Positions 1 through 64,000 of a stretch of 64,000 nucleotides of DNA are shown in pieces. Each line of letters begins with the position of its first letter. Positions within the stretch are counted from its first letter, which is position 1. The translations under genes were made by a program, and so were the position numbers. The notes below the pieces were generated by a model. The model was not told where the DNA came from, ran no database searches, and saw only the letters and a list, made by a program, of their open reading frames with translations. This DNA comes from Escherichia phage KEP2. The stretch is from the sequence record PP047752. One strand, given 5' to 3'.

Positions 1-3109
<3,109 letters not shown>

Positions 3110-3110
<1 letters not shown>

Positions 3111-4579
3111 TGGCAGGATTAACTACAACAGGATTACAAACTCTAAGATATCAGGAAATTTTTGATAATATCAAATCAAGACTTCTTAGAGATATTTCAC
3201 CCAACCTTGACGTTTCTGAAGATAGCCAATTAGGACTCTTCCTAGCTTCAATTGCAAGGTCTTTAGCAGATACTCATGAGATTCTATCAGAAATCTACGA
3301 TGGGGGTACAATTGATAAGGCTGAAGGCTTTAACCTTGATGATATCACAGCTTTAAATGCGGTATACAGATATGTTGCTCAGGCAACAAGAGGCCAAGTT
3401 GAGTTTACTGGAACGACTGGTGCTACCATTCCTTCAACAACAAGATTAAGAAGTACTGCCGGAAACATCTTTTACCCAGTTAATAATATTACCCTTACTC
3501 CATCATATTGTGTTGAAGCTATTCTTGAAGTTAACTCTTTACGAACTGATGCAGATTATGTTATTATTATTGATAACGTCATTTTCTCATATAAACCAAC
3601 CTCATCAGACACAATCACCACGCTTCTAACAAAATTATCAGAAGCTATTAATGGTGGTATTGTAGCAAAAGCAGAAGTCATTAATGATGGAGCCGCACTA
3701 AGAGTCTATAAAGACGAGGGCGATATCATTGCAAGAACAAACCCTATGGTTGTCACTGCAACAACGTTTCTGACCTTTACAAAAATTACAACTATTTCAG
3801 ATGTAGTAGCTGAAGAGGTTGGTGCTACCCCTGCTTTGGCTGGTACGCTTATTGAGATTGAGACAACTGTTGATGGTCTTGACAGTATTTATAACAGGTA
3901 TGACTTAACAACTGGTAGAAACGAAGAAACTGACACAGAACTTAGACAGAGATATTTAGAGTCCTTAGCAGTTACTGGTGTAGGGACTTTAGATGCAATT
4001 GTAGCTGCTGTTAAAAGAGTTCAAGGTGTCTCAGATGCTTCAGGTGTTGAGAATGATACTGAAGAGACAAGCTCAGAAGGTCTTCCACCAAAATCTTTTA
4101 AGATTGTTGTAGTTGGTGGTCAAAATGATAATGTTGCTCAAGCAATCTGGGATACAAAACCTGCTGGTATTAGGGCTTATGGCTCAATTTTTGGTACAGC
4201 CCATGATTTAGGTGGTTTGGCACATAATATTTATTTTAGCAGACCAACACCAAAATACGCATTTGTTAAAGTCTCTTACTCTTTATATGATGAAGAAAAC
4301 TTGACAATCCCTGAAGAGGATATCAGAGACAGCATTGTACAAGGTATTAATGCCTACGGAAGAACTCTTAAGGTTGGTAATGATGTTATTCCTAATAGAA
4401 TCTATGGGTATATCTATGACGTAATTAAAGGTATTGAGATTAATGAGGTTAAAGTAGCCTTATCAAACAGCCAATCAGTTCCACCTAGTGATGGGCAGTA
4501 TACTACAGCAAGAATTACTGTTGACGGTGACCAATATACTGTTTGGGAAAGCAGCCAGTATACTATCACTAAGGAGTAA
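3110..4579 (+). CDS. putative baseplate J-like protein
   Basis: 489 aa in conserved baseplate gene order before tail fibres. Confidence 0.4.
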
Positions 4580-4581
4580 TA

Positions 4582-5436
4582 ATGTTTGAGAAGATTGATA
4601 GTGTTTATTACAAAACACTTGATGAAAGGACTGTAACACAGTTTAAAGATAAATTTATCTATACAAGTATCTTGAAAGCAATCACTGATGAATTACAAAC
4701 TCTAGAGGATGTTTGCTGGCAGATGCACACGGAGAGAAATATCAGAACGTCAGTAGGCCAACAACTTGATAATATTGGCTCACTGATTAAAGTTCCTAGA
4801 CCTTTAGGTGCAGATGATGAAACATATAGGGCTATGCTTTATATTCAAATCTTCCTAAGACGCTCTGACACTACTCCAACATTCTTGCAAAAAGCAATTA
4901 TGACACTATATGGTGCAACTTTCTCTCAGATTTTTGAGCATATTACTCCTAAGACTGGTGGCATTGTTATCCGTATCAACACTAGAAAAAGCGTTCTAGA
5001 TGCTGCATATACACTGTCAAAGATTTCTGCAACAACTACTGGTTCCGCTGTTATCTTAAGAGATGTTACTTTAAATGGAACCGCTTGGACACCTGTAGAG
5101 GTTGCTGATTCATCACTTGCTATTGTTGATGATAAAGAGAACTGGTTTGTAACTGATGCTAACAGAGGTCTTGTCACGAATAACACTGGTGGCTCTCTGG
5201 AGTCCAACTTAGTAGGTAGTCTTGCAGATGCTGGTGTTATTGATGGTTACTTTAGGGTTGACAGAACAGCAAACTCACAGAGTGATGATTATATGACTGT
5301 AGATAGGTCCAATAATAGTGGCTATTTCATCGTTGGTAAAGAAGCTATTGCAGGTGGTGCATACGGAGTCATGGCTGAGGTTGCACAAATTGTCAAAGGC
5401 AGAAAAGATAAATCACAACAAGAAGGAAATTCCTAA
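4582..5436 (+). CDS. putative baseplate/tail-fibre-associated protein
   Basis: Position between J-like gene and tail fibre genes. Confidence 0.3.
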
Positions 5437-5738
5437 TGGCAGTTTTAAATTGGTCTACAAATGAGGTGGACACTGACGGTAATCAGTTAAAAGTCTTACC
5501 ACCAACAGAAGTCCAAGAGACAGGTCTTTTAAAGGGTGAACCTATGGGTAGGCAATGGTTCAACTATATTATCAACTACCTACTGAATAAAGTAAACGGT
5601 ACTGTTGGTGAAGTTCGCTCATATGCAACTCAGCAACCAGATTTAGTAGCCAATGGCTGGAAACTGATTAAGTCTGAGACAGGTACTGCAACAACAAGTA
5701 CAAAGAACCTTTACACATATGAATATGTAGGAGCTTAA
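5436..5738 (+). CDS. hypothetical protein
   Basis: 100-aa ORF coupled to flanking structural genes. Confidence 0.3.
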
Positions 5739-5740
5739 TA

Positions 5741-6916
5741 ATGGCAGTCGGTGAAATTCAAATTAGTGCCTTGCCACAAGCGGCCTTACCAGTTGATTTA
5801 AGTGATATCTTCCATCTTAAGCAAGGTGTTGAGGATAAAAGATGTACGCTTGAACAGTTGTTAGCACCTCACGCATCTTTGAGGAATAATCCTCATGGTG
5901 TAACCAAATCGCAAGTGGGTCTTGATAATGTTATTAACTCTCTTCAATTAGTTGCAGCTAATAACTTGTCAGACATTGTGAATGTTGCTGAGGCAAGAGC
6001 AAATCTACAAATTATGTCGTCAGAGGAAGTGAATAACTTAATTCAACAACATATTGACGACAAAAGTAACCCACACAATACGACGAAAGCACAGGTCGGT
6101 TTAAGTAATGTTCAGAACTGGACAACATCTAATCTGTACAATGAAGATGCTGATAAGTATGCTACCGCGAGAGCAGTGAATAATTTATACAAAGCTATCC
6201 AAGCATCATATCCAGTAGGGACTATTCATCTATCTGTTAATTCTGCTAACCCAGCCACTTACTTGCTTTGTGGAGGTACTTGGGAGTTAGTTTCTAGAGG
6301 TAGAGCACTAGTTGGTTATGATACAAATTCTAGACCTGTTGGTTCAACGTTTGGTTCTCAGACTGTAGTATTAACAAATAACAATTTACCAGCACATACT
6401 CACTCTATCTATCTAACAGGTGGTGGTCATACACACTCTGCAAGTGTATCTATCTCTAGTTTTGATTATGGTTCAAAGAGTACATCAACTTTTGACTATG
6501 GTACGAAGGCAACTAACAGTGCTGGTGCTCACACTCACACGTTTAGCGGCACGACAAGTAATGATGGTAACCATAACCATAGAGTACCACTGAGGGGTAA
6601 TGATAGAAGTGGGTCAAATGCTATTACTGCATCTGCTTATGCTGGGATTGATAATAATATGTATACTGATTTAGCAGGTGCTCACACCCATAGCTTCTCA
6701 GGCACAACTGCATCATCTGGTGCTCATAGTCATACTGTTGCAATTGGTGCTCATAGCCACACTGTTAATATTGGTTCACACAGTCATACGGGTACTGTTA
6801 CTGTCTCTAACTCTGAACATACACACTCAGGAACATCCGGTTCTGTTGGTGGTGGTCAAGCTTTCAGTGTTGAGCAGCCATCTTTTGTCGTATATGTATG
6901 GCAGAGAACAGCTTAA
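5741..6916 (+). CDS. tail fibre protein with N-terminal tail-fibre repeats and C-terminal HxH repeats
   Basis: Two copies of NPH..TK.QVGL.NV motif (phage tail-fibre repeat); C-terminal run of AHTHS/GAHSHT/HxH motifs typical of metal-binding fibre tips. Confidence 0.7.
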   Translation: MAVGEIQISALPQAALPVDLSDIFHLKQGVEDKRCTLEQLLAPHASLRNNPHGVTKSQVGLDNVINSLQLVAANNLSDIVNVAEARANLQIMSSEEVNNLIQQHIDDKSNPHNTTKAQVGLSNVQNWTTSNLYNEDADKYATARAVNNLYKAIQASYPVGTIHLSVNSANPATYLLCGGTWELVSRGRALVGYDTNSRPVGSTFGSQTVVLTNNNLPAHTHSIYLTGGGHTHSASVSISSFDYGSKSTSTFDYGTKATNSAGAHTHTFSGTTSNDGNHNHRVPLRGNDRSGSNAITASAYAGIDNNMYTDLAGAHTHSFSGTTASSGAHSHTVAIGAHSHTVNIGSHSHTGTVTVSNSEHTHSGTSGSVGGGQAFSVEQPSFVVYVWQRTA

Positions 6917-6926
6917 TTTCTTTACA

Positions 6927-6946
6927 GGGGCTTTGTAGCCCCTTTT
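6927..6946 (+). terminator. stem-loop GGGGCTttgtAGCCCC followed by TTTT, preceded by TTTACA
   Basis: Perfect 6-bp GC stem plus T-run between tail fibre genes; same GGGGCTT...AAGCCCC hairpin family as the downstream cassettes. Confidence 0.5.
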
Positions 6947-6962
6947 AAGAGGAAAATTTATA

Positions 6963-9512
6963 ATGGCAGATTACAAGTTGAGTCAATTAAACTCAATCGA
7001 CACAATTCGTTCAGAAGACCTATTGCACATCAGAGTTAAGAAAAGACCTGAAATGTTGGGTGACGAAGACCGTAGAATGACCTATCAAGACTTCTTAGCT
7101 TCCTTCAAACTAGAAAGGTTTGTTCAGATTGCTGGGAGCACTATGACGGGGGATTTAGGTATTGTCAAGTTACTTTACGGTGGAAAGGCTGTATTTGACC
7201 CTACAGACTCTTCTGAGATTACTATTGGGGATATTTTAAAGACTTTTAAAATTAACTCAAATGGTCTTAAACTCACTATCGCAGATGCTTCAAGGTCAGC
7301 AACTGTTTATCATACTTTGAATAAACCAAGTCCTAATGAACTTGGCATGAGAACTAATGAAGAGAATGATGCAAGATATGCAAGGCTTGCTGTTACAAAC
7401 ACATTCTCTGGGACTCAGAACATTCAAGGTGATGCTAACTTACTTCGTCTTAGAAACCAGAATGCAAATAATGCGCAATATATTGAGGGTGTGAACTTAG
7501 ATGGTTCAGCTAGATGGTGGGTTGGTATTGGTAGTAATGGCTCTGATGAAGTAAAACTGTACAATAACAAATACAACTCAGCTTTGGCTATTGCAAGCAA
7601 TATCTCTGTTAATAAGTCTTTAGCAATCACTGGACAAGTTCAACCTTCAGATTTCTCTAACTTAGACGCTAGATACTTTACTCAGACAGTCGCTAATCAG
7701 AGATTTGCACAGTTAGCTGGCAATAACACCTTTACAGGTGCTAACACATTTAGGACTATGAGTGTTATTTCAAATGCTGCTGCCATCACACTGCAATGTG
7801 CATCAGCAAACGAATCCCTGTATCTACTTGCAAAAGATTATGAAGGTGGAAACTTATGGTATCTTGGTAAAGGTAGTTCAGGTGCTGGTGTAACTATCTA
7901 CAACTATACCACTAACACCTCTTTGGTCTTAGATGCTGCTGGAGTATCAGCAAATAAAAATGTCAGAATCACTGGTCAAGTTCAACCTTCAGATTGGGCT
8001 AACATTGACTCTAGATATATTCCGGCAGCAACATTAAGTACAATTGCAAGAACTAATGCAAGGAATACTTTTAATGGTGTACAGACAGTTGTTACGGATA
8101 ATGAAGGTCTGATTGTTAAAAACTCTACTCAGAATAGACCATTATATATTCGTGGTGTGGACACTACTAATGTATCAAGATGGTGGATTGGTGTTGGTGG
8201 TGCTGATACGAATGATGTTACCCTAAATAACAGTTATTCTGGAACCCAATTGGTTCTCGGGAATACAACATCATACATTAACAAAACATTGACTATTGCT
8301 GGACAAGTTCAACCTTCAGATTTTTCTAACTTAGATGCTAGATACTTTACGCAAAGTGCTAGTGATAGCAGATACCTAAGAATCAGAAGCACTAGCTTCA
8401 ATGTGGGAAACACTGAGAAGTGGGCTAAAATTGCCACTGTTGTGATGCCACAATCAGCATCCACTGCTGTTATTGAGGTATTTGGTGGGTCAGGTTTTAA
8501 TATTAATACACCACAACAAGCAGGTAAATGTGAAATTGTTCTGCGAACTTCAAATAACAATCCAAAGGGCTTAAATGTTGTTGCTTGGAGAACATCAGAT
8601 AACACCATTGTCAGGGATATTGGTTATGTGAATACTTCTGGAGACACCTATGATATTTACTATCTTGCTGGTACGTATCAAAACAGCACAACGACAAGGG
8701 TTCAGTCTTCTAGTAATGCAAGTGTACAGTTGTTTGAAGTCCCACAGACATTTGATGATGCTCCACAAGGTATTGTGAAGGGTACAATTGCAAAATACTA
8801 CACAAGTTTGCAAAAACCAACCCCTTCAGATATTGGTGCATACACTAAAGCAGAGACTGACCAGAAGATTGCAGAAGCAATTAGTGACTCTACAGACCTG
8901 AATAAAATCTATCCAGTGGGTATTGTGACATGGTTTAACAGTAATGTTAACCCTAATACAGCACTTCCTGGTCTAACTTGGACGTACCTGAATAATGGTG
9001 TTGGTAGAACTATTAGAATTGCAGCAGCAAATGGTTCAGATGTTGCTACAACTGGTGGTTCAGATTCTGTAACGCTATCTGTTGGTAACTTACCTTCACA
9101 CACGCATAGTTTCTCTGCTACTACTTCATCATTTGATTATGGTACTAAGACGACAAATACGACTGGCAACCATGCTCACGATAGAGGTAACATGGAAATT
9201 TCTGGTGTGGTTGGTTGGTTCAGAAGTGATAACAGTGCATTCTACACTGCGAGCGGTGCGTTTCAGATGGGTAGTTCTCAGGCTTCACATGGCTTCACAG
9301 GCTCTAACTTCACTTACGGTGCTGCTGTTGATTTCCACGCGTCAAGAACTTGGACAGGTGTAACCAACACAACTGGTAACCACGCGCACAGCGTTGGTAT
9401 TGGTGCTCACAGCCACACAGTTAGCGGTAACACAGGTGGCACTGGTTCTGGTTCAGCATTTAGTGTTACTAACCAGTTCTACAAGTTAATGGCTTGGGTG
9501 AGAACTGCTTAA
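6963..9512 (+). CDS. large tail fibre protein with internal repeats
   Basis: 849 aa; motif ITGQVQPSD(F/W)(S/A)N(L/I)D(A/S)RY repeated three times at ~110-aa spacing; C-terminal HTHS/HAHS/HSHT repeats and C-terminal tail similar to the 5741..6916 product. Confidence 0.7.
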   Translation: MADYKLSQLNSIDTIRSEDLLHIRVKKRPEMLGDEDRRMTYQDFLASFKLERFVQIAGSTMTGDLGIVKLLYGGKAVFDPTDSSEITIGDILKTFKINSNGLKLTIADASRSATVYHTLNKPSPNELGMRTNEENDARYARLAVTNTFSGTQNIQGDANLLRLRNQNANNAQYIEGVNLDGSARWWVGIGSNGSDEVKLYNNKYNSALAIASNISVNKSLAITGQVQPSDFSNLDARYFTQTVANQRFAQLAGNNTFTGANTFRTMSVISNAAAITLQCASANESLYLLAKDYEGGNLWYLGKGSSGAGVTIYNYTTNTSLVLDAAGVSANKNVRITGQVQPSDWANIDSRYIPAATLSTIARTNARNTFNGVQTVVTDNEGLIVKNSTQNRPLYIRGVDTTNVSRWWIGVGGADTNDVTLNNSYSGTQLVLGNTTSYINKTLTIAGQVQPSDFSNLDARYFTQSASDSRYLRIRSTSFNVGNTEKWAKIATVVMPQSASTAVIEVFGGSGFNINTPQQAGKCEIVLRTSNNNPKGLNVVAWRTSDNTIVRDIGYVNTSGDTYDIYYLAGTYQNSTTTRVQSSSNASVQLFEVPQTFDDAPQGIVKGTIAKYYTSLQKPTPSDIGAYTKAETDQKIAEAISDSTDLNKIYPVGIVTWFNSNVNPNTALPGLTWTYLNNGVGRTIRIAAANGSDVATTGGSDSVTLSVGNLPSHTHSFSATTSSFDYGTKTTNTTGNHAHDRGNMEISGVVGWFRSDNSAFYTASGAFQMGSSQASHGFTGSNFTYGAAVDFHASRTWTGVTNTTGNHAHSVGIGAHSHTVSGNTGGTGSGSAFSVTNQFYKLMAWVRTA

Positions 9513-9591
9513 TCACTTGTTGACTGATTGTTAAGATGGTGTTAATATTCTTTATGGGTATTCTCACCATCTTGGCTGATGAGGTGATTAA

Positions 9592-9789
9592 ATGCCTACA
9601 ATCCTAGCAATTCTTCTAAAAAATCTAGGTAGCTTCTTCTGGAAACTCATTTTATCCCTTCTAAGTGAATACATGATTGAGAAAGTGTTCTTTAAGCTTG
9701 CAAGATACCTTGCGAGTAAGACAGACACACCTATTGATGATGAGTTCGTAGATAACTTAGAAAAAGCTTTTAAGGGGGAGAATAAATGA
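9592..9789 (+). CDS. small membrane protein
   Basis: 65 aa with hydrophobic N-terminus; directly after tail fibres. Confidence 0.3.
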   Translation: MPTILAILLKNLGSFFWKLILSLLSEYMIEKVFFKLARYLASKTDTPIDDEFVDNLEKAFKGENK

Positions 9790-10157
9790 AGTGGCTAGAG
9801 GAAGCTTTTAAAAATAATATTGGTGCAATTGTAGTTGGTATTTTTAGTGTTATTGGGATGTATACCACCATGCAAGTTTCGGATGGTAAGCAAGAAGTGT
9901 CTGTCACAACAAAGTTACAGCAGCTAGATAATTATATCAAATCTAATTACTCAGCTATTCGTGATTTACAGTCTGACATGAGACTGATTCAGCTAGGGAT
10001 GGAGAACCAGAAAGTTCAGTTAGAGAATGTTAAGGGTGAGAACGCAAAACTTACTAAAACTCTGGATAAATTCTCTGACAGTGTGAACAATCTGGCTCAA
10101 TCAGTATCAGCCTTGCAAGCTATTACTGAAAAGAACACAAAGAATACTGAAAAATAA
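9786..10157 (+). CDS. membrane-anchored coiled-coil protein
   Basis: N-terminal TM helix (IGAIVVGIFSVIGMY) then heptad-rich region. Confidence 0.3.
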   Translation: MKWLEEAFKNNIGAIVVGIFSVIGMYTTMQVSDGKQEVSVTTKLQQLDNYIKSNYSAIRDLQSDMRLIQLGMENQKVQLENVKGENAKLTKTLDKFSDSVNNLAQSVSALQAITEKNTKNTEK

Positions 10158-10162
10158 AATTT

Positions 10163-10195
10163 AAGGCTCCTTTTTACGGGAGCCTTTTTTGTTTT
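10163..10195. terminator. bidirectional intrinsic terminator between convergent genes
   Basis: GGCTCC-tttttac-GGGAGCC with T-run on + strand and A-run upstream; lies between + operon end and - strand thyA end. Confidence 0.55.
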
Positions 10196-11093
10196 ACTTG
10201 CCTACTGACAGAGGTGCTTCAATCTTACCTGCATGTTGGTAGTTATTAATCCCACCAATAAAATCACTTGCTGTAAGATGTTTTAAGTCACTTAAAGTGT
10301 TAAGTGGGATACCAATCTCAAAAGTTGGTGCATGGAACTCTTCATTGTTCATCAGTTCATAAACCTGCTTCATATGGTTCTGATAAATCTGAGTATCCCC
10401 AAAGACACCTATCAAGTACCGTGGAGCGTATCCAGTCATCTTGCAAAGAACTTCCAGAATAAAACCATAAGAGGCAATATTAAACGGAAGTCCTAAAAAG
10501 GTGTCTACAGAACGCTGATACCATTGTAAGTCAACTTCACCCTCATTAGTGATATAAATCTGAAACAGAACATGACAAGGTGCTAAAGCCATTGAGTTTG
10601 CTGCAATATCTGCTGCATTCCAAGCATTAACCAGCATGTAACGGTCTGTGATATCACCCTTCATCTTTGTTACTAATGTCTCTAGTTGGTCTACAACACA
10701 ACCATTATGACCTTCAAAGTTTCTCCACTGAACCCCATAGATTCTCCCACCTGCATCATCTAACCAATCTTGTTCAGAAGAATAATTAGAGCTTAACCAA
10801 CGTTTAAAATCATCTGACCAGATTGTCCAACGTTCTCCGTCATTTTCACCCCAAGTACGGTAACGAAGTTCACCAAGCTTATTCTCTCCATTCAGGAACC
10901 ATAAAGCTTCCCCAATAACTTGCCGTGTAAACACCTGTTTAGATGTTAAAAGTGGGAAACCAGTTCGCATATCAAAACGAAACTGAGGTGGAGCAAATGC
11001 AGAGATAACATCTCCAGTTCGTGTAGTACGCAGTTCACCAACTGATAAAACATGGTTCAGAATATTTTTGTAACTTGTATCTGCTTGTGACAT
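10194..11093 (-). CDS. thyA: thymidylate synthase
   Basis: Active-site region LAPCHVLFQ matches ThyA PCH motif; ~300 aa. Confidence 0.85.
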   Translation of the reverse strand: MSQADTSYKNILNHVLSVGELRTTRTGDVISAFAPPQFRFDMRTGFPLLTSKQVFTRQVIGEALWFLNGENKLGELRYRTWGENDGERWTIWSDDFKRWLSSNYSSEQDWLDDAGGRIYGVQWRNFEGHNGCVVDQLETLVTKMKGDITDRYMLVNAWNAADIAANSMALAPCHVLFQIYITNEGEVDLQWYQRSVDTFLGLPFNIASYGFILEVLCKMTGYAPRYLIGVFGDTQIYQNHMKQVYELMNNEEFHAPTFEIGIPLNTLSDLKHLTASDFIGGINNYQHAGKIEAPLSVGK

Positions 11094-11094
11094 A

Positions 11095-11640
11095 TCAAAA
11101 GTGCCCTTTTACTTGTGGTGTATAGATATCAAAAGTTGCTTTTCCATCTGCTGATGGTCTTGACTGAATCTTAGCGAAAATTTTACGGTCATGCAACTTG
11201 TCAAAGAAGTTCTCAAAAGGTAGATACACAGTTGCCTCTTCAGTCACTTCATGGAAAACTGTATGAAACACTACATCAGCATACGGTAAAGCACTGACAA
11301 GAATACCTGCACCACCAATTACGAAAACATCTTCTTCAATATTACTATCAAGATACTTTAAAAATGCTCCAAAAGAGTCTTGATGAGCTTTAGCAAACAT
11401 AACATCATCTTTACTAAAATCTATACCGTAATAAGGCACGGAGTTTGTTAAGATAAGGTTTTCACGTTCAGGTAAAGGGTTACTTCCCAGAGTCTTGAAA
11501 GTCTCATTACCCATTACTACTAAGTTGTCTTTAGTGAGTCTCTTAAACTCTTGCATATCCTCTTTATGTCGAGGCCACGGCATACCAGTTGGAGTACCAA
11601 ACTCCCCATTTTCACCACTTGCAAAGATTAATTTAATCAT
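11095..11640 (-). CDS. folA: dihydrofolate reductase
   Basis: N-terminus MIKLIFA..G.PW....D...FK..T....VVMG..T matches DHFR signature; adjacent to thyA as in T4 frd-td. Confidence 0.8.
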   Translation of the reverse strand: MIKLIFASGENGEFGTPTGMPWPRHKEDMQEFKRLTKDNLVVMGNETFKTLGSNPLPERENLILTNSVPYYGIDFSKDDVMFAKAHQDSFGAFLKYLDSNIEEDVFVIGGAGILVSALPYADVVFHTVFHEVTEEATVYLPFENFFDKLHDRKIFAKIQSRPSADGKATFDIYTPQVKGHF

Positions 11641-11897
11641 TTTGTAAATCCTTTCTTAATGAACCAGTTGATAACATTCTTCACAGCTTTATTGCTATGG
11701 TAGATTAAGTGTGGTGCAGGTTGGTATGAACCATAGGCCCAGAATGATAGATGCTCACCACAACCAACACATGTAGTACTTTCTTCAGCTATATGACCAT
11801 TAACAATCACATGAACTTCACCTTGTAAGTCTGTACACCCACAATGTGGACAACGTATAGGTGTTCCATCAGACTCATAGCAGTGTTCAATTTTCAT
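11637..11897 (-). CDS. small zinc-finger protein
   Basis: CPHCGC ... CVGCG cysteine pairs. Confidence 0.3.
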   Translation of the reverse strand: MKIEHCYESDGTPIRCPHCGCTDLQGEVHVIVNGHIAEESTTCVGCGEHLSFWAYGSYQPAPHLIYHSNKAVKNVINWFIKKGFTK

Positions 11898-12413
11898 TTA
11901 TTTAACCTCAAAAACTGGTTCAAGAACCAATATAAAGTCTACACAGTCATCTTCTTCATCCAGAATACCATCAAAGTTCTTAGGAACGAAGTCGAAGAGG
12001 CTCATCACAAAGCAGTCAGAAGTAACCCTGATAGTTCCTCCCATATTCTCTACAGTCAACACTGTACGGCTTTCTTTTACCTCTCTCAGAAGATTACTCA
12101 CAAAGTCATCTAAGAAGTACTTCATCAGTGACTTAAAACCTTTAGGGTAATCTGTACCAGAGTATGTTTCAATCTGAGGTACAAGCTTAACATTTATACT
12201 AGTCTTTGTTAAGAATGTGTTAGAGAACATACTATCAGGTAACTTACAAACAATCTTTCCAGTACCTTCATGTTCAATCTCAACAAAACCAGCTTCATCG
12301 CCACATGTGACTATTTTAAAAGATGCTTCATTCTCATGCTGTGAAGCCATAAACTTTTTAAGCATTTCCTTAAGGAAATCTGCATGAGCATCTTGTAAGT
12401 AGATATCAATCAT
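11898..12413 (-). CDS. hypothetical protein
   Basis: 171-aa ORF, packed in - strand operon. Confidence 0.3.
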   Translation of the reverse strand: MIDIYLQDAHADFLKEMLKKFMASQHENEASFKIVTCGDEAGFVEIEHEGTGKIVCKLPDSMFSNTFLTKTSINVKLVPQIETYSGTDYPKGFKSLMKYFLDDFVSNLLREVKESRTVLTVENMGGTIRVTSDCFVMSLFDFVPKNFDGILDEEDDCVDFILVLEPVFEVK

Positions 12414-12426
12414 AGTTAATCACCTA

Positions 12427-12786
12427 TTATGGGAACAGACACTTGATGTCATCGTTTTTAAAAACAAAACTTGTGTAGTTGTGACCGTCAACATCCAGCC
12501 AAACAGCCTGAACATCTACACCATCAAGATTTTGGTAAAGCTCTTTGATAAAGTGGTCTTTCACAATCTGGCTACTGGTTGTTTCCAGCTTAATGTTTGA
12601 GATTGCTGAACCTACAGCCATATAACCCATGACACGTTTCTTCTCAGTATGCTTAATCTTACCATCTTTGTAAGCCATAATGAGATTGGAAAGAATCTTC
12701 ACACCATAATACTTTTCAAGGTGAGTCGGTACACCATAAAAGCCTAATGCGAAGTTTTCAGAGTGGATAATATTTTCACGTTTCAT
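12427..12786 (-). CDS. hypothetical protein
   Basis: 119-aa ORF. Confidence 0.3.
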   Translation of the reverse strand: MKRENIIHSENFALGFYGVPTHLEKYYGVKILSNLIMAYKDGKIKHTEKKRVMGYMAVGSAISNIKLETTSSQIVKDHFIKELYQNLDGVDVQAVWLDVDGHNYTSFVFKNDDIKCLFP

Positions 12787-12787
12787 A

Positions 12788-13117
12788 TTAATCTGCCAAC
12801 CTTAAATTAAAATTAACACCAAATTTTTCACATACTTCCAACATATACTCAAGGGAGACATTACCAGTGAGGTGGATTATGTTGGATACACGAGCCTGAG
12901 AGATACCACAAATTTTAGCAACTTGCTCTTGAGAAAGACCTCTGGATTTAATCTCTCTCTTAAAACGATGTGCAACAAAATCTCTCATTTCGTCTACATC
13001 CATTGGACAAATATAACTCTCCATTTCAGCCTCTCTGTCAGCCTCCCAATCATCTTGTGGAGCATAAGGGTCAAAAACCTCATTCATCTTTCTTCTTCCG
13101 TTTGCGTGAAGTATCAA
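12788..13117 (-). CDS. putative HTH DNA-binding protein
   Basis: RGLSQEQVAKICGISQARVSNIIH resembles helix-turn-helix. Confidence 0.4.
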   Translation of the reverse strand: MILHANGRRKMNEVFDPYAPQDDWEADREAEMESYICPMDVDEMRDFVAHRFKREIKSRGLSQEQVAKICGISQARVSNIIHLTGNVSLEYMLEVCEKFGVNFNLRLAD

Positions 13118-13293
13118 TCAATGAATCTATGTTTGTAGCCCTAACCTTTTCACGTTCATCGTTAAGATAATCATCAAGAGCCTTTTCAATCTGTGAATCA
13201 TCTTGACAGATAACTGTAAAGACTGTAAAGCCGTCTGTATCATCAATTATCTTACCATAACCGCTTCTGGGATGTAACTTTTTAAGAGCCATA

Positions 13294-13677
13294 TCAAATA
13301 CCTGTGCAGCTTCTGTTTTCTAAGAAATACTCAACACCATACATAGCTTTTTGCATCAAGTCTTCTTTAAACTGAATACGATGATTGAGCATAGCCTGTA
13401 CATCAATATCATCAGGGTGCTTCTCTTTAATATTTGCAGATTGTAGGAAATACTCTGCAAGAACACGATACTGATAGTCAGTTACCTTATCAGTCATCTC
13501 TGTTAAAGACTCTTCAGAGATTGGTTTAAGTAGTTCACCATTAGCTAGAGCAACACCTTTTACAATCTGGCAAGTGTCTTCTGGAACACCTGATAAGTCC
13601 ACATTGGGAAGTTCTGTTGCATTAACTGGTAAATTCATTGCCATAACCATTGCAGCAGCTAATAAAATCTTTTTCAT
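13294..13677 (-). CDS. secreted/periplasmic protein with signal peptide
   Basis: MKKILLAAAMVMAMNLPVNA signal-peptide-like N-terminus. Confidence 0.35.
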   Translation of the reverse strand: MKKILLAAAMVMAMNLPVNATELPNVDLSGVPEDTCQIVKGVALANGELLKPISEESLTEMTDKVTDYQYRVLAEYFLQSANIKEKHPDDIDVQAMLNHRIQFKEDLMQKAMYGVEYFLENRSCTGI

Positions 13678-13721
13678 AATGACCTCAAAGTTATATTAAA
13701 TTTTGTATTACATTGAGTATA

Positions 13722-13767
13722 AAAATAAGCTATAACACCTGACTTGTCAACAGATTTTATAGCTTAT
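13722..13767 (-). promoter_or_regulatory. candidate sigma70-like promoter (minus strand) bracketed by 11-bp perfect inverted repeat
   Basis: Reverse complement gives TTGACA-17nt-TATTTT; ATAAGCTATAA (13725-13735) and TTATAGCTTAT (13757-13767) flank the -35. Confidence 0.35.
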
Positions 13768-14109
13768 TTGGCAGATTTTTTATAAGGCTACTGCCATCCT
13801 TCCATACCAGACTACACCATGCCAGACCAGACTTCACATCACCTTACCGTGCAATACATTACTTAAAAACCCTCTTAAAAGACTCTTAAGTGATGCTGGT
13901 GAGTACCCGTTGGTCTATACTGCTCAGTATACTCACCAAATTTTCTATGTCAACAACTTTTATATAAAAGTACTGATAGCTATATGTGTTACAAAACAGA
14001 AGATTGTGAACAAGACACCCATTGCAAAGGATGTGTTCAAAAGCTTACTTGTGATGTAAGACAACACAAAGATAACTAATGCAAATAGTATGATTATGCT
14101 TAGCATAGT

Positions 14110-15210
14110 TTACTCATAATCCCTAATAACGAGGCCAACAGGGAACTGTAAAGAACCCTTACGAGTCATCTTCTGGAACTGAACAGTTAAAGGTTTCCCG
14201 ATAAACTCTTCAGGATGTTCAGCAAGATACTGTTTCTTCTCGTGTGTAGTTTTCCATGAAACATCTACAAAGACGTTAGGAAGAGTCTCTACAACAAACT
14301 TGCCATGACCACGTTTGTCAGTTTTTACACCAGTCACTTTAAACTCTTCCGTGTGCATCTTCTTGTGCTTAATCAAGAAGTATGAACGGTGACAACACTC
14401 ATAGAAGGAGTCTTCAGAGATTGAACGGTACATTGCACCTTCAAACTTAGCTTCAACCCACTTATCATGAGCTTCATCAAACTCCTCCCAAGAGTTCACA
14501 CGGATAGTCTGTACAGGAACCACTCTACAGGTATCACCAAGCTCAATAATGGGTGAGTTATCAATAACTTCACGACGCTCAGGCCAAGTTTTTGAATTGT
14601 CACAGATATCATACCAGTAGAATTTAAGAAGGTGACGTTCTGGGTTGTCAGTATTCTTAATCATAGACACAATATCTTCTAAGTCCCAACCGTGAGCATA
14701 AATCTCACCATCAAAGTCTTCGACTTGTGGATGCAATTTAAGCAACAAAAGCAAATCTGGGATTAGCTCTGCTGGTACGTTGTAAACAGTATTCTCACGA
14801 GAATAAGCCGTGAAACTAACTAAATCAGCATCTCTTGAAATTCTACAACGGACACCATCAAGTTTCGGTTGAGCATCAGCAGGGAACTTCAGATACTTTG
14901 CATGACTAACCTTTGCAGCATCATGAGCAAGCTGCACACCTACCTTTTCAGTATTCTGTGCAGACTCTTTTGTATAAGCATAACCTTTGCGGTCAACTTG
15001 CTTTTTGTACTTAGCAGTAACTTCAAAGAGAGCTTGCTGTTCAGCATTACGCTCATTCTTTTTACCGATGTTTTTAGGTTCTGCTGTATACTCTTCAAAC
15101 ATCATCTTGCCATTTTCTTTACCGTAGGTTGTAATGACTTTGTCACCTACAGCAACGCATGACCAGACGTTAAAAGAACCATCTTTATTCTGTTTGTATA
15201 GTATTGTCAT
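14110..15210 (-). CDS. ATP-dependent DNA ligase
   Basis: Motif I KLDGVR (adenylation lysine); start re-called to MTILYKQ to avoid overlap. Confidence 0.75.
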   Translation of the reverse strand: MTILYKQNKDGSFNVWSCVAVGDKVITTYGKENGKMMFEEYTAEPKNIGKKNERNAEQQALFEVTAKYKKQVDRKGYAYTKESAQNTEKVGVQLAHDAAKVSHAKYLKFPADAQPKLDGVRCRISRDADLVSFTAYSRENTVYNVPAELIPDLLLLLKLHPQVEDFDGEIYAHGWDLEDIVSMIKNTDNPERHLLKFYWYDICDNSKTWPERREVIDNSPIIELGDTCRVVPVQTIRVNSWEEFDEAHDKWVEAKFEGAMYRSISEDSFYECCHRSYFLIKHKKMHTEEFKVTGVKTDKRGHGKFVVETLPNVFVDVSWKTTHEKKQYLAEHPEEFIGKPLTVQFQKMTRKGSLQFPVGLVIRDYE

Positions 15211-15211
15211 T

Positions 15212-15403
15212 TTATTCCTCTGAGTGATACCAAGTATTGCAAGCATTACATGCGTAAAGCTCTAAGTCATTTTTATCTGGTTTATGAAAACAGTTTGCTC
15301 CGCAGTGGCAACGAAATGGCTTTCCACCAACTGTAAGGATGAAGGATTGAACCTTTCCATCAGGAGTTCGTACAGCATTTTTATGTTTATCTTCTTTGTT
15401 CAT
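15212..15403 (-). CDS. small zinc-ribbon protein (paralog A)
   Basis: FRCHCGANCFHKPD...CNACN; paralog of 15728..15931. Confidence 0.4.
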   Translation of the reverse strand: MNKEDKHKNAVRTPDGKVQSFILTVGGKPFRCHCGANCFHKPDKNDLELYACNACNTWYHSEE

Positions 15404-15476
15404 TTTATCTCTTGCCTCACAAGCTATGCAACCTTTTGAGTAGAAGTAGTGCCAAGCACAACCATCAAAGCTCTCT

Positions 15477-15731
15477 TTAGTGATTAATTGAATTTACTAA
15501 TTCCATGTGTTTTTCGTAGAAACATAAACATTTTTTATCTTGCTCATTTATGTAGCTCTCATAAAATTCTGGTGATTCTGGTCTTTCACCAAATGAAATA
15601 ACCTTTAGGTAGTACTTCCCATATGTGGAGCTATCTAACCAAGAGTCAAATAGTAATTTCTTAGTATTAGTCTTTGGAGGGATTACCAAACTTTTCTCAT
15701 ACAATTCCTTCATTTCTTGGGTTATCTTCAT
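15477..15731 (-). CDS. hypothetical protein
   Basis: 84-aa ORF between the two zinc-ribbon paralogs. Confidence 0.3.
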   Translation of the reverse strand: MKITQEMKELYEKSLVIPPKTNTKKLLFDSWLDSSTYGKYYLKVISFGERPESPEFYESYINEQDKKCLCFYEKHMELVNSINH

Positions 15732-15931
15732 TGCATATCCTTAATCTTACCTAAGAACCTTACCCCACAGTTATTACACTCGTATGTGTCTAACTTTGTG
15801 TTATCAGGTTTGTGAAAACAGTTTGACCCACAACGACACCGGAATAGTTTACCATCAACACGAAGAATGAACGTCTCAAGCTCACCCTCTTCTGTAAGAA
15901 CTGCGTTTTTCAATTTATCTCCTACAGTCAT
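15728..15931 (-). CDS. small zinc-ribbon protein (paralog B)
   Basis: FRCRCGSNCFHKPD...CNNCG; clear similarity to 15212..15403 product. Confidence 0.4.
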   Translation of the reverse strand: MTVGDKLKNAVLTEEGELETFILRVDGKLFRCRCGSNCFHKPDNTKLDTYECNNCGVRFLGKIKDMQ

Positions 15932-16134
15932 TTTCTTTTACCACCAATCTCTACGTCGATAACTTGAACATCACCAGCAATATCAAACTTATGAATGATG
16001 CTTTCCACAGTATAAGTCCAACCCTCGATTCGAACCAACTCACCCTCTCGTGGGACGATTGGGTTACGTTGAGCTACGGTTGTAGTGGAGTGAACAACAT
16101 CATAACAGTAGATATAGTTTACTAGGACTTCCAT
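15928..16134 (-). CDS. hypothetical protein (start uncertain)
   Basis: ORF track gives 15928..16233; trimmed to internal Met to avoid overlap with lipoprotein gene. Confidence 0.25.
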   Translation of the reverse strand: MEVLVNYIYCYDVVHSTTTVAQRNPIVPREGELVRIEGWTYTVESIIHKFDIAGDVQVIDVEIGGKRK

Positions 16135-16144
16135 CGTGAAAACC

Positions 16145-16381
16145 TCACTCAATAACCGTAGTATGTGATTGACCATTTTTGCCATAACTATAAGATGTTG
16201 TTGTTTGAGAGTTTGGACACCTGACAACAACAATATCTCTGCTTATTGCATCCCCATTTAACTTATAGACTTTGCAATCTTGCATCTCTGGTGGGAGACT
16301 ATAAGAAGCATTTTTGTCCTCGTAAGAGGGATTACAGCCAGATAGAAAGATAACACCAAGCACAATTACTGCTTTCCACAT
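16145..16381 (-). CDS. small lipoprotein
   Basis: Signal peptide with lipobox-like FLSGC; 78 aa. Confidence 0.4.
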   Translation of the reverse strand: MWKAVIVLGVIFLSGCNPSYEDKNASYSLPPEMQDCKVYKLNGDAISRDIVVVRCPNSQTTTSYSYGKNGQSHTTVIE

Positions 16382-16568
16382 AATACTCCTCCTATTTACT
16401 GTTCACGATGTTCTACTTCTCTGTACGTTCGTCGATAGTATATAATAAGCTGTGCTAATTCGTTGCTTTTAACATCGGAGCGTAACAGTTGCCAATCAAA
16501 GCCTTTACCTACCCTACCATATAAACTAAACAACTTCACTTTGCGTTTCATTTTGGTATCCCCAATAC

Positions 16569-16796
16569 TCAGAGGTCAATACTAATACGTTCACCTTTAA
16601 GGACTCCTGTACGGTCCCTTGCAATCTTACCGTCAACAATAAGGATATGTGCAGACCTTAAAGATTCACTATTAAAACCTTTTAAGAACTTGCTAGGCAT
16701 CACTACAATACACATCTCCTGAATCAACTCTGGAGTATAGCAGTTGTCGTGAAGTTGCTGAATAACGTCTGCAAGTGTCATTTTTGATGTCTCCAA
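16569..16796 (-). CDS. small protein, paralog family member A
   Basis: C-terminal DGKIARDRTGVLKGERISI matches GGKIAKDKTGYLKGERVDI of 16984..17193. Confidence 0.35.
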   Translation of the reverse strand: METSKMTLADVIQQLHDNCYTPELIQEMCIVVMPSKFLKGFNSESLRSAHILIVDGKIARDRTGVLKGERISIDL

Positions 16797-16987
16797 TACT
16801 CAATGTCAATAAGTTCTTGTGCAATGCTTTTCAGATTACCTTTCAAGAAAACCTTCTCAGAACCTGAAAGAGATGAATTGTCAATTAACCTGCTCATTCT
16901 CTCAAACAACTTCTGCTTACGGTTCTTGATAGTCTCATTTGAAGCACCTTTCATCATCGCTGCATGGGTTCTTCCACGGTGACTCAT
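16778..16987 (-). CDS. hypothetical basic protein
   Basis: 69-aa ORF between paralogs. Confidence 0.3.
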   Translation of the reverse strand: MSHRGRTHAAMMKGASNETIKNRKQKLFERMSRLIDNSSLSGSEKVFLKGNLKSIAQELIDIEYWRHQK

Positions 16988-17193
16988 AGCAAATTCTCGA
17001 TGTCTACACGTTCACCTTTTAAGTACCCTGTCTTGTCTTTTGCGATTTTCCCTCCAGCAATAAAGATATCTGCTATACGCAGAGCTTCAGGGTTTACTCT
17101 ATAACCACTGCAAATAACAATAAGCATGTCTTCAATCTCTTTTTGAGAATAACCTGCACATTGCAACTGAACTTCAATCTCTGAAAGCGTCAT
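16984..17193 (-). CDS. small protein, paralog family member B
   Basis: See 16569..16796. Confidence 0.35.
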   Translation of the reverse strand: MTLSEIEVQLQCAGYSQKEIEDMLIVICSGYRVNPEALRIADIFIAGGKIAKDKTGYLKGERVDIENLL

Positions 17194-17254
17194 GTGACCT
17201 CCTATACAAGATACAGTATAAGGTACTCTTCCATGAGCACCTTGTCAATACTAA

Positions 17255-19954
17255 TTAGTGTACTTCAAGCCAGCTTTTACCAACCTTACCAGTACCTGTT
17301 ACAAGTGTTTCTTTCTTAAGACCTAAGTTCTTAGAAGCTTGTCCATAATACCAGTCAGTAACTGCTTTCACTTCTGCCGTCATACTTTCTGGACATTCCC
17401 AGCTTGTTTCATCGTGATATGCGCAGAGCAAACGAGCACCAATAGCTGGTTTACGACCATTTAACTTCATCAAACCTTCGTCAATCATACGACGACAAGC
17501 AAGGTTAATTGCCTCATTTTGAATCTGAGCCTCTGAACCCATCAAAAGATAGTTCAACAGTTTGTGTGGAGATTTACACCACAACCAAGCTCCAGCAACC
17601 TTTACAAATCCCCCTTTAGAGATTGCAGCGGTCTTACCAAAAACCTCTTCAAGTGCCTTTTTAGTCGCTTTGTAGTCAGCTTCCAAGTCATCTAGCAACT
17701 TCTTAATTTTAGGCAAACGAATAAAGTAAGTCTGTTTAGTCAGTGCACCTTCCTGAGTAGTTGCAGCTTTAATTGTCTTAGCAAACTTCTCATCACCTGC
17801 ACCGAACAGCAGTGCATAGATACCATTCTTAGCTTTTTTACGACCCTTACTAATCTCATGGAGAAGATTCTCATCCTGAGTGGCTCGACAAGTCAAGATA
17901 TCCTGCTCATCATTCAAGCTAAAGTAAATACTGTTCAGTGTGTGTGCATCAGTCCCTGAATAGACAACGTACAGGTCATTCTCAGAGTCATAGCGGAGGT
18001 ACTTATCAATCTCTGGGTTGAGGTACTCATCAAAGTGTTTGCAGTAATAGCGTCCATCTTCTTGACGAATAAACTCAATCTCTTCTTTACCTTGCGTTAC
18101 CGCTTTGGTGAAGTCTTTGTCACCCATAAAGTTACAAAGGAGAACTAGCTGGGCTGAGTTCATGTCTACAGAGACAACATTAGTACCTTCTTCACAAATC
18201 CACACTGCCCTCATTGGTTCCCCATAGACAGCAGCACCAGACGGTACGTTTACAATACCATATTGTGTCATACGTCCAGTTGAAGTACCAAATACCATTG
18301 CACCAGCACTAAGGCGACCATCTGGACGAATCTGGTTTAGCCAACCTTTTTCATCATCCTTTGAGTTCTCAATAGTTCTGCGTCTGTGCATCAAAGTATA
18401 GTACTTAGCAATCTTCTGTCCAAGCTCACCTTCAATCGTATCATAAGATGATTCAGTAAGTTTTGGTGAAGTACGGATTAAGCAAGGCTCAAGCAAATCT
18501 GTGTACTTCTTCACAGACCAGTTATGCTCGATGTACTGTACACCTTCATGTTCAACATAACTCAAACCACACCGCTCAACCATTTCCTGCCACTTAGGAT
18601 GCTTTGTAATCATCTTTTTATTGTCTTTGAAACGACAAACTTTGACAGGGCGACCGTCTGAATCTTTCTTGTAGTTCCAGTCATCTGGAATCCAACCAAC
18701 TGATTTCAAGTAGTCTTTAACAACTGCTACCTGAGTCATACGAGAAACTTCAAACTCAATTGGTGTATATGGTGCATCAATCAATCCTGTGTAGCGACTT
18801 GACTCAAGCTCAAAGTGGTTAACAACATGACTGTTATAGTACTTCACAGTTTTAACTGTTTTTACTGGCTTCCAGTCTTTGCATTTCTTACCAATCTTTG
18901 CATTCAACTCATTGCAAATTGCACGAGCATCCTTCATTGCTACAAAACCTTCCTTGTACTCTTCACCAGTTACAGAGTTGGTTGGTGTATAGCAATTTCT
19001 CTTTTCAATGTTAAAAATCTTTGTAGTTGGCTTACCAAATGGCTTGATTTCATATGTCTGCATCTCACCGTTACGTACCTGCTGACGATACTTTGTCTTA
19101 GGGTACTTGGTAATTCTCTTCAGTCCATCTGCGTGACCAAATGCTTCAACATACTCATTCCAAGCTTTTGCAAACTCTTCTCCAGTGACTTTACCTTTGG
19201 TCTTGATAGTTGGTGGAAGGTGTGGTTCAACTTCTGAAGCAAGCTCATTAGTCAGCTTGTCAAGTTCCTTTACATGGAACTCCATAAGCTCTTTATCAGC
19301 TTTCCAACCATTGATAGCCTGTTGACTCATCCAGAAAGATGTTTCTTTAGCTCGCATGTAGGTTTCATAAGTATCTATGCCACACTTCTTCAGCTTGAGA
19401 TATTCATTATCCAGTGCGCGTTTAGTTTTGGCGTTAATACGGATATCTTCCACAACACGAGTGAAGATTTCTGCATTCCACACACCCCAATGTTCAATCT
19501 CTGGTTTACGTACACCAACACGAGCACCCCATGCTGCCAAGCCATGAGCACCTTTATAACCTTTTGGAGTTGGTCTATCCATCCACTGAACACGAGACTG
19601 GATAAGAGAATCCTGAAAGAAATTACTCCACGGCTTACACTTTGGATTATCAAAGTTCCACAAATCAGGTGCAATGTGATTGAAAACCCACCAGTCATAC
19701 CCCAGACCATTATGGATGCAGAGTCGTTTTGCCTTTAACGCAAACTCAATGCCTTCACGTAAGCCACCCTTAATGTACTTGGTATACTTGTGACCGAGGA
19801 TAGGTTCATCTGTAAAGACCCATACAGGCGGCTCTTCATCGTCAGATTTATAGTCTGCGAAAGCCATTACGTGCACTTTAGTGAACTCAAGGAGTAAACC
19901 ATCAGTTTCTGTATCACCAACTAAATGTAAGTTTTTAAAATCTACGTTTTCCAT
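17255..19954 (-). CDS. DNA polymerase, family A (T7-like) with 3'-5' exonuclease domain
   Basis: N-terminal LVGDTETDGL exo motif; ~900 aa; start re-called to MENVDF with GAGGGAG SD. Confidence 0.85.
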   Translation of the reverse strand: MENVDFKNLHLVGDTETDGLLLEFTKVHVMAFADYKSDDEEPPVWVFTDEPILGHKYTKYIKGGLREGIEFALKAKRLCIHNGLGYDWWVFNHIAPDLWNFDNPKCKPWSNFFQDSLIQSRVQWMDRPTPKGYKGAHGLAAWGARVGVRKPEIEHWGVWNAEIFTRVVEDIRINAKTKRALDNEYLKLKKCGIDTYETYMRAKETSFWMSQQAINGWKADKELMEFHVKELDKLTNELASEVEPHLPPTIKTKGKVTGEEFAKAWNEYVEAFGHADGLKRITKYPKTKYRQQVRNGEMQTYEIKPFGKPTTKIFNIEKRNCYTPTNSVTGEEYKEGFVAMKDARAICNELNAKIGKKCKDWKPVKTVKTVKYYNSHVVNHFELESSRYTGLIDAPYTPIEFEVSRMTQVAVVKDYLKSVGWIPDDWNYKKDSDGRPVKVCRFKDNKKMITKHPKWQEMVERCGLSYVEHEGVQYIEHNWSVKKYTDLLEPCLIRTSPKLTESSYDTIEGELGQKIAKYYTLMHRRRTIENSKDDEKGWLNQIRPDGRLSAGAMVFGTSTGRMTQYGIVNVPSGAAVYGEPMRAVWICEEGTNVVSVDMNSAQLVLLCNFMGDKDFTKAVTQGKEEIEFIRQEDGRYYCKHFDEYLNPEIDKYLRYDSENDLYVVYSGTDAHTLNSIYFSLNDEQDILTCRATQDENLLHEISKGRKKAKNGIYALLFGAGDEKFAKTIKAATTQEGALTKQTYFIRLPKIKKLLDDLEADYKATKKALEEVFGKTAAISKGGFVKVAGAWLWCKSPHKLLNYLLMGSEAQIQNEAINLACRRMIDEGLMKLNGRKPAIGARLLCAYHDETSWECPESMTAEVKAVTDWYYGQASKNLGLKKETLVTGTGKVGKSWLEVH

Positions 19955-20011
19955 TTTTACTCCCTCTAAAATCATTAACCTCATACATTACTGCAAAAAA
20001 TTATAAAAAGC

Positions 20012-20050
20012 AAGTTGACAATGTGCTTGACAAGGTGTTAATCTTTGCGA
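20012..20050 (+). promoter_or_regulatory. divergent promoter region with tandem TTGACA elements
   Basis: TTGACAatgtgcTTGACAaggtg in 227-bp AT-rich intergenic region between - strand polymerase and + strand operon; -10 not confidently placed. Confidence 0.3.
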
Positions 20051-20211
20051 AGTGGGTTTTTACTTAAAAGGTTACTTAACAGTTTAACTATACAGATACT
20101 TTAAAACTCTTAAAAGATTATTTAATAGCTTTTAAAAAGCTTTAAAGTATAACGTATAGAATACGTTAAGATAAAAGATTAAAACTTAATAGTTACTTAA
20201 AAGAGGCTTAC

Positions 20212-20634
20212 ATGCAGAAAATGTTTGTTCACCCAGACATAGCTGACTTTGTTAGAGCTTTGCAGAAGTTGGAAGAACTTGACATTGCTGCTCAACGGGA
20301 ATATGCTCACCATCACAGGAGAATGGTTGATATACAACATGAAATAGAGTTGTCCGAAGACTATGAAGACGACTTAAAATGCTCTGTGTTTGAGCATATG
20401 AAAGATGTTGCTACAGCGAGACGTAAAGCTAAAGACACAGTTGCTTTACTAGATTCTCTTAAAAAGAGGTTGCAAAGTGGTACAGACCTGTGTAATCTAG
20501 CGTCACTGATTAACGATGTTGAAACTTCTTGGGATAGGCATTACTATCCACGTTCTGAAAAGACACTTGACTTTTCTTCATCTGAAAACTTAAAATGTTC
20601 TAGAAAGAAACTTAACCAACTGAGAGAGAAATAA
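20212..20634 (+). CDS. hypothetical protein
   Basis: 140-aa ORF, first gene of + strand block. Confidence 0.35.
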   Translation: MQKMFVHPDIADFVRALQKLEELDIAAQREYAHHHRRMVDIQHEIELSEDYEDDLKCSVFEHMKDVATARRKAKDTVALLDSLKKRLQSGTDLCNLASLINDVETSWDRHYYPRSEKTLDFSSSENLKCSRKKLNQLREK

Positions 20635-20635
20635 T

Positions 20636-21448
20636 ATGAATACTACTGTAGACCAGATGCTTGAAGAAAAAGGTATTGACGAAGCATTCTTAATCAATGC
20701 CGTAGAAAGCATGGCTATGATTCTTCGTGGAAACAACTACACAGAACAGTTTATGCCTGCAAGCTATAACTTGCCTAAAGACAAGTCTGATAACGGTGCT
20801 TTTGCAGAACAGGTTAATATGATGCTGTGTGATAAAACACTTGCTTTAGCATCTATCGTTGTAGGTGTTGATGCTCTTGCAGAGTTCATTTTCTATGAGA
20901 TGCAGAAAAATGACTATATTGCCATGACCTCTGAAGAAAAAGACTCGCTACTGCTCTTAGGTCATGATGAGCTAGTTGACCTGTTAATTTCGTCAACAAG
21001 TGCTGTTATGGCTGCTCTTGAGAAGCGAATGGAAGAGAAGCTGTCACGATATGAAAAACTTGATTGGGGTGTAGAAGAGTTAAACCCACGAATCAAAGAG
21101 ATTATCCAGCAAACTAAAGACTCTTTAGCAGAAGCTGTGAAAGATGATTCTGTAGCTGATGTAGAACCACTACAGGTTAAGGTTGCTCTGATGATTCCTG
21201 CTATCTCTACAATGATGAATATCGTTGCACTAATCCAACTTTCTCAGATGTTGGGTGTAACCATTGAGTTCGTTGAGGAGATGACTGGTGGTGTCAGTAT
21301 GCAAGCAATCAATGATGTTTTGGTAAACATTGGCGCTTCAATCATTGAAGAAAAACTGCGCATTAACTTTGGTGACGATTTTGTGAAGCAAGTCTCAGCT
21401 ATGGCTGAAAAAGAGCAATCACAGATTACTAGTGACCAACTGCACTAA
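20636..21448 (+). CDS. hypothetical acidic helical protein
   Basis: 270 aa, D/E-rich. Confidence 0.35.
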   Translation: MNTTVDQMLEEKGIDEAFLINAVESMAMILRGNNYTEQFMPASYNLPKDKSDNGAFAEQVNMMLCDKTLALASIVVGVDALAEFIFYEMQKNDYIAMTSEEKDSLLLLGHDELVDLLISSTSAVMAALEKRMEEKLSRYEKLDWGVEELNPRIKEIIQQTKDSLAEAVKDDSVADVEPLQVKVALMIPAISTMMNIVALIQLSQMLGVTIEFVEEMTGGVSMQAINDVLVNIGASIIEEKLRINFGDDFVKQVSAMAEKEQSQITSDQLH

Positions 21449-21466
21449 GTCTTTATAAATCTTACA

Positions 21467-21490
21467 AGCCTCCTTAGTTGGGGGCTTTTT
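21467..21490 (+). terminator. intrinsic terminator
   Basis: AAGCCTCC-ttagtt-GGGGGCTT followed by TTTTT. Confidence 0.5.
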
Positions 21491-21509
21491 AGTAATTAAG
21501 GGAGATAAA

Positions 21510-22253
21510 ATGAGTAATATTATTGCATTTACTGGAAAGGCACGTTCTGGAAAAGACACCTCATGTTCTATTGTTAAGAATATTTTAGAAGATGAGTATG
21601 GCTACAATGTTGCAGTAATGGCATATGCAGACAACCTTAAGCTATCTGCATCAAAGATATTTGACCTGACTTGGAATGACCTGTACGGTGAAACTAAAGA
21701 GACTCCACAGGTCTTTGATTTATCATACTCTGAACTTATGACTAAAGTTACGGAAGCTATGGAGTTCACCTTCAGAGATGAACGTTACCATATGGACTTT
21801 AAGCTTATGTCAGAGTTAACCGGACGACTAATCATGGAACTTAAGAAGGTTGCTAAACCGACTCTATTGACACGTCTGGGATTTAGCAAAAAGTATAAAT
21901 TCTCATCAAGACAAATTCAACAGATTTGGGGCACTGAAGTAATCCGTAAAGTCATGGGTGACAAGTTCTGGTCTAAAGACCTTGAAAAAAGGATGGTAAA
22001 CTTCTTTGACGTTTGCTCACTTAGGAATCAAGAAGGTGTTGTTTTAATCAGTGACTTAAGGTTTGACTCTGAAGCTGAGTGGCTGAGTAGATTTGCACAC
22101 CAAACTATTGAAGTAAAAAGAGACAATGTGGACAAGGTTTCATCACATGTTTCAGAAAATGGAATTTCTACCAAATATGCGCGTGACATTATCCATAATA
22201 ATGGTACTCTTGAAGACCTTGAAAGCAAGCTAAGAGCTATCCTGAAAATTTAA
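21510..22253 (+). CDS. deoxynucleoside monophosphate kinase-like P-loop protein
   Basis: N-terminus IIAFTGKARSGKDT resembles T4 gp1 dNMP kinase P-loop (GxxRSGKDT). Confidence 0.55.
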   Translation: MSNIIAFTGKARSGKDTSCSIVKNILEDEYGYNVAVMAYADNLKLSASKIFDLTWNDLYGETKETPQVFDLSYSELMTKVTEAMEFTFRDERYHMDFKLMSELTGRLIMELKKVAKPTLLTRLGFSKKYKFSSRQIQQIWGTEVIRKVMGDKFWSKDLEKRMVNFFDVCSLRNQEGVVLISDLRFDSEAEWLSRFAHQTIEVKRDNVDKVSSHVSENGISTKYARDIIHNNGTLEDLESKLRAILKI

Positions 22254-22261
22254 AAGAGAGA

Positions 22262-22462
22262 ATGAAGATGAGAGTAAAAGATAATTTTAAAGTTATTGAC
22301 CATCGTTTAGTGGAACTCTCATCTCTTTCCGATGAGGTAATGATTGAACGTCTTAAGAGAGTTGAATCACGAAGGAAAGAGATTGCAGATGAAATTCATG
22401 AACTGGACAAGATTGAAAACGGATTGAAGGCAGAACTACAACGAAGAGGTGCTAATGTCTAA
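22262..22462 (+). CDS. hypothetical small protein
   Basis: 66-aa coiled-coil-like ORF. Confidence 0.3.
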   Translation: MKMRVKDNFKVIDHRLVELSSLSDEVMIERLKRVESRRKEIADEIHELDKIENGLKAELQRRGANV

Positions 22463-24440
22463 AGGTCGTAAATTGAAAGAGGCTGGTCAGTTTATTGGTC
22501 ATTGTGCATGTCCACGTTGTGGTTCATCAGATGCTGGTTCAATCTACCATCATGACGATGATTCTTATTCGATGACTTGCTTTAGCTGTAACAAAGGTTT
22601 CCCAGAGTGGGATTTTGATAAAGGACAAATCGTGAGCACTTATTCTACTGGTTCAGATAATAAAAGCCGTACTTTCCGTGGAATGGATTTAGACGATGTA
22701 AAAGAAAACCTAGAAGCAATGGACTTGAAAGACAGGAAGATTCCTGCAAAAGTCCTTGAACGTTTAGGTATCAAGGTTGATATTGATAGCGACGGTGAAA
22801 TTGATGCACATTTCTATCCAACTTACAAACGTAATGAAGATGGCAAGCTAGAACATGTTGGCTATCGTGTTCGTCACCGTTACCCAGAAGACCATCCAAA
22901 AGAACACCTACGTGGTAAACTAAAAGACTTTTCAGGTGGTGTTGGGGACATTAAAGGTGAACTGGCAATGTTCGGTTCATGGATTGCTCCAGAAGGTGGT
23001 AACCGTCTATTCATTTGGGAAGGTGAGATGGAATGTGCCACAGCAATCTACATGACTTCTCTGGCGATTAAAGATAAGTCTCGTCGTAAGAATTACTGTC
23101 ACGTATCTGTTCCATCAGGTGCAAACATTAAGTCTATCAAAGACAACTATCAGTACATTACATCATTTGATGAGATTTACTTGTGCTTTGATAACGATGA
23201 AGCAGGTGCTAAAGCTACCAAAGAGGCTGCTGGCATCCTACCTATTGAGAAGGTTCGTTTATTCCAGTATCCAGAAGGTGTAAAAGACCTTAACGAATGG
23301 TGGACAAAGTTCTATAAAGAGAAAGACACAGTTCTGGAAGGATTTAAACAGCGTATCTACAACGCACCTCGTTACTGTCCTGCTGGTATCAAGAACTTCG
23401 CAGATGGTTTTGAGGCAATGAAGAATCGTGGTCAGATTCCTTTGATTCCTTTCCCAGAATCTTTCGGTGATTTGAACAGGTTGACTTATGGTGGTTATGG
23501 TTTAGGTGAGATTACAACTCTGGCAGCACCATCTTCAGTAGGTAAATCAGCGTACACCCGTGAAATGATTTACACTGCTTGGAAGGAAACCGATTATAAT
23601 ATTGGTGTAATTCCTGTAGAAGATACCTATGAAGAGTTGATGGAGATGCTCTGTGCAATTCATCTAAGCAAGCAGATTTCTGAGATTCCTTATGACGAAC
23701 GTGATTGGGATGAATTGAAGGAAGCACACGCAGAACTATCTAAAGGCCGTCGTATCCATATCGTTGACCATCAAGGGGCAATTGACCAAGATAACCTACT
23801 GGAATTTGTTGACTATCTTGTTAACAGCTTAGATTGCAAGATTATCATTCTTGACCCTATCACGTTAGCTCTGTCACGTTCAGATACGGATGAAGAGGAA
23901 GTTTTGTCTGAGCTATTGCGTCGTTGCAAACGCTACCAGTATGCACAGGTAAACGTATGTCACGTTCGTAAGAGTGCAGGTGGTCAAAAAGCTAACTCTG
24001 AAGGTGGAGATATCTCTGAAGAGGATATTAAGGGTTCTGGTGCATACTTCCAGATTTCCATGAACAACATTCTGTTAATGCGTAACAAGGTTGACCCAGA
24101 CCCAGTTAAGAAAAACTTGACAAAAATCAAGTTAACTAAGTGTCGTCGTCATGGTAAGTCAACAGGTATTGCTGGTCATACTTGGTACAATCCAGATACA
24201 GGACGTCTTATCAAAGCTTCTGGATGTGGTGTTGACATTGATGGTGCAGCAGAAAATATTCGTCAACAGTTTGGTATTGGTGAAGCTGAGGACCATTACG
24301 ATGACTCTTTACCTCATTATGAGGATGAAGTGTTTGACCGTGAGACTGGTGAAGTCTATACTGAAGAACAGCGTCAAAGTTCAACAATTCCACCTGTATT
24401 AAGCGAGGATGCCGATGACTGCCCGTTCGAAACTGAGTGA
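22449..24440 (+). CDS. DNA primase/helicase (T7 gp4-like)
   Basis: N-terminal Cys4 zinc finger (CACPRCG...CFSCN), central TOPRIM-like region, C-terminal Walker A SVGKS. Confidence 0.8.
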   Translation: MLMSKGRKLKEAGQFIGHCACPRCGSSDAGSIYHHDDDSYSMTCFSCNKGFPEWDFDKGQIVSTYSTGSDNKSRTFRGMDLDDVKENLEAMDLKDRKIPAKVLERLGIKVDIDSDGEIDAHFYPTYKRNEDGKLEHVGYRVRHRYPEDHPKEHLRGKLKDFSGGVGDIKGELAMFGSWIAPEGGNRLFIWEGEMECATAIYMTSLAIKDKSRRKNYCHVSVPSGANIKSIKDNYQYITSFDEIYLCFDNDEAGAKATKEAAGILPIEKVRLFQYPEGVKDLNEWWTKFYKEKDTVLEGFKQRIYNAPRYCPAGIKNFADGFEAMKNRGQIPLIPFPESFGDLNRLTYGGYGLGEITTLAAPSSVGKSAYTREMIYTAWKETDYNIGVIPVEDTYEELMEMLCAIHLSKQISEIPYDERDWDELKEAHAELSKGRRIHIVDHQGAIDQDNLLEFVDYLVNSLDCKIIILDPITLALSRSDTDEEEVLSELLRRCKRYQYAQVNVCHVRKSAGGQKANSEGGDISEEDIKGSGAYFQISMNNILLMRNKVDPDPVKKNLTKIKLTKCRRHGKSTGIAGHTWYNPDTGRLIKASGCGVDIDGAAENIRQQFGIGEAEDHYDDSLPHYEDEVFDRETGEVYTEEQRQSSTIPPVLSEDADDCPFETE

Positions 24441-24692
24441 TAGTTATAAAAGAGAGGGGTTTATACCCTTCTTTGAAGAAAAAAGTTTAAATGAATTTCA
24501 GGAAGAGTGTTTGACAAAGATTGATAGGTTCTATAGAATGCTCTACATGAAATGTGATGGAGGTGTTGAGGTAGAAGAAAAGTTCCATCACAGTATAATC
24601 ACAGTCACCATTACTATACCTGAGCATAATATTGGCTGGCTCTTTGTAATAAAAGAAAATGTGTTTGAATATCAAGTATATCGGAGAATATC

Positions 24693-24842
24693 ATGAAACA
24701 CTCTAAAGCATTTGAAAAAGTTTTTGGGGATTCCTTAAAAGCCACTGCTGGCAAACCAGCAAAATACTATGAAGAGAAGCGTGTAAGAACTGGAAAAACT
24801 GCACGTAAAGCAGCTTCTAAAGATAAGCACAACTTCCAGTAA
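24693..24842 (+). CDS. small basic protein (49 aa), not in ORF track
   Basis: ATG with GGAGA SD 6 nt upstream; in-frame stop at 24840-24842. Confidence 0.3.
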   Translation: MKHSKAFEKVFGDSLKATAGKPAKYYEEKRVRTGKTARKAASKDKHNFQ

Positions 24843-24849
24843 TTAATGT

Positions 24850-24878
24850 TTGACAATAGAGTATCAACAAATTAGAAT
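24850..24878 (+). promoter_or_regulatory. sigma70-like promoter TTGACA-17-TAGAAT
   Basis: TTGACA at 24850-24855, 17-nt spacer, TAGAAT at 24873-24878; upstream of SSB gene. Confidence 0.5.
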
Positions 24879-24914
24879 TGGTACTCTTCATAAATTGAGA
24901 TAGAGGTTTAAATA

Positions 24915-25772
24915 ATGTCTAAAGTTGTTAAAATGAAAGCTCCGGTAGAGAAGTACAATGGTACTGAACGTCAAACTCTGCGTTACCTTCTGAAAGATGT
25001 TTGGTTTTATTACCTGAACACTTCACCACGTCCGGGAAAAGGTAAATCCATTGATAAGAAATTCCCAGGAAAAGACTGCAACTATAGTGTTTCAATTCTG
25101 GCAGAAGATGGTAACAAGCTGTTTAAAGAGTTCACTAAGTCTAAGAAAAACCCAGAAGGTTGGGATAAAGTTACTACTGAAGCTGTTGATGCAGATGACT
25201 TCGAAGAGAAGTTTGGTTGCAAACCACCTTTTGAAGCAGACACTTACTATATCTTGAAAGTAAGTCGTGCAGCAGCTTATAAAGATGGTGCTGTGTGGAC
25301 AGCTAAACAGTCATTCCCTGTAATGCTGATTGAAGAAGTAAATGGTAAGCGTGTAGCTGTTAAACAGCCGATGAAGAAAATCAAAGCTCAAGCATCTGAT
25401 AAGCATGAAGATGACAAGAACTATGATGTAATTCATCCAGATATTGCAGTTGGTAACGGTTCTTTTGGTAGTGTGATTCTTTCTACTCACTTCTACACCT
25501 TTGAGAACAATGTTCTGACAAAACCTATTCAGGAACAGTTTATCATTGATACTCTTGTACCTTACACTGGTGGTAACGGTGCTAATGGCGAACCTGAACT
25601 GGATGAAGACGAACTGGCTATGCTTGGTCTTGATGGTGTTGAAGATAACGGTGAAATCACTGAAGAAGATGCAAAAGACCACAAACCTTCGAATGATTCT
25701 GATGATGGTGACGATGAAGACTTGCCAGACCCAGATGACGAAGAAGATGAAGACTTCGATACAGAAGACTAA
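24915..25772 (+). CDS. single-stranded DNA-binding protein (T7 gp2.5-like)
   Basis: Highly acidic C-terminal tail DDGDDEDLPDPDDEEDEDFDTED; located in replication module. Confidence 0.5.
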   Translation: MSKVVKMKAPVEKYNGTERQTLRYLLKDVWFYYLNTSPRPGKGKSIDKKFPGKDCNYSVSILAEDGNKLFKEFTKSKKNPEGWDKVTTEAVDADDFEEKFGCKPPFEADTYYILKVSRAAAYKDGAVWTAKQSFPVMLIEEVNGKRVAVKQPMKKIKAQASDKHEDDKNYDVIHPDIAVGNGSFGSVILSTHFYTFENNVLTKPIQEQFIIDTLVPYTGGNGANGEPELDEDELAMLGLDGVEDNGEITEEDAKDHKPSNDSDDGDDEDLPDPDDEEDEDFDTED

Positions 25773-25833
25773 TCTCTAAAAGTTACTTTAAAGCCCTGTA
25801 CTTAGTATGGGGCTTTTCATATGGAGAGTCACA

Positions 25834-26874
25834 ATGGAGAAGTATACGCTAACAAAACTTCCCGATTCAGTTACACATGTCTTTATTGACTCTGATAGTA
25901 TTGCCTATAAAGGTGCTTGTGTAGTTGAGAAAGCAAAATATAAATATGTCAATAAACTCACAGCAGAAGAATCTGAACCATTTGATAATGCAAAAGATGC
26001 TGCAAGATGGTTAGCAGACCAGAGAATCCTTGTAGAAGAGCTTGGCCTAGCATTTGATGAAGATGAATGGGAAAGACAGACTTGGAAAGAAACTAAGAGT
26101 GAAAAAGAAGCTATAATGGCGACTCAGCAGGTTCTTCAGGAATGGCTTAAGGTTGTTGGTAAAGAAAGAACTTGGGTAGGTTACTTAACAGAGAAGGGTG
26201 TACATAAACATAAAGACATTAAAGGTCTTGAGCACCAATATCAAGGTAACCGTAAAGAGGCTATCACACCAACACACTTAGTTGCTTGTCGTGAATATCT
26301 TTTATCCAGACCAGAGTTCAAGCTCTTAAAGGGAGGCTTCGAAGCCGATTCCATCGTAATTGCTAAAGCTGAAAAGATGGGTAAGAAGGCTGCTCTTATG
26401 AGTATTGACAAAGACCTTCGACAAGCTGAAGGGACTTATTGTATTGATATGACTTATGAAAAGTCACCACTAATTTTTATTGCTGATAATAATGTTGGTG
26501 ATATCTGGGATTGTCCTATCAAATCAAAACCAAAAGCTGCAAAAACAGTTGGTGTAGGTTTTAAATTCTTGTGTTATCAGGCTGTTGCTGGAGATAATGC
26601 AGATAACTACTTCGGCCTCAAAGGTGCTGGCAAAGTAGCTGTGATGAAGGCTTTAGATGGTAAAGAGACCTATAAAGAGTGCCTTGATGCTATCTATGAA
26701 CTCTATGCTAAAAAAGAGTCTTATACCTATGTATCGTGGGATGGACAGACTGTTACCAAAACACCATTAGAGTTAATGGAACAGCATTTCTGGATAGCAT
26801 ATCAAGAGAGAAATCCAAAAGATAATTTCTCTTTTAAGAAATATAATTGGGAGCCGTGTATGAATGAAGATTAA
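25834..26874 (+). CDS. 5'-3' exonuclease / flap endonuclease (T7 gp6-like)
   Basis: Acidic clusters FIDSDSIAY, GFEADSIV, SIDKDLRQ and GDNADNYFGLKG resemble T7 gp6-type metal-binding motifs; start re-called to MEKYTL. Confidence 0.5.
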   Translation: MEKYTLTKLPDSVTHVFIDSDSIAYKGACVVEKAKYKYVNKLTAEESEPFDNAKDAARWLADQRILVEELGLAFDEDEWERQTWKETKSEKEAIMATQQVLQEWLKVVGKERTWVGYLTEKGVHKHKDIKGLEHQYQGNRKEAITPTHLVACREYLLSRPEFKLLKGGFEADSIVIAKAEKMGKKAALMSIDKDLRQAEGTYCIDMTYEKSPLIFIADNNVGDIWDCPIKSKPKAAKTVGVGFKFLCYQAVAGDNADNYFGLKGAGKVAVMKALDGKETYKECLDAIYELYAKKESYTYVSWDGQTVTKTPLELMEQHFWIAYQERNPKDNFSFKKYNWEPCMNED

Positions 26875-27361
26875 AGGATTTGGCAATTGTCCTACCTATG
26901 GTCATTGGGTATCTTTATGTGGGGAAGTTGACCCCACTAAACATTTTGGTTTTGTCTATTTAGTACACTGTAAGAAGACCGGACAATATTATATTGGAAA
27001 GAAACAGCTTAATAGTGTGACCAAAAGAAAAGTTGCTGGCAAGACTCGGAAGAAGGTAGTCACTAAGGAGAGTGATTGGATGACTTATGAGACTTCTTCT
27101 GAGTATATTAAAAAAGATATTGAGAGCTTTGGAAAAGAATTTTTTGACTTTTACATTATCCAAACCTACTACACGAAAGGTGGTCTAGTTTATGGTGAAG
27201 CAAACCTCCAACATAAATTCGATGTAATGACAAAAAGGATTGACTCTAAGCTCAGACTCTTCTACAATGCCAATATTGCAGCAATTAAGTTTATCACTAA
27301 AGAAACTTATGAAGATGCTGAAAAAAGAATCCATAAGGTAATGAAAGCAAATTGTGCTTGA
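26864..27361 (+). CDS. putative GIY-YIG domain protein (homing endonuclease-like)
   Basis: FVYLVHCKKTGQYYIGK matches GIY-x(9-11)-YIG spacing. Confidence 0.4.
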   Translation: MKIKGFGNCPTYGHWVSLCGEVDPTKHFGFVYLVHCKKTGQYYIGKKQLNSVTKRKVAGKTRKKVVTKESDWMTYETSSEYIKKDIESFGKEFFDFYIIQTYYTKGGLVYGEANLQHKFDVMTKRIDSKLRLFYNANIAAIKFITKETYEDAEKRIHKVMKANCA

Positions 27362-27382
27362 TAACTATTGAGAGAGAATAAA

Positions 27383-27613
27383 ATGTTTAACAAAAGTAAA
27401 GCTGTGAGTCATGTAGCAAAGGTTGACAGCAAGACTGAAGAACTTGAGCGCATTCTTGCAAATGCCAGAGAGTCAATAATTAAAGAAGTTGAAGCCGTTG
27501 AATCTCAAATGCAGCACCTAATGCTTAAACGTCAAGAGTTACGTGAGCATCTGGAATATATTGAAACACGAGAGCTAAAAGTTAACAGATTTTTAAGGAG
27601 TCCGAATGTTTAA
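27383..27613 (+). CDS. hypothetical coiled-coil protein
   Basis: ORF-track start is TTG; ATG at 27383. Confidence 0.3.
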   Translation: MFNKSKAVSHVAKVDSKTEELERILANARESIIKEVEAVESQMQHLMLKRQELREHLEYIETRELKVNRFLRSPNV

Positions 27614-28361
27614 CTCAAGAGAATCAGTAAAAAACTGGAATCTTCGTTGCGGAAACACCCAAAAGCAACCTTACAGTGATGAGTATTGGGAATCTTTGAA
27701 ATCCCAGTCTCTGTGTATGCTTGAAGAAGCGAAAGAGCTTGTAAAAGCAATTGAAGAGAAAGACCCCATTGAGACATTGGATGCTCAGGCAGATTTGCAA
27801 TATGTTCTTGATGGTCTAATTTATCTGTCACAACATGACCACAATGGTGCTATGGAAGCTGTTTGCCATAATAATGACCTGAAGTACACAGATGACTATG
27901 AAGAAGCTTTAAAACGTCTTGCAGATATTGAGAAGCGTACTAGTCAAGAGTGTATTATCAGAATGTCAGTGGTTGATGGTAAAGAGTGGTATGCGATTGT
28001 CCGTGCAGCAGATGGGAAGATTATGAAGCAATCAAATCTCCCTAAAGTACAGCTTGGTGAATACATTGTAGAGCTTGAAAGCCAAGAACTTTTTGTGGTA
28101 GTATCTGAGACATGCGTTATCTGCAAAGGTATTGTAGGTAGCTTAAAGGATTTGGGTGTAGATGGTTTTGTAGAAGTTAATCCAATTACCTCTAAAGCAG
28201 ATAAAGATTTCTGTAAAGAGAATGGACTATGGATTGCAGATATTGTCTACTACGATGGTGAGCAGTTCCATGTAACCTCATACCCGAAACTGAATTATGA
28301 TGCTAATAACCTGAAGTGCTGGTTAAAAGGGGTTGGTTATAATGGATTCACAGAACATTAA
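27606..28361 (+). CDS. hypothetical protein, possible MazG-like NTP pyrophosphatase domain
   Basis: LEEAKELVKAIEE...DAQADLQYVLDGLIYL resembles the EExxE...D..ELGD helix pair of MazG-type enzymes; weak. Confidence 0.3.
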   Translation: MFNSRESVKNWNLRCGNTQKQPYSDEYWESLKSQSLCMLEEAKELVKAIEEKDPIETLDAQADLQYVLDGLIYLSQHDHNGAMEAVCHNNDLKYTDDYEEALKRLADIEKRTSQECIIRMSVVDGKEWYAIVRAADGKIMKQSNLPKVQLGEYIVELESQELFVVVSETCVICKGIVGSLKDLGVDGFVEVNPITSKADKDFCKENGLWIADIVYYDGEQFHVTSYPKLNYDANNLKCWLKGVGYNGFTEH

Positions 28362-28665
28362 TAAAGAAGGTGTGGCTCAGAAGAGCCACTTCTCAAACTA
28401 CAATATTTCTATGACGGTGTTTATGTATGACCCGTTACTTGAGAAGTATGGTGAGACTCCAGATACACTTCTGGATAATGAACAAGTTTTAAAAGCAGTC
28501 CTGTACAAATATGGGATTGATATTGAGAAAGAGTATTCCTTTGAAATCTGCCAACACAGAAATACTTTTGGTAAAGTTGTGATGGCTCCACTCTTCATGG
28601 GTGTAGAAAGAACTGACTATGGTTGGTTATATCTAAAAAGAAACTTGGAGAAATACCGTGTCTAA
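28342..28665 (+). CDS. hypothetical protein
   Basis: ORF-track start TTG; first ATG at 28342. Confidence 0.3.
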   Translation: MDSQNINKEGVAQKSHFSNYNISMTVFMYDPLLEKYGETPDTLLDNEQVLKAVLYKYGIDIEKEYSFEICQHRNTFGKVVMAPLFMGVERTDYGWLYLKRNLEKYRV

Positions 28666-28999
28666 AGCAAAAAAGTTATCTTATGATGACATTATCTCAG
28701 GTGCTAAGTTAGGTGTTGACAGTATCGGACAAGACGTTAAGCACGGAGACACAGTTATGTACTGTGATGACCGAAGAGGGAGAAGTGCAATCTTGTTTGG
28801 AAGAATTGTTTGCAAGATGCGAGGTAATTACGTTGTTGCAGACATGGATGTGAACGTTACACAAAAACTTGAAACACTTATGGATGATAATACATCATCA
28901 TCATGGTTCTTCCTGAATTGTATGCACACTTCTTCAGTCACAAAAGTAAGTGATAAGTTTTACGATATGTGGCAGAATGAGCAAATTTTCAAGATTTAA
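28658..28999 (+). CDS. hypothetical protein
   Basis: GTG start with GGAG SD; 113 aa. Confidence 0.3.
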   Translation: MSKAKKLSYDDIISGAKLGVDSIGQDVKHGDTVMYCDDRRGRSAILFGRIVCKMRGNYVVADMDVNVTQKLETLMDDNTSSSWFFLNCMHTSSVTKVSDKFYDMWQNEQIFKI

Positions 29000-29005
29000 A
29001 CTAGG

Positions 29006-29028
29006 GAGCCTCTTCGGAGGCTCTTTTC
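29006..29028 (+). terminator. intrinsic terminator
   Basis: GAGCCTC-ttcg-GAGGCTC followed by TTTTC. Confidence 0.55.
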
Positions 29029-29045
29029 ATCTGTAGGATTCAAAA

Positions 29046-31280
29046 ATGATTAAGACAATTAAAAAATCAAACGGTACAGTAGTAAACTTTGACCCAGAAA
29101 GACTGAATAAGTGGGCATCATGGGCAGATAAGCGTGGTATTATCTGGTCAGAAGTCACTATGGAAGCCATGAAACGTGTCTATGAAGGTTGCACTACAAA
29201 AGAGATGCACCAAGCCATGATTGATGTTTGTGTTGATAAACAAACTCAAGAGTACTCAGATATGGCTGGACGGCTACTTCTAGGGATTATCTACAAAGAA
29301 GCCTTTGGAGGCTTTACTAAGGTTCCTACGCTGGTTACCTTCGTTAAAAATATGGAGAGAGCAGGACTTTGGGAGAAGATGGACTATTCTCAGGAAGAGC
29401 TTGAATACCTGCAAGGGTACATTGTGCACTCAAAAGATATCTCTTACGGTTATGCAGTCCTGAAACAGTTCAGAGATAAGTATGGTATCCGTGATATTAA
29501 AACGGGAAAACTTTTTGAGTCACCGCAGTTTATGTTTATGGGTATGGCTATGAAAGCCTTCGAGAAGCAACCAAAGCACCGTAGACTGCAAGATGTTATC
29601 AAGCTGTACACTTACCTATCTGACCTGAAGATTAATGCTCCTACACCTTATCTGAATGGTTTAAGAGCTACTAAATCAGGTTACGCGTCATGCTGTTTGA
29701 TTAAGGCAAATGATACTGCTGAATCACTTGGTATTGCTGCAAAGGTTGCTTATGATATGACTACAAAGCAAGCTGGTATTGGGATGCTGATGGAGACTCG
29801 TACTATTGGTGATGGTATCCGTCAAAATACTATTGAGCACATGGGTAAACTACCTTATTACAAGCTTGTACGTTCATCTGTAGAGGCAAACAAACAAAAG
29901 AGCCGTGGTGGTTCAGCTAACAACTTCTACACCGCTCTAGACCCGCAGATTGAAGATTTACTGCGTTTGAAGCACCCTACAACGGTTCCTTCGAAACGTA
30001 TTAACGAGATGGACTACTCATTTGGTACAAATGATTATTTCTGGCAGTGTGTTCAATATGATACAGACTGGTTGCTATTCTCTTACAAGGATGCACCAAA
30101 ACTCTATGACATGTTCTACACAGCATCTGCTGATGAGTTTGCTATGGCAGTTGGTCACGCAGTACATTCAGGTGTTAAGCACAGACGGGTGAAGGCTCGT
30201 GAAATTGCTAAACTGTTTATCCAGCAGCGTTATGCAACAGGCCGTGTGTACCCATTCTTCACGAATAATGCAAACACACATACACCATTTAAAGAGCCTT
30301 TGAAGATGTCAAATCTTTGTATGGAAATTGTGTTGCCAGTGTACGGCTTTGAGAAAGAGACAGACCTTTACAGAGATGATGCTGTGAAAGAGGATGGTGA
30401 GGTAGCTCTTTGCTTCCTAGCTAGTTTGGTTGCAGGGAGAATTTCAGAAGATGAATACGCTGACGTTGCTTATTATGCTCTTGCAATGGTTGACTCCGTT
30501 ATTGACCTTATGGATTATCCGTATCCGTCGATGCGTAACCATGTTCAGAAGCGTCGTTCTGTTGGTATTGGCCTTACAAATGTGGCTCATTACCTTGCAA
30601 AAAATTACGTGAACTACTCTTCAAGAGCAGGTAAGACGAAGCTTCATGAGCTTGCTGAAATGCACTCTTACTACTTGCACGAAGCTTCTTTAAGACTTGC
30701 TAAAGAACGTGGTGTGCCTGAGTATATGCAGTTCACTAAGTATCCTGAAGGTTGGGTTCCTCCGAAGACAGCTAACAGGAAGATTGATGAGAAGCATGAT
30801 GCAAAACTTCGTTATGATTGGGATGACTTAGCACAACGTATTAAAGAAAATGGTGGAATCCGTAACTCTGTATTAGAAGCTTACATGCCTAATGAGAGTT
30901 CTTCACTGGCAACTAATACGACAAACGGATTGTATCCAATTCGTGACTTTATTTTAACTAAAAAGTCTGCAACTGGTAACGTACTGTTTATTGTTCCAGA
31001 CTACGAAGAGTTGAAGTATGTCTATGAAATTGCTTGGGATATTGACACCTTTGACCTGATTGATTGCTATGCAATTGTTCAAAAGTTCACTGGTCAAGCT
31101 ATCTCTTCAGATTTCTATGTTGACTACGCAAAAGCTAAGAAGGTATCATTGGCTCAAGCTTTGAAGTACATGATTTATGCAAACTCAGTAGGTATGAAAA
31201 CCATGTACTACCTTAACAGTCGCATCGGTGTAGGTAAATCTGCACTGCAAGATGCTTATTGCGAGGGTTGTGGTGTTTAG
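29046..31280 (+). CDS. nrdA: ribonucleoside-diphosphate reductase large subunit
   Basis: 744 aa, class I RNR alpha; followed by NrdB. Confidence 0.8.
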   Translation: MIKTIKKSNGTVVNFDPERLNKWASWADKRGIIWSEVTMEAMKRVYEGCTTKEMHQAMIDVCVDKQTQEYSDMAGRLLLGIIYKEAFGGFTKVPTLVTFVKNMERAGLWEKMDYSQEELEYLQGYIVHSKDISYGYAVLKQFRDKYGIRDIKTGKLFESPQFMFMGMAMKAFEKQPKHRRLQDVIKLYTYLSDLKINAPTPYLNGLRATKSGYASCCLIKANDTAESLGIAAKVAYDMTTKQAGIGMLMETRTIGDGIRQNTIEHMGKLPYYKLVRSSVEANKQKSRGGSANNFYTALDPQIEDLLRLKHPTTVPSKRINEMDYSFGTNDYFWQCVQYDTDWLLFSYKDAPKLYDMFYTASADEFAMAVGHAVHSGVKHRRVKAREIAKLFIQQRYATGRVYPFFTNNANTHTPFKEPLKMSNLCMEIVLPVYGFEKETDLYRDDAVKEDGEVALCFLASLVAGRISEDEYADVAYYALAMVDSVIDLMDYPYPSMRNHVQKRRSVGIGLTNVAHYLAKNYVNYSSRAGKTKLHELAEMHSYYLHEASLRLAKERGVPEYMQFTKYPEGWVPPKTANRKIDEKHDAKLRYDWDDLAQRIKENGGIRNSVLEAYMPNESSSLATNTTNGLYPIRDFILTKKSATGNVLFIVPDYEELKYVYEIAWDIDTFDLIDCYAIVQKFTGQAISSDFYVDYAKAKKVSLAQALKYMIYANSVGMKTMYYLNSRIGVGKSALQDAYCEGCGV

Positions 31281-31335
31281 TTTTAATAACTATGAGGGTC
31301 GTAAAAGACCCTCTAAAATTAACTTTGGAGAAACT

Positions 31336-31593
31336 ATGAAAGACCTAATAGAAAAACATGAGAGGCCAATATACTTATTCTACAAACCCCGCAAAACATT
31401 ATACTACGTGAGCAGCACAGGCATCATGATAAAGCAGAATGATGACTTATGGGTCACTGGAGCCTCTTACATCTCTACAGCAGATGGTAAAATCTACGCA
31501 AGACCTTATGAGATGTTCAATGAAGAAAATTGGGAAGTTTTAGACAGAAAACAAGCCTTAGAGATGATAAAGAAAGGAGAAATCACGCTATGA
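31336..31593 (+). CDS. small hypothetical protein inserted between nrdA and nrdB
   Basis: GGAGAAACT-ATG; preceded by hairpin GAGGGTCgtaaaaGACCCTC. Confidence 0.3.
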   Translation: MKDLIEKHERPIYLFYKPRKTLYYVSSTGIMIKQNDDLWVTGASYISTADGKIYARPYEMFNEENWEVLDRKQALEMIKKGEITL

Positions 31594-32663
31594 TTAACCA
31601 ACACCCAATCTTTTTAGGTGGTGAGAGAAAAACATTCGACTCACTTAATAAGCACTACCCAAAAATCTTTGAGCTATATAAACAACAAAAAGCACAAGAC
31701 TGGTCAGAAGATGAGTTCCCTTTTGAACAATCACGCCTTGATTTTGAGAGTGTACCAGCATCAATGTCAGGTGTAATGCTTGAGATTCTTAAGTGGCAGT
31801 GGGAAGCAGATACCCAAGTTGCTAAGAGCTTAGCGTTTGCCTTTGCGCCATTCATCTCTGATGACATTTATGCAACTGCAATTATGAAGCAGTCTGAGAT
31901 TGAAAACCTACATGCTCTTACTTACTCGGAGATTGTAAGACAATGTATTAAAAATCCTGAAACAATCTTAGATGAGATTAACCAGAACATTGCTGTACAA
32001 GACCGATTAAAAACTGTGAATCGTGTTCTTGAAGAATTACTAGATGAAGGTATAAACTATCGTCTGAGTTATGTCCGTGACTCACTTCTGGACAAAGACC
32101 CTTTACACTTCCATAAAGTGATTCTAAAAGGTCTATTTGCAGTGACTGCACTTGAAGGTATTTCTTTTATGGCATCCTTTGCATGTACTTTTGCACTTGA
32201 TGCTCAAGATAAATTTCAAGGTATTGCTCAAGCTGTCCAGAAAATTATGCTTGACGAAATCCTTCACACTAAAATTGATATTGAAGTTTTAAAAGAAACT
32301 TTAAGAGATGATGAGTGGCAAAAAGCTTTCCAACAAATTCTTCCAGAGATTAAAGTAATCTTAGATGAAGTAGTTGAAAGTGAAGAGAAATGGTCGTATT
32401 ATATCTTCTCCGAAGGACGTGCTGTAGTTGGGTTAAATACAAAGCTTCTTCATGAGTGGGTTTACTACAATGCTGCCCCACTGTATGATATGTTTGGCAT
32501 TCCCAGAGATTTTGTAGCTCCTAAAGAACCACCTTTGAAGTATATGATTAAGAAGATGGAAATTGATAAAGAGCAGAATGCTAATCAGGAGCAACAGAAC
32601 GGTGCGTACTTATTGAATACTGTTGTAGATGATTTGAATAGTGGATTTTTAGAGGTTCCTTAA
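31590..32663 (+). CDS. nrdB: ribonucleoside-diphosphate reductase small subunit
   Basis: ~357 aa helical protein directly after nrdA; start re-called to MINQHP with AAAGGAGA SD. Confidence 0.75.
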   Translation: MINQHPIFLGGERKTFDSLNKHYPKIFELYKQQKAQDWSEDEFPFEQSRLDFESVPASMSGVMLEILKWQWEADTQVAKSLAFAFAPFISDDIYATAIMKQSEIENLHALTYSEIVRQCIKNPETILDEINQNIAVQDRLKTVNRVLEELLDEGINYRLSYVRDSLLDKDPLHFHKVILKGLFAVTALEGISFMASFACTFALDAQDKFQGIAQAVQKIMLDEILHTKIDIEVLKETLRDDEWQKAFQQILPEIKVILDEVVESEEKWSYYIFSEGRAVVGLNTKLLHEWVYYNAAPLYDMFGIPRDFVAPKEPPLKYMIKKMEIDKEQNANQEQQNGAYLLNTVVDDLNSGFLEVP

Positions 32664-32905
32664 TGACTTATGTAATTTACTCCAAAACTGGATGCCCTCA
32701 GTGTGAGACTGCAAAGAATTTTGCGAAAGCTCGTGGTATTGACCATGTTGTGAGAATGTTAGGGCAGGATTATGAACTGTCAGACCTGATGGATATTGCA
32801 CAGATGCCAGTTCGTCAGATGCCATTCATCATGAAAACTGACGGTCAAAACCTAAAACCTGTTGGAACGCTACAGAACTTCATGGCAGAGGTGAATAATG
32901 CTTAA
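32663..32905 (+). CDS. glutaredoxin/thioredoxin-like redoxin
   Basis: N-terminal YSKTGCPQCETAK CxxC motif; coupled to nrdB stop. Confidence 0.55.
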   Translation: MTYVIYSKTGCPQCETAKNFAKARGIDHVVRMLGQDYELSDLMDIAQMPVRQMPFIMKTDGQNLKPVGTLQNFMAEVNNA

Positions 32906-33104
32906 ACGCCTTTGGGAAGGTTTGGTTGTTGATGCACCAGCTATTGTGATTGGTATGCTTGTTGTTAACCTATTTACTGATTTTGAACAAGGTTCATTGT
33001 TTGGAGCCATGTTACTATGGGTTATCTTTGAAATATTAGAAATACAGTTATGTATCACTGAAAAACTAAGAGAACTCTTTTCGAAGTTTTCTAAAAAGAT
33101 TTAA
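32898..33104 (+). CDS. small membrane protein
   Basis: Hydrophobic 68-aa ORF. Confidence 0.3.
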   Translation: MLKRLWEGLVVDAPAIVIGMLVVNLFTDFEQGSLFGAMLLWVIFEILEIQLCITEKLRELFSKFSKKI

Positions 33105-33111
33105 AATGAAA

Positions 33112-33135
33112 GGGTCTCTTCGGAGACCTTTTTAG
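33112..33135 (+). terminator. intrinsic terminator
   Basis: GGTCTC-ttcg-GAGACC followed by TTTTT. Confidence 0.55.
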
Positions 33136-33152
33136 CATGTAAAGGGGCAATA

Positions 33153-35297
33153 ATGAACAAAGTACAAATTATTAAAAAGAATGGCTCACTTGAAGAACCG
33201 GATATCAAAAAAGTTTTAGCAGCAGTAACTAAGTCAGCTAACAGAGTTGGGTATAAAGAACTTCCACCAGATGTTACCCAAGCTCTTGAGTCAGCATTTA
33301 TGAGGATTCTAGTAAAGTCCACTAAGCAGAATAACTTACTTATCTCGGTAAATGATATCCACAGTATCGTTGAAGGTGCTTTGGCAGAAGTCAATCACGA
33401 GATTTATGAGTCTTACTCAACATACAGAAATTACCGTAAAGAGGTTGCTCAAAATTGGGATGAGCTTTACCAAAAGACCAGAGACACACTCTTCTTAGGT
33501 GACCGTGAAAATGCTAACTTTGACAGTAGTTTAATTTCTACAAAAGGTTCAATTATTCGTGGTTATCTGACTAAAGAAATCTTTAAACAGTACCATTTAA
33601 CACCAGAGGAACTTGAATCCATTGAAAAAGGGTTTATCTATATCCACGATTTAAGAGACCTGATTTTTTGTGGTATTAACTGTTGCTTGTTTGACATTGG
33701 TAAAGTACTGGAAGGTGGCTTTGAAATGTCTGGCATCGAATACTGTGAACCAAAGTCTGTACTGTCAGCCTTACAAGTTATCGGTGATGTAGTTCTTTCA
33801 GCAACTGCACAGCAATTTGGTGGATTTACTTTAGCAGAGATTGACAAGGTGCTTGTACCGTATGCTAAGAAGTCTCTACGCTATCATGCTGAGAAAGCAG
33901 CATCTTACGGTATTCCTAAAGAACATTACCATAACTATGTCATGGAGCAGCTACAGATTGAATTAACTCAAGGCTTCCAGTCACTAGAGATGAAACTAAA
34001 TACTGTACCTTGCAGCCGTGGTGATTTTGCATTCACAACTTTAACATTTGGTTTACTTGACTCAGATATGTCTAATGAAGACAACCGGCTACAATACATG
34101 ATTGCAAACACCATTCTTGATGTTCGCATGAATGGACAAGGTAAGAGTAAGAAGCCTGTTGTATTCCCTAAACTGGTTTATATTCATGACCAGAAGAGAC
34201 ACGATGAGAATATCTGTCAAGGCCAACTGTACAGTAAAGCTATTGAGTGTTGCTCTAAAGCAATGTATCCAGATTTCTTAAGCGTATCTGGTCATGGTGC
34301 TGTAGCAGAGGCTTTTGAGCGTTCTGGCAAGGTAATTTCACCGATGGGTTGCAGAGCTTTCTTATCCCCATATCTTAACGAGAATGGAGAAGAGTTCTAC
34401 GTTGGACGTGCTAACATTGGTGCTGTATCTTTGAACTTGCCAATGATTTACCAGTATTCTAAAGAGAATGGTTTAGATTTCTGGAAAGAGCTTGATAAGT
34501 ACCTAGAGATGATTCGCAGCTTCCACAAGAAACGCTACGAAATGATTGCTAATATGCCAGCAAGTTCTAACCCTCTTGCATTCACACAAGGTGGTCTGTA
34601 CAAAGGGACTAAGAAACCTACTGACAAGGTTGGTTGGGATATCGTGAAGTCCTTCACAGCTTCTTTTGGGGTTACTGCGCTTGATGAGCTGTCTGTTCTT
34701 GCTGAAGGTAAACGACTCCATGAAGTTGGAAGCTACAGTTTTGCATACGATGTTCTGGCATACATTAACATGAAAACTGAAGAGTTTAAGAATGAAGATG
34801 GCTTCTTATATGCTGTCTATGGTACTCCAGCAGAATCACTTTGCGGAACTCAGCTAAAACAGTTCAGAGATATGTTTGGCGTTATCAAAGGTGTTTCTGA
34901 TAAGGAATACTTTACAAACAGTTTCCATATGAATGTTGCAGCAGACATCTCACCATTTGAGAAGCAGGACTTAGAAGAGCCATTCTTCCATATCTGTAGA
35001 GGTGGTAGAATCCAGTATGTCAGAGTAGCTAACCCAGAAAACTTACCAGCACTTAAAAGTTGTATTACCAGAGGGATGTTGAAGGGTTTTTATCAGGGAC
35101 TTAACTTTGACTTAGCAATCTGTGAGCATTGCGGTAACAGACCAAAGGCTGATGTTGAAGAATGTGAGGTTTGCCATTCACATGATATCTCTGTGATTAA
35201 CAGGGTGTGTGGTTATCTTGGATGGACTAAGATTAAAGGTGAATCCCGAATGAACGATGCAAAAATCGCTGAGATTCGTGACAGGATTTCTATGTAA
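33153..35297 (+). CDS. nrdD: anaerobic ribonucleoside-triphosphate reductase
   Basis: C-terminal glycyl-radical motif RVCGYLG and CEHCG...CEVCHS zinc ribbon; 714 aa. Confidence 0.8.
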   Translation: MNKVQIIKKNGSLEEPDIKKVLAAVTKSANRVGYKELPPDVTQALESAFMRILVKSTKQNNLLISVNDIHSIVEGALAEVNHEIYESYSTYRNYRKEVAQNWDELYQKTRDTLFLGDRENANFDSSLISTKGSIIRGYLTKEIFKQYHLTPEELESIEKGFIYIHDLRDLIFCGINCCLFDIGKVLEGGFEMSGIEYCEPKSVLSALQVIGDVVLSATAQQFGGFTLAEIDKVLVPYAKKSLRYHAEKAASYGIPKEHYHNYVMEQLQIELTQGFQSLEMKLNTVPCSRGDFAFTTLTFGLLDSDMSNEDNRLQYMIANTILDVRMNGQGKSKKPVVFPKLVYIHDQKRHDENICQGQLYSKAIECCSKAMYPDFLSVSGHGAVAEAFERSGKVISPMGCRAFLSPYLNENGEEFYVGRANIGAVSLNLPMIYQYSKENGLDFWKELDKYLEMIRSFHKKRYEMIANMPASSNPLAFTQGGLYKGTKKPTDKVGWDIVKSFTASFGVTALDELSVLAEGKRLHEVGSYSFAYDVLAYINMKTEEFKNEDGFLYAVYGTPAESLCGTQLKQFRDMFGVIKGVSDKEYFTNSFHMNVAADISPFEKQDLEEPFFHICRGGRIQYVRVANPENLPALKSCITRGMLKGFYQGLNFDLAICEHCGNRPKADVEECEVCHSHDISVINRVCGYLGWTKIKGESRMNDAKIAEIRDRISM

Positions 35298-35359
35298 AAC
35301 TTGACAAGGTGGTGTGGGTCTTGATAGGCTTACATCACCTTTTTATTTGGAGTTGCATC

Positions 35360-35695
35360 ATGGACTTGTGGCTTTATGTAGCAGTTTGTGGGATTGTATG
35401 TCTGATAATCTTATTTATTCTTGGAATAATGAGATTTAGAGACATCATACAGTCAGATTTTTTGCCTGAGTTTGCCATGATAGTTGGGGTTATTACACTT
35501 TGTGTCTTGGCGGTGTTCTATTCATACAAAACTGTGATATGGATGGAGGCAAACAATTGTGTAAAAACTCATCAACATCGTGAAGTTACTTATTTTGTGA
35601 GTGTACTTAGTGGGAACACCACTATACTTGTCCCACAAACTTCTGTAGAGTATCTTTACACATGTGATAATGGTAAAACTATATGGTGGAATTAA
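35360..35695 (+). CDS. membrane protein
   Basis: Two predicted TM helices; ORF-track start is GTG, ATG at 35360. Confidence 0.3.
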   Translation: MDLWLYVAVCGIVCLIILFILGIMRFRDIIQSDFLPEFAMIVGVITLCVLAVFYSYKTVIWMEANNCVKTHQHREVTYFVSVLSGNTTILVPQTSVEYLYTCDNGKTIWWN

Positions 35696-35898
35696 CAATG
35701 ACAACACTCTTAAGGGTATTAGCACCCATACTACACATAGCAATCTTCTTCTTTGGAGTTAGTGTTATGGTATGGGGTTTTTCAGACCCACAATGGAGTT
35801 TCGCATATCATGGTCAGATGGATTTATGGTCATGCTTCAAACCATTTTTAGGGTTAGCTATAGCATTTAGTGCATTACCAACTAAGGTGAAATTATGA
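35683..35898 (+). CDS. small membrane protein
   Basis: Hydrophobic 71-aa ORF. Confidence 0.3.
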   Translation: MVELTMTTLLRVLAPILHIAIFFFGVSVMVWGFSDPQWSFAYHGQMDLWSCFKPFLGLAIAFSALPTKVKL

Positions 35899-36290
35899 TT
35901 AAGTTGAGCAAAAAACAGTTAGAGTGGATTAAAGATTACGCCTCAGAGTGTGGCTCTTGCGAAAAGAATCACGTAAGATACTCAACATTCCATACAACCT
36001 TCACATTGTATGTTGGCGACAACGTTCTAAGTGATTCCGTAGAAGATGGTGTAGCGTTGCCTAATGAATTGCTTGACAAATTAGCTGTAGTCACTGGAAC
36101 TTGGTCTGAAGAAGACGGTCATGAATTATCTGACGATGTTGTCTTCTACAGTCTTGAAAATATTATGAATCCAGAGTACATTATGCTAATGACTTGTGCA
36201 CAAGACTGTGTACCATTACAAAACTTCATTAAAGAGCACTGTGAAGAGTTTATTACTAAACAGGTTCCTTGTGAGGTGGTGTTTGAATGA
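35895..36290 (+). CDS. hypothetical protein
   Basis: 131-aa ORF. Confidence 0.3.
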   Translation: MIKLSKKQLEWIKDYASECGSCEKNHVRYSTFHTTFTLYVGDNVLSDSVEDGVALPNELLDKLAVVTGTWSEEDGHELSDDVVFYSLENIMNPEYIMLMTCAQDCVPLQNFIKEHCEEFITKQVPCEVVFE

Positions 36291-36586
36291 GTAAAACAAT
36301 TCGAAGAAAAGGTTTAAAGAACGTTCATGGACTCTATGAGTGGAGAAATGAGGTACGTAACAGAGAAAATGCTTCAGATGTCTACTTCCATTCTGATATG
36401 ATGTCCAGAAAAGGTGGCTATTATGACTTTACAAGTCAGCCTTGTAGAGAGATTAAGAAGGCTACTAAACGTCTTACAAGAACACAAATAAGGCAGCTTT
36501 CTAAGACATCCTTCTTAGATGAAGACTTTGACATTGATAGCAAGTCTCCAAAGAAAGCCGCTAATAGCACTTATATGTATTGGTGA
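36287..36586 (+). CDS. hypothetical protein
   Basis: 99-aa ORF. Confidence 0.3.
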   Translation: MSKTIRRKGLKNVHGLYEWRNEVRNRENASDVYFHSDMMSRKGGYYDFTSQPCREIKKATKRLTRTQIRQLSKTSFLDEDFDIDSKSPKKAANSTYMYW

Positions 36587-36595
36587 GGTAACTAG

Positions 36596-37081
36596 ATGAA
36601 TTACATGGAGATTCGACCATTTGACACAGCTAATGGTGAAGGGGTTCGTGTAAGCCTCTTCGTAGCTGGCTGTAAACATCACTGTGAAGGCTGCTTTAAC
36701 AGGGAGTCTTGGAAGTTTAATGCTGGTAAAGAGTTTACTTATGCAAACCTCTACGGCATCATTAAGTTAATGGATGATAATGCTATCAGTGGGCTGTCAA
36801 TACTTGGTGGGGAGCCTCTGGATGACAGAAACATTCAAGAGGTCACTAACATATGCAAGCGTATTAAAACTGTTTATCCAGAAAAGTCTATATGGCTTTG
36901 GACAGGTTTTCAACTGCACGAAAAAATCCACCTAGATGTGATGAAATATGTTGACGTGGTGATTGATGGTAAGTATGATTCATCTAAACCAACAGTTAAA
37001 CCATATCGTGGTTCTGATAACCAAAACCTCTGGAGAAAAGAGTATGGGTGGCAAGGCGATTGTCAATGGCGAGCAGAATGA
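36596..37081 (+). CDS. nrdG: anaerobic RNR activating enzyme (radical SAM)
   Basis: CKHHCEGC = CxxxCxxC radical-SAM cluster motif near N-terminus; ~160 aa. Confidence 0.7.
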   Translation: MNYMEIRPFDTANGEGVRVSLFVAGCKHHCEGCFNRESWKFNAGKEFTYANLYGIIKLMDDNAISGLSILGGEPLDDRNIQEVTNICKRIKTVYPEKSIWLWTGFQLHEKIHLDVMKYVDVVIDGKYDSSKPTVKPYRGSDNQNLWRKEYGWQGDCQWRAE

Positions 37082-37319
37082 TTATTCTGGTAAGTGGACT
37101 TATGACATCAACAAGTTAGATGCCTGGATTATTTATACAAGAGAAAAATTTGGTGCACATTCATTATGTGCTCTTGCAACGATTGTAAAGAATGTCACCT
37201 TTGTCATACATGAGTCAGATAAATTTGGAGACTTCTACAGGATTCAAAACATCAGAGAAGGTGTAACTCCAATAGGAATCACTGAAGAAGAACTTCATAA
37301 GTTTTGTATTAAACTTTAA
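37044..37319 (+). CDS. hypothetical protein overlapping nrdG 3' end
   Basis: Internal ATG with GGAGAAAAG SD. Confidence 0.25.
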   Translation: MGGKAIVNGEQNDYSGKWTYDINKLDAWIIYTREKFGAHSLCALATIVKNVTFVIHESDKFGDFYRIQNIREGVTPIGITEEELHKFCIKL

Positions 37320-37334
37320 TGAGAGAGACTAAAA

Positions 37335-37601
37335 ATGGGAATTTTAGGTAATATGAAGGCTGGCTTCTTGAAGGCACTGGCAAAAGCAGCAGCAATCATT
37401 TCTATGACTGGAAAGCAGGTTGGTGTAGATGCTTCAGCAGTTGCACAAGTTCTTGCAAGCCAAATTGAACAGCAGCCTTACATCTACGTAGGACGTGGAA
37501 AAGGTGGTAAAAAACAAGCACATCGACCAACTGGTGCAGCAGCAATTAAACGTGCAGCTAAGAAATCTCGTAACCGTAAACGTAACAAGAAGGCTAAATA
37601 A
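37335..37601 (+). CDS. small protein with highly basic C-terminus
   Basis: C-terminal KRAAKKSRNRKRNKKAK. Confidence 0.3.
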   Translation: MGILGNMKAGFLKALAKAAAIISMTGKQVGVDASAVAQVLASQIEQQPYIYVGRGKGGKKQAHRPTGAAAIKRAAKKSRNRKRNKKAK

Positions 37602-37603
37602 TC

Positions 37604-37924
37604 ATGAGCAAAGTTTATAACACTCGTAAATTACAGATTTTCGTACTGTGCCAGTTTATGGCTAAAGAGTATAACTACTACTATTGTGGTACAGGGTTCA
37701 TTAGTGATAATGACGGTTCATATCTACCATTCAAAGAGGCTGTAAAACTCTTCAATGAAGAGAAAAGCTCTAAGAAAGATATTGAAAAGGTTAAGCTAAC
37801 CTACAGCAAGAAAGATAAGAAGATTATCTGCCTAGATAACTTTGTAAAAGTTACTGGAGAAGCAAAAGAGTTTATGGATGAGAGTGAGATTTCATTCACA
37901 AGCATCTTGAAAGTAGCTCAGTAA
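37604..37924 (+). CDS. hypothetical protein
   Basis: 106-aa ORF. Confidence 0.3.
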   Translation: MSKVYNTRKLQIFVLCQFMAKEYNYYYCGTGFISDNDGSYLPFKEAVKLFNEEKSSKKDIEKVKLTYSKKDKKIICLDNFVKVTGEAKEFMDESEISFTSILKVAQ

Positions 37925-37934
37925 ACAGATACTA

Positions 37935-37966
37935 TAAGGGGACTGTAAAGGTTCCCTTTTTATTTT
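37935..37966 (+). terminator. intrinsic terminator
   Basis: AAGGGGAC-tgtaaag-GTTCCCTT followed by TTTATTTT. Confidence 0.5.
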
Positions 37967-37975
37967 GGAGATAAA

Positions 37976-38491
37976 ATGTATCTGTCAAACCTGAAACGTT
38001 CGGCTGCAATGTCAGTTCTAAGACTCAGCTTTGAGGAACGTCAAGAGTTCATTGACTCCCACCAATACGACCCTTCTAACTCAAATCACATGATTCTCTG
38101 GAATCGTGAGAGTACTCGTGAAAGAGCACTATTCCGCTATTATCCACACTACACTATAGATAACCTGTATGAATGTTTTGTTGTGAAGAACACCATTACA
38201 GTTCTCAATAAACTTTGCAGATACACAGGTAGTCAATCCTTCACATTAGGTCACCACAAGCCTGTTACAAAAGGTGGTGAACATCACTGCGCAAACTGGT
38301 TTATCCAAACTAAAGCTGATAACCAGAAGCAAGGAGATAGCCTTCTAAGCACTCCTAAGATGACCTATGAAGAGCAAGAGAGATATATCAAAAATAATAT
38401 GCCAGATGTGCTTGACAACAACTATACAGATTTGGCAATATCTCTCCTGTTGAAGTTTGAGACAGTTTATAGGGCAACTTACAATGGCTAA
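37976..38491 (+). CDS. HNH endonuclease-like protein
   Basis: LGHHKPVTKGGEHHCANW...N resembles HNH core (HH...GG...N). Confidence 0.5.
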   Translation: MYLSNLKRSAAMSVLRLSFEERQEFIDSHQYDPSNSNHMILWNRESTRERALFRYYPHYTIDNLYECFVVKNTITVLNKLCRYTGSQSFTLGHHKPVTKGGEHHCANWFIQTKADNQKQGDSLLSTPKMTYEEQERYIKNNMPDVLDNNYTDLAISLLLKFETVYRATYNG

Positions 38492-38762
38492 AGAGAAGTG
38501 GGAGATTCTACCATTAGTGAGTGAAGGTGGTAACGGCTGTGAGATGTACATGATACGTGGTCATGTCCCAGAACCAATTGCACTTGAGATGGTAAACAAT
38601 TTTACAGATGGCTCTTACAAAGATTTAGGAGAGCCAACTATAAAGCATCAATGGGTCAAACCTGTACCAGACAGCACAGGTAACTGTAGTGTACTTTATC
38701 ACGTTGTAGACCCTGCAAAATGCAAATCTGCAATGGCAGTAACAAACATAACCTTTGATTGA
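38457..38762 (+). CDS. hypothetical protein
   Basis: 101-aa ORF. Confidence 0.3.
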   Translation: MRQFIGQLTMAKEKWEILPLVSEGGNGCEMYMIRGHVPEPIALEMVNNFTDGSYKDLGEPTIKHQWVKPVPDSTGNCSVLYHVVDPAKCKSAMAVTNITFD

Positions 38763-38775
38763 GAGAGAGAAAACT

Positions 38776-39657
38776 ATGAAAACTGTTATTGAAGTCGTTG
38801 TCACCGCACAAGAGAAATTCTTCCACACAGAAAAATTTAATATCATCCAATTCCCATCTGGAGAAATTGGTGGAAACTTCTCTGAAGATTTTGTTAAGTT
38901 TACTGAGCGTAATGCTGGTAAGATTGACAATGTTATACTTACTGTGCAGGGATATGATAAAGATACACTGTTTGCATTAGCTTTGGCTAAGGATGCCATT
39001 GACAGCCTTGTTCCATATAAATCAGCGATGAAAACCGTTGTTTTCGGGTTCTTACCGAATGCTCGATATGACCGCCATATGTTCAAAGGCGATTCAGCAG
39101 CACTAAAAGCTTTTGCCAACCTCGTTAATGCAATGGGCTTTGATGCAGTATGTGCTCTTGACCCTCACAGTAATGTTGCAGAAAACTTATTTAAGTGCTT
39201 CCAAAGCATGAAGCAAAAAGATGTGGCAGTACACTTTGCAAGTGACCCACGCATTGATTTCTTGGTAGCCCCAGATGCAGGTGCAGCTAAGAAGACTGAA
39301 GAGACTGCTAAAGAGGTGGATAAACCATACATCACAATGTCTAAAGTACGTAACCTTAAGACTGGTGAAATTACTGGTATGCGAATCCTTGATGATGTTG
39401 ATTTGACCGATAAAACTGTCATGATTCTCGATGATATCTGTGATGGTGGTCGAACCTTCATAGAAGCAGCTAAACATCTTCGTGAAGCAGGTGCAAAACG
39501 TGTGGAACTCTATGTAACTCATGGCATTTTCTCTAAAGGTGTTGAAAACTTACTTGACAATGGTATTGACCATATCTACACTACAAACTCTTTAGGGGAA
39601 GCTAAAGACCGTGGCTTAACACATTATGCCCAAGTTACTGTAATTACCATTGATTGA
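38776..39657 (+). CDS. ribose-phosphate pyrophosphokinase (Prs) family protein; possibly ADPR-pyrophosphate synthetase
   Basis: Prs motifs: FPSGE, LPNARYDR, PRPP-binding loop MILDDICDGGRT, VTHGIFS; ORF-track start TTG re-called to ATG 38776. Confidence 0.75.
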   Translation: MKTVIEVVVTAQEKFFHTEKFNIIQFPSGEIGGNFSEDFVKFTERNAGKIDNVILTVQGYDKDTLFALALAKDAIDSLVPYKSAMKTVVFGFLPNARYDRHMFKGDSAALKAFANLVNAMGFDAVCALDPHSNVAENLFKCFQSMKQKDVAVHFASDPRIDFLVAPDAGAAKKTEETAKEVDKPYITMSKVRNLKTGEITGMRILDDVDLTDKTVMILDDICDGGRTFIEAAKHLREAGAKRVELYVTHGIFSKGVENLLDNGIDHIYTTNSLGEAKDRGLTHYAQVTVITID

Positions 39658-39666
39658 AACTTTATA

Positions 39667-39688
39667 GGGGGCTTCAAAGCCCCATTTT
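39667..39688 (+). promoter_or_regulatory. GGGGGCTTcaaAGCCCC stem-loop between Prs-like and NadV-like genes
   Basis: Same hairpin family as small-gene cassettes; interrupted T-run (ATTTTG), so attenuator or processing site rather than strong terminator. Confidence 0.35.
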
Positions 39689-39704
39689 GAGAGAGATTAA
39701 AAAG

Positions 39705-41486
39705 ATGACTAAATCACTTTATGCAGTACCAGCAGGTTTAAACGCGGATGCTTACAAATCTGGCCATATTTATCAGTATCCTAGTGCAACAGAGTACCTA
39801 ATGTTCAACCTGACACCACGTAGTGATAAATGGTTTAACAGCCCTTTAGCAATTGACGGTGTAGTTGCTTTTGGTATTCAACGTTTTGTTAAAGATTACC
39901 TGATAGACCACTGGAACGCCACCTTCTTCGAACGTGACAAAAAAGAAGCAATTGATGAAATCTTAGAAGTCATGAACGGCGTTCTGGGTAAAGATGCTAT
40001 TGGTCGAGAACATTGGGAAGCACTCCACGACTTAGGTTATCTACCAGTTGAAGTCTACGCTGTAGAAGAAGGTACAGTTGTCCCTATGCGTGTGCCAATG
40101 ATTGTCTTCCAGAACACTGTTTCAGGTTTCCATTGGGTAGCGGGGTATCTGGAAGATGCTTTCTCTGCTGAGATTTGGAAGGCTTGTACCATTGCAACTA
40201 TTGCATTGCACTACAAACGTATCTGTAAGAAGTGGGCTGACCTTACTTGTGACAACGACTTGCATTTACCTTATCAGTGCCATGACTTTGCTATGCGTGG
40301 TATGTCTGGCTTTACTGATGACGCATTTAACGCTGTAGGTCACTTAACCAGCTTTAAAGGAACTGACAGCTTCCCTGCTGTGTATACAGCTAAACGCATC
40401 TATGGACAGTCCTACCCAATCTCTGATATTGGTAGTTCTGTGCCAGCCACTGAACACTCTGTAATGTGTGCAAACATTGCTTGGGAAGGTGGTAATGAGT
40501 TAATTGAAGATGAAAGACGTTTTAAAGGTGAGTTACAAACCTTCCGTCGTTTCTTAACAGAAACTTACCCAACTGGTATTGCAAGTGTTGTTTCAGACAC
40601 TTATAACTTCTGGAGAACTGTATCAGTCATATTACCAGAACTCCGTAAAGAGATTATGGAACGTAATGGCAAACTAGTAATTCGTCCTGACTCTGGAGAC
40701 CCTGTACATATTGTCACAGGCTATAAAGCAATCCACTTAGAGTGTGCTAAAAAGGCTTATTACGAACACCTAAGCAAGCTGGAAGCCAGCGACACAATGT
40801 TGAATGCTGTTCTGAACATGAAGCTTGAAAACATCAATTATGGTATTGCTGGATGGCTATTGTCAGAAGGCTACGAAATAGTTGTTGACAGAGAAGACTT
40901 TGAAGTTGCTGATACAGTGCTGTTGAAAAATGCTTATATGGTTGGTTCTGCAAACGTTGTAACACGTCCTGTAGCGGAGATTGATGGAGCTATCAAGACA
41001 CTGTATAACATCTTTGGAGGAACTATCAACGCTAAAGGTTTTAAAGTACTGGATGAGCATATCGGACTTATTTATGGTGACTCTATCACGTTGGAACGTG
41101 CAAACGAAATACTGAAGCGTTTGTATGAAATGGGTTTTGCAAGCTCTAACGTAGTGTTTGGTGTAGGTTCTTATACTTACCAGTACATGACTCGTGACAC
41201 CTTTGCATTTGCTGTCAAAGCAACTCTTGCAAGCATTGGTGGTAAAGAGATTATGCTTGCAAAAGACCCTAAAACAGATAGCGGTGTTAAGAAGTCTGCT
41301 TTTGGTGGTGTAGCGCCCATGTGGGATGGTGATAAGCTGAAAGCTGTAGATGGCTATGGATTCCAGAGCTTTGCAGATGTGCTTGAACATCCAGCTTGTG
41401 CTTTACGTTTAGTCTTTAGTGACTCTGAGCAGTTCGGTTACACAACTCTTGGCGATATTCGAAATAATATTGACAAGCAGCTTTAA
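39705..41486 (+). CDS. nadV: nicotinamide phosphoribosyltransferase (NadV/NAMPT) family protein
   Basis: N-terminal ...NADAYKSGH... and overall size/pattern of NAMPT family; ATG with AGAGAGATTAAAAAG leader. Confidence 0.7.
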   Translation: MTKSLYAVPAGLNADAYKSGHIYQYPSATEYLMFNLTPRSDKWFNSPLAIDGVVAFGIQRFVKDYLIDHWNATFFERDKKEAIDEILEVMNGVLGKDAIGREHWEALHDLGYLPVEVYAVEEGTVVPMRVPMIVFQNTVSGFHWVAGYLEDAFSAEIWKACTIATIALHYKRICKKWADLTCDNDLHLPYQCHDFAMRGMSGFTDDAFNAVGHLTSFKGTDSFPAVYTAKRIYGQSYPISDIGSSVPATEHSVMCANIAWEGGNELIEDERRFKGELQTFRRFLTETYPTGIASVVSDTYNFWRTVSVILPELRKEIMERNGKLVIRPDSGDPVHIVTGYKAIHLECAKKAYYEHLSKLEASDTMLNAVLNMKLENINYGIAGWLLSEGYEIVVDREDFEVADTVLLKNAYMVGSANVVTRPVAEIDGAIKTLYNIFGGTINAKGFKVLDEHIGLIYGDSITLERANEILKRLYEMGFASSNVVFGVGSYTYQYMTRDTFAFAVKATLASIGGKEIMLAKDPKTDSGVKKSAFGGVAPMWDGDKLKAVDGYGFQSFADVLEHPACALRLVFSDSEQFGYTTLGDIRNNIDKQL

Positions 41487-41500
41487 AAGTATATGATAAG

Positions 41501-41525
41501 AGGCTCCTACGGGAGCCTTTTTAAT
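41501..41525 (+). terminator. intrinsic terminator
   Basis: AGGCTCC-tacg-GGAGCCT followed by TTTTTAATTT. Confidence 0.55.
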
Positions 41526-41539
41526 TTCTGGAGAAGATT

Positions 41540-41875
41540 ATGAAAATCAAAGAAATGAACATCAACATTGTCTTAGAAGAACGCTGGGAGAACATCAAGA
41601 AGCCTGAAAATGGTCATAAGTTCCTCAACAAAATCTTAGTAGCAGCTAAAGAAGAGCTGACTGGCAAGGTTGCAGCAGCAATCACAATAAAGGTGTGTGT
41701 AAAGGGTCTTCCAGACAATCACCAATTTGCACTTGACGAGTTTAAAGAAAGCTTCTACAATCCAAACAAACAGATGCTTGAAAGTAACTTTGCAGTGTCT
41801 ACAAGTATCGTCCATGACAGAAGCTTTATCCTTTACAAGAATATGAGAGGTGAGTCATGCAAGCATATTGGATAG
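41540..41875 (+). CDS. hypothetical protein
   Basis: 111-aa ORF. Confidence 0.3.
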   Translation: MKIKEMNINIVLEERWENIKKPENGHKFLNKILVAAKEELTGKVAAAITIKVCVKGLPDNHQFALDEFKESFYNPNKQMLESNFAVSTSIVHDRSFILYKNMRGESCKHIG

Positions 41876-42033
41876 AAATTTTACTGTCACTTGGTAGTGT
41901 AGCAGTGCTTGTTTACCTTCTTTGTAAGTACTTTGCAGAGAACAAAAAATGTGAATACTGCAACGGAGAGGGGTACATAAGGGCAGGTTGTTGCCCTATG
42001 TGTGGTGGTTCTGGTAAAATGTTTAATAAGTGA
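41857..42033 (+). CDS. small membrane-anchored protein with DnaJ-type zinc-finger repeats (58 aa)
   Basis: N-terminal hydrophobic helix then CEYCNGEG and CPMCGGSG (CxxCxGxG x2); below ORF-track size cut-off. Confidence 0.35.
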   Translation: MQAYWIEILLSLGSVAVLVYLLCKYFAENKKCEYCNGEGYIRAGCCPMCGGSGKMFNK

Positions 42034-42061
42034 TTTAAAAGAAAACTAAGAGGAAAGTATT

Positions 42062-44428
42062 ATGCGCATGGTAAACGACCACGCAGAAGTGATTAAGAGT
42101 TCAACTTCTTTAGAGACGTCTCAAGCACAGATTACAATGACGCCTGAAATGTTCAGTCTTTTGAGTTCTGGTGTATACACCTTTAAAGAAAGGGCAGTGA
42201 TTCGTGAACTGTCATGTAACGCAGTAGATGCTCAGAAAGAAGCTGGAAAAGAGAATATCCCGTTCCATGTGCATTTGCCTACTCGTTTTGAGCCTTACTT
42301 TGAAGTTCGTGATTTTGGAACTGGATTGACTCATGATAAAGTTATGAGTTTGTACCTAAACTATGGAGCTTCTACGAAGAATGACTCTAATGACTACATT
42401 GGTGCAATGGGTATCGGCTCAAAATCACCATTTGCAATTGCTCAGTCATTCACAGTGTCTAGCTATGTTGACGGTGTTGTTAATAAGTACTCTGTTTATC
42501 TTGAGAATGGTATCCCTCAAGTAACTAAACTGACCACTAACCCAACAAAAGAACCTAATGGTTTAGCTGTACGTGTAGCAGTTGCTGACCACCGTATCTC
42601 AAAGTTCTTTGAAGAAGCTGGTCATGTATACTCATACTTTGCTGTAAAACCAGAAAGTAATATCGAGTATGATGATGTATTAGCAGATATGAATGTCATT
42701 GCCCGTGAAGAAGGTGTTTATGATGCCATGATTCATAAGCAAAGCTGGCGTTCTAGTGGTAACAGGACAGAGTTTAACGTGGTAATGGGTAACATTGCCT
42801 ATCCAGTGAATATGGAAGCATTACTTGGTGATGATTTCTTCAAAGTATTGCCAGAATTTTTCCGTAGGAGCGTAGACCTTGTAAACATATACATGCCTAT
42901 TGGTTCAGTTGCTATCGCAGCTTCTCGTGAAGCATTGCAGATGAATGACACGACAAAAAATGTTATCATCGAGGCTACTAAAAAGATAACTGAAGCAATT
43001 ACAAAGGATGTTATCAAGAAAGTTAACAGTCAACCTACACTCATGGATGCTGCACAGGCTTATGCTGAGTTACGTTTGAACTCACGAGAGATGTTTAATG
43101 CTGTGTGTCCAAAGCTAGAGTGGGGAGGCGTTAAGCTTGATTCTCTGGAAGAAGAATTACTAAACATTCGTCGTGGAATTATCTACGCAGAAGACGGCTC
43201 AGTCATCTATGAACGTGACGGCAAAGGTAATATTAAGGTTGATAGGAACGGAAACAACATCCCTAAAGTAGATTATCTTTATAATCCAGTTGCTTATGTT
43301 AAGTTCAACTCTTTAGAGAGTAAGATTCGTGCAACATCGCTTTCCTACACTCAAGAGGCAAGTATGTTCAATATCTTTGGCGCAATGCGTAAAAGCCAAA
43401 TTGAACAGTTTTTGTTTGTTATAAATGACCGTCGCAATAAAAACGGCACTGAGAAGACTGTAGGACGCAACCAGATTCTACGTGGTGCATGTCGAGACTA
43501 TGCCAGCGAGTCAAGTCTGTTTCACAGATACAATGGTATTGTCTTTGTATTCTCTACTGAGAAAGAGCTAGATGATTTAATCAATCTGCACAAACTTGAT
43601 AAAAGCTTGTTAAAGATTGTGAAGATGTCTGATAAGGAACATCATTATCAGCGTAAAGAAGCTGTAAGAGGTGTTGTAAAACTCTGGAAAGCTGTTCCAG
43701 CAGAAGGTGTAGCTTCATACAAAGAGGTGTCAGAAGACTTAGATACGATTGAAGAGCCTCAGCTTTATATTAAGGCAGTAGGTGACACAGTTGATGGCGA
43801 ATGTTTTTGCTCATCTCCAGAAGATGTAGCTAAGTCAGTTGCCAATGTCATTGAAAAGACAGTCTATGTTTTCCGAAAAGCAAATTGGAAAAAGATACCA
43901 GAAGACTGGATTGAAGTAGATGAGAAGCTCTTGAACGACAGCTTAACTGATGTTCACTGGATTAATCATAACAGGTATATGACACGTATCTATATGAATG
44001 GTGTCCTTGACCTTACAAGCAGTTGGATTATTGCCAGAAACTTTACGTTCAATAACAGGAAGATTTCTCGTGGTTATTGTTATTCACGAGATACAAACAA
44101 AACTATCTTCTTAGAAGGTAATGAAGATACTGTTGAGGCAATGTTTGGTAAAATCCAATACGTTGCTGCACCGTTTGCATACACTTACACTATTAGCGTG
44201 TTGCAAGATTTGAAAAGGTGTCTTGACAATGATACAAAGCTTTACAAGAAAATTAAGAAAGCTGGTGACCGTATGGTCATTAAGGTGACAAACTATCTTT
44301 CAAAAAGAAAACAAGAAAACTTCTTGCTTTCTCATTTAGATTGGAATAAAGTGTCACCCATCGAAGTGAGTAAGTTCTTAGGCTTTGATGTGAAGTGTGT
44401 TCCAGAAGGGACTACAATTTACGATTAA
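42062..44428 (+). CDS. rIIA: rIIA-like protein with GHKL (Bergerat-fold) ATPase domain
   Basis: N-box ELSCNAVDA, G1 box VRDFGTGLT, G2 box GAMGIGSKS; 788 aa, followed by rIIB-sized gene. Confidence 0.55.
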   Translation: MRMVNDHAEVIKSSTSLETSQAQITMTPEMFSLLSSGVYTFKERAVIRELSCNAVDAQKEAGKENIPFHVHLPTRFEPYFEVRDFGTGLTHDKVMSLYLNYGASTKNDSNDYIGAMGIGSKSPFAIAQSFTVSSYVDGVVNKYSVYLENGIPQVTKLTTNPTKEPNGLAVRVAVADHRISKFFEEAGHVYSYFAVKPESNIEYDDVLADMNVIAREEGVYDAMIHKQSWRSSGNRTEFNVVMGNIAYPVNMEALLGDDFFKVLPEFFRRSVDLVNIYMPIGSVAIAASREALQMNDTTKNVIIEATKKITEAITKDVIKKVNSQPTLMDAAQAYAELRLNSREMFNAVCPKLEWGGVKLDSLEEELLNIRRGIIYAEDGSVIYERDGKGNIKVDRNGNNIPKVDYLYNPVAYVKFNSLESKIRATSLSYTQEASMFNIFGAMRKSQIEQFLFVINDRRNKNGTEKTVGRNQILRGACRDYASESSLFHRYNGIVFVFSTEKELDDLINLHKLDKSLLKIVKMSDKEHHYQRKEAVRGVVKLWKAVPAEGVASYKEVSEDLDTIEEPQLYIKAVGDTVDGECFCSSPEDVAKSVANVIEKTVYVFRKANWKKIPEDWIEVDEKLLNDSLTDVHWINHNRYMTRIYMNGVLDLTSSWIIARNFTFNNRKISRGYCYSRDTNKTIFLEGNEDTVEAMFGKIQYVAAPFAYTYTISVLQDLKRCLDNDTKLYKKIKKAGDRMVIKVTNYLSKRKQENFLLSHLDWNKVSPIEVSKFLGFDVKCVPEGTTIYD

Positions 44429-44433
44429 AGTGT

Positions 44434-44463
44434 TTGACAAGGGGCTTCAAAGCCCCTTAGAAT
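44434..44463 (+). promoter_or_regulatory. promoter with palindromic spacer: TTGACA-aGGGGCTTcaaAGCCCCt-TAGAAT
   Basis: -35 TTGACA 44434-44439, 18-nt spacer forming hairpin, TAGAAT 44458-44463; same architecture as small-gene cassettes. Confidence 0.45.
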
Positions 44464-44507
44464 AGCCTTACAAAATGATTTATTAACTAACAAGAGAGAG
44501 TAATAAG

Positions 44508-45617
44508 ATGACTACTAAAACTAAAGCACAGATTGACGCAGAAATTTACAAACTGGTTAAAGAAGGTAAGCTGACTAAAACAGCTATTGCACAGAAGTTC
44601 AATACTTCAACCCGTTCAGTTGGTCGTGCTGTAGAGCGTCATGAAGCAACCTTAAAAGGTAAGAAAAAGGCAACTTCTAAGCCAGCTAAGAAGACTCTAA
44701 AGCAAGTTGCTAAGTCAGTTAAAAAGAAAGCTGGAAAACCAGTTGAAAAGGTTGTTAAAGACACTGTACAGAAAGTTCCAGTAAATAAACTGCATGAAGC
44801 TATGCAGAAAGATGACAAGATTGAGTACATGATTACTGGTGACTCTGTAATTATGACTTACGGTTCAGAATCTGAAATTGTTGAGTCTACTCATCCGAAC
44901 TATCAAGAGATTGTAGTTCATGTTGTGAAAGGTGAGTTCAAGAAAGCTTTCGAACTGATGAACATTCGTAAATCTATCGAAAACTTCACTCAGGGTGCTA
45001 TCACAATCAAAGGTGACAAGCTATTCTACGGTGCTGTTGAGATGCGTTCTACTCTGGTTGACCGTATCCTTCACATGATGAAGACTGGTGATAAAGGTTT
45101 TGAACGACTTGTAATGTTCTTCGAAAAACTGATGGAAAACCCATCTAAAGATTCTGTAGAACAACTTTGGGGATTCGTATCTCACCTTGATGTTGAAATT
45201 GATGAAGAGGGTTACATCATTGGTTGGAAGAAAGTCTCTACTCGTGAAGGCAAGCTGGTTGACTCTCACACCTACAAAGTACCTAATGATTTGGGTAACA
45301 TTGTAGAGATGCCACGTTGGATGGTTGATAACAACCGTAACGTGACTTGCTCTCAGGGTCTTCATGTTGGTGCTTGGGATTATGTTCGTTGCTTCTCAGG
45401 TGATACAATCCTGAAGGTTCGTGTCCATCCACGAGATGTTGTATCTGTTCCGACTGATTACAACGATATGAAGATGCGTTCATCCCGTTATGAAGTTGCA
45501 GCAATCGTTGATAATCAACGTAAAGTGCTGGAAGCATGGGATGGTAAGACTGAAGCTTTGCATGTCATCGTTGGCACTGCTGGAGAACTCATCTCCCAAC
45601 GTAAACGTGAAATCTAA
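44508..45617 (+). CDS. rIIB: rIIB-like protein
   Basis: Assigned mainly by position after rIIA-like gene and size (369 aa). Confidence 0.4.
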   Translation: MTTKTKAQIDAEIYKLVKEGKLTKTAIAQKFNTSTRSVGRAVERHEATLKGKKKATSKPAKKTLKQVAKSVKKKAGKPVEKVVKDTVQKVPVNKLHEAMQKDDKIEYMITGDSVIMTYGSESEIVESTHPNYQEIVVHVVKGEFKKAFELMNIRKSIENFTQGAITIKGDKLFYGAVEMRSTLVDRILHMMKTGDKGFERLVMFFEKLMENPSKDSVEQLWGFVSHLDVEIDEEGYIIGWKKVSTREGKLVDSHTYKVPNDLGNIVEMPRWMVDNNRNVTCSQGLHVGAWDYVRCFSGDTILKVRVHPRDVVSVPTDYNDMKMRSSRYEVAAIVDNQRKVLEAWDGKTEALHVIVGTAGELISQRKREI

Positions 45618-45632
45618 TAAGTAATTTCTTAA

Positions 45633-45660
45633 AAGGCTGCTTCGGCGGCCTTTTTTATTT
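45633..45660 (+). terminator. intrinsic terminator
   Basis: AGGCTGC-ttcg-GCGGCCT followed by TTTTTTATTT. Confidence 0.5.
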
Positions 45661-45717
45661 GTATTTTGTGCAGAGTGCTGTATAATTGTTGTCACGATAA
45701 ACTAAACAGGAGAACCA

Positions 45718-46266
45718 ATGAAGAAGTTGATTCTAGGTTTGTGCTTAATGTTTACAGCACACTTATCTTATGCAGTTGACTGCCCAGAGCTATCAATTAG
45801 CCAAAAAGTAAACATGCTAAAAGCTTACCAGTATGGTGAGAATAATATGGGTAAAGGTTGGGGTATCACTCTAGCTGCTATAGCCTTACAAGAGTCAGAG
45901 TTAGGTCTGAAGGTAGAGAATAAAAAGACCCATGACTATGGTATTTTCCAGAATCACTTGAAGACTGTTGTAAAGCGTAACAAAATCAGTCCTAATGTGG
46001 CTAAAAAGAAACTCTTAAAAGATTTTGACTATGCTGCAAAGGAAACACACAAAGAGCTTGAGTTTTGGGCGAAGGTACATGGTCAACCAAAGTCAAAGAA
46101 GACTTTACAAAAAGTTTTAGCATCATATAATGCTGGGTATTCGTACAAAATACCTAAAGCTAAGAAATACTCTCAAGATGTCTATAACAATATGAAAGTT
46201 ATTGCTCAATGTGAATTTGCAACAAACATTTCTAAGGTAAATCATGAAAAAATTAAGAAAGTCTGA
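45718..46266 (+). CDS. secreted protein, possible lytic transglycosylase-like
   Basis: Signal peptide MKKLILGLCLMFTAHLSYA; ALQESELG ... DYGIFQ resembles SLT catalytic ES...GLMQ pattern; weak. Confidence 0.35.
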   Translation: MKKLILGLCLMFTAHLSYAVDCPELSISQKVNMLKAYQYGENNMGKGWGITLAAIALQESELGLKVENKKTHDYGIFQNHLKTVVKRNKISPNVAKKKLLKDFDYAAKETHKELEFWAKVHGQPKSKKTLQKVLASYNAGYSYKIPKAKKYSQDVYNNMKVIAQCEFATNISKVNHEKIKKV

Positions 46267-46939
46267 TGAAGTACTGTGTCATGCTTACGACTTGCATCCT
46301 CATGAGTTAGGTCTTGATTCCTGTGTATGGACTCCAGAACAGTGCAGGGATTTTGAAGATACTGCAAGAGAAGTTGTATGTTCACTTGAAGAGTTCCACA
46401 CATCAGAACCAATTGTGAACGTTGTGGACAAAGAGACTGTACAATCTATAGGTGTAAGACGTGACAGCTTAGTCATAGTCAATAAAGACCTTGTAGAAAA
46501 AGGTAACCTTATCTTAGCAGACATTGATGGTGTTCTTACAAATTTTAATCACGAAGATTACTCCACAGAGTTGACTGATGGGTCATTTTCGCAGTACACT
46601 AATCTTCTTGACTCTGTAAGAGCAAAACCAACGTATGTTTTTAGTATTATTGATGCAATTGCTAATCATGCTGCCATTGGACTCTTGACAGCAAGAGGTG
46701 AATCTCAGAGAATACCTACTGAGATGTTTTTAAGGCATAACATAGAGCATGACTACATGCTTTTTATGCGTGGTTTTGGAACTAACTCTATAAGTGCAGA
46801 AAGTTTGAAAGTCAGGATGATTCAGTCTTGCATTCTGCCTTACTTTAATATAGTATGTTTTATAGAAGATACAGAGAAGAATGTTCAGAAGGTAAACCGA
46901 ATCCTTCCACACATTAAAACCATGTTAGTTAAACATTGA
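46244..46939 (+). CDS. hypothetical protein, possible HAD-like hydrolase
   Basis: ILADIDGVL resembles HAD motif I (DxDGxL) but lies ~90 aa from N-terminus. Confidence 0.3.
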   Translation: MKKLRKSDEVLCHAYDLHPHELGLDSCVWTPEQCRDFEDTAREVVCSLEEFHTSEPIVNVVDKETVQSIGVRRDSLVIVNKDLVEKGNLILADIDGVLTNFNHEDYSTELTDGSFSQYTNLLDSVRAKPTYVFSIIDAIANHAAIGLLTARGESQRIPTEMFLRHNIEHDYMLFMRGFGTNSISAESLKVRMIQSCILPYFNIVCFIEDTEKNVQKVNRILPHIKTMLVKH

Positions 46940-46950
46940 GAGAAAAACTT

Positions 46951-47415
46951 ATGAACAATATCATTACGGTAGCACTGGACGATACGACAAACAAATCTGT
47001 AGTAGTTCGTAAAATGATTCAAGGTAACTTTGAAGGTAAAATTTTTCGTGCTGTTAATGTAAAAGCTGATGGCAGTATTCGTGAATATCGTGCATTGTTG
47101 AATGTTAAAAAGCACGTAAAAGGTGCTGGTTCAACGACTGCACACAAAGAAAACCTGATGACTATTTATGATATGGGTAAGGCTTCAGAGTTAGGTGCTG
47201 AAGGTATCGTTAAAGAAGGTGCTCCGTATCGCTCTTTCAATCTGGAAACTACTCTTATGCTTTCCTTTACAAGTGGTTCTAAAACAATCACTTACCTCTT
47301 TACTGATGCTGCAACGGTATCTGCTATCAAGGATAGCACTGTCAAAGCTGGCGTAGTTGCTGCTGCAAAAGCTTCTTCGATGGCTGCAAATATCCTTGCT
47401 AAAGTCCTCGGTTAA
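46951..47415 (+). CDS. hypothetical protein
   Basis: ORF-track start TTG; ATG at 46951. Confidence 0.3.
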   Translation: MNNIITVALDDTTNKSVVVRKMIQGNFEGKIFRAVNVKADGSIREYRALLNVKKHVKGAGSTTAHKENLMTIYDMGKASELGAEGIVKEGAPYRSFNLETTLMLSFTSGSKTITYLFTDAATVSAIKDSTVKAGVVAAAKASSMAANILAKVLG

Positions 47416-47426
47416 GGTTAAGATAC

Positions 47427-47450
47427 AGGCTCCTTCGGGAGCCTTTTTCA
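47427..47450 (+). terminator. intrinsic terminator
   Basis: AGGCTCC-ttcg-GGAGCCT followed by TTTTT. Confidence 0.55.
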
Positions 47451-47467
47451 TTTCAGGAGATTGTTAA

Positions 47468-47815
47468 ATGACATTTAAAGAGTTCTGTCAAGCCACTTTC
47501 ATAATTGTTTTCTTAGTTGGAGCAGGTGTCTGGGGAGGATACTCTTACAGAGACTATCAAGTTGCTGAAGCTGAGTTAAATAATGAGAAACTAATAAGTG
47601 TTGCTAAAGATGCTTATCAGGAAGGTTTAGCCACACTCAGCGCCAATTACAAAAATGATTTGAAAGATGTGCTTGCTAAGAATAAGCATACAAAAGAGGT
47701 ACTAACGTATGAAAAGACTAAGCCAGAGTTTTATAATGTTTGTGTTACTGATAATTATGTCAGGGTGTTCAACGAACAAAGTGAACAGTACATTCAAAAA
47801 CTCCCAAGTAAGTGA
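47468..47815 (+). CDS. putative i-spanin (Rz-like)
   Basis: N-terminal TM helix FIIVFLVGAGVWGG then periplasmic helical domain; contains overlapping lipoprotein ORF. Confidence 0.4.
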   Translation: MTFKEFCQATFIIVFLVGAGVWGGYSYRDYQVAEAELNNEKLISVAKDAYQEGLATLSANYKNDLKDVLAKNKHTKEVLTYEKTKPEFYNVCVTDNYVRVFNEQSEQYIQKLPSK

Positions 47816-47978
47816 GAGTGACAAGTACACTCAAGAAGAGTCAAGATTCACTGTCAAAGGTAATACTGGAAGTGATGTGGCAGCAGCCCTTGAATTTTAT
47901 CGTGATGGTTTTTACCAGTGCACAATCAAAGCTAATAACCTTATTGATATGATTTTATTAGGAAACAAACAGCAATGA
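47709..47978 (+). CDS. putative o-spanin (Rz1-like lipoprotein), overlapped architecture
   Basis: Starts inside preceding gene in another frame; signal peptide with lipobox-like IIMSGC. Confidence 0.4.
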   Translation: MKRLSQSFIMFVLLIIMSGCSTNKVNSTFKNSQVSESDKYTQEESRFTVKGNTGSDVAAALEFYRDGFYQCTIKANNLIDMILLGNKQQ

Positions 47979-48244
47979 CAGAGAATGAAGATACTTTTTA
48001 CGTAGAAGGGTACTTATTGTTACCACGACCAAAAGAAACTTATATGCGGATTGATTTCTCACCTACCATTATGGATAATGTGATGTGTCATATTTTTATG
48101 CAAGGTATAACAGCACAGCTTAAGCATGTTGGTAAAGAGTGCAAAATAAAGGTTGACACTCATCCAGAAATCAAAGAGAATCACTACACATGGTTCTTAC
48201 CAGACTCTAAAGAAATCTTAGCAGTTCTTAAAACGAGGAAATGA
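47975..48244 (+). CDS. hypothetical protein
   Basis: 89-aa ORF. Confidence 0.3.
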   Translation: MTENEDTFYVEGYLLLPRPKETYMRIDFSPTIMDNVMCHIFMQGITAQLKHVGKECKIKVDTHPEIKENHYTWFLPDSKEILAVLKTRK

Positions 48245-48552
48245 TTATGCAATTCCAGCCAACAAATCGTGGATTTTCTTATGCAGAATTTAAAGATGCT
48301 AAAGGGGAAATTTGTACTTTACAAGAAAGTTCATCATATGAACCATGTATCTGGTTAGGTGCTAAAGAGGTCTCTGTTCAGTACCTAGATGGTGGCTGGA
48401 AAACACTTGATATCCCAGCATTAGTAGGCAAAGATTTTGTAGGTAACCAAAGAATGAAACTCAATCAAGAACAGGTAAAAGAACTGTTGCCGTACCTTCA
48501 ATACTTTGCTGAAAATGGTGAATTACCAACAGAGGAACTTACAAATGGGTGA
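48241..48552 (+). CDS. hypothetical protein
   Basis: 103-aa ORF. Confidence 0.3.
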   Translation: MIMQFQPTNRGFSYAEFKDAKGEICTLQESSSYEPCIWLGAKEVSVQYLDGGWKTLDIPALVGKDFVGNQRMKLNQEQVKELLPYLQYFAENGELPTEELTNG

Positions 48553-48949
48553 CTGTGCAGATGATGCAGACCGTTGGGCTGAACTTCAAGACTTAAGAGC
48601 AGAGTTTAGAGACCTCTTAGTGAGGTCTTCTAAAACAAATGTAGAGTACACACAAAAGGATTTTCCAAAGGTTCCTTTGTATGTTATACACCAAAATAAT
48701 CTAATGAACTCTGGATTAAGTTTGCAACAAAGGATGGAAATTTGCCTAGCAAGGTATTACATTAATGTTGACGCCAAAGTTGGTGAAATGATTAAGTGTC
48801 CGTGCTGTAATCTTGAATTTAAGAAGAAGACATACCAACAAAAGTTTTGTGGAGTTAAAAAGAGAGGTCGCTCTAACTGTAAAGACTTCTTCTTTAATTT
48901 CACTGACTTAAAAAGAAATAACAGAGCTAAGTTCTTTATTGTGGGGTGA
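48545..48949 (+). CDS. hypothetical protein with C-terminal zinc-finger-like cysteines
   Basis: CPCCN...C; ATGGGTGA start/stop overlap with upstream gene; ORF-track start is TTG. Confidence 0.3.
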   Translation: MGDCADDADRWAELQDLRAEFRDLLVRSSKTNVEYTQKDFPKVPLYVIHQNNLMNSGLSLQQRMEICLARYYINVDAKVGEMIKCPCCNLEFKKKTYQQKFCGVKKRGRSNCKDFFFNFTDLKRNNRAKFFIVG

Positions 48950-48951
48950 TT

Positions 48952-49275
48952 ATGGAAGTGAACGGTAAAACCATTGTAGCTGTCATCCAAGATAGTGAAA
49001 AAGATATTGGTGTAGCACAAGTCACATATGGTAACGGCAAGTTCCTATATGGTGTTGTGGCAATGGTAGGGACAAGGGGTGATACAAAAACTTTCAAAGA
49101 TTGTGTTGACCTTCTTGAAGAATCCATCCACAATCATTGGTGTCTGATATGGATGACTGACAACGAAGTGGTAGAACGCTTCAAAAAGATTGGTATCAAC
49201 ATTGATAGTATTGAGCATGTTGATTTGTATGAGCTAACTGAGAAGGTAAACTATGAAAGCTCTAGAGGTAGTTGA
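48952..49275 (+). CDS. hypothetical protein
   Basis: ATG at 48952 (track start GTG 48946). Confidence 0.3.
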   Translation: MEVNGKTIVAVIQDSEKDIGVAQVTYGNGKFLYGVVAMVGTRGDTKTFKDCVDLLEESIHNHWCLIWMTDNEVVERFKKIGINIDSIEHVDLYELTEKVNYESSRGS

Positions 49276-49480
49276 CAAAGACACTGAAGAAGTCATATCT
49301 GCATGTGTTTTCATAAGCGATGACACAGTGATACCGTTTTACAACCTTGATGGCTTTAGTTTTACAGGGATAACTCCAGAAGAATACTTTGAAGACCTCA
49401 CCTTTGCCAGAATCTCTATAGATACATTCTATAAATGTTTCTATGATGAAGGTAAAGAGTTACGAGAAACTGAACTATAA
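49253..49480 (+). CDS. hypothetical protein
   Basis: 75-aa ORF. Confidence 0.3.
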   Translation: MKALEVVDKDTEEVISACVFISDDTVIPFYNLDGFSFTGITPEEYFEDLTFARISIDTFYKCFYDEGKELRETEL

Positions 49481-49491
49481 GGCGTATATTT

Positions 49492-49692
49492 ATGGCTGAC
49501 TTCTGCAAAGATTGTGCTATCGAAATGTTCGGACGTGATACAGGAGACTTAAAAGGTCTCATCACTGAAGATGACTTTAAAGCTGGCTATGCAATGCCAG
49601 TAATCTGTGAAGGTTGTGGATGTATCTGGGTAGACCACGAAGGACAACGTGTAAAACCTTCAGAAGATAAAGAATCTTGGGAGAGATGCTAA
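49492..49692 (+). CDS. small cysteine-rich protein
   Basis: CKDC...CEGCGC. Confidence 0.3.
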   Translation: MADFCKDCAIEMFGRDTGDLKGLITEDDFKAGYAMPVICEGCGCIWVDHEGQRVKPSEDKESWERC

Positions 49693-50478
49693 ATGGGTAT
49701 TGTAAAAATCATCAATGGGGATATCTTCTCCGCATTTGATAAAGGTAAGTTTGATATCATTGGTCACGGTTGCAACTGTATGAACTTAATGGGTGCAGGT
49801 ATCGCTGATAAGATTTCTAAACTTTACCCAAAAGCATATGAGACCGATACAGAAGTTTATCTGTATGCAGGTGGTATAGGCCACAAACCCTGTGAAAATT
49901 TACTAGGCAATTTCTCTGTAGCACGTTTAGAACAAGGCCGTATAGCTAACCTTTACACTCAGCTTAAGACTGGTAAAGATGCCCGATATAGTGCTTTAGA
50001 GTCATCTTTGAAACAGCTTAACAGATACTGTGAAGTCAATCAGTTGAAGAAAGTTGGGTTACCTATGATTGGTGCAGGTATCGGTGGACTAGACTCTCAA
50101 GCCGTCACAGTCATCATTAATCAGGTGATGAAGAGTGTAGATGTGTATCTGTATGTCTATGAAGGAGAGATGTACCACAAGTTACGCTCAGGTTGGAAGA
50201 ACTACTGTGAACCAGAATACTTTGCAGGTGTAGTAGTATTCACTAATGATGCAGTTACCCTCTTCAGACGAAGAAAAGGCAAGATACATCAAAGTAACCC
50301 TCCGGTTGAAAAGATGTCTCTAAGTAACGCTCTAGTTACCCACCTGTCGAAGAGCAATCACAGAATTGCAGTAACATTTGGCAGTGATGCAGATACATAT
50401 ATCTATGCAAGAACTGATGAGGATGTTGAGGAAATTTTCTCTTCACCGGAAGTAACCTTCTTAGACGCAAAGAACTAA
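49693..50478 (+). CDS. macro-domain-like protein (ADP-ribose binding/processing)
   Basis: NGDIF...DIIGHGCNCMNLMGAGIADKI ... VGLPMIGAGIGGLD parallels macro-domain GDIT...IVNAAN..GGGV ... FP.IS.G.YG pattern. Confidence 0.5.
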   Translation: MGIVKIINGDIFSAFDKGKFDIIGHGCNCMNLMGAGIADKISKLYPKAYETDTEVYLYAGGIGHKPCENLLGNFSVARLEQGRIANLYTQLKTGKDARYSALESSLKQLNRYCEVNQLKKVGLPMIGAGIGGLDSQAVTVIINQVMKSVDVYLYVYEGEMYHKLRSGWKNYCEPEYFAGVVVFTNDAVTLFRRRKGKIHQSNPPVEKMSLSNALVTHLSKSNHRIAVTFGSDADTYIYARTDEDVEEIFSSPEVTFLDAKN

Positions 50479-50551
50479 GAAACTCTGTAGAATATTCACA
50501 ATAGGTTAAGCCTTTCTTATCTGGTAAATTTTTCAGGTAAGGAGGGCTTTT

Positions 50552-50745
50552 TCATTTCAGGATTGTGCAGGTAGAGTTCTGGACAGAAATCTGTAGAGAA
50601 AATTTTGAACTCCAAAGAGAAAATTCATTTTCAAACTGTGCAGGTAATCTCCAAAGAGCTTTTTCATTTTCAAAACGTGCAGACCCCGCTCAGGTCGGGC
50701 AAGAAAAATCATTTTAGAATTGTGCAGGTAGGTGGGTGCAGGTGG
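50552..50745. repeat. four iteron-like repeats CATTT(T)CAnrAnTGTGCAGGTA
   Basis: Copies at ~50552, 50626, 50664 (degenerate) and 50710, plus GGTGGGTGCAGGTGGGG tail; non-coding. Confidence 0.5.
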
Positions 50746-50907
50746 GGATGTCGCCATTTCTCACAAGGCTACCACATCTGAAAAGAAAAGTCAACAGAAA
50801 AATTTGTAGCGGATTGAAAAATAATTCTTGATTGTAGTTCTGTTTTGTGGTAGTCGCGTGCGCCCGTTTCATTACAGCTTTTTGCAAAAATATTTTTAAA
50901 ATTCCTA

Positions 50908-50936
50908 TTGACTCTCTGACTATGGTTATTTAGTAT
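50908..50936 (+). promoter_or_regulatory. sigma70-like promoter TTGACT-17-TAGTAT
   Basis: Upstream of first gene of small-ORF array. Confidence 0.45.
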
Positions 50937-50986
50937 TTGCATCAGACAGGCAAACAAGCCTACTTCCTAAATTGGAGATTTAAAAA

Positions 50987-51193
50987 ATGATTTACAGCCG
51001 TGAATTGATGGTTACAACCAACGTTAATACAAAGGTAAAACGTTTTTACATGCAAGTGTGCGGCGCATGGCGTAGAATATCAGAAGCTGATTATTGCAAC
51101 TATGTAGAAACGGCAATCAATTCTAATTGCTACCTTACGAAGAATACAAAGCGACATATAAAACAGACAGCGGTTTACTATTACGATATATAA
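50987..51193 (+). CDS. small early-type protein (array gene 1)
   Basis: 68 aa; leader AAATTGGAGATTTAAAAAATG similar to cassette leader. Confidence 0.4.
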   Translation: MIYSRELMVTTNVNTKVKRFYMQVCGAWRRISEADYCNYVETAINSNCYLTKNTKRHIKQTAVYYYDI

Positions 51194-51200
51194 AAAGTAC

Positions 51201-51283
51201 TTTACAGGGGGCTTAAAAGCTGGTATCTTAAGCCCCAGATAAAGAGCTTTACTAAATTAACCCTTAAACTAGGAGATTCAAAA
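51201..51283 (+). promoter_or_regulatory. canonical promoter/stem-loop/leader cassette (copy a)
   Basis: TTTACA-17nt-TATCTT with spacer and -10 inside GGGGCTTAA...TTAAGCCCC hairpin, then AGATAAAGAGCTTTAC...CCTTAAACTAGGAGATTCAAAAATG. Confidence 0.55.
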
Positions 51284-51664
51284 ATGGCTTATCGTGCACC
51301 TAAATTCATCAACAAAGACAACTTTCGCAACGCACTGGAGAAGTCACTTGATGAAAATTTTAAAGGTAACATTATCGTTGTTCACGCATTCAATTTTAAG
51401 TATGATGTAAACGGGAATAGAATCAACCATTACACAGCAACCATGTTAGATGGTACGCTATCAAGTGAAAAAGCTGTACTGAATGCACTTGCAGGACGTG
51501 GTAAAAACCTGATAAGATGCGATAAGAGACGTTATCAGGGTGGCGCATATGGTTATGATGATGCTGTTTATCATCTTGAAAATATGGGCTATTCAGTGGA
51601 AAAAGCTGGAGCGTCTCAAATAATCGGCAGTGACGGCTATGTGACAATTTTCAAAATTAACTAA
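51284..51664 (+). CDS. small early-type protein (array gene 2)
   Basis: 126 aa, cassette-driven. Confidence 0.45.
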   Translation: MAYRAPKFINKDNFRNALEKSLDENFKGNIIVVHAFNFKYDVNGNRINHYTATMLDGTLSSEKAVLNALAGRGKNLIRCDKRRYQGGAYGYDDAVYHLENMGYSVEKAGASQIIGSDGYVTIFKIN

Positions 51665-51672
51665 TAAAGTAC

Positions 51673-51752
51673 TTTACAGGGGGCTTATAGTTCGATAAAG
51701 TAAGCCCCAGATAAAGAGCTTTACCACTAAATCCTAAATTGGAGATTCAAAA
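51673..51752 (+). promoter_or_regulatory. canonical cassette (copy b)
   Basis: TTTACA-GGGGGCTTATagttcgaTAAAGTAAGCCCC-AGATAAAGAGCTTTACC...AAATTGGAGATTCAAAAATG. Confidence 0.55.
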
Positions 51753-52043
51753 ATGGCTATTATTAAAAACGTTGTAATTCCTGCAAAAACTCGTGATGAC
51801 GCTCGCATCATGGCGAAAAAGTTAGGCGGGAAAGTGGTTGACAACGGAAAACAAACTGCTGTAAGGTGGAACGTGAAGGCGGATAAACAAATGAATTTAA
51901 AAAATTCACCAATAAACTTTTTTACATGTGTAAACACTATCGGGAAAACGAATGTATACACTAAAAAGGCATATATCAGACGCATCGCCATGACGTCACC
52001 TATTCGCACAATGAGAAGTCATGCAAAGATGAAAATTAAGTAA
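51753..52043 (+). CDS. small early-type protein (array gene 3)
   Basis: 96 aa, basic. Confidence 0.45.
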   Translation: MAIIKNVVIPAKTRDDARIMAKKLGGKVVDNGKQTAVRWNVKADKQMNLKNSPINFFTCVNTIGKTNVYTKKAYIRRIAMTSPIRTMRSHAKMKIK

Positions 52044-52051
52044 TAGAGTAC

Positions 52052-52133
52052 TTTACAGGGGGCTTAAAAGCTGATATCTTAAGCCCCAGATAAAGAGCTT
52101 TACCACTCAATCCTTAAACTAGGAGATTCAAAA
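52052..52133 (+). promoter_or_regulatory. canonical cassette (copy c)
   Basis: Near-identical to copy a (TTTACA...TATCTTAAGCCCC...CTAGGAGATTCAAAAATG). Confidence 0.55.
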
Positions 52134-52646
52134 ATGAAAACTGTAGACGCTACCTTTGAAGTTGTAAAAGAAAAATTTTCCATCATTTACGAAGCTGTCA
52201 ATTGCTACGAAGCAAGCCATAATCTTGATAATTGGAAGTTTACAGATGACCATCAAGGCGGTGTGACTATTAAAAACCCCAACTGTCAGCGTAATGGATT
52301 TAAATATGCAATTCCTTTACATTACAGCCTTAAACAGCTTTCAATTGACTATGCAAAACAAGGCCGGGAAAATCCATCGAAAGAGGCTTACATCAGCTTA
52401 CAGAAAGAACTAGAAAGAGATTTAGAGGCTTCAGAATATAACATCGCCGCGAAAGTTGTAGATGCAAACGGTAGCACGGTTTTAGAGAGTTTTTATATTG
52501 GTTATGCTTTCGATTGGTGCTACAGTGACGGCGATGATTTAGATGACAGACTAAAAGAGGAAGTGAACAACGCAGACGCAGAATCTGAAGTATTAGAACG
52601 CTTGGAAGCATTAAAAGATTCAGTGATGAATATCTTTAAGAACTAA
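52134..52646 (+). CDS. small early-type protein (array gene 4)
   Basis: 170 aa, acidic C-terminus. Confidence 0.45.
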   Translation: MKTVDATFEVVKEKFSIIYEAVNCYEASHNLDNWKFTDDHQGGVTIKNPNCQRNGFKYAIPLHYSLKQLSIDYAKQGRENPSKEAYISLQKELERDLEASEYNIAAKVVDANGSTVLESFYIGYAFDWCYSDGDDLDDRLKEEVNNADAESEVLERLEALKDSVMNIFKN

Positions 52647-52655
52647 ATAGACCTC

Positions 52656-52737
52656 TTTACACGGGGCTAACAAGCTGATATGATAGCCCCAGATAAAGAG
52701 ATTTATCAAATTAACCCTTAAACTAGGAGATTCTAAA
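52656..52737 (+). promoter_or_regulatory. canonical cassette (copy d)
   Basis: TTTACA-cGGGGCTaacaagctgaTATGATAGCCCC; -10 TATGAT; leader ...CTAGGAGATTCTAAAATG. Confidence 0.55.
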
Positions 52738-53034
52738 ATGAAATTATCAAATAAAGTTAGGGAAAACCTTAGCAAATTACTCAATAAAATTGATTTTATC
52801 GAGACATCAAGAAATAGTCATGATGTTATGGAATGGTTACACGGCAAAATAAAAGGCCGTCGTGTAGTGATTTGCTTATGGAACAGTTGCAGGGAGTATA
52901 AAAAACCTGTATTGCAAGTTAATATATACGATAATACTTTTAAAAGTCCTGTTAAATCTAAAAGTGATTTATTAGAATCTTATGAGATAACTGTAAATGG
53001 CAAGGTATCACGTAAAGAGGTAACACCATGTTAA
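52738..53034 (+). CDS. small early-type protein (array gene 5)
   Basis: 98 aa. Confidence 0.4.
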   Translation: MKLSNKVRENLSKLLNKIDFIETSRNSHDVMEWLHGKIKGRRVVICLWNSCREYKKPVLQVNIYDNTFKSPVKSKSDLLESYEITVNGKVSRKEVTPC

Positions 53035-53360
53035 TGATGGGTATCACTGCAATCATTGCCATTATAGCACTTTATAAGGCTTACAGCGCATATAATTTGG
53101 CAAGTAAGGCAATCACGCAGCAGGTCAATAATAACCTTGTAATGAGCTTTCTGGAGCGTTTAAGCGATGAACAAATAAAACGGTTAGAAATGAGCTTCAG
53201 ATTTCAATCAAAAACTTATCAAATCAGCGACATTTTCAAAGATGATTTTCAGCTTGTCGATGATTATAACTCTCTGATAAATGCTTTAAATATCAGTGAT
53301 TTAAAAGATTATCATGCTGTAATAGTTCAAGAATTGAGCAAACGAAAAAATTCCTCTTGA
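53028..53360 (+). CDS. small membrane protein (array gene 6)
   Basis: N-terminal TM helix MGITAIIAIIALY; ATG overlaps upstream stop. Confidence 0.4.
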   Translation: MLMMGITAIIAIIALYKAYSAYNLASKAITQQVNNNLVMSFLERLSDEQIKRLEMSFRFQSKTYQISDIFKDDFQLVDDYNSLINALNISDLKDYHAVIVQELSKRKNSS

Positions 53361-53370
53361 TTTTGGTTTT

Positions 53371-53448
53371 TAAAACAAGTAAATTACTAATCAACGGGAG
53401 GTAATAACCTCCCCACTAAGTAAAGTCCTTAAACTAGGAGATTCAAAA
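53371..53448 (+). promoter_or_regulatory. variant cassette (copy e)
   Basis: AAAACAAGTAAATTACTAATCAACGGGAGGtaataaCCTCCCCACTAAGTAAAGTCCTTAAACTAGGAGATTCAAAAATG; different hairpin, same 3' leader. Confidence 0.45.
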
Positions 53449-53721
53449 ATGTATACTACTAACAACGGTCGCACTTTGAACGTAACCCTGCGCCACTATG
53501 TGAACGGTGTAATGCACTTCGAGGATTTACAAGCCGAACAACATATCTTGGATTGGCAAGTAGCAGGACTCCAAAAAACTGCTACAGGATACGGGAAAAA
53601 GATTCCAACTAGTTGGAAAGTATACTACGAAGGGCGTTTGCGCAGAATTTATCAAGATGTATACAGTAATAGCGCATCAAGTTACATCATAGTAAAAGGT
53701 AAAAAGCTGCATTTAGTATAA
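53449..53721 (+). CDS. small early-type protein (array gene 7)
   Basis: 90 aa. Confidence 0.4.
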   Translation: MYTTNNGRTLNVTLRHYVNGVMHFEDLQAEQHILDWQVAGLQKTATGYGKKIPTSWKVYYEGRLRRIYQDVYSNSASSYIIVKGKKLHLV

Positions 53722-53726
53722 AGTAC

Positions 53727-53806
53727 TTTACAAGGGGCTTATAGTTCGATAAAGTAAGCCCCAGATAAAGAGCTTTATCACTCAATCCTAAATTGGAGAT
53801 TCTAAA
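53727..53806 (+). promoter_or_regulatory. canonical cassette (copy f)
   Basis: TTTACAaGGGGCTTATagttcgaTAAAGTAAGCCCC-AGATAAAGAGCTTTATC...GGAGATTCTAAAATG. Confidence 0.55.
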
Positions 53807-54211
53807 ATGGCTATTAATAACCGTGAGTTATCAATCTTAAAAGCACGTTTGACCGTTAACCGGATTAATGTTATTACATCATCAGCACCGGATGAGACAT
53901 TGCACAACATTATCGGGAAGATTCAAAGTGTTATCTTAGACGTTGAAAACGTAAAAAACTCATTGGCTGACGTTGCAGCAGGTATCACGCTAGACGGCGC
54001 ACAATATGAAATGGCTGACATGTTAGGCAAATCTAAGGTAATGAATAAAGAGCTTGATTTAAAAATGTTTCGTTTTGCTGTTAAAGTGTGGCTATCTGTC
54101 GAGTATGACGCAAATTTTGCAATCGCTGACTTTTTCGCAACATGGTTGCAACGTAATTTAACAAATCATGATTTTCGTGATATCTGCGATATAATTTACG
54201 CAGAACTCTAA
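53807..54211 (+). CDS. small early-type protein (array gene 8)
   Basis: 134 aa. Confidence 0.4.
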   Translation: MAINNRELSILKARLTVNRINVITSSAPDETLHNIIGKIQSVILDVENVKNSLADVAAGITLDGAQYEMADMLGKSKVMNKELDLKMFRFAVKVWLSVEYDANFAIADFFATWLQRNLTNHDFRDICDIIYAEL

Positions 54212-54218
54212 AAAACTG

Positions 54219-54312
54219 TTGACACGGATTTTTAGATAGATTAAATTACGCATTAACGGGGAGGGAATGAACTTCCCCACTAAATAAAGTCCTTAAACTA
54301 GGAGATTCTAGA
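54219..54312 (+). promoter_or_regulatory. variant cassette (copy g) with explicit TTGACA-17-TAAATT promoter
   Basis: TTGACA 54219-54224, TAAATT 54242-54247, then GGGGAGGGaatgaaCTTCCCC hairpin and CCTTAAACTAGGAGATTCTAGAATG leader. Confidence 0.5.
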
Positions 54313-54510
54313 ATGGCTATCATTAACGGCTTAAACATTGAAACTACTCACATCAAAGATATCAAAGTTGGCGATATAGTCCTTTTTCACGGCGTAGAAA
54401 AAACTGTTACTGCAAAGGATATTAAAGAGGATTCTTTCATGGGTAGGACTCTCTTCGGTGATTCTTATTGCTTAGGTTATCTTGCAGTTTTAAAAGTTGT
54501 CAAACATTAA
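54313..54510 (+). CDS. small early-type protein (array gene 9)
   Basis: 65 aa. Confidence 0.4.
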   Translation: MAIINGLNIETTHIKDIKVGDIVLFHGVEKTVTAKDIKEDSFMGRTLFGDSYCLGYLAVLKVVKH

Positions 54511-54523
54511 CTAATAAAGTACT

Positions 54524-54603
54524 TTACAAGGGGCTTATAGTTCGATAAAGTAAGCCCCAGATAAAGAGCTTTACCACTAAATCCTAAACTGGAGATTCAA
54601 AAA
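54524..54603 (+). promoter_or_regulatory. canonical cassette (copy h)
   Basis: Same as copy f/b family. Confidence 0.55.
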
Positions 54604-55167
54604 ATGAAATGCTATCACGGTACTACCCTCAAAAACTTTGTAAACCTGCTGAATGGTGGCGACAAGCCGGAAGGTATCTGGAACTGCTCCTACATGGACG
54701 ATTGTTTCTATGTTTACCCAATGAATAAGATTATCAAAACGGAATGTCTGGAAGATGAGGAAGATTCTTACATCCGTGAACGCTGCATTCAAAACGCTTT
54801 AGAATCGGGGCTTATCACGGCAGCTTTCCAAATGGAAACGCAGGAAATAATTGTCATTGAAATGGATATCCCAGAGGAAGAACTTGAGGACGATTATTCT
54901 TGCGACAACATGAGCGATATCGCCAGCTTTACCGGACACTTTGATAAGGATTGGATTATCGGCCTTCACTCGACGAAATTTAGTGCGATGTATGCGCCTT
55001 TCTTTGTACCGGATGCAACTAATCGCAATTTAGGCTATGTTGACGATGATTTGTTAACTATGGCGAAAATTGTACAGAATAGCGGTGATTCTTCTGTGTA
55101 TTGTGACCTACTGGATAAAATCACGGCAAACATCACAGAGCGCAATTTAAAAGACTTTTTAGGTTAA
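54604..55167 (+). CDS. acidic early-type protein (array gene 10)
   Basis: 187 aa, strongly D/E-rich. Confidence 0.45.
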   Translation: MKCYHGTTLKNFVNLLNGGDKPEGIWNCSYMDDCFYVYPMNKIIKTECLEDEEDSYIRERCIQNALESGLITAAFQMETQEIIVIEMDIPEEELEDDYSCDNMSDIASFTGHFDKDWIIGLHSTKFSAMYAPFFVPDATNRNLGYVDDDLLTMAKIVQNSGDSSVYCDLLDKITANITERNLKDFLG

Positions 55168-55194
55168 TCAGTACAAAGACACCAACTTCCAACT

Positions 55195-55230
55195 TAAGGC
55201 CCGTACAGGGCCATTTAGAGGGCTTCAATC
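55195..55230 (+). promoter_or_regulatory. divergent cassette (copy i): GGCCCgtacaGGGCC hairpin + TAGAGGG SD
   Basis: No canonical leader; hairpin directly upstream of gene. Confidence 0.3.
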
Positions 55231-55464
55231 ATGCTTACAACCATTTACCTCATCCTTTCCATTTGTAATGGTCATTCATGCGATTTTAAAGGGCTTGAGG
55301 AGTTTACAGGGAGTAAAGAAAATGTTATTCATGCCTGTCAGATAGCAAGGCAAGACTATCCCGCCAGTGATGATATACAATGTTACTTTAAGACAGAAGA
55401 TGAAGACGGCGTCTATTTTGACAGTGTCGATGGTCAATATGAAATTATCATTGAAAAAGACTAG
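55231..55464 (+). CDS. small early-type protein (array gene 11)
   Basis: 77 aa. Confidence 0.4.
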   Translation: MLTTIYLILSICNGHSCDFKGLEEFTGSKENVIHACQIARQDYPASDDIQCYFKTEDEDGVYFDSVDGQYEIIIEKD

Positions 55465-55477
55465 ACAAGCCTGATAA

Positions 55478-55551
55478 AAGTCTGTAAATTGTCAATCAAC
55501 GGGAGGGATGACCTCCTACTAAACAAAATCCTTAAACTAGGAGATTCGAAA
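55478..55551 (+). promoter_or_regulatory. variant cassette (copy j)
   Basis: CTGTAAATTGTCAATCAACGGGAGGGatgaCCTCCtACTAAACAAAATCCTTAAACTAGGAGATTCGAAA. Confidence 0.45.
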
Positions 55552-55893
55552 ATGGCTTATGTAACCGTAATTACCAATAAAGAAGATTCATCTTGGTCAA
55601 CTCAAGTAAGTGACAAGATGTCACCTATGCAGTGCCTAAAATACTTTGAGCAATGGAACAAAGGTGAGGAAACAAGCCCCTTTCAAGTAATGCAGATTAT
55701 CCATACAGACAACGAAGGGAATAAAACTGTTTTGAATAGTGAGTACTATGCAACCAGATTCGAAACGAGAAGTAAAGCAATGAAGCTCTTACGTGAATCC
55801 GGTTATTCTCATATTGCCGCGCTAATCTGGGATGACCTCCTAAAAAGTCAGCGTATCAGTTATGTAAAACCTGAAAAAATATTCATCAGTTAA
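55552..55893 (+). CDS. small early-type protein (array gene 12)
   Basis: ATG directly after cassette leader; ORF-track upstream extension (55489) runs through the cassette and is rejected. Confidence 0.45.
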   Translation: MAYVTVITNKEDSSWSTQVSDKMSPMQCLKYFEQWNKGEETSPFQVMQIIHTDNEGNKTVLNSEYYATRFETRSKAMKLLRESGYSHIAALIWDDLLKSQRISYVKPEKIFIS

Positions 55894-55931
55894 TCAACAA
55901 CTTACAAAAAACTTTTAAAAAAGTGTTGACA

Positions 55932-56113
55932 ATGCCCCTTGACATTGGTAACTTTGTTCGAGGGGGTTTATCTAAAAGGGATTAACTTAAAAGATTCTTT
56001 ATAGATAAACTTAAAAAATTGCTTGCAATCAGATATCAAAACAAGTAAATTACTAATCAACGGGAGGGATAACCTCCCCACTAAGTAAAGTCCTTAAACT
56101 AGGAGATTCAAAA
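55932..56113 (+). promoter_or_regulatory. extended variant cassette (copy k) with tandem TTGACA boxes
   Basis: GTTGACAATGCCCCTTGACA (same arrangement as 20012-20031) then AAAACAAGTAAATTACTAATCAACGGGAGGGataaCCTCCCC...CTAGGAGATTCAAAAATG. Confidence 0.45.
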
Positions 56114-56644
56114 ATGAACAAATTTCAAGCTATCAATTACATCCGCTCAAATAGTGTTATGTCAAAGCCTGTTAAAGACACCTATGAATTTCGTTGCAAT
56201 GGTGTACACTTTGCAACCATCACCAAATCAGAAAACGGGGCTTATTACGTTCATCGCCGTAATGTTGCAACCGTTGTAGTCTCTCACTTTATGCAAGCTG
56301 TCGCGGAACTTCTCCCGATGTTTTTAGGGCTTTACTTAGATGAGTGTAAGCACATTCATAACCATGTTAAAAGCCTTTTAAACGGTTATAAAATGGCTTA
56401 TGAGCGTTCTATCAAGTCCTTAAACAAGTTTTACAACGCACCTGAAAACACCGTATCAATGGCATACGCTGTAAAGGGTGAGGCGGTGAGTCTCTTCGAA
56501 GTGGAAGAAATCGAGCTTTATGACCATCGCCCCAATGGTTACGCTAAAACTCTCGGTGAAGGTTTAACGTTCAATATCAAGAACTTAGAAAAAACTTTAA
56601 AAGATATTGAAAAAGATATTGACGAGACAATCAAAAGTCTGTAA
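56114..56644 (+). CDS. early-type protein (array gene 13)
   Basis: 176 aa. Confidence 0.45.
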   Translation: MNKFQAINYIRSNSVMSKPVKDTYEFRCNGVHFATITKSENGAYYVHRRNVATVVVSHFMQAVAELLPMFLGLYLDECKHIHNHVKSLLNGYKMAYERSIKSLNKFYNAPENTVSMAYAVKGEAVSLFEVEEIELYDHRPNGYAKTLGEGLTFNIKNLEKTLKDIEKDIDETIKSL

Positions 56645-56649
56645 ATTGT

Positions 56650-56712
56650 CAATCAACGGGGAGGGAATGACCTTCCCCACTAAATAAAGTCCTTAAACTA
56701 GGAGATTCTAAA
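56650..56712 (+). promoter_or_regulatory. variant cassette (copy l)
   Basis: TTGTCAATCAACGGGGAGGGaatgaCCTTCCCCACTAAATAAAGTCCTTAAACTAGGAGATTCTAAAATG. Confidence 0.45.
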
Positions 56713-56961
56713 ATGGCAACTATCCGCGCAATTGTAAATTCTTATGGCTGCTACACTCTGGACGTTAAATTTGATATAGGTGGGACCGATGAGTGTTTCG
56801 AACTGGTGAAAACAGTCATTAAACAAGTTATCCCAGACTATAACCCTACTGATGACTTCTGGAAAGATGCAGTAAAAGAGGCGTTGAACGATGAATATCA
56901 TTACCATTATTGGGGTGATTTGATTGTCTCCCTGTACTACAATAAACAAGGTTGCAACTAA
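56713..56961 (+). CDS. small early-type protein (array gene 14)
   Basis: 82 aa. Confidence 0.4.
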   Translation: MATIRAIVNSYGCYTLDVKFDIGGTDECFELVKTVIKQVIPDYNPTDDFWKDAVKEALNDEYHYHYWGDLIVSLYYNKQGCN

Positions 56962-56998
56962 TCGGCGCAACGGGGCAAATAGCCCCAGATACCTTTAT

Positions 56999-57021
56999 AG
57001 CCCCTTAAATGGGGCTTTTTT
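56999..57021 (+). terminator. intrinsic terminator ending the small-gene array
   Basis: AGCCCC-ttaaat-GGGGCT followed by TTTTT; preceded by degenerate cassette-like hairpin GGGGCaaatAGCCCCAGATACC. Confidence 0.55.
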
Positions 57022-57374
57022 ACGTCTTATCAAATCCTATACAATCCTTTTCCTTTCCTTTCCAGAGTCTTACTAGACCTTAAAAGCAATAACTCTATAG
57101 CTTACTCTATAACCTTTTATCAAATCAACTTAAATATAAGCCCATAACCCGAAAGGGAAGGGCAACCGTTTAAACGCTCTATAAAGCTCTATAACAGCCT
57201 TATCAACCTAACTTAAGGGATTGCATTAACTCACCCTTAAAAGCCCTTTATAAAGCTTCCTAGAGCCTTAAAAGAATCTTATAAGGGTGTAAGCTTTATT
57301 ATCTCGTTAGTATCTTGTGAACTACTAAAAAGGGGCTTGTTAGTTACTAAAAAGTATGTTATAGGGGCTATAAA

Positions 57375-57516
57375 GTTACGTAAAAGTAGCTTAAAAGTTA
57401 CGTAAAAGTAGCTTAAAAGTTACGTAAAAGTAGCTTAAAAGTTACGTAAAAGTAGCTTAAAAGTTACGTAAAAGTAGCTTAAAAGTTACGTAAAAGTAGC
57501 TTAAAAGTTACGTAAA
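57375..57516. repeat. 22-bp direct tandem repeat GTTACGTAAAAGTAGCTTAAAA x6 plus partial
   Basis: Six perfect units 57375-57506 and a 10-bp partial; each unit has palindromes TTACGTAA and AGCT. Confidence 0.9.
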
Positions 57517-57573
57517 TGCTAGCCCCCTTAACATTTTCTTAACAATCCCTACATAGTTATGCTTTTAAGGCAC

Positions 57574-58110
57574 TTGTTAGCAACTTGTTAAATCTCTGTT
57601 AAAACCATGTAAAAGCCTTGTAAGAGTCTTTGGCATAGCCTTTAAAGCCCCTGAAAAGCCTTATAAAGAGGTGTCTACATAGTTGGGGTGCAATTACTAG
57701 GGAGAGACTAAAAAGAGCTTATAAGGAGTTATAAAGAGCTTTTAAAAGGGCTATTTAAAAGGTCACTAAGAGGGAAAGGGAACGATAAGAAAAGAGATAG
57801 TGACCATGTTAATAGCTTGTTAAAAAGGTTAAACACTTGTTAGGAACTTGTTAATTATCTTAACAAAATAACTCTTTAAAATTAACTTGTTAGCTCTTGT
57901 TAGTCATCTGTTAAGCCTCTGTAAAGACTATGTATCAACTGTTAAGAAACTGTTACCCTCTTGTTAAAACTGTTAAGAATCTGTTAAGACCTTTGAAGAG
58001 ATGTTAAGAAGATGTATCAACTGTTAAGAGATTGTTAATGATATTTTAAAATTCTGCAAAGGGGATGTTACAGGGATGTTAAGGGCTACCAAGCAGATAT
58101 ACATCTTCTA
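57574..58110. repeat. dense cluster of short direct motifs (C/T)TGTTAA(G/A), more than 20 copies
   Basis: e.g. ACTTGTTAGCAACTTGTTAAATCTCTGTTAAAACC; ATGTATCAACTGTTAAGA occurs twice (~57925 and ~58008); non-coding. Confidence 0.7.
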
Positions 58111-58538
58111 CAGATATTTTTGAGTTCCTTCAAAGACCCTAAAAAATGACTTGACAACTCTATTTTATAAAAATTTTAAAATTCTGAATAATTACCTATA
58201 CAGTCTTTTAAAAATACAGGCATAAACAGGCTTATAAGATACCTTGTTAGTACCGTGTTAGACCTTGTGAGATAAGGTCTTTAAAGATATTCCTGTTAAG
58301 TTTGTTAAAACAGTCTATATAGAGGCTTAGTAATACCTAGTGAACACCTATAGAGGGTAACATAGCTGACATAGAGATTAAGAGGTGTATAGGGGCTTCT
58401 AAGAGGGTGTAGAGGAATGGTTAAGGTGATTGTATAGGTTGTTAAGAAGGCTTGTTAGAGGGCTATTTAGAAGGGCTATACAGAGGGACTATTAAGACCA
58501 CTAGATAGATACTAAGATACTATATAGTACTATATAAC

Positions 58539-58556
58539 TATATATATATATATATA
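58539..58556. repeat. (TA)9 dinucleotide repeat within AT-rich TACTATATA-type sequence
   Basis: TATATATATATATATATA; candidate DNA-unwinding element. Confidence 0.7.
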
Positions 58557-58658
58557 GAGAGTAAGCTTAAGAAGGTTGTTAAGAAGGATAGATATTTTAT
58601 TCACATATGATGGTGACCCAGAGGTTGGGACAACCGATGAAATTTTATAAAAAAATTA

Positions 58659-58691
58659 AAAAGCCCCCAATTAAGGAGGCTCTTAAGATAT
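58659..58691 (-). terminator. intrinsic terminator for the - strand block
   Basis: On - strand: AGCCUCC-uuaauu-GGGGGCU followed by UUUUUAAUUUUUUU. Confidence 0.5.
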
Positions 58692-58692
58692 T

Positions 58693-59286
58693 TTAAATCA
58701 GTGTTTCCAGAACTGTCTTCAGTGATGACTTGGTTGTCTGATAAAAATGAGTAAATCCATTGTTGTTATCGAATACCTGCATCATGATATCATCTCCCTT
58801 GATTGGGTACACTCGGATATCATAGTGGAACCCATTAAATACAGCAGAACCATTACAGAATGAACTGAAATCATCCACTGAGATATACTCCTCATGCCCT
58901 GTGATTTTTATACAGATACCCTTACTCGGTCTCTTAGGGTTAATATCTTCCATCACAGACATATTCTGTCCACCAAGAGATACCATAGTGACCACTTTAC
59001 GATTTTTCTGTCTAAAGTACATCTTAACTTTCTGTAAAGTGTCTTCATAGAACGGATAAGACCTTTCTACAAAGATTCCTTCAAGTGGCTCTTTACCATT
59101 TTCAACTTCTCTGTTATGCCGTACTGCAAAGATAATTTGTTGGAACCAGTCAAGATTTTCTTCGGATAGTGCTTCTCGAATATCATTCCAGTCAAGGACT
59201 AGGTAGTTGCCTTCAACTTCTTTTAAGTTATCTTTTTCCATATCTATCACACCATTATCGTAAAACTTGGTAATCTGGTACTGCAA
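58693..59286 (-). CDS. hypothetical protein
   Basis: 197-aa ORF, last gene of - strand block. Confidence 0.35.
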   Translation of the reverse strand: MQYQITKFYDNGVIDMEKDNLKEVEGNYLVLDWNDIREALSEENLDWFQQIIFAVRHNREVENGKEPLEGIFVERSYPFYEDTLQKVKMYFRQKNRKVVTMVSLGGQNMSVMEDINPKRPSKGICIKITGHEEYISVDDFSSFCNGSAVFNGFHYDIRVYPIKGDDIMMQVFDNNNGFTHFYQTTKSSLKTVLETLI

Positions 59287-59722
59287 ACTTGTTGTTGTTG
59301 TTGTTCTTAATGAGGTCTTCTTCTGTTACTAAGAATGTAAGCCCACATAAGTGTGTGTAGTGGCTATCATACTCAAATATTTTAAGTAAGTATTTATCAT
59401 CATGGTAAACAAATTCTACTACACCTTTTGCAACAATCTTTCCAGTCTTGAAGTCTTTAAGGCGGTATACATTACCAACTTTAGGAACTGTTTTCATCTC
59501 AGGTTCTTTTAGTTTCTCACCAACTTCTACATCACCTAGTAAGTGAGAACCTTCAAAAGCTACATGTTGCATATAAGCCTCTGAGCATTCCCAGATAAAA
59601 CAATGTACAAGAACCTTAGCTGCATGTCTTGAGCAATTCAACTTATCACAAATCTCTTTGTACATTTCGTCTTTAGTTGAGTTGTCAAGCATTGCTTTTT
59701 GGACTACTTCTTTAATTTTCAT
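59255..59722 (-). CDS. hypothetical protein
   Basis: 155-aa ORF. Confidence 0.3.
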   Translation of the reverse strand: MKIKEVVQKAMLDNSTKDEMYKEICDKLNCSRHAAKVLVHCFIWECSEAYMQHVAFEGSHLLGDVEVGEKLKEPEMKTVPKVGNVYRLKDFKTGKIVAKGVVEFVYHDDKYLLKIFEYDSHYTHLCGLTFLVTEEDLIKNNNNNKFAVPDYQVLR

Positions 59723-60140
59723 AAGCTCTCCGAATAACCCTATTAAGCATCTCTAAAGTCAGCTTTCCAGATTCTAAATGTGGCATAACGAGCTTTAAAG
59801 CTTCTTCAACATCATGCACAACATCTATTATACCTTCTTCATAGGCTTCTACAAGGATATCTTTTACGTTTTGTTGGTTAACTTTTTGCGGTATCACTAG
59901 ACGCATATCAAACTCATTTGCTTGAGGATGACTCTTACCACGCCAGAAACCGTCCTTATCAAAGCTTATAAAGTTATCCTCATTAAAATCAATACCACAG
60001 ACCTCAAATTTGTCTAGTACTATGCAGTTGAGAGGGTAAGCATTACTCGCATCATTCATTCCAAGAAATTTAACAGTAGATATATATCTCTGTGTCTTTG
60101 CATCTACAATGTCAAGCTCTTTACCTATAAGCTCTTTCAT
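59712..60140 (-). CDS. hypothetical protein
   Basis: 142-aa ORF. Confidence 0.3.
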   Translation of the reverse strand: MKELIGKELDIVDAKTQRYISTVKFLGMNDASNAYPLNCIVLDKFEVCGIDFNEDNFISFDKDGFWRGKSHPQANEFDMRLVIPQKVNQQNVKDILVEAYEEGIIDVVHDVEEALKLVMPHLESGKLTLEMLNRVIRRAYEN

Positions 60141-60193
60141 TTCGCTACCTTCTAAGTTCCTACAAAGGGGCTATCAAGTAACCCCTCAAGTTA

Positions 60194-60418
60194 CTACTCA
60201 GACTTTTCAGTCTTCTTATCGGATTTCTTACTAGTCTTCTTCTCAGCTTTCTGCTCAGGTTCCTTCTCAGAAGTTTCCTTGATAACCATATCAAGAAGCT
60301 CTGATAGGTCACTCTTCAGCAGAGTAACAGGCTGCTCATTGTAGAAGTTTTTGTCAAGATAAACTTTGAACTCTTCAATAGAAGGAAATCCAAAAATTGG
60401 TACAGGTGTCTTAATCAT
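60194..60418 (-). CDS. small protein with lysine-rich C-terminus
   Basis: C-terminal KAEKKTSKKSDKKTEKSE. Confidence 0.3.
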   Translation of the reverse strand: MIKTPVPIFGFPSIEEFKVYLDKNFYNEQPVTLLKSDLSELLDMVIKETSEKEPEQKAEKKTSKKSDKKTEKSE

Positions 60419-60494
60419 TACTTAGTTTCTCCATAGGCATCTTTTAAGATTGCCTTGTTAATCATTTCAGCGATTGCAAAACGAACACATACAG

Positions 60495-61028
60495 CTATAA
60501 TTGTAGGTTGCATTCTTTACTTACCTCTTCAAGTTTAACCTCAGAGTCCTTAAGTCGTTTCTTATGAACTCTGAATCTCATTAGTGCAATGATGATACCA
60601 ACTAAAGGAACAGCATACAAGTACCAAACTTCATATACCTTTGCAGTAATCTGCGTAATGGTCAAGTCTTGAGCTATGTAACTGATTGCTGATACTGCCA
60701 GTAATGTTGCTAAGAAAAATGCCAGTAACATTACTGTACTTAAACAACCTCTGGCATGGTGTTCATGCTTAATGCACTTATTCTTTTCGTCAACAACCCT
60801 ATTGTAGTCGTTTGTAAAGTCTCTGTAGAAAGCTTTCAAGTATTCTTGACTGTAGCCTTCAAAGCAACCTGTACCGTACCAATAATCACCACCAAAATGT
60901 GCTATGATACCAGTATCTCCGTTTGGTTTAGTTACTCTCAAAGATGTGTGATGACGAGTATCTTGATAGTCTATTTTGTATCTTTCTTCGTAAATCATTT
61001 TCCAATCCCTCTCAATCGTTTGTTCCAC
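60495..61028 (-). CDS. membrane protein
   Basis: Two C-terminal hydrophobic helices (LSTVMLLAFFLATLLAV; VPLVGIIIALM). Confidence 0.35.
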   Translation of the reverse strand: MEQTIERDWKMIYEERYKIDYQDTRHHTSLRVTKPNGDTGIIAHFGGDYWYGTGCFEGYSQEYLKAFYRDFTNDYNRVVDEKNKCIKHEHHARGCLSTVMLLAFFLATLLAVSAISYIAQDLTITQITAKVYEVWYLYAVPLVGIIIALMRFRVHKKRLKDSEVKLEEVSKECNLQL

Positions 61029-61213
61029 TCAAGGTCAACAAGTCTTTGTAGGACTTTCCCTCTAGGTGTTACACCTTTTAAATCTGCATCATAACAATGG
61101 TAAAAGTCACCTTCAGCGTGTTTACCATAGCATTTTCTGATGTTCTGACTCCTACGATACTGCTCTAATAGGGATAGTCTGTAGTAATCTTCAACTGTAG
61201 TTAGTTTTTTCAT
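60995..61213 (-). CDS. hypothetical protein
   Basis: 72-aa ORF. Confidence 0.3.
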   Translation of the reverse strand: MKKLTTVEDYYRLSLLEQYRRSQNIRKCYGKHAEGDFYHCYDADLKGVTPRGKVLQRLVDLEWNKRLRGIGK

Positions 61214-61241
61214 TCTTTCACCACGTATCTTCTCAAGAAAC

Positions 61242-61300
61242 TAAAAAGGGAACTACCTCTCGATAGCTCCCATCATAGTTAATACTGTATATTCGGTCAA
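61242..61300 (-). promoter_or_regulatory. - strand promoter TTGACC-17-TATGAT immediately followed by stem-loop
   Basis: Reverse complement: TTGACC (61295-61300), TATGAT (61272-61277), then GGGAGCUAucgagagguAGUUCCC + U-run (61242-61270). Confidence 0.45.
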
Positions 61301-61878
61301 GAGTATTTTTTAGGCAGTAATGCACTGCGCTTGTTGCTCTCTTCACTCAATAGTGCGATAAATTCATCGCCTTTCCCTTTCCACGGACTGAATGTAGGGA
61401 TGTGCTCTCTGATAGCCTCAATCACTGTTTTCAGGGCATTGTTCTTTAACCACCAATCAGATACTGCTGAAGCTACAATGTAGTAAGCACCATCATCTGT
61501 GAAGATTGGCTCAGAGATACATGGTGAAATCATAGTAGTAATGATAGAACCATTATTCATGTAGTATGTTCTTTTTTCAACCTTGTCAAGCAGTTTATGA
61601 AGGTCTGCAAAGAGACTTACCACCTCTTTATGGTCAATATCTTTTTCAAGATTTGCCCTGTATTTCAATAGTGCAGCATCAACCTCTTTATCATTGAATT
61701 TGAAGTATTGAACTTCTTCATTCACACATACACTAATGTTGTTGGTGTTTATCGTCAATTTGCACAGTTTGACTGGAGAGTTGATGTTGGTCTGGAAAAG
61801 TGCTACACAGCCTTCTACATTCCCGAAATGTTTAACTAATGTAACTTCTGGTTGAATGTGCTCATGCTCTTCTGACAT
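61297..61878 (-). CDS. hypothetical protein
   Basis: 193-aa ORF. Confidence 0.3.
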   Translation of the reverse strand: MSEEHEHIQPEVTLVKHFGNVEGCVALFQTNINSPVKLCKLTINTNNISVCVNEEVQYFKFNDKEVDAALLKYRANLEKDIDHKEVVSLFADLHKLLDKVEKRTYYMNNGSIITTMISPCISEPIFTDDGAYYIVASAVSDWWLKNNALKTVIEAIREHIPTFSPWKGKGDEFIALLSEESNKRSALLPKKYS

Positions 61879-62222
61879 TATAGTTTCCTCATTAAATACT
61901 TTTTAAGTTGTGTGTTAGGTTTCTCAAAAACTTCTATAGAAGATATCTTGACAGATTCACCACGCATACCAGTATGTTTGAAGATATAATACTCCAACAT
62001 ACCTATGTATTTTGCTGGTAAGTCGTACTTGACGTACACTGTTACAGAATCTTCAAATTCAACAACCTTTGTACCATCTTTGTAGTTAAACTCTTTAGGA
62101 TGGTTGTAATTGTCGATGTCGTACATTAAAAAGAGTCTTTTCCGTTGCATGTCAAGCTTATTGGTTAAAGACTCTTTGATATCTGAGAAGTTTTTATAGA
62201 CTATGACATGGAGCTTACTCAT
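61878..62222 (-). CDS. hypothetical protein
   Basis: 114-aa ORF. Confidence 0.3.
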   Translation of the reverse strand: MSKLHVIVYKNFSDIKESLTNKLDMQRKRLFLMYDIDNYNHPKEFNYKDGTKVVEFEDSVTVYVKYDLPAKYIGMLEYYIFKHTGMRGESVKISSIEVFEKPNTQLKKYLMRKL

Positions 62223-62508
62223 CGTTAAACTCTCTGACGAAGAAATAGTTGACTTTGTTATTACCTACCATAAGGTCAAAGCAGGTGTTCTCAAAAGGTT
62301 TGTTGTAGGCATCATATGAAGTGTACGTATCAGCTACTTGTTTAGTATTGAGCTTTTTACTTGATGGATTTAAGAGGCCACCATACAGTTTCTTGATAGC
62401 CTCTTCTACAACAGACCAGATGATTTCGTCAGTAATTTCTTCGTACAGGTCAAGTTCACGCTCTAGTGAGAAGTCACAAATAGGGAAAATAACCTGTACT
62501 TTACTCAT
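62215..62508 (-). CDS. hypothetical protein
   Basis: 97-aa ORF. Confidence 0.3.
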   Translation of the reverse strand: MSKVQVIFPICDFSLERELDLYEEITDEIIWSVVEEAIKKLYGGLLNPSSKKLNTKQVADTYTSYDAYNKPFENTCFDLMVGNNKVNYFFVREFNDE

Positions 62509-62903
62509 TAACGAATGACCTGTGTTACCTGAATAGCTTCAGTTACTGACAAATCACCAACCGTCTCTTCTTTGACGAAGGTGAAGGTCAGTTCAATAGG
62601 CTCCTGCTCTTCTTGCTCAACCGGAATACCGTTAAGCTCATCAAAGATTGATTGAGTAGTCCAGTCTTCTCCACCATCTGGGTAGTGGATGGCATAAAGT
62701 GGAAACTCTAAATTATACCAAGCAAAAACAGGACAACCATCTGCATCATCTCGACATCTGTGGAGATATGTGTTTGTACCTCCAAAATGCAAATGGAGAT
62801 TACCATTCTTCTCAAAGAGAAGAGCATCTTTCAGGTCTAGTTCCTCATTTTCGCTGTAACGGCTGACATCAACTTTAACGTGGATATGACTGTTATTATT
62901 CAT
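62508..62903 (-). CDS. hypothetical protein
   Basis: 131-aa ORF. Confidence 0.3.
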   Translation of the reverse strand: MNNNSHIHVKVDVSRYSENEELDLKDALLFEKNGNLHLHFGGTNTYLHRCRDDADGCPVFAWYNLEFPLYAIHYPDGGEDWTTQSIFDELNGIPVEQEEQEPIELTFTFVKEETVGDLSVTEAIQVTQVIR

Positions 62904-63294
62904 AAAAACCTCTCTCTGCTTGTTCGATTTTTTCTCTTAAAATTTCGCAATGTTGTAAATGGTAGTTAGCTTCTTGTTCATGTGTTGCTAACTGCCTTTC
63001 CAGAACAGTTTTATAGTAACCTGCAAGTTGCTCTTTTGTCAATGGGTGCTCTGAAATAATATCAAGCCCACTTTCACCAAGAGGGTTGAATTGTCCATGT
63101 TCATTGACATTATAAGTCTCAAACTTGAACAGGCCATTGTTCACAGACTCAATAGGTGACAGTTCAACAAGTTCTACAGTAAACCGTGTATACACCTTGT
63201 CACCTCTTGAAACCACATTGTTTCCGACAATGCGTACAAGCGAACCATTACGGGTGTACTTAAAAGTCCCAAAGTCACTAGCCCAAAGTTTCAT
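62896..63294 (-). CDS. hypothetical protein
   Basis: 132-aa ORF. Confidence 0.3.
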   Translation of the reverse strand: MKLWASDFGTFKYTRNGSLVRIVGNNVVSRGDKVYTRFTVELVELSPIESVNNGLFKFETYNVNEHGQFNPLGESGLDIISEHPLTKEQLAGYYKTVLERQLATHEQEANYHLQHCEILREKIEQAERGFYE

Positions 63295-63309
63295 AGTTTT
63301 CTCCTTAGA

Positions 63310-63336
63310 AAATAAAAAAGGCTCCCGAAGGAGCCT
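63310..63336 (-). terminator. intrinsic terminator after endolysin gene
   Basis: On - strand: GGCUCC-uucg-GGAGCC followed by UUUUUUAUUUU. Confidence 0.55.
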
Positions 63337-63345
63337 ATGAAGATA

Positions 63346-63810
63346 TTACTTTGGGTATACACTGTCAAGATAAATGTCAGCTTCCATTCTACGTCTGTTT
63401 TTCAGACCGTTTGAAGTGACCTTCTTGCCTTTGACTGTAACCTTGTTCCACCACTGCATAGCTTCTGCACAACCTACCTTATTACCAGCATTATGGCGCT
63501 TGATAAATGTAGAATCCTGCATAGCTGTGATACCGATGTTGTATGTTTCACTTACAAGTGCATCGAACTCATTCTGAGAAGTTGGAGCCTTGATAGCTTT
63601 ATTCACCGCTGCAACGAACTTTTCAACATCTGCGAGAAGATACTGTTCAGCTTGCTCAGCAGTAATTTTCATACCCATCTTAACAGGTTTTCCGTCAATA
63701 CGGATTGTACCATACCCGATTGTTGGGATTCCGGCAGAGTCTTCGTAAGCCTCTAACTTCAGACCTTCAAAGAACTTAATAGCTTCTAAACCTTTTCTTG
63801 AGAGTTGCAT
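63346..63810 (-). CDS. endolysin, GH24 lysozyme (T4 e-like muramidase)
   Basis: N-terminal EGLKLEAYEDSAGIPTIGYG matches catalytic Glu/Asp region of T4-type lysozymes. Confidence 0.8.
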   Translation of the reverse strand: MQLSRKGLEAIKFFEGLKLEAYEDSAGIPTIGYGTIRIDGKPVKMGMKITAEQAEQYLLADVEKFVAAVNKAIKAPTSQNEFDALVSETYNIGITAMQDSTFIKRHNAGNKVGCAEAMQWWNKVTVKGKKVTSNGLKNRRRMEADIYLDSVYPK

Positions 63811-64000
63811 TATGCCTCCCCTGTTGGGTTAACTGTAACTGTTGCTGCATTAGAAGTAACAGAACCCCCAGCACCAGTAACTACACAAGTGTAGCTTCCT
63901 GCATCAGCAGCAGTTGCACCTTCTTTGGTGTAAGTTGCAGCAGTTGCGTCTGGGATGACTTCCTCACCTTTCTTCCACTGATAACCTGTTGCACCAGTTG
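63810..64000 (-). CDS. partial gene (C-terminal end) encoding Ig-like domain protein
   Basis: Open frame to window edge; translation ...DAGSYTCVVTGAGGSVTSNAATVTVNPTGEA* resembles bacterial Ig-like fold; stop overlaps endolysin start by 1 nt. Confidence 0.4.
   Translation of the reverse strand, partial: TGATGYQWKKGEEVIPDATAATYTKEGATAADAGSYTCVVTGAGGSVTSNAATVTVNPTGEA

What the first reader, a model, noticed from the sequence alone, without database searches (positions are those of the whole stretch)
5741..9512. Two tail fibre genes share HxH-repeat C-terminal tips; the larger has three internal ~110-aa repeats
Both fibre proteins end with stretches of (G/A)(A/N)H(T/S)H(T/S) repeats and a similar final ~20 residues (..AFSV...Y...W.RTA), suggesting a shared, exchangeable receptor-binding tip. 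The 849-aa protein also has three tandem domain repeats marked by ITGQVQPSD(F/W).N.D.RY. Repeats of this kind are substrates for recombination and host-range switching.
Basis: seen in the sequence. Interest (0 to 1): 0.4.

Follow-up and report, generated by a model that had tools for sequence, protein, structure and literature searches.

The report
Felix O1-type phage tail fibre genes
These are the short and long tail fibre genes of a Felix O1-like E. coli phage, built from swappable parts as already described for close relatives, so the finding is real but ordinary.

Summary
ORF 5741-6916 (391 aa) has 9 HxH motifs and ORF 6963-9512 (849 aa) has 4, both far above chance. The two C-terminal thirds are homologous (30% identity, E 4e-26). 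The 849-aa protein contains exactly three ~110-aa repeats.

The window is a Felixounavirus, 96% identical in DNA to phage ZX4221. The genes are its short (STF) and long (LTF) tail fibres. Cryo-EM work on Bas63 and Sf14 already describes this architecture: T4 gp37-like tips (collar, HxH needle, head) and a repeat shaft like that of T4 gp34.

The HxH motifs and the last ~20 residues are conserved scaffold, not the specificity part. By homology the HxH motifs bind iron, and the C-terminal residues are the strand that returns to the collar. The variable, probably receptor-binding part is the hairpin "head" between the HxH blocks: STF aa 281-312 and LTF aa 740-806.

In this phage the two heads are unrelated. 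In Felix O1 and UAB_Phi87 both fibres carry the same head. VpaE1 carries T4's head. This window's LTF head also sits in a Tequatrovirus gp37 (94% aa identity).

The three repeat bodies are shuffled independently among relatives, with breakpoints in the conserved ITGQVQPSD junctions. Novelty is low.

The parts
5436..5738 (+). 100-aa ORF directly upstream; probable long-fibre platform protein (position of Bas63 gp25)
   Evidence: Full-length match to phrog_4141 (E 1e-59, function unknown). The gene order matches Bas63 gp23-gp27 in PMC12609058: wedge 2 (489 aa, Baseplate_J), wedge 1 (284 aa), this ORF, STF, LTF. The assignment rests on position only.
5741..6916 (+). Short tail fibre (STF) gene, 391 aa
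   Evidence: phrog_2097 tail fiber E 1e-137. 95-98% identical to the fibres of wV8-group phages. Homologous to Bas63 gp26, Sf14 gp52 and VpaE1 gp74 by the literature.
5885..6118 (+). Two copies of an NPHxxTKxQVGLxNVxN shaft motif in the STF (aa 49-66 and 110-126)
   Evidence: Read from the translation. This part alone matches fibre proteins of jumbo phages and SPbeta (H91-H96).
6173..6424 (+). STF collar domain (aa ~145-228), including the LPAHTH motif
   Evidence: Pfam Gp10_C PF21939, 68 bits against a cut-off of 27. Matches T4 gp10 C-terminal structures 2FKK and 5HX2. pLDDT 77-87 in the monomer model.
6425..6580 (+). STF needle, descending strand (aa 229-280; HxH at 230, 264, 278; two FDYG[ST]K motifs)
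   Evidence: Aligned residue by residue to T4 gp37 tip 2XGF, E 4.9e-28. STF H278/H280 align with the EHSHY motif, which is T4 H929/H931 (iron ligands in PMC6957217).
6581..6676 (+). STF head (hairpin, aa 281-312); probable receptor-contacting part
   Evidence: Aligns to T4 gp37 tip subdomain 932-959 (limits from PMC6957217). Least conserved stretch of the protein: 0.25-0.43 identity across 22 relatives.
6677..6835 (+). STF needle, ascending strand (aa 313-365; HxH at 315, 329, 338, 347, 360)
   Evidence: alignment. H315/H317 and H347/H349 are invariant, and H338/H340 nearly invariant, in 62 homologues down to 40% identity.
6851..6913 (+). STF C-terminal strand (aa 371-391, ..AFSVEQPSFVVYVWQRTA); closes the collar
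   Evidence: 0.92 conserved across relatives. Y385, W387 and R389 are invariant. T4 gp37 residues 1010-1026 belong to collar domain D10 (PMC6957217). Strand 382-389 has pLDDT ~83.
6963..9512 (+). Long tail fibre (LTF) gene, 849 aa
   Evidence: phrog_4277 tail fiber, full length, E 0. 98% identical to ZX4221_51. Homologous to Bas63 gp27, Sf14 gp53 and VpaE1 gp75.
6963..7370 (+). LTF N-terminal conserved part (aa 1-136); baseplate-binding domain by analogy with Bas63
   Evidence: 0.81-0.97 conserved across relatives. Nearly every residue is invariant in 67 homologues. The function is taken from PMC12609058.
7371..7697 (+). LTF shaft repeat 1 (aa 137-245)
   Evidence: Pfam gp37_trimer PF20744 (three stretches, 255 bits in all). 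Unit profile E 9e-46. Body aa 141-220 is variable (~0.45). The junction (roughly aa 221-260, running into the start of repeat 2) is conserved (0.83-0.90).
7698..8039 (+). LTF shaft repeat 2 (aa 246-359)
   Evidence: Unit profile E 1e-40. The whole unit (LTF nt 668-1110) is 95.7% identical in DNA to Salmonella phage UAB_Phi87, with ~50% identity on both sides. The body is only 45% identical in amino acids to wV8, whose neighbouring units are 94-100% identical.
8040..8363 (+). LTF shaft repeat 3 (aa 360-467)
   Evidence: Unit profile E 1e-45. Body is 100% identical to wV8 and 24-62% identical to most other relatives.
8379..8813 (+). LTF middle beta-rich domain (aa 473-617)
   Evidence: ~40% identical to the part of T-even gp37 that precedes the collar and to fibres of phage SJ46. 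It comes in two length classes among relatives, 155 and ~94 aa. pLDDT 70-86.
8880..9179 (+). LTF collar and descending needle strand (aa 640-739; HxH at 713 and 737; FDYGTK at 724)
   Evidence: Aligns to the STF collar. Gp10_C scores 25 bits, just under the 27-bit cut-off. 0.93-0.98 conserved over aa 641-720, falling to 0.75 at aa 721-740.
9124..9421 (+). Head cassette as delimited by the match to Tequatrovirus CJY920 gp37 (LTF aa 721-820)
   Evidence: 86.6% nt identity over 298 nt and ~94% aa identity. It is bounded by SSFDYGTK and GIGAHxHTV. The adjoining collar in CJY920 is T4-type and only distantly related.
9180..9380 (+). LTF head (aa 740-806), 66 residues without His pairs; probable receptor-contacting part
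   Evidence: Least conserved stretch (0.19). This head type is found in 60 phage records from O157:H7, STEC, Shigella and Citrobacter hosts, and in none isolated on K-12. No sequence match in the PDB.
9381..9509 (+). LTF ascending needle strand (HxH at 807, 816) and C-terminal collar strand (..AFSVTNQFYKLMAWVRTA)
   Evidence: 0.97-0.99 conserved across relatives from aa 821 on (0.75 for aa 801-820). Invariant from S831 to A849 in 67 homologues. The same ending occurs in a Klebsiella prophage fibre.
9592..10157 (+). Two small downstream ORFs (65 and 123 aa) lying between the fibre genes and the next terminator-like hairpin (co-transcription inferred from position)
   Evidence: phrog_402 and phrog_4038, function unknown. 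The only terminator-like hairpin downstream of the LTF is at 10163-10186.

Best explanation
The region encodes the two fibres of a Felixounavirus (wV8/ZX4221 group): a short tail fibre (391 aa) and a long tail fibre (849 aa). By homology each is a homotrimer.

Each fibre has a conserved N-terminal baseplate-binding part, a shaft, and a C-terminal receptor-binding module of the T4 gp37 type. In that module the chain forms a collar domain and runs down as one strand of a six-stranded needle. It makes a small head at the far end, then runs back up and ends as the last strand of the collar.

The HxH motifs point into the needle axis. Three chains together would bind one Fe2+ per motif, which zips the trimer. 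This is inferred from T4.

So the HxH runs and the final ~20 residues are conserved scaffold. Receptor specificity sits in the hypervariable head between the descending and ascending HxH blocks (STF aa 281-312, LTF aa 740-806). In this phage the two heads are unrelated, so the fibres probably bind different surface structures, most likely LPS-related ones.

The conserved flanks (FDYGTK and the first HxH on one side; GIGAHxHTV to the C-terminus on the other, 84-92% DNA identity across the genus) act as homology arms. Head cassettes have been swapped through them between the two fibre genes, between Felixounaviruses, and with T-even gp37.

The three ~110-aa LTF repeats are shaft domains (Pfam gp37_trimer, like the T4 gp34 rod). 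Their variable bodies are separated by conserved ITGQVQPSD..RY linkers. Recombination in these linkers shuffles the bodies independently and occasionally moves or duplicates a body to another position.

Shown here: the homology, the variability map, and the recombinant blocks with their breakpoints. Inferred: trimer formation, iron binding, chain topology, receptor identity and any effect on host range.
For: Identity of the genes:
- 96% DNA identity to phage ZX4221, and 230 Felixounavirus-type records match.
- PHROG tail-fibre families at E 1e-137 and E 0.
- The gene order wedge 2 / wedge 1 / 100-aa ORF / STF / LTF matches Bas63 gp23-27.

Tip homology:
- STF aa 145-361 against T4 gp37 tip 2XGF, E 4.9e-28. 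Seven of the nine HxH motifs lie opposite T4's seven.
- LTF aa 707-828, E 1.1e-8.
- Gp10_C collar domain.
- T4 domain limits, iron ligands and receptor-contact residues come from PMC6957217.
- The same collar/needle/head reading was made for Bas63 STF and LTF by cryo-EM (PMC12609058).

Scaffold versus head:
- Identity to 22 relatives is 0.9-0.99 in the collars and C-termini. It is 0.25-0.43 in the STF head region (aa 281-320) and 0.19-0.20 in the LTF head.
- HxH histidines are invariant or nearly invariant in 62 STF homologues down to 40% identity.

Cassette exchange:
- UAB_Phi87 STF and LTF heads share 62/72 aa and 91% nt over 200 nt.
- Felix O1 STF and LTF share 81% nt over 270 nt.
- The VpaE1 LTF head is 78/84 identical to the T4 gp37 tip. 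VpaE1 infects only E. coli B strains, and T4 gp37 recognises E. coli B LPS.
- This window's LTF head is ~94% identical in amino acids and 86.6% in DNA to Tequatrovirus CJY920 gp37, and the borders fall at the conserved motifs.

Repeats:
- Three PF20744 stretches.
- 141 LTFs give 35 body types and 56 combinations. All four pairings of two types at two positions are seen in 46, 16 and 28 cases for the three position pairs. Five types occur at more than one position.
- P0079 has identical bodies at positions 1 and 3.
- Sharp breakpoints lie in the junctions.
- The monomer model of the shaft matches T4 gp34 (4UXG, E 3e-4) and T7 gp17 (4A0U, E 2e-4).
Against: - No structure of the trimer could be computed. 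The AlphaFold2 monomer models are poor in the tips: LTF 618-849 has pLDDT below 50, and the STF head is below 50. The STF model finds no significant structural neighbour (best is the gp10 collar, E 0.17). Topology and metal binding therefore rest on sequence homology and on published work with relatives.
- The LTF needle here has only three HxH motifs beyond the collar motif, and its 66-aa head has no known homologue of solved structure. Its fold may differ from the T4 head.
- The LTF collar falls just below the Pfam cut-off (25 against 27 bits).
- T4 gp37 needs the chaperones gp38 and gp57A. No such gene lies next to these fibre genes, and how the tips fold is not addressed.
- The correlation between head type and host uses host names as written in database records, which is a weak and biased sample.
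Confidence: 0.88

Rival explanations
1. One reading: the HxH runs together with the final ~20 residues are the receptor-binding tip, and that tip is shared by the two fibres of this phage.
For: The two C-terminal parts are homologous. In Felix O1 and UAB_Phi87 the two fibres really do carry the same head.
Against: The HxH motifs and the last 20 residues are the most conserved positions across phages with different hosts. In T4 the corresponding residues are iron ligands and a collar strand, and receptor contacts map to 932-959 (PMC6957217). In this window the two heads share only 17/51 residues.
Confidence: 0.07
2. The variable repeat bodies and heads reflect fast point-mutation drift or diversifying selection in place, not exchange of cassettes by recombination. 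Bas63 paper (PMC12609058) comes close to this by attributing the repeat-domain diversity to 'substantial sequence variation between species'.
For: Many same-position bodies are only 24-60% identical, which on its own looks like old divergence.
Against: Blocks of 95.7-100% DNA identity are bounded by ~50% identity, and the switch takes place within 60-90 nt inside the junction motifs. The same body type is found in many different combinations, and all four pairings are seen repeatedly. Body types are found at a different repeat position (L018 R1 is 89% identical to L003 R3; P0079 R1 equals R3). A head cassette is shared with a Tequatrovirus at 86.6% DNA identity next to an unrelated collar.
Confidence: 0.05
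3. The shaft repeat bodies are themselves binding sites, for example for O-antigen or other surface glycans along the fibre or for the phage's own sheath in the folded-back state. Their shuffling would then be selected for specificity rather than being a neutral by-product of repeated homology.
For: The bodies are as variable as the heads (0.40-0.61 identity by 20-aa block, mostly 0.44-0.50) while the linkers are conserved. Discrete types are reused across hosts. Bas63 fibres lie along the sheath and contact it.
Against: No binding data exist. No recognisable carbohydrate-binding domain was found. One body type is shared at 99% amino-acid identity between a Salmonella phage and this E. coli O157-type phage, which argues against strict host specificity.
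Confidence: 0.25

Closest known systems
Bas63 (Escherichia phage JohannRWettstein) STF gp26 and LTF gp27; cryo-EM, PMC12609058
   Same: Same genus and same gene order. Both fibres have a T4 gp37-like collar/needle/head tip with HxH motifs. The chain doubles back at the head. The LTF has beta-helix repeat domains separated by conserved helix-and-turn linkers. Tips and repeat domains are variable across the genus.
   Different: Bas63 LTF is reported with six HxH motifs and five beta-helix domains. This LTF has four HxH motifs (one of them in the collar), a 66-aa head without His pairs, and only three repeats detectable by sequence. I did not align the Bas63 proteins themselves.
T4 long tail fibre distal subunit gp37, receptor-binding tip (PDB 2XGF; PMC6957217)
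   Same: Collar domain with the needle inserted into it. Seven HxH iron sites, matched one for one by seven STF motifs. FDYGTK motifs. Head at the hairpin. C-terminal strand returning to the collar. The middle domain and one repeat unit of the LTF also match gp37 (41% over 486 aligned positions with CJY920 gp37).
   Different: gp37 is 1026 aa and is joined to gp34-36 in a four-protein fibre. It needs gp38 and gp57A. Here each fibre is a single gene product attached directly to the baseplate, and no gp38-like gene is adjacent.
T4 proximal fibre gp34 rod (PDB 4UXE, 4UXG, 5NXH) and Pfam gp37_trimer PF20744
   Same: Repeated beta-rich shaft domains. Three PF20744 stretches. The Foldseek match of the monomer model to gp34 covers about 465 columns.
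   Different: Low TM-scores (0.11-0.23), because a monomer model was compared with a chain from an intertwined trimer. Sequence identity is 12-15%.
VpaE1 gp74/gp75 and Sf14 gp52/gp53 (PMC4690856, PMC11821841)
   Same: Orthologous fibre pairs. A conserved N-terminus, a variable middle and a variable C-terminus were noted in 2015. The LPS outer core was proposed as receptor.
   Different: VpaE1 carries a T4-type LTF head (78/84). Sf14 carries this window's head type at 79% identity.
Mosaic tail-fibre genes of T-even, lambdoid, P1/P2/Mu phages (classical work, cited from memory: Haggard-Ljungquist 1992; Tetart 1996, 1998 'His boxes')
   Same: Conserved short motifs, including GxHxH, flank variable adhesin segments and serve as recombination points. 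The STF needle is ~50% identical to T4 gp37 and to lambdoid side tail fibres.

Membership tests
T4 gp37-type receptor-binding tip (collar-needle-head, PDB 2XGF) | Significant sequence similarity to gp37 residues ~800-1013 across collar, both needle strands and head | tested here: met
   STF aa 145-361 against 2XGF chain positions 17-229, E 4.9e-28. LTF aa 707-828, E 1.1e-8.
T4 gp37-type receptor-binding tip (collar-needle-head, PDB 2XGF) | Collar domain of the gp10/gp12/gp37 fold preceding the needle | tested here: met
   STF: Pfam Gp10_C 68 bits (cut-off 27), plus 2FKK and 5HX2 matches. LTF: 25 bits, just under the cut-off, but its collar aligns to the STF collar and homologues carry a precomputed PF21939 hit.
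T4 gp37-type receptor-binding tip (collar-needle-head, PDB 2XGF) | HxH motifs on both the descending and the ascending strand, conserved among homologues | tested here: met
   STF: 3 descending and 4 ascending motifs opposite T4's seven, plus two extra. The histidines are invariant or nearly invariant in 62 homologues. LTF: 1 descending and 2 ascending, plus the collar motif, so it is a shortened version.
T4 gp37-type receptor-binding tip (collar-needle-head, PDB 2XGF) | Chain doubles back at the head, and the C-terminal strand completes the collar | tested here: inconclusive
   The monomer model shows long strands 222-241 and 347-365 and a confident last strand 382-389. Coordinates could not be inspected, and Foldseek found no significant match. 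Support is indirect: a conserved C-terminal motif and the Bas63 cryo-EM.
T4 gp37-type receptor-binding tip (collar-needle-head, PDB 2XGF) | Homotrimer with Fe2+ bound by six histidines per site | not testable with these tools
   No multimer prediction or metal analysis is available. Inferred from T4 (PMC6957217).
T4 gp37-type receptor-binding tip (collar-needle-head, PDB 2XGF) | Dedicated folding chaperone (gp38 / gp57A) encoded nearby | not tested
   The two downstream ORFs match only PHROGs of unknown function. The rest of the window was not screened for chaperone homologues. CJY920 and ZQ3 gp37 are followed by a 183-aa ORF in the position of gp38.
gp37_trimer (PF20744) / T4 gp34-like shaft repeats | Repeated match to the family profile above the curated cut-off | tested here: met
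   Three stretches, 255 bits against a cut-off of 21.7. My own unit profile finds three copies, E 1e-40 to 1e-46.
gp37_trimer (PF20744) / T4 gp34-like shaft repeats | Fold similarity to the gp34 rod | tested here: inconclusive
   Foldseek matches 4UXG, 4UXE and 5NXH at E 3e-4 to 4e-3, but TM-scores are 0.11-0.23 and the model's mean pLDDT is 55.
Felixounavirus STF/LTF pair (Bas63 gp26/gp27) | Near-identity to annotated fibre genes of the genus, and the same gene order after the baseplate wedge genes | tested here: met
   96.4% DNA identity over the whole 3772 nt to ZX4221. Same order in 24 of the 25 related loci; the 25th (L024) is a contig-end fragment. Baseplate_J and DUF2612-like wedge genes lie upstream.
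Fibres/spikes with a C-terminal intramolecular chaperone domain (Peptidase_S74 type) | C-terminal ~150-aa autoproteolytic chaperone domain | tested here: not met
   No such Pfam hit. Only ~20-30 residues follow the last HxH motif.

The most novel reading that the evidence does not exclude
The three shaft repeat bodies of the long fibre are not inert spacers. On this reading they are independently exchangeable functional cassettes. Recombination in the conserved ITGQVQPSD linkers mixes at least 35 body types into many combinations and can move or duplicate a body between positions. This would give the fibre a combinatorial set of lateral binding surfaces, for surface glycans or for docking on the sheath, in addition to the head. 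The shuffling itself is shown here. Its functional meaning is not.
Probability: 0.25. Interest if true: 0.5.

Novelty: already known. Interest (0 to 1): 0.22.

Why it matters
Felix O1-like phages are used for Salmonella typing and as biocontrol and therapy candidates against Salmonella, E. coli O157 and Shigella. Knowing which residues are scaffold and which are swappable tells an engineer where to cut.

- Head cassette borders: FDYGTK / first HxH on one side and GIGAHxHTV on the other.
- Repeat unit borders: the ITGQVQPSD linkers.

Nature has already moved these cassettes between the two fibres, between genera, and into T-even gp37. None of this changes the current picture of tail-fibre biology. 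It places one more phage within that picture.

Tried and rejected
1. AlphaFold2 monomer models of both fibres with deep alignments. The tips came out at low confidence, as expected for intertwined trimers. Foldseek on the STF model found nothing significant. On the LTF model it found only weak gp34, T7 gp17 and tailspike matches. The models were used only as minor support.
2. BLASTP of the 849-aa protein against itself reported only the identity hit. The repeats had to be compared as separate segments.
3. A search for further, diverged copies of the repeat unit, to account for the five beta-helix domains reported in Bas63. The profile finds only three. The N-terminal and middle segments give only marginal hits to the repeats (E 0.006-0.012).
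4. NCBIfam: no family for either fibre.
5. PDB sequence search with the 66-aa LTF head: nothing up to E 10.
6. The T4 gp37 tip structure paper (PMC2996694) is not held. Domain limits were taken from PMC6957217 instead.
7. The 2026 preprints on receptor prediction and on O157 adsorption routes carry no receptor assignment for Felixounavirus.
8. A C-terminal intramolecular chaperone reading of the last 20 residues was considered and rejected: too short and no S74 domain.
9. The out-of-frame ORFs inside the two genes (for example 6678-6938 + and 7424-7630 -) were treated as chance ORFs, because each lies within one of the two fibre coding sequences (6678-6938 runs 22 nt past the STF stop).

Full report
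**What is there**

Megablast of the 3772-nt region finds 230 phage records. Nearly all are Felix O1-like myoviruses of E. coli, Salmonella and Shigella. The best is Escherichia phage ZX4221 at 96.4% identity over the full length, followed by the O157:H7 phages wV8, the O157 typing phages, JN01 and HY02. The window is therefore part of a Felixounavirus genome.

Upstream lie a Baseplate_J protein (489 aa), a DUF2612-like wedge protein (284 aa) and a 100-aa ORF. This is the gene order of Bas63 gp23-gp27, where gp26 is the short tail fibre (STF) and gp27 the long tail fibre (LTF) (PMC12609058). Both ORFs match PHROG tail-fibre families over their full length (E 1e-137 and E 0).

**Checking the observation**

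- HxH motifs: the 391-aa protein has 9, where shuffling gives a mean of 1.4 and a maximum of 7. The 849-aa protein has 4, where shuffling gives a mean of 0.16 and a maximum of 3.
- Shared C-terminal part: aa 136-391 of the short protein align with aa 623-849 of the long one at 30% identity, E 4e-26. The last 22 residues share 10 identities.
- Repeats: the motif I[TA]GQVQPSD[FW].N.D.RY occurs at aa 222, 336 and 445. The three units (137-245, 246-358, 360-467) are 33-44% identical, E 1e-16 to 3e-30. Pfam sees them as three gp37_trimer (PF20744) stretches. A profile built from the units of 23 phages finds exactly three copies.
- In DNA only the junctions resemble each other, as 76-nt copies spaced 342 and 327 nt apart.

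**What the HxH region and the C-terminus are**

The STF aligns from aa 145 to 361 with the crystal-structure construct of the T4 gp37 receptor-binding tip (2XGF), E 4.9e-28. Seven of its HxH motifs lie opposite T4's seven. The LTF aligns over aa 707-828, E 1e-8. The collar matches Pfam Gp10_C and T4 gp10 structures.

According to PMC6957217, the T4 tip is organised as follows:
- Collar D10 is made of residues 811-881 plus 1010-1026.
- Needle D11 (882-1009) is an insertion into the collar.
- The tip subdomain is 932-959, and it carries the residues that contact LPS and OmpC.
- The histidines (for example H929 and H931) bind seven iron atoms along the needle.

In the alignment, STF H278/H280 lie opposite the EHSHY motif that contains T4 H929/H931. 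STF 281-308 therefore corresponds to the T4 tip. The last ~20 residues correspond to the strand that returns to the collar. The Bas63 cryo-EM paper describes the same topology for both fibres of a congener.

My own structure predictions could only be made for monomers, and they are weak in the tips. They add little beyond a confident collar and a confident last strand in the STF. Foldseek on the STF model was not significant.

**Where the variation is**

I extracted both fibre genes from 25 related viral contigs; the 22 with both genes intact were used. I then measured identity to the window proteins.

In the STF:
- Identity is 0.8-0.98 up to aa 200.
- It falls to 0.25-0.43 at aa 281-320.
- It returns to 0.92 in the last 11 residues.

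In the LTF:
- aa 1-140 are conserved.
- Each repeat has a variable body (mostly 0.44-0.50; range 0.40-0.61) and a conserved junction (0.77-0.90).
- aa 461-620 are variable and come in two length classes.
- The collar is 0.93-0.98 conserved over aa 641-720 and 0.75 at aa 721-740.
- aa 741-800 are at 0.19-0.20.
- From aa 821 to the C-terminus, identity is 0.97-0.99.

DNA identity in the conserved flanks is 84-92%. The HxH histidines are invariant or nearly so in 62 STF homologues down to 40% identity. The LTF C-terminus is invariant from S831 to A849 in 67 homologues.

The head between the HxH blocks is the variable element.

**Is the tip exchangeable?**

Yes, but the unit is the head with its inner needle segments. 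In this phage the two fibres carry different heads (17/51 identities). Relatives show the exchange in several ways.

- Exchange between the two fibres of one genome: in UAB_Phi87 (L017) the STF and LTF heads share 62/72 residues and 91% DNA identity over 200 nt. In Felix O1 itself the same head sits on both fibres, with 81% DNA identity over 270 nt.
- A T4 head in a Felixounavirus: VpaE1 (L012) and AYO145A (L005) carry an LTF head that is 78/84 and 74/84 identical to the T4 gp37 tip. VpaE1 infects only E. coli B strains, and T4 gp37 recognises E. coli B LPS (PMC4690856).
- This window's head type: it occurs in 60 phage records from O157:H7, other STEC, Shigella and Citrobacter hosts. None of them was isolated on K-12.
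- The same head in T-even phages: it also occurs in gp37 of two T-even phages. In Tequatrovirus CJY920 the match is ~94% in amino acids and 86.6% in DNA over LTF nt 2162-2459. It starts at SSFDYGTK and ends at GIGAHxHTV, while the neighbouring collar is T4-type.
- The same module in a prophage: a 257-aa fibre of a Klebsiella prophage has the same collar, short needle and C-terminal ending in the same baseplate gene context.

**The repeats as recombination substrates**

Among the 23 phages, repeat bodies fall into discrete types that combine freely. With the 120 database homologues added, there are 141 proteins, 35 types and 56 combinations. All four pairings of two types at two positions are seen 46, 16 and 28 times for the three position pairs. 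Five types occur at more than one position. One protein (P0079) has identical bodies at positions 1 and 3.

Breakpoints are sharp:
- Against UAB_Phi87, LTF nt 668-1110 (one whole unit) is 95.7% identical, and 100% in its core. Both sides are ~50% identical.
- Against wV8, identity is ~93%, then ~55% across the body of repeat 2, then 98-100%.

The Bas63 paper noted the "unexpected" lack of conservation of these domains and attributed it to sequence variation. The data here show that it is largely cassette exchange. Whether the bodies have a binding function is unknown.

**Comparison with what is known, and verdict**

The architecture is published for Bas63, Sf14 and VpaE1 and for T4 gp37. This covers two fibres, gp37-like tips with HxH motifs, a gp34-like repeat shaft, variable tips and variable repeat domains. 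Mosaic tail-fibre genes with conserved recombination motifs are classical knowledge (from memory, not read here). The window's genes are 96-98% identical to deposited ones.

What this analysis adds is detail:
- the exact scaffold and cassette borders;
- the unusual short needle and 66-aa head of this LTF type, which has no PDB relative by sequence;
- its presence in T-even gp37;
- the combinatorial, occasionally out-of-register shuffling of repeat bodies.

The finding is real.

Noticed in passing
L029 (Felix O1) 3001-4167 and 4218-6566; L017 (UAB_Phi87): In Felix O1 and UAB_Phi87 the short and long fibres carry the same head cassette (81% and 91% DNA identity over 270 and 200 nt). In the window phage the two heads are unrelated. 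I saw no mention of this in the papers read.
   Followed up: yes
L026 (Tequatrovirus CJY920) 3972-4269; L027 (Mosigvirus ZQ3) 4001-4216; window 9124-9421: The window's LTF head cassette sits at the end of gp37 in two T-even phages (about 94% and 69% aa identity). There it is followed by a 183-aa ORF in the position of gp38. The Felixounavirus locus has no such neighbour.
   Followed up: partly
L012 (VpaE1) LTF tip, about 5980-6250; L005 (AYO145A): These LTF heads are 78/84 and 74/84 identical to the T4 gp37 tip subdomain and its flanking HxH strands. VpaE1 is restricted to E. coli B, whose LPS T4 also recognises.
   Followed up: partly
Protein P0079 (ENA contig of 89 kb), aa ~145-215 and ~365-435: A relative's long fibre has identical repeat bodies at positions 1 and 3 (100% over 70 aa). 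This points to an intragenic duplication or gene conversion through the conserved linkers. P0099 has at position 3 a body type that others carry at position 2 (97%).
   Followed up: partly
window 5885-5938 and 6068-6118: The short fibre shaft holds two copies of an NPHxxTKxQVGLxNVxN motif about 60 residues apart. This part alone matches fibre-like proteins of jumbo phages and of Bacillus phage SPbeta.
   Followed up: no
window 9592-9789 and 9786-10157; hairpin 10163-10186: Two small ORFs (65 aa with a hydrophobic N-terminus; 123 aa) lie between the long fibre gene and a bidirectional terminator-like hairpin. They match large PHROG families of unknown function. They could be assembly or lysis factors.
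   Followed up: no
L002 4001-6344 and L007 4001-6371: In two relatives the long fibre gene is split into two ORFs (453+311 aa and 541+259 aa). A frameshift or a sequencing error is the likely cause.
   Followed up: no
L028 (Klebsiella prophage ST16-OXA48phi5.2) 2240-3013: A 257-aa fibre after Baseplate_J and DUF2612 genes has the same collar, three-HxH needle and ..KLMGWYRSA ending as the window's long fibre (43% identity). This short-needle tip type is therefore not confined to Felix O1-like phages.
   Followed up: partly
window 8379-8813 (LTF aa 473-617): This middle domain comes in two unrelated length classes among relatives (about 155 aa and about 94 aa). The long form is about 40% identical to the pre-collar part of T-even gp37 and to fibres of phage SJ46. 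It looks like a further exchangeable module.
   Followed up: partly

What the first reader, a model, noticed from the sequence alone, without database searches (positions are those of the whole stretch)
15212..15931. Duplicated small zinc-ribbon genes flanking an unrelated ORF
The products of 15212..15403 and 15728..15931 (63 and 67 aa) are clearly paralogous: both contain TFIL.V.GK.FRC.CG.NCFHKPD and a C-terminal CN.C cysteine pair. Recent tandem duplication with an interposed gene, beside ligase and polymerase, suggests a small nucleic-acid-binding or regulatory factor under diversifying selection.
Basis: seen in the sequence. Interest (0 to 1): 0.45.

Follow-up and report, generated by a model that had tools for sequence, protein, structure and literature searches.

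The report
Two old zinc-ribbon genes beside ligase
A Felix O1-like phage carries two diverged copies of a small, uncharacterised zinc-binding protein on either side of an unrelated gene; the pair is real but old, conserved rather than fast-evolving, and sits where related phages swap small genes, so it is a fairly ordinary piece of phage mosaicism.

Summary
Two minus-strand genes, 15212..15403 (63 aa) and 15728..15931 (67 aa), are 54% identical over 59 ungapped residues (E 2e-24) and flank an unrelated 84-aa gene just upstream of an ATP-dependent DNA ligase. The window is a Felixounavirus. Both proteins belong to PHROG 5768 (unknown function), a family with at least 369 clusters at 50% identity and no Pfam, NCBIfam or PADLOC model. 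Invariant C32, C34, C52 and C55 and a confident AlphaFold model (pLDDT 88) fit a Cys4 zinc ribbon.

- Synonymous sites between the copies are saturated (pS 0.81).
- Neither copy is the other's nearest relative.
- Each is under purifying selection (dN/dS 0 and 0.06-0.24).

The slot before the ligase gene holds interchangeable cassettes joined at ATGA start/stop overlaps. About 80 phage records have only the copy-1 type and 9 have the two-copy form. phiSUSP1 has only a copy-2-like type, and L27 has only the 84-aa-type gene. Sixty-eight records, including Felix O1, carry a copy2/copy1 recombinant gene.

Function is unknown. My best guess is a dispensable accessory factor of the replication/repair module. 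Interest is low to moderate.

The parts
15212..15403 (-). Copy 1: 63-aa Cys4 zinc-ribbon protein, PHROG 5768, the type-1 allele. Its last codons carry the ligase Shine-Dalgarno sequence (GAGGA), and its TAA stop lies one base before the ligase ATG.
   Evidence: The amino-acid sequence is identical in D4, DE17, pSJ21, EC6 and BPS17W1.
15404..15476 (-). 73-nt spacer between ORF84 and copy 1. In EC6, BPS17W1, L27 and L017 it is the 3' part of an intact 43-aa ORF. In the window that ORF is broken upstream, and the spacer reads in frame into copy 1.
15477..15731 (-). ORF84: an unrelated 84-aa predicted helical protein, PHROG 32421, unknown function and very narrow distribution. Its start overlaps the copy 2 stop (ATGA).
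15728..15931 (-). Copy 2: 67-aa Cys4 zinc-ribbon protein, PHROG 5768, the type-2 allele, with a distinct basic C-terminus (GVRFLGKIKDMQ). Its start overlaps the stop of the upstream gene (ATGA).
15928..16134 (-). Upstream boundary gene of the slot: 68 aa from MEVLVNYIY, PHROG 4427, unknown function. It is conserved in all arrangements.
14110..15210 (-). ATP-dependent DNA ligase, the downstream boundary of the slot. The likely start is MTILYK at 15210; the longest ORF reaches 15246.

Best explanation
The two genes are divergent members of one uncharacterised, widespread phage family of small Cys4 zinc-ribbon proteins (PHROG 5768). They are best treated as two old allelic types. They sit together in this Felixounavirus because the short slot between the PHROG 4427 gene and the ATP-dependent DNA ligase gene is a cassette-exchange site.

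Shown:
- Every arrangement in relatives is joined exactly at AAATGA-type start/stop overlaps.
- The slot holds type 1 alone, a copy-2-like type 3 alone (type 2 itself is never seen alone), ORF84-type alone, or type 2/3 + ORF84 + type 1 as in the window.
- Felix O1 itself carries a single recombinant gene: the 5' 117 nt are type 2 and the rest is type 1. The crossover lies in the conserved NCFHKP core.
- Both copies are under purifying selection.
- No promoter- or terminator-like site lies within 15200..15950, and the gene junctions overlap or nearly abut. The genes therefore appear to be expressed in one operon with the small genes downstream of the DNA polymerase and with the ligase.

Inferred:
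- The two-copy form is the older, fuller state and the single-gene forms are deletion derivatives.
- Each protein folds as an N-terminal beta-hairpin plus a zinc ribbon that binds one Zn through C32, C34, C52 and C55.
- The protein uses its nearly invariant G-x-N-x-F-H-K-P-D loop to dock onto a conserved partner of the phage DNA replication/recombination/repair module, or a host protein that this module meets.
- It is a dispensable accessory factor, not a core enzyme.

The biochemical function itself is not established.
For: Paralogy and family: E 1.6e-40 and 8e-33 to phrog_5768; 369 representatives at E<=1e-3.

Old, not recent: pS 0.81, and cross-scores to unrelated homologues equal or exceed the copy1-copy2 score.

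Purifying selection.

Arrangements. Counts: 9 of 225 records have two copies, about 89 have type 1 at >=90% identity, and 68 have the Felix O1 chimera at >=90%.

Chimera: Felix O1 nt 1-117 are 90-97% identical to copy 2, and nt 121-180 are 100% identical to copy 1.

Junctions at ATGA.

Operon: no promoter- or terminator-like site within 15200..15950.

Dispensable and context: L27 lacks the gene. Homologues lie in replication/recombination early modules with no fixed neighbour.
Against: The direction of evolution is not proven. Two-copy ancestral with repeated deletion, or repeated capture of a second allele, both remain possible. The chimera could also arise by allelic recombination between a type-2-only and a type-1-only phage.

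No partner, ligand or phenotype is known. The 'accessory docking module' statement is inference from context, from conservation, and from 69 of 250 homologues having unrelated N-terminal extensions. Some of those extensions may be gene-calling artefacts.
Confidence: 0.7

Rival explanations
1. Recent in-place tandem duplication that trapped an unrelated gene, followed by diversifying selection on the copies.
For: The two genes are paralogous and lie 325 bp apart on the same strand. Only 9 of 225 records have the two-copy form.
Against: pS is 0.81, which is saturated, and dN is 0.33. The copies are no closer to each other than to homologues from unrelated phages. Each type occurs alone in other phages, and a third type pairs with copy 1 in L017. 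Orthologue dN/dS is 0 to 0.24.
Confidence: 0.04
2. Ligase cofactor: the zinc ribbon binds nicked or broken nucleic acid, or the ligase itself, and helps end-joining. This would be analogous to the zinc fingers of LigA or DNA ligase III but encoded as a separate polypeptide.
For: Copy 1 is translationally coupled to the ligase, with the ligase Shine-Dalgarno sequence inside its last codons and one base between its stop codon and the ligase ATG. Some distant homologues lie near a DNA ligase (L039, L045), an RNA ligase (L036) or a polynucleotide kinase (phiEa21-4). Basic residues at positions 24, 28, 31 and 41 are conserved.
Against: L27 and two related contigs keep the ligase but have no zinc-ribbon gene. 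An 81-kb relative has the gene downstream of the polymerase with no ligase within the 4 kb shown either side. Most other contexts have no ligase. The family is near neutral to acidic. No ligase fusion appears among the 250 homologue sequences retrieved.
Confidence: 0.15
3. Anti-restriction or other anti-defence protein. Two diverged copies, and the alternative ORF84 cassette, would widen the range of host defence variants that the phage can counter.
For: The locus shows presence/absence and allelic variation. Some homologues are fused to a Lar restriction-alleviation domain, one of them next to an Eco57I-type N6 methylase in L029. Others are fused to NUDIX or dATP/dGTP pyrophosphohydrolase domains. 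In Pseudomonas prophages the gene lies in the early-left accessory region between the repressor and the recombination genes.
Against: The near-invariant surface motif across phages of many hosts fits a universal target better than a strain-specific defence protein. Strong purifying selection, and none of the positive selection an arms race might leave, is seen. No match to any described family was found. No literature was found.
Confidence: 0.18
4. RNA-polymerase-binding transcription modulator, acting like TFIIS/TFS4-type zinc ribbons that enter the secondary channel.
Confidence: 0.04

Closest known systems
PHROG 5768 (phage protein family of unknown function); Felix O1 gp Felix01p166 / ORF210
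   Same: Both copies match the profile over its full length (E 1.6e-40 and 8e-33). Copy 1 is identical to proteins annotated in many Felixounavirus genomes, and the exact sequence is seen on 217 contigs.
   Different: Nothing differs; this is the family. It has no described function, structure or Pfam model.
TFIIS / Rpb9 / TFS4-type zinc ribbons (RNA polymerase subunit M family)
Lar restriction-alleviation protein (PF14354)
   Same: A small phage zinc-ribbon protein of early accessory regions. Some family members are fused to a Lar domain.
   Different: The two window proteins do not match PF14354 at E<=1. In the fusions, the Lar domain and this domain are separate modules.
Modular shuffling of small early genes at gene boundaries in phage genomes (lambdoid mosaicism; hyperplastic regions of T4-type phages), from general knowledge
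   Same: Alternative cassettes occupy one slot, junctions coincide with gene boundaries and short shared sequence, and flanking core genes are conserved.
   Different: The repeated junction here is simply the AAATGA start/stop overlap. No promoter-stem-loop element was seen.

Membership tests
PHROG 5768 | Full-length match to the family profile | tested here: met
   Copy 1: E 1.6e-40, residues 1-63 on profile positions 1-63 of 66. Copy 2: E 8e-33, residues 1-65.
Zinc ribbon (Cys4) | Four invariant Zn ligands in two knuckles | tested here: met
   C32, C34, C52 and C55 are invariant in alignments of 45 and 105 sequences and present in 150-152 of 154 representatives.
Zinc ribbon (Cys4) | Beta-hairpin/three-stranded sheet fold resembling solved zinc ribbons | tested here: inconclusive
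Zinc ribbon (Cys4) | Binds zinc | not testable with these tools
   This needs metal analysis of purified protein.
ATP-dependent DNA ligase (the label several GenBank records give the small proteins) | Adenylation domain with a KxDG motif and an OB domain | tested here: not met
   The proteins are 63 and 67 aa and have no Pfam ligase match at E<=1, whereas the neighbouring 366/378-aa gene matches DNA_ligase_A_M. The label appears. A 90% cluster lumps the 72-aa Felix O1 protein with 366-aa ligases, which points to annotation transfer.
Lar restriction alleviation (PF14354) | Match to the Pfam model | tested here: not met
   No hit for either copy at E<=1, and none among 105 family members at E<=0.01. 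Only separate N-terminal Lar domains occur, in some fusions.
TFIIS_C / Rpb9 zinc ribbon | Match to a sequence profile of the family | tested here: not met
   No Pfam hit. The only resemblance is weak structural similarity.
C2H2 zinc finger | C-x2-4-C ... H-x3-5-H unit | tested here: not met
   PDB sequence hits (E 0.0015-0.02) cover only the Y-x-C-N-x-C-G knuckle, and no HxxxH follows.
Recent tandem duplicate | Low synonymous divergence, with the copies as each other's nearest relatives | tested here: not met
   pS is 0.81. Copy 1 scores 84-85 bits to metagenomic homologues against 74.7 bits to copy 2.
Known anti-phage defence proteins (PADLOC) | Match to a PADLOC model | tested here: not met
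   Only a chance-level Cas12f hit at E 0.17.

The most novel reading that the evidence does not exclude
The CxCGxNxFHKPD...YxCNxC zinc ribbon could be an unrecognised, widespread phage docking module. It has at least 369 clusters at 50% identity, from Enterobacteria, Erwinia, Aeromonas and Pseudomonas phages and from jumbo-sized (166- and 332-kb) viral contigs. It would target one conserved host or replisome component, for example to relieve restriction or to assist nick repair. The window would then keep two specialised versions plus an alternative cassette (ORF84) in a slot built for swapping such factors at ATGA junctions.
Probability: 0.15. Interest if true: 0.55.

Novelty: new member of a known kind. 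Interest (0 to 1): 0.25.

Why it matters
The main value is corrective. The pair is an old pair of alleles held in a recombination slot, and it is not evidence of rapid adaptive duplication. The 'DNA ligase' label that several GenBank records give these 63-67-aa proteins is wrong.

Two smaller points may be useful. First, the type phage Felix O1 carries a recombinant of the two gene types, which gives a clean worked example of how paralogues mediate deletion in phage genomes. Second, the family is large, sharply conserved and absent from Pfam, so it is a reasonable candidate for a new domain entry and for a simple knock-out and pull-down study.

Tried and rejected
- Pfam, NCBIfam and PADLOC scans of both copies and ORF84 gave nothing usable. 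A Pfam scan of 105 family members gave only sporadic weak zinc-ribbon hits.
- PDB sequence searches with one sequence and with a profile found only C2H2 knuckle-level matches.
- The ORF84 structure prediction was too poor to search with (pLDDT 56). ORF84 has only two homologue clusters.
- Neighbour analysis of 16 non-Ounavirinae loci, using a Pfam scan of 125 flanking ORFs, found no conserved partner gene.
- Clustering the N-terminal extensions of 69 longer homologues found no shared second domain.
- Literature searches for the PHROG id, and for Felixounavirus with ligase/zinc or early genes, found nothing relevant.
- I considered a natural ligase fusion as the source of the 'DNA ligase' label. 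None appears among the 250 homologue sequences retrieved, and in the SA1 record the ligase CDS merely overlaps the small gene.

Full report
**What is there.** The region is transcribed on the minus strand. Downstream of a family-A DNA polymerase (17255..19984) lies a run of small genes, in this order:
- a PHROG 4427 gene (15928..16134);
- copy 2 (15728..15931, 67 aa);
- ORF84 (15477..15731, 84 aa);
- a 73-nt spacer;
- copy 1 (15212..15403, 63 aa);
- an ATP-dependent DNA ligase (14110..15210, or 15246 for the longest ORF).

Copy 2 starts on the stop codon of the upstream gene (ATGA), and ORF84 starts on the stop codon of copy 2 (ATGA). The ligase ATG lies one base after the TAA of copy 1, and its GAGGA ribosome-binding site sits inside the last codons of copy 1. 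No promoter-like or terminator-like site falls within 15200..15950. The genes therefore look like one translationally coupled operon.

**Check of the observation.** The two proteins are 54% identical over 59 residues without gaps (E 2e-24). A family profile finds no third copy in the 64-kb window.

**Which phage.** Megablast places the window in Felixounavirus (Ounavirinae), with 259 matching records. The best is Escherichia phage DE17, at 92% identity over 97% of a 3.3-kb query. Most records match only about 81% of that query, in two pieces. This was the first sign that part of the region is optional.

**The protein family.**
- Both copies match PHROG 5768 (unknown function) end to end. They have no Pfam, NCBIfam or PADLOC match.
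- An exhaustive profile search found 369 representatives at 50% identity with E<=1e-3, and 86 with E<=1e-10. A second search gave 347 clusters, nearly all unnamed.
- C32, C34, C52 and C55 are invariant or nearly so across 154 representatives. N37, F39, P42 and N53 are present in 143-152 of the 154, and H40 in 136 (about 88%), which gives the motif F-R-C-x-C-G-x-N-x-F-H-K-P-D ... Y-x-C-N-x-C.
- AlphaFold2 with a 105-sequence alignment gives a confident model of copy 1 (pLDDT 87.9) made only of short beta elements.
- I conclude that this is a Cys4 zinc ribbon with an N-terminal hairpin and that it belongs to no described family. Zinc binding itself is untested.

**The pair is neither recent nor diversifying.**
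- The proportion of synonymous differences between the copies is 0.81, which is saturated, and dN is 0.33. DNA identity is about 40-80% in 30-nt windows.
- Among orthologues of copy 1 from six genomes there are 0 non-synonymous and up to 5 synonymous differences. Copy 2 orthologues give dN/dS 0.06-0.24.
- Copy 1 scores 84-85 bits against metagenomic homologues P0169, P0211 and P0170 but only 74.7 bits against copy 2. Copy 2 likewise scores higher against P0211, P0158 and P0172 than against copy 1. With about 60 residues this is not a robust tree, but it gives no support for a sister relationship.

**The slot holds interchangeable cassettes.** Reading the same interval in related genomes gives five arrangements between the PHROG 4427 gene and the ligase:

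| Type | Content of the slot | Examples |
|---|---|---|
| A | Type-1 gene alone, identical in amino-acid sequence to copy 1 | D4 and many E. coli phages |
| B | One 72-aa chimeric gene | Felix O1, UAB_Phi87 |
| C | Copy 2 + ORF84 + copy 1 | the window, pSJ21, DE17, EC6, BPS17W1 |
| C' | Third N-terminal type + ORF82 + copy 1 | metagenomic contig L017 |
| D | ORF82 alone, no zinc-ribbon gene | L27 |
| E | Third type alone, with a copy-2-like C-terminus, directly before the ligase | phiSUSP1 |

Of 225 phage records with a family member:
- 9 have two places, that is, two copies;
- about 89 have a type-1 gene at >=90% identity, including those 9;
- 68 have the Felix O1 chimera at >=90%.

ORF84-type genes occur in only 11 records. 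In every arrangement the first gene of the slot begins at the same ATG, which overlaps the upstream TGA. The other junctions are also AAATGA-type overlaps or near-overlaps.

**Felix O1 carries a recombinant.** Nucleotides 1-117 of the Felix O1 gene are 90-97% identical to copy 2 and about 57-73% identical to copy 1. Nucleotides 121-180 are 100% identical to copy 1 and 40-67% identical to copy 2. The switch lies in the shared AAACTGTTTYCAYAAACC (N-C-F-H-K-P) core. A single crossover between the two paralogues in a type-C genome would delete ORF84 and give exactly this gene. Allelic recombination between a type-2-only and a type-1-only phage would give the same product.

All single-gene forms can be derived from the two-copy form by deletion between direct repeats: the paralogous core, or the AAATGA junctions. 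I therefore favour the two-copy form as the older state. This is inference.

**Clues to function.**
- Context is not conserved. In Erwinia phage phiEa21-4 the homologue lies between an NrdA-like gene and Vs.1/polynucleotide kinase. In Aeromonas phiA050 it lies between the RNA polymerase and SSB genes.
- In Pseudomonas aeruginosa prophages it lies in the early-left region between the repressor and Erf/RecT-YqaJ-SSB. In an 81-kb relative it is downstream of the polymerase with no ligase within the 4 kb shown either side. Elsewhere it sits among AAA_24, SNF2 helicase and PolA genes.
- A Pfam scan of 125 flanking ORFs from 16 unrelated loci shows replication and recombination genes but no recurrent partner. 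A DNA ligase is near in L039 and L045, and an RNA ligase in L036.
- 69 of 250 homologues have N-terminal extensions of 40 residues or more. These are unrelated to one another and include Lar, NUDIX, dATP/dGTP pyrophosphohydrolase and RyR domains.
- The domain is on average slightly acidic (median net charge -1).
- L27 shows that a viable phage can lack the gene.

Together these point to a dispensable accessory module of the DNA replication/repair region that docks on a conserved partner. They do not identify that partner. Ligase cofactor and anti-restriction roles remain open rivals.

**Annotation note.** Several GenBank records call these 63-67-aa proteins 'DNA ligase'. They have no ligase domain. 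In one 90% cluster the 72-aa Felix O1 protein is lumped with 366-aa ligases. The label looks like annotation transfer.

**Verdict.** The finding is a real paralogue pair from an uncharacterised zinc-ribbon family. It is old, conserved and sits in a cassette-swapping slot. The arrangement is already present, unremarked, in published genomes. Interest is low to moderate.

Noticed in passing
window 16984..17193 and 16569..16781 (minus strand), flanking 16778..16987: A second pair of paralogous small genes (69 and 70 aa, 43% identical, E 7e-17) flanks an unrelated 69-aa gene. This is the same 'paralogue - X - paralogue' pattern, 1 kb upstream. Felix O1 lacks the first member and has an HNH endonuclease gene after the polymerase instead.
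   Followed up: partly
window 15404..15476; L007 (EC6) 2701..2832, L008 2701..2832, L006 (L27) 2701..2832, L017 5374..5505: In EC6, BPS17W1, L27 and L017 a 43-aa ORF (MFRFLRK...GCAWHSFYSKGCIACEARDK) overlaps the 3' end of ORF82 and ends on the ATG of the next gene. In the window its 5' part has stop codons, and one extra A puts the spacer in frame with copy 1. Whether it is a real gene or a relic is unknown.
   Followed up: partly
L006 (Escherichia phage L27) 2501..2832; also 'Campylobacter phage' A126 and A132 records: These genomes have an ORF84-type gene (48% identical) in the slot and no zinc-ribbon gene. The ligase ATG sits exactly where the copy 1 ATG sits in EC6. The two 'Campylobacter phage' records and 'Staphylococcus phage SA1' (marked UNVERIFIED_ORG) carry Felixounavirus-like sequence and look mislabelled.
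   Followed up: partly
GenBank records DE17, pSJ21, BPS17W1, GSP193, adrianh, warpig, SapYZU01: The 63-67-aa zinc-ribbon proteins are annotated 'DNA ligase' although they have no ligase domain. In the protein collection the 72-aa Felix O1 version shares a 90% cluster with 366-aa ligases.
   Followed up: yes
window 16145..16381 (minus strand): A 78-aa protein with a lipoprotein-like N-terminus (…LSGCNPS…), PHROG 902. It has a chance-level resemblance (E 0.21) to Cor superinfection-exclusion proteins.
   Followed up: no
L005 (pSJ21), L006 (L27), L008 (BPS17W1) 1..1430 compared with window 17255..19984: In these relatives the DNA polymerase is annotated as two CDS followed by an HNH endonuclease gene. 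In the window it is a single 909-aa ORF with no HNH gene downstream.
   Followed up: no
L029 3568..5168 (332-kb viral contig): A Lar + zinc-ribbon fusion protein lies directly downstream of an Eco57I-type N6 DNA methylase gene. This is the only context seen that hints at an anti-restriction role.
   Followed up: no

What the first reader, a model, noticed from the sequence alone, without database searches (positions are those of the whole stretch)
16145..16381. Small lipoprotein encoded within an early/replication block
A 78-aa product with a signal peptide and lipobox-like FLSGC. Small phage lipoproteins made early often act in superinfection exclusion by masking the receptor (T5 Llp is the classic example). 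Its placement among replication genes rather than lysis genes favours that role over an o-spanin.
Basis: inference. Interest (0 to 1): 0.4.

Follow-up and report, generated by a model that had tools for sequence, protein, structure and literature searches.

The report
Small early phage lipoprotein, DUF4884 family
This is a real, conserved gene for a small outer-membrane-anchored lipoprotein in a Felix O1-like phage; it belongs to a large, uncharacterised family of phage lipoproteins, it is not a lysis spanin, and it does not look like the receptor-masking lipoprotein of phage T5.

Summary
The ORF exists at 16145-16381 on the minus strand. It encodes 78 aa with an AGGAGG ribosome-binding site, a signal peptide and the lipobox L-S-G-C.

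The lipobox pattern alone is no rarer than chance. The evidence that it is real:
- The lipid-attachment Cys and two further Cys are invariant across 149 diverse homologues.
- dN/dS among Ounavirinae orthologues is 0.02-0.33.

The window is a Felixounavirus; the orthologue in Felix O1 is ORF91. The protein belongs to phrog_902 and carries the label Pfam DUF4884. That family has at least 666 clusters at 50% identity, in Felix-like, rV5-like, T5-like, T4-like, T1-like and jumbo phages of Vibrio, Acinetobacter, Aeromonas and enterobacteria. No member has been characterised.

It is not the o-spanin; the real Rz/Rz1 pair lies at 47468-47978.

An Llp-type receptor mask is not supported:
- There is no similarity once the signal peptide is removed.
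- The gene is not linked to the tail-fibre genes.
- Felixounaviruses use LPS as receptor.
- Phage Rtp carries a DUF4884 gene (rtp3) in addition to its proven exclusion lipoprotein Rtp45.

Most likely it is a stand-alone envelope effector with a conserved periplasmic target. Its function is untested.

The parts
16145..16381 (-). Complete coding sequence of the 78-aa prolipoprotein (stop codon 16145-16147)
   Evidence: ORF list and sequence. phrog_902 match, E=6e-17. Orthologues in about 196 Ounavirinae records. dN/dS 0.02-0.33.
16388..16393 (-). Shine-Dalgarno sequence AGGAGG, 6 nt before the ATG
   Evidence: Read directly from the sequence.
16337..16381 (-). Signal peptide, residues 1-15 (MWKAVIVLGVIFLSG), predicted to be removed by signal peptidase II
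   Evidence: PROSITE lipoprotein rule met. h-region GRAVY 3.3. Actual cleavage is inferred.
16334..16345 (-). Lipobox L13-S14-G15-C16; C16 would be the acylated first residue of the mature protein
   Evidence: 142 of 149 family representatives have a lipobox. C16 invariant in alignments A2 and A5.
16148..16336 (-). Mature lipoprotein, 63 aa, about 7.0 kDa, pI 5.7. Asn at +2 points to default sorting to the outer membrane. Conserved core: LPPEMQDC-KVYKL...VVVRCPNSQTTT..GK
   Evidence: AF2 models show a small beta-sheet protein with pLDDT 64-69. Outer-membrane sorting is inferred from the E. coli +2 rule.
16274..16276 (-). Codon of Cys36, invariant; presumed partner of Cys55 in a periplasmic disulfide at the base of a beta-hairpin
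   Evidence: Invariant in A2, A3, A5 and A6. Strands predicted at 37-42 and 50-54. The disulfide is inferred.
16217..16219 (-). Codon of Cys55, invariant, within the near-invariant motif VVRCPNS

Best explanation
The gene encodes an accessory lipoprotein made together with the replication genes. After export, lipidation and cleavage at Cys16, the 63-residue mature protein is anchored in the inner leaflet of the outer membrane and faces the periplasm. It is probably a small beta-sheet held by a Cys36-Cys55 disulfide.

It belongs to the DUF4884 / phrog_902 family, a single-gene module spread among many unrelated virulent phages of Gram-negative bacteria. It most likely works alone, binding a conserved periplasm-facing envelope component of the host rather than the phage's own receptor. 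This would change the envelope of the infected cell to the phage's advantage. The most probable phenotype is broad exclusion of incoming phage or protection of progeny ('lytic conversion').

Shown: the gene is real, the lipoprotein features are present, it belongs to the family, it has no conserved partner gene, and it is not a spanin. Inferred: its localisation, the disulfide, early timing, the target and the phenotype. The confidence of 0.4 applies to the whole statement including the inferred mechanism; that it is a real lipoprotein gene of this family I put at about 0.9.
For: - Lipobox and Cys conservation.
- Purifying selection.
- phrog_902 match, E=6e-17.
- Family size: 666 clusters at 50% identity.
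- Spread over Felix-like, rV5-like, T5-like, T4-like, jumbo and T1-like phages.
- In 7 lineages the lipoprotein gene is the only gene shared within about 3 kb on either side, so it is a stand-alone module.
- In other phages it always lies among small early-type ORFs.
- Polar residues around the two Cys are near-invariant (D35, R54, P56, N57, S58, T60, K68), as expected for a conserved partner.
- Its general build (about 6-7 kDa, periplasmic, outer-membrane lipoprotein, one disulfide, beta-hairpin) matches the two exclusion lipoproteins with solved structures, Llp and Rtp45 (PMC9586334, PMC12685063).
- It is accessory: present in Felix O1 (ORF91) and absent in VpaE1.
Against: - No member of the family has a tested function.
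- There is no structural analogue in the PDB. The models have only moderate confidence, pLDDT 64-69.
- The conserved motif could reflect folding constraints rather than a shared target.
- Expression timing was not measured, and the promoter scan was uninformative.
- The Pfam label DUF4884 could not be reproduced with the local Pfam scan.
Confidence: 0.4

Rival explanations
1. One reading: an Llp/Cor/Rtp45-type exclusion lipoprotein that binds the periplasmic face of this phage's own outer-membrane receptor and allosterically blocks adsorption of the same phage.
For: Size, predicted location and single disulfide match those of Llp and Rtp45 (PMC9586334, PMC12685063). It is co-transcribed with replication genes and is not a spanin. 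There is a weak PHROG hit to Cor (E=0.21), but it covers only residues 1-23.
Against: - No similarity of the mature protein to Llp (probability 1.3%) or Rtp45 (0.1%).
- Not adjacent to the tail-fibre genes at 5741-9512; it lies on the opposite strand, 6.6 kb away.
- Felixounaviruses depend on the LPS core, not on a protein receptor (PMC8594841; 10.64898/2026.04.02.716166).
- The core is conserved across phages with unrelated hosts and receptors.
- Rtp has both rtp3 (DUF4884) and the proven exclusion lipoprotein Rtp45.
Confidence: 0.12
2. An envelope-directed host-takeover or counter-defence factor with no exclusion phenotype. It might, for example, neutralise a periplasmic or outer-membrane host function (an envelope stress sensor, a peptidoglycan hydrolase, vesicle release, or an envelope-linked defence), or adjust lysis timing.
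For: The distribution fits a conserved host target: a stand-alone accessory gene in early-type gene blocks of many virulent phages. One metagenomic phage contig with a DUF4884 gene also encodes its own signal peptidase II and an SLT transglycosylase, which suggests investment in envelope functions.
Against: No hit to known defence or anti-defence models, and no similarity to known lysozyme inhibitors or other curated families. The idea rests on inference only.
Confidence: 0.25
3. An o-spanin or other lysis-cassette lipoprotein.
For: It is a small outer-membrane lipoprotein. Spanin genes can lie outside lysis cassettes, as in T4 (from my own knowledge).
Against: - The window has a bona fide overlapping pair: Rz at 47468-47815 (phrog_1152, E=2e-41) and the lipoprotein ORF at 47709-47978.
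- The target has no neighbouring gene for a membrane-anchored i-spanin.
- Mature-protein hhalign of that Rz1 ORF against the target family gives probability 0.2%.
Confidence: 0.02
4. A chance ORF with a fortuitous lipobox, not a gene.
For: The lipobox rule alone gives about 1.8 hits per shuffled window.
Against: Strong ribosome-binding site, conservation over hundreds of phages with invariant Cys residues, and dN/dS well below 1.
Confidence: 0.01

Closest known systems
Felix O1 ORF91 (Felix01p170) and its Ounavirinae orthologues; broader family phrog_902 / Pfam DUF4884 (e.g. Rtp rtp3, Henu8 gp6, Aeromonas phage Aeh1 'Lipoprotein')
   Same: These are direct orthologues, 73-99% identical, at the same position between DNA polymerase and ligase in Felixounavirus and Mooglevirus. 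The wider family shares the lipobox, two invariant Cys and the motif DC-x-Y...C-x-N/G-S/T-x-T...GK.
   Different: Nothing functional is known for any member. The T1-like branch (rtp3) is only a remote relative of this protein: profile-profile probability 73%, E=3e-5 on mature sequences.
T5 Llp (lytic conversion lipoprotein; FhuA-Llp structure, PMC9586334)
   Same: Both are small (mature 61 vs 63 aa) lipoproteins of virulent phages with an intramolecular disulfide. Llp is an outer-membrane lipoprotein facing the periplasm and is made before lysis; the same is predicted or inferred for this protein.
   Different: No sequence or profile similarity beyond the signal peptide. The Cys spacing differs: C26...C73 in the Llp precursor, C36...C55 here. 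Llp is encoded next to pb5; the target is not linked to a receptor-binding protein gene. Llp targets the TonB-dependent transporter FhuA, whereas Felixounaviruses use LPS.
Rtp45 of phage Rtp (LptDE-binding exclusion lipoprotein, PMC12685063) and the Cor proteins of T1/phi80
   Same: Rtp45 is a periplasmic lipoprotein of about 6 kDa with one disulfide and a beta-hairpin. It shows that conserved outer-membrane machines such as LptDE can be targets of phage lipoproteins.
   Different: Unrelated in sequence (hhalign probability 0.1%). rtp45 lies next to the tail and receptor-binding protein genes. Rtp carries a separate DUF4884 gene, rtp3.
Rz1-type o-spanins
   Same: Small outer-membrane lipoproteins encoded by phages.
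   Different: No partner i-spanin gene nearby and no profile similarity. The window's real Rz/Rz1 pair is elsewhere.
T4 Spackle (Sp), a periplasmic inhibitor of the incoming phage's tail lysozyme (recalled from my own knowledge, not tested)
   Same: It is an early, small envelope protein of a virulent phage that gives exclusion through a conserved, non-receptor target. This is the kind of mechanism favoured here.
   Different: Spackle is not a lipoprotein. No family search here returned a match to it.

Membership tests
Bacterial lipoprotein (signal peptidase II substrate; PROSITE PS51257 rule) | Positively charged n-region, hydrophobic h-region, lipobox [LVI][ASTVI][GAS]C, Cys at position 15-35 | tested here: met
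   K3; residues 4-13 have GRAVY 3.3; L-S-G-C with Cys16. The pattern alone is not rarer than in shuffled sequence.
Bacterial lipoprotein (signal peptidase II substrate; PROSITE PS51257 rule) | Lipobox and lipid-attachment Cys conserved in homologues | tested here: met
   142 of 149 representatives have a lipobox. Cys16 is invariant in A2 and A5.
Bacterial lipoprotein (signal peptidase II substrate; PROSITE PS51257 rule) | Actual diacylglyceryl modification and globomycin-sensitive processing | not testable with these tools
   Needs palmitate labelling or a globomycin experiment.
phrog_902 / Pfam DUF4884 (PF16225) | Significant match to the PHROG family profile | tested here: met
   phrog_902: E=6e-17, residues 1-76.
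phrog_902 / Pfam DUF4884 (PF16225) | Significant match to the Pfam PF16225 profile | tested here: inconclusive
   All homologues carry the precomputed label PF16225/DUF4884, and GenBank records use this name for the T1-like branch. But the local hmmscan of Pfam-A gives no PF16225 hit for the target or for any of 149 members.
phrog_902 / Pfam DUF4884 (PF16225) | Family core: two invariant Cys after the lipid Cys, with motif LPxELxDCK[IV]Y ... VVRCPNSxTTT ... GK | tested here: met
   The target has LPPEMQDCKVY ... VVVRCPNSQTTT ... GK.
T5 Llp / Cor / Rtp45-type receptor-masking exclusion lipoproteins | Sequence or profile similarity of the mature protein | tested here: not met
   hhalign on mature sequences: Llp probability 1.3%, Rtp45 0.1%. 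The Cor PHROG hit (E=0.21) covers the signal peptide only. BLASTP against Llp aligns residues 1-42: signal peptide plus a short gapped N-terminal stretch, weak at 17 bits.
T5 Llp / Cor / Rtp45-type receptor-masking exclusion lipoproteins | Gene adjacent to the receptor-binding protein gene | tested here: not met
   Tail-fibre genes are at 5741-6916 and 6963-9512 (+). The target is at 16145-16381 (-), between ligase and polymerase. Compare T5 llp next to oad and rtp45 next to rtp43/44.
T5 Llp / Cor / Rtp45-type receptor-masking exclusion lipoproteins | The phage's terminal receptor is an outer-membrane protein with a periplasmic face the lipoprotein can bind | not testable with these tools
   According to the literature, Felixounaviruses depend on the LPS core or O-polysaccharide (PMC8594841; 10.64898/2026.04.02.716166). 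This argues against the feature but was not tested for this phage.
T5 Llp / Cor / Rtp45-type receptor-masking exclusion lipoproteins | Expression blocks adsorption of the same phage | not testable with these tools
   Needs an experiment.
o-spanin (Rz1) | Encoded embedded in, overlapping or next to an i-spanin gene, with a profile match to spanin families | tested here: not met
   The neighbouring ORFs are small PHROGs of unknown function. The true pair is at 47468-47815 / 47709-47978.

The most novel reading that the evidence does not exclude
DUF4884 lipoproteins could be a pan-phage envelope effector: one small, horizontally mobile gene used by many unrelated virulent phages (Felix-like, rV5-like, T5-like, T4-like, jumbo, T1-like). 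It would jam a universally conserved periplasm-facing outer-membrane machine, for example LptDE, Bam, Lol or Tol-Pal. The result would be broad cross-phage exclusion or a shutdown of outer-membrane biogenesis, distinct from the receptor-specific Llp/Cor/Rtp45 class.
Probability: 0.25. Interest if true: 0.65.

Novelty: new member of a known kind. Interest (0 to 1): 0.3.

Why it matters
The gene itself is ordinary. It is an orthologue of Felix O1 ORF91, deposited many times as 'hypothetical protein' and left unannotated in some records.

The family is more interesting than the single gene. It is a very widespread, strongly conserved, stand-alone lipoprotein of virulent phages with no known function. 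In phage Rtp it occurs alongside, not instead of, the known receptor-masking exclusion lipoprotein. If its target is a conserved outer-membrane machine, it would define a second, receptor-independent class of phage envelope effectors and a possible probe or inhibitor of that machine. It could also matter for designing phage cocktails, through cross-exclusion between Felix O1-like phages and others.

Tried and rejected
- **Curated family searches:** Pfam, NCBIfam and PADLOC scans of the target and of diverse homologues gave nothing beyond signal-peptide-level hits.
- **PDB by sequence:** neither the single sequence nor the family profile found anything.
- **Structure:** two AlphaFold2 models were made, one of the full length with 57 sequences (pLDDT 64) and one of the mature protein with 141 sequences (pLDDT 69). 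Foldseek against the PDB gave no hit with E<1, and neither Llp nor Rtp45 was recovered. BFVD returned only family members.
- **Promoters and terminators:** the scan of 13500-20500 was no better than shuffles.
- **Conserved neighbour or partner gene:** none found in 7 lineages.
- **Bacterial genomes:** the scan with the motif VVRCPNSxT[TS] found one locus, in Hylemonella gracilis, beside a repressor-like gene. This motif subfamily is therefore almost absent from representative bacterial genomes. Pfam DUF4884 also names a Bacteroides chromosomal protein, BT_3183 (PMC8931616), which I could not compare.
- **Literature:** searches for PF16225, phrog_902, DUF4884, and Felixounavirus with lipoprotein or exclusion found no functional study.
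- **Readings rejected:** the o-spanin and chance-ORF readings (see rival explanations).

Full report
**Observation**

The ORF lies on the minus strand at 16145-16381. It encodes 78 aa: MWKAVIVLGVIFLSGCNPSYEDKNASYSLPPEMQDCKVYKLNGDAISRDIVVVRCPNSQTTTSYSYGKNGQSHTTVIE. AGGAGG sits 6 nt upstream of the ATG.

The N-terminus meets the PROSITE lipoprotein rule: K3, a hydrophobic stretch, L-S-G-C, and Cys16. A scan of every six-frame ORF with this rule gave three hits:
- the target;
- 47709-47978 (+);
- an obvious artefact at the window edge.

Shuffled windows give 0-4 such hits, about 1.8 on average, so the motif alone is not evidence. The evidence is comparative.

**Where the window comes from**

A 6-kb stretch around the gene is about 94% identical to Escherichia phage vB_EcoM_DE17 and to hundreds of Felixounavirus genomes.

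The window map:

| Coordinates | Strand | Content |
|---|---|---|
| 1-9512 | + | baseplate and tail-fibre genes |
| 10194-19984 | - | thymidylate synthase, DHFR, small ORFs, ligase (14110-15246), small ORFs including the target, DNA polymerase (17255-19984) |
| from 20212 | + | replication and nucleotide-metabolism genes |
| 42062-45617 | + | rIIA and rIIB |
| 47468-47978 | + | spanin pair |

The target is separated from its neighbours by 14 nt upstream and 10 nt downstream. It therefore belongs to one polycistronic unit with polymerase and ligase. Early or middle timing is an inference from this arrangement. The promoter scan added nothing.

**It is a real gene**

- tblastn finds it in 585 phage records. 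About 196 are Ounavirinae orthologues at 60-99% identity.
- The orthologue in Felix O1 is ORF91 (Felix01p170).
- The position between polymerase and ligase is kept in Felixounavirus and Mooglevirus.
- VpaE1 lacks the gene, so it is accessory.
- Pairwise dN/dS among eight orthologues is 0.02-0.33.

**Family**

The protein matches phrog_902 (unknown function) at E=6e-17. A profile search of 1.84 billion cluster representatives found 666 clusters at E<=1e-3. Almost all are proteins of 75-130 aa.
- 142 of 149 representatives have a lipobox.
- In alignments of 64 and 149 diverse members the only invariant residues are the lipid Cys and two further Cys, C36 and C55 of the target (M1 is also invariant in the 64-sequence alignment).
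- The shared core is LPxELxDCK[IV]Y...VVRCPNSxTTT...GK.

Precomputed labels call all of these Pfam PF16225/DUF4884. I could not reproduce that with the local Pfam scan, and this discrepancy is unexplained. NCBIfam and PADLOC give nothing.

Members occur in:
- Felix-like and rV5-like myoviruses;
- T5-like Vibrio phages;
- Acinetobacter phages;
- jumbo phages;
- T4-like Aeromonas phages.

In every case looked at, the gene sits among small early-type ORFs. Across seven lineages the lipoprotein gene is the only gene shared within about 3 kb on either side.

A scan of 185,579 representative bacterial genomes with the motif VVRCPNSxT[TS] found a single locus. At least this subfamily is therefore essentially a phage gene.

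**Structure**

AlphaFold2 predicts a small beta-sheet protein, with a hairpin at residues 37-42 and 50-54 flanked by the two Cys. Confidence is only moderate, pLDDT 64 and 69. Foldseek finds no analogue in the PDB, and BFVD returns only family members annotated 'Lipoprotein'. The Cys36-Cys55 disulfide and outer-membrane sorting (Asn at +2) are inferences.

**Not a spanin**

The window has a canonical overlapping pair: Rz at 47468-47815 (phrog_1152, E=2e-41), and a lipoprotein ORF at 47709-47978 with a weak Rz-like hit. The target has no i-spanin neighbour.

**Not an Llp-type receptor mask**

- T5 Llp aligns with the target over residues 1-42 only: the signal peptide plus a short, gapped N-terminal stretch, weak at 17 bits. 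With signal peptides removed, hhalign against the family gives probability 1.3% for Llp and 0.1% for Rtp45.
- Llp and Rtp45 are encoded beside their receptor-binding protein genes (PMC9586334, PMC12685063). The target is 6.6 kb from the tail-fibre genes, on the other strand.
- Felixounaviruses depend on the LPS core or O-polysaccharide rather than on an outer-membrane protein (PMC8594841; 10.64898/2026.04.02.716166).
- The core of the family is conserved across phages of very different hosts and receptors.
- Phage Rtp has the structurally proven LptDE-binding exclusion lipoprotein Rtp45, and also rtp3. rtp3 is a lipoprotein whose close relatives are annotated DUF4884. As a subfamily profile, these relatives align with the target family over both Cys and the GK motif: probability 73%, E=3e-5, mature sequences only. 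In that phage, therefore, the DUF4884 protein is not the receptor mask.

**Most likely mechanism**

The protein is a stand-alone, periplasm-facing, outer-membrane-anchored effector that binds a conserved envelope component. Broad exclusion or protection of progeny is the most probable phenotype (confidence 0.4).

Rivals:
- a non-exclusion envelope takeover or counter-defence role (0.25);
- a true Llp-like mask of the phage's own receptor (0.12);
- a spanin (0.02);
- a chance ORF (0.01).

All functional statements are inference. No member of the family has been studied.

**Verdict**

The gene is a new member of a known but uncharacterised family. Interest in the gene itself is modest. The family as a whole is a reasonable experimental target.

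Noticed in passing
window 47468-47815 (+) and 47709-47978 (+): This is the phage's real spanin pair. The Rz-like i-spanin (phrog_1152, E=2e-41) overlaps, in another frame, an 89-aa lipoprotein ORF (MKRLSQSFIMFVLLIIMSGC...). That ORF matches phrog_4180 and, weakly, an Rz-like spanin PHROG.
   Followed up: partly
L003 1234-1665, 2808-3359 and 8001-8321 (ENA metagenome contig k119_1535721, 130 kb): A phage-like contig that carries a DUF4884 gene also encodes its own lipoprotein signal peptidase II (Peptidase_A8), an SLT transglycosylase and a CDP-alcohol phosphatidyltransferase.
   Followed up: no
L010 10001-10255 (JGI 3300047323 contig Ga0495683_0000001, 2.23 Mb): A DUF4884 member lies on a 2.2-Mb contig. 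Its neighbours are almost all ORFs without Pfam hits, plus ankyrin-repeat proteins, a class-I tRNA synthetase and a dUTPase. This looks like a giant virus or an unusual symbiont rather than an ordinary bacterium.
   Followed up: no
window 15212-15403 (-) and 15728-15931 (-); 16569-16796 (-) and 16984-17193 (-): There are two pairs of paralogous small ORFs around the target. One pair is four-Cys, zinc-ribbon-like proteins (FRCHCGANCFHKPD... / FRCRCGSNCFHKPD...), which some GenBank records label 'DNA ligase'. The other pair both match phrog_4230.
   Followed up: partly
window 15400-17300 and loci L012, L013, L016: The interval between polymerase and ligase is a mosaic hot spot in Felixounaviruses. 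Its small-ORF content varies, HNH homing endonucleases are inserted in it, and in VpaE1 the polymerase gene is split and the lipoprotein gene is missing.
   Followed up: partly
L016 1201-1434 (phage tootiki), L017 1201-1428 (phage KhF2), L009 (GE_vB_B3): The lipoprotein gene is present but unannotated in some deposited genomes. In the UNVERIFIED record GE_vB_B3 it is broken by frameshifts, probably sequencing errors.
   Followed up: partly
family-wide (versus 4, 10, 28, 99): The precomputed Pfam label PF16225/DUF4884 is attached to every homologue, yet the local Pfam-A hmmscan gives no PF16225 hit for any of 149 members. The cause is unknown.
   Followed up: partly
family members P0038, P0042, P0084; P0034, P0085, P0100; P0140, P0160: Some family members have C-terminal additions: a shared tail of the form L-K-x-E-A-L-x-K-L-[TS]-x-E-E-[RK]-x-[AV]-L-G-L, a small extra two-Cys module, or repeated VVDGVxY / INGETY segments. 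Their meaning is unknown.
   Followed up: no

What the first reader, a model, noticed from the sequence alone, without database searches (positions are those of the whole stretch)
16569..17193. Second paralogous small-gene pair next to the DNA polymerase gene
The products of 16569..16796 and 16984..17193 share a C-terminal motif (D/G)GKIA(R/K)D(R/K)TG.LKGER(I/V).I and similar length (75 and 69 aa), separated by a basic 69-aa ORF. Together with the zinc-ribbon pair this makes a 2-kb island of duplicated small genes inside the replication module.
Basis: seen in the sequence. Interest (0 to 1): 0.45.

Follow-up and report, generated by a model that had tools for sequence, protein, structure and literature searches.

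The report
Two diverged small phage gene copies
Two small genes just downstream of the DNA polymerase gene of a Felix O1-like phage are real, anciently diverged copies of one phage-only protein family of unknown function, an arrangement already present in about 34 sequenced relatives, so it is genuine but ordinary.

Summary
Both match phrog_4230, a family of unknown function.

The window is a Felixounavirus genome. The family is tiny: 14 representatives among 1.84 billion proteins, all found so far in Ounavirinae-like phages, always just downstream of the polA gene.

Comparison of 24 related loci shows two cassette slots flanking a conserved basic helical-hairpin gene.
- Felix O1-type phages fill the downstream slot with an A-type copy.
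- Moogle-type phages fill the upstream slot with a B-type copy.
- About 13% of genomes, including this one, fill both.

The split is old (dS saturated), and each copy is under purifying selection (dN/dS about 0.17). It is therefore not a recent local duplication.

The AlphaFold2 model is confident (pLDDT 92) but matches no solved structure. The Felix O1 ortholog is transcribed in the middle class, together with the polymerase and ligase genes.

My best guess at function is a non-enzymatic small binder of a host or replication-linked protein. That is inference only. Interest is low.

The parts
16984..17193 (-). Copy B: 69-aa acidic protein (pI 4.8) of phrog_4230, in slot 1, the first gene after the polymerase gene
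   Evidence: ORF. phrog_4230 match E 5e-33. AF2 model pLDDT 92. 100% identical to phage mio and 82% to Sf19 gp75. Strong GGAGG ribosome-binding site 5 nt upstream. B-type orthologs have dN/dS 0.16.
16778..16987 (-). Conserved basic 69-aa gene (phrog_5180, pI 10.3) between the two copies. Its start overlaps the stop of copy B, and its stop overlaps the start of copy A, each as ATGA.
   Evidence: all homologs at least 73% identical, Ounavirinae only. AF2 gives a helical hairpin, pLDDT 81. Present in all 24 loci compared. A homolog, gp83, is present in phiEa21-4.
16569..16781 (-). Copy A: 70-aa protein (pI 6.0) of phrog_4230, in slot 2. Ortholog of Felix O1 ORF93 (Felix01p173) and Bas63 bas63_0044.
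   Evidence: A-type orthologs have dN/dS 0.17 over 90 pairs. Felix O1 ORF93 transcript is maximal at 25 min (PMC3185647 Table 3).
17194..17254 (-). Conserved leader between the polymerase stop codon and the first small gene. It holds a TTGACA box, a 9-bp stem-loop and a GGAGG ribosome-binding site.
   Evidence: The same roughly 55-nt sequence precedes copy B where B is present, and precedes the basic gene where B is absent. Unique in the window. RNA fold -21.4 kcal/mol, z -2.55.
16782..16802 (-). Junction repeat, copy 1 (TGAGTATTGGAGACATCAAAA): the 3' end of the basic gene plus the ribosome-binding site of copy A
   Evidence: The junction is conserved whatever gene follows in slot 2.
16551..16571 (-). 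Junction repeat, copy 2 (TGAGTATTGGGGATACCAAAA): stop codon of copy A plus the ribosome-binding site of the 51-aa gene
   Evidence: Two matches in the window against 0.03 expected by chance. Found only with the 70-aa '..ISIDL' allele of copy A.
16396..16551 (-). Downstream basic 51-aa gene (phrog_2381), a variable member of the same small-gene block
17255..19984 (-). Family A DNA polymerase gene, the upstream anchor of the block (context only)

Best explanation
What is shown. The two ORFs are functional, anciently diverged paralogs of a small protein family about 70 aa long (phrog_4230) that has been found only in Felix O1-like (Ounavirinae) phages. They sit in a block of translationally coupled small genes that follows the polA gene behind a conserved leader. 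In Felix O1 this block is transcribed with the replication genes, in the middle class.

The family gene can occupy either of two cassette slots flanking a conserved basic helical-hairpin gene. Every Felixounavirus or Mooglevirus-grade genome keeps at least one copy: A-type downstream of the basic gene, or B-type upstream of it. This phage, like about 13% of its relatives, carries both. The likeliest origin is recombination between lineages at conserved gene-junction sequences, not local duplication.

What is inferred. The protein is a compact alpha/beta domain with no catalytic signature and no DNA-binding features. I think it most likely acts stoichiometrically, binding a host protein or a replication-associated protein during the replication phase. 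It would use a conserved face made of the N-terminal helix and the KD(K/R)TGxLKGE hairpin-loop. The variable middle segment (residues about 26-42) would give the A and B types different partner specificity or affinity, so that carrying both broadens or doubles the activity.
For: Paralogy: 43% identity, E 8e-17; same PHROG; shuffle test.

Both are real genes: dN/dS is 0.17 for A and 0.16 for B. Between A and B, pN is 0.34 and pS 0.62, so the conservation is at the protein level. The AF2 model is confident, pLDDT 92 and pTM 0.78.

Restricted family: 14 representatives in 1.84e9 proteins. It is in 252-254 phage records, all Ounavirinae-type. That equals the number of records whose polymerase is at least 80% identical.

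Slot architecture and the rarity of two copies.

Exact cassette boundaries: the same leader lies upstream of B or of the basic gene, and there are junction repeats.

Expression: Felix O1 ORF93 peaks at 25 min, together with ORF96 (polymerase) and ORF88 (ligase) (PMC3185647 Table 3).

Interchangeability with other small accessory genes: in other phages slot 2 holds an unrelated 83-aa ORFan, or a borderline Tad2-like protein (PF11195, 24.9 bits against a cut-off of 25).

Linkage to polA persists in divergent members that are only 33-47% identical: L030, L034 and L035.
Against: No experiment or homology bears on the function, so the binder model rests on exclusion and on context.
- Universal retention of at least one copy in about 254 genomes is more typical of a core function than of a counter-defence accessory.
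- Conversely, the family is undetectable in Kolesnikvirus phiEa21-4, whose polymerase is 75% identical. That argues against an indispensable replisome role.
- The basic gene is not an obligate partner: phiEa21-4 has it without the family, and L030 has the family without it.
- The direction and mechanism of cassette gain or loss are inferred from only 24 loci.
- The Tad2-like hint is below Pfam's threshold and has no PDB sequence support.
Confidence: 0.45

Rival explanations
1. Replisome accessory factor. The protein binds the phage family A polymerase, or the ligase or primase-helicase, as a processivity or coupling subunit, as thioredoxin does for T7 gp5. Under this reading the A and B types are interchangeable isoforms.
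For: The gene always lies immediately downstream of polA and upstream of the ligase gene, even in members only 33-47% identical. In L030 only two small genes separate polymerase and ligase, and one of them is the family member. At least one copy is present in all roughly 254 genomes of the clade. It is co-expressed with polymerase and ligase in Felix O1.
Against: None is detectable in phiEa21-4, which has an orthologous polymerase 75% identical. Synteny among related phages is largely inherited and so is weak evidence for interaction. The two paralogs differ strongly (43% identity) although the polymerase is 94-100% conserved among their carriers. No similarity to any known polymerase accessory protein was found.
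Confidence: 0.2
2. Recent local tandem duplication. One copy gave rise to the other in this genome or its immediate ancestor, and the extra copy is redundant or decaying.
For: Two homologous genes lie 200 bp apart, with a 66-nt stretch of 73% DNA identity in the C-terminal motif.
Against: dS between A and B is about 1.3, which is saturated. Each copy has closer orthologs in other genera than its neighbour in the same genome. An unrelated conserved gene separates them in all genomes. Both are under purifying selection. Single-copy genomes carry either type, each in its own slot.
Confidence: 0.03
3. Two-component module with the basic gene. The acidic family protein and the basic helical-hairpin protein form a complex, for example an inhibitor and its regulator, or an antitoxin-like pair. 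The extra copy adjusts stoichiometry.
For: The two genes are adjacent in all 24 Felixounavirus and Mooglevirus loci, on either side of the basic gene, with ATGA start/stop overlaps that suggest translational coupling. Their charges are opposite: pI 4.8 and 6.0 against 10.3.
Against: The two are uncoupled at greater evolutionary distance. phiEa21-4 has the basic gene flanked by unrelated genes, and L030 and L034 have the family gene without a recognisable basic gene. Complex prediction could not be run with the tools available.
Confidence: 0.15

Closest known systems
phrog_4230 / Felix O1 ORF93 (Felix01p173), JH2 gp60, Sf19 gp75, Bas63 bas63_0044
   Same: Direct orthologs: 82-100% identical for B-type and about 90% for A-type, with the same position after polA. 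The two-copy arrangement already exists in deposited genomes such as JH2, UAB_Phi87, HMD-P10 and mio.
   Different: Nothing is different. All are annotated as hypothetical proteins, and I found no functional study.
T7 class II small genes downstream of DNA polymerase gene 5: gp5.5 (binds H-NS), gp5.7 (inhibits RNA polymerase holoenzyme with sigma-S), gp5.9 (inhibits RecBCD). From my own knowledge, not tested here.
   Same: Small non-enzymatic proteins encoded just after a family A polymerase gene and expressed with the replication genes, which act by binding host proteins. This is the working analogy for mechanism.
   Different: No sequence or fold similarity was detected to any solved structure. 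The analogy is positional only.
Modular cassette shuffling in hyperplastic regions of T4-type phages, through short conserved regulatory or junction sequences (PeSL elements). From my own knowledge.
   Same: Gene-sized insertions and deletions with exact boundaries at conserved leader or junction sequences. Different small ORFans alternate in the same slot.
   Different: The junctions here are coding 3' ends plus ribosome-binding sites and ATGA overlaps, not promoter stem-loops. No mechanism was demonstrated. A homing endonuclease (HNH) gene next to slot 1 in many relatives may also drive exchange.
Uncharacterised 73-aa protein B0FIR2 of phage phiEco32, and the EP335 homolog (BFVD models)
   Same: The only structural neighbours found. 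Foldseek probability 0.97, TM-score 0.57-0.60 over 59 columns.
   Different: E is only 0.07 and identity 19%. The function is also unknown, and its genomic context was not examined.

Membership tests
phrog_4230 (phage protein family of unknown function) | Full-length match to the family HMM | tested here: met
   Copy A matches at E 1.5e-41 (residues 6-74 of the 75-aa form against profile positions 1-69 of 72). Copy B matches at E 5e-33 (1-69 against 1-72).
Recent tandem gene duplication | The copies are each other's closest relatives and show low synonymous divergence | tested here: not met
   dS is about 1.29 and dN 0.45 between A and B. B is 82-86% identical to Mooglevirus orthologs and A 89% to the Felix O1 ortholog, against 43-48% between A and B.
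S4-like RNA-binding domain (considered because of the helix-helix-...G.I....G..V.I pattern) | Match to the Pfam S4 model, or the alpha-L fold found by structure comparison | tested here: not met
HAD / P-type ATPase phosphorylation motif (DKTG in copy B, DRTG in copy A) | Rossmann-like HAD core carrying motifs I-IV | tested here: not met
   The protein is only about 70 aa. There is no Pfam or NCBIfam HAD hit. The only HAD entry in Foldseek, 3fzq, has E 9 and TM-score 0.41. The resemblance is limited to four residues.
Tad2-like / DUF2829 anti-Thoeris sponge (PF11195) | Pfam match above the gathering score | tested here: not met
   Copies A and B give no hit. Only the unrelated slot-2 gene of Citrobacter phage Maleficent scores, at 24.9 bits against a cut-off of 25 (E 3e-5), and it has no PDB sequence match.
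Known anti-defence or host-takeover small proteins (as a functional class) | Demonstrated binding to, or inhibition of, a host factor or defence system | not testable with these tools
   The main text of the PhageMaP study of Bas63 does not mention g44 or g45, and its supplementary fitness tables are not held.

The most novel reading that the evidence does not exclude
The family could be a new small protein fold that is kept in at least one copy by every Felixounavirus and Mooglevirus phage because it neutralises a specific enterobacterial factor during phage DNA replication, for instance a replication-targeting defence or a host nuclease or repair protein. Under this reading the A and B types recognise different variants of the target, so two-copy phages would have a broader host range. 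The family's absence from relatives that infect Erwinia, Pectobacterium and Hafnia would then reflect absence of the target.
Probability: 0.15. Interest if true: 0.55.

Novelty: new member of a known kind. Interest (0 to 1): 0.2.

Why it matters
The practical value is modest. The work clarifies how the polymerase-ligase interval of Felix O1-like phages is built: a conserved leader, a conserved basic gene, and exchangeable small-gene cassettes on either side. These phages are widely used for Salmonella and E. coli typing, biocontrol and therapy.

It also singles out one ORFan family as unusually well retained, confidently folded and without a structural relative. That makes it a reasonable target for a knockout or pull-down study. 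As it stands, it does not change any concept.

Tried and rejected
- Sequence searches. Pfam and NCBIfam gave nothing meaningful. The only NCBIfam hit was 21.9 bits against a cut-off of 618. A profile search of PDB sequences returned only noise.
- S4-domain and HAD 'DKTG' ideas, prompted by the sequence pattern. Both were rejected, because no fold or family support was found.
- Exhaustive profile search of 1.84e9 proteins. The only hits outside the family were two long repeat proteins, P0039 and P0041, which match a short KD/KTG-like stretch several times. I judged these spurious low-complexity matches.
- The idea that the basic gene is an obligate partner. It is weakened by phiEa21-4 and L030.
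- The basic gene's structure. It is a plain helical hairpin, which would not be informative in a fold search, so none was run.
- Literature. The Felix O1 genome paper gives only the transcription class. The main text of the PhageMaP Bas63 study does not mention g44 or g45, and its supplements are not held. Three other full-text searches found nothing on this family.
- Looking for the conserved leader as a repeated phage promoter. It is unique in the window.

Full report
**Identity of the window.** The region 16300-17400 is 96% identical to Felixounavirus LF110P2. It matches 253 phage records, all Felix O1-like myoviruses of Escherichia, Salmonella, Shigella and Citrobacter. All genes of interest are on the minus strand. 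Their order is:
- family A DNA polymerase (19984..17255)
- copy B (17193..16984)
- a basic 69-aa gene (16987..16778)
- copy A (16781..16569)
- a basic 51-aa gene (16551..16396)
- a lipoprotein-like gene, a 68-aa gene, zinc-ribbon gene 1, an 84-aa gene and zinc-ribbon gene 2
- ATP-dependent DNA ligase (15246..14110)

(Gene order.)

**The observation.** It is confirmed.
- BLASTP aligns the two products end to end: 43% identity, 64% positives, one 3-residue gap, E 8e-17.
- The Smith-Waterman score is 126, against 22.5 +/- 4.2 for 5000 shuffles.
- Both match phrog_4230 over its whole length.
- A family HMM finds exactly these two copies in the six-frame translation of the window.
- The similarity is at the protein level. 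Between A and B, pN is 0.34 and pS 0.62.
The ATG has a GGAG upstream, overlaps the preceding stop as ATGA, corresponds to Met1 of copy B, and is the start annotated in relatives.

**Are they real genes?** Yes.
- Among 14 A-type orthologs the median dN/dS is 0.17 (90 pairs). Among 6 B-type orthologs it is 0.16.
- AlphaFold2, using a 13-sequence alignment, gives a confident compact model: pLDDT 92, pTM 0.78, with topology helix-helix-strand-helix-hairpin-helix.
- In Felix O1 the A-type ortholog (ORF93 = Felix01p173) was detected by RT-PCR. Its expression was maximal at 25 min, the same class as ORF96 (polymerase), ORF88 (ligase), ORF89 and ORF90 (PMC3185647 Table 3).

**Distribution.**
- The family is very small. 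A full HMMER scan of 1.84 billion representative proteins gave 14 hits, 7 of them below 1e-10.
- In GenBank phages it occurs in 252-254 records. This equals the 254 records whose polymerase C-terminal region is at least 80% identical to the window's.
- It is not detectable downstream of the polymerase gene in Kolesnikvirus phiEa21-4, whose polymerase is 75% identical.
- Members only 33-47% identical turn up in metagenomic contigs, and again they lie just after an orthologous polA gene. The layouts are L030 (polymerase - 75 aa - family member - ligase), L034 (polymerase - 83 aa - family member - two small genes - ligase) and L035 (polymerase - family member).

**Architecture.** I mapped 14 reference proteins onto 24 loci and read the ORFs. 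The common plan is: polymerase - [HNH homing endonuclease, present or absent] - leader - [slot 1] - basic gene - [slot 2] - [51-aa gene, present or absent] - lipoprotein - 68-aa gene - [zinc-ribbon and 84-aa genes, variable] - ligase.
- The basic gene is present in all 24 loci.
- Slot 2 holds an A-type copy in Felix O1-type phages. In Moogle-type phages it holds an unrelated 83-aa ORFan. In Citrobacter phage Maleficent it holds a 67-aa protein that scores just under Pfam's threshold for Tad2-like (24.9 against 25 bits, E 3e-5).
- Slot 1 is empty in Felix O1 and Bas63. It holds a B-type copy in Moogle-type phages and in a minority of Felixounaviruses.
- Every locus has at least one copy. Only the window, HMD-P10 (L001) and a UAB_Phi87-like contig (L014) have both.
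- In GenBank, 65 records carry a B-type copy at 60% identity or better, and 34 records have two places. That is about 13% of genomes.

**Boundaries.** The presence or absence of copy B is an exact gene-sized insertion or deletion. The same roughly 55-nt leader (GTTGACAAGGTGCTCATGGAAGAGTACCTTATACT...TATAGGAGG) lies immediately upstream of copy B where B is present, and immediately upstream of the basic gene where B is absent.
- The leader is unique in the window. It folds into a stem-loop of -21.4 kcal/mol, z -2.55.
- The junction from the basic gene into slot 2 (..ATTGACATTGAGTATTGGAGACATCAAAAATG) is conserved whatever gene follows it.
- In the window a 21-nt copy of that junction recurs at the 3' end of copy A (16551-16571 and 16782-16802; 0.03 matches expected by chance).
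- That recurrence goes with a particular C-terminal allele of copy A (..ISIDL, 70 aa) and a particular allele of the downstream 51-aa gene. The other allele (..IDILELL, 72 aa) overlaps the next gene directly.
- These patterns fit cassette exchange by recombination at short conserved junctions. That is inferred, not demonstrated.

**Age of the split.** A and B are 43-48% identical with saturated dS of about 1.3. In contrast, the window's copy B is 82-86% identical to Sf19 gp75, and its copy A is 89% identical to the Felix O1 ortholog. Maleficent carries an intermediate type in slot 1, so type and slot are not strictly tied. The pair in this window is therefore the co-occurrence of two old lineages, not a recent local duplication.

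**Function.** No tool gave a functional assignment.
- There is no Pfam, NCBIfam or PDB-sequence match.
- The only structural neighbours are uncharacterised small proteins of phiEco32-like phages, at marginal significance.
- The conserved parts are the N-terminal helix (MT[LI]x[ED][IV]xxQL..Y) and the hairpin-loop G.I.KD[KR]TGxL.G. The segment between them (residues about 26-42) differs most between A and B.
- The proteins are acidic to neutral (pI 4.8 and 6.0). Their constant neighbour is basic (pI 10.3) and is predicted to be a helical hairpin with a disordered basic N-terminus.

I commit to the reading that these are non-enzymatic small binders acting during the replication phase on a host protein or a replication-linked protein, with A and B differing in specificity.
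- Support comes from size, fold, expression class, interchangeability of the slot with other small ORFans, and analogy with the small genes that follow T7 gene 5 (my own knowledge).
- Universal retention and persistent linkage to polA keep a replisome-accessory role alive (confidence 0.2).
- Adjacency, ATGA coupling and opposite charge keep a complex with the basic protein alive (0.15). However, the two genes occur separately in more distant phages.

**Novelty and interest.** The genes and the two-copy arrangement are already in dozens of public genomes as hypothetical proteins, and the family is already a PHROG. What is added here is:
- the formal demonstration of paralogy;
- the slot and cassette architecture;
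- the evidence for selection on both copies;
- a confident model with no known structural relative.

This is an ordinary feature of phage genome mosaicism with an unknown-function family at its centre, so interest is low (0.2). Its Bas63 ortholog, g40 (bas63_0040), is reported as a trigger of the hhe defence system.

Noticed in passing
window 15728..15931(-) and 15212..15403(-), with the 84-aa ORF 15477..15731(-) between them: The zinc-ribbon pair is also real: 54% identity, E 2e-24. Like A and B, the two genes are separated by one unrelated gene. Only the window and L022, of 24 loci, carry both. The Bas63 ortholog bas63_0040 appears to be 'g40', which the PhageMaP preprint reports as a trigger of the hhe defence system (PMC11482910).
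   Followed up: partly
window 17194..17254 (-): A leader of about 60 nt between the polymerase stop codon and the first small gene is conserved in all related loci, whichever gene follows it. It contains TTGACA, a 9-bp stem-loop and GGAGG. It is unique in the window and folds at -21.4 kcal/mol, z -2.55. It could be an internal promoter, a processing site or a translational operator.
   Followed up: partly
window 17255..17542 (-) (polymerase C-terminal 96 aa); loci L005, L020, L022, L025: The polymerase C-terminus is only 65-66% identical in genomes that carry the Felix O1-type HNH homing endonuclease gene overlapping the polymerase 3' end. It is 97-100% identical in genomes without that gene, including Mooglevirus Sf19. 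This looks like a sequence allele linked to the homing endonuclease. The window has no HNH gene at this position.
   Followed up: no
L006 2922..3125 (Citrobacter phage Maleficent gp040) and L027: The gene occupying slot 2 in these phages is a 67-aa protein that matches Pfam Tad2-like (PF11195) at 24.9 bits against a cut-off of 25, E 3e-5. There is no PDB sequence hit. This is a weak hint that the slot can hold counter-defence genes.
   Followed up: partly
window 16551..16571 and 16782..16802: A 21-nt direct repeat flanks copy A, with 0.03 matches expected by chance. Across loci it co-varies with a 70-aa '..ISIDL' allele of copy A and with the allele of the downstream 51-aa gene. This suggests a recombination junction inside the 3' end of the gene.
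   Followed up: partly
L033 5497..5748 (Erwinia phage phiEa21-4 gp83): The basic helical-hairpin gene has a homolog in Kolesnikvirus. There it is flanked by a small membrane protein and a helical protein rather than by phrog_4230 members. The basic gene is therefore older or more widespread than the family studied here.
   Followed up: partly
whole window: ARAGORN finds no tRNA genes in the 64-kb window. The Felix O1 genome paper reports 22 tRNAs (abstract), so if this phage resembles Felix O1 its tRNA cluster lies outside the window.
   Followed up: no
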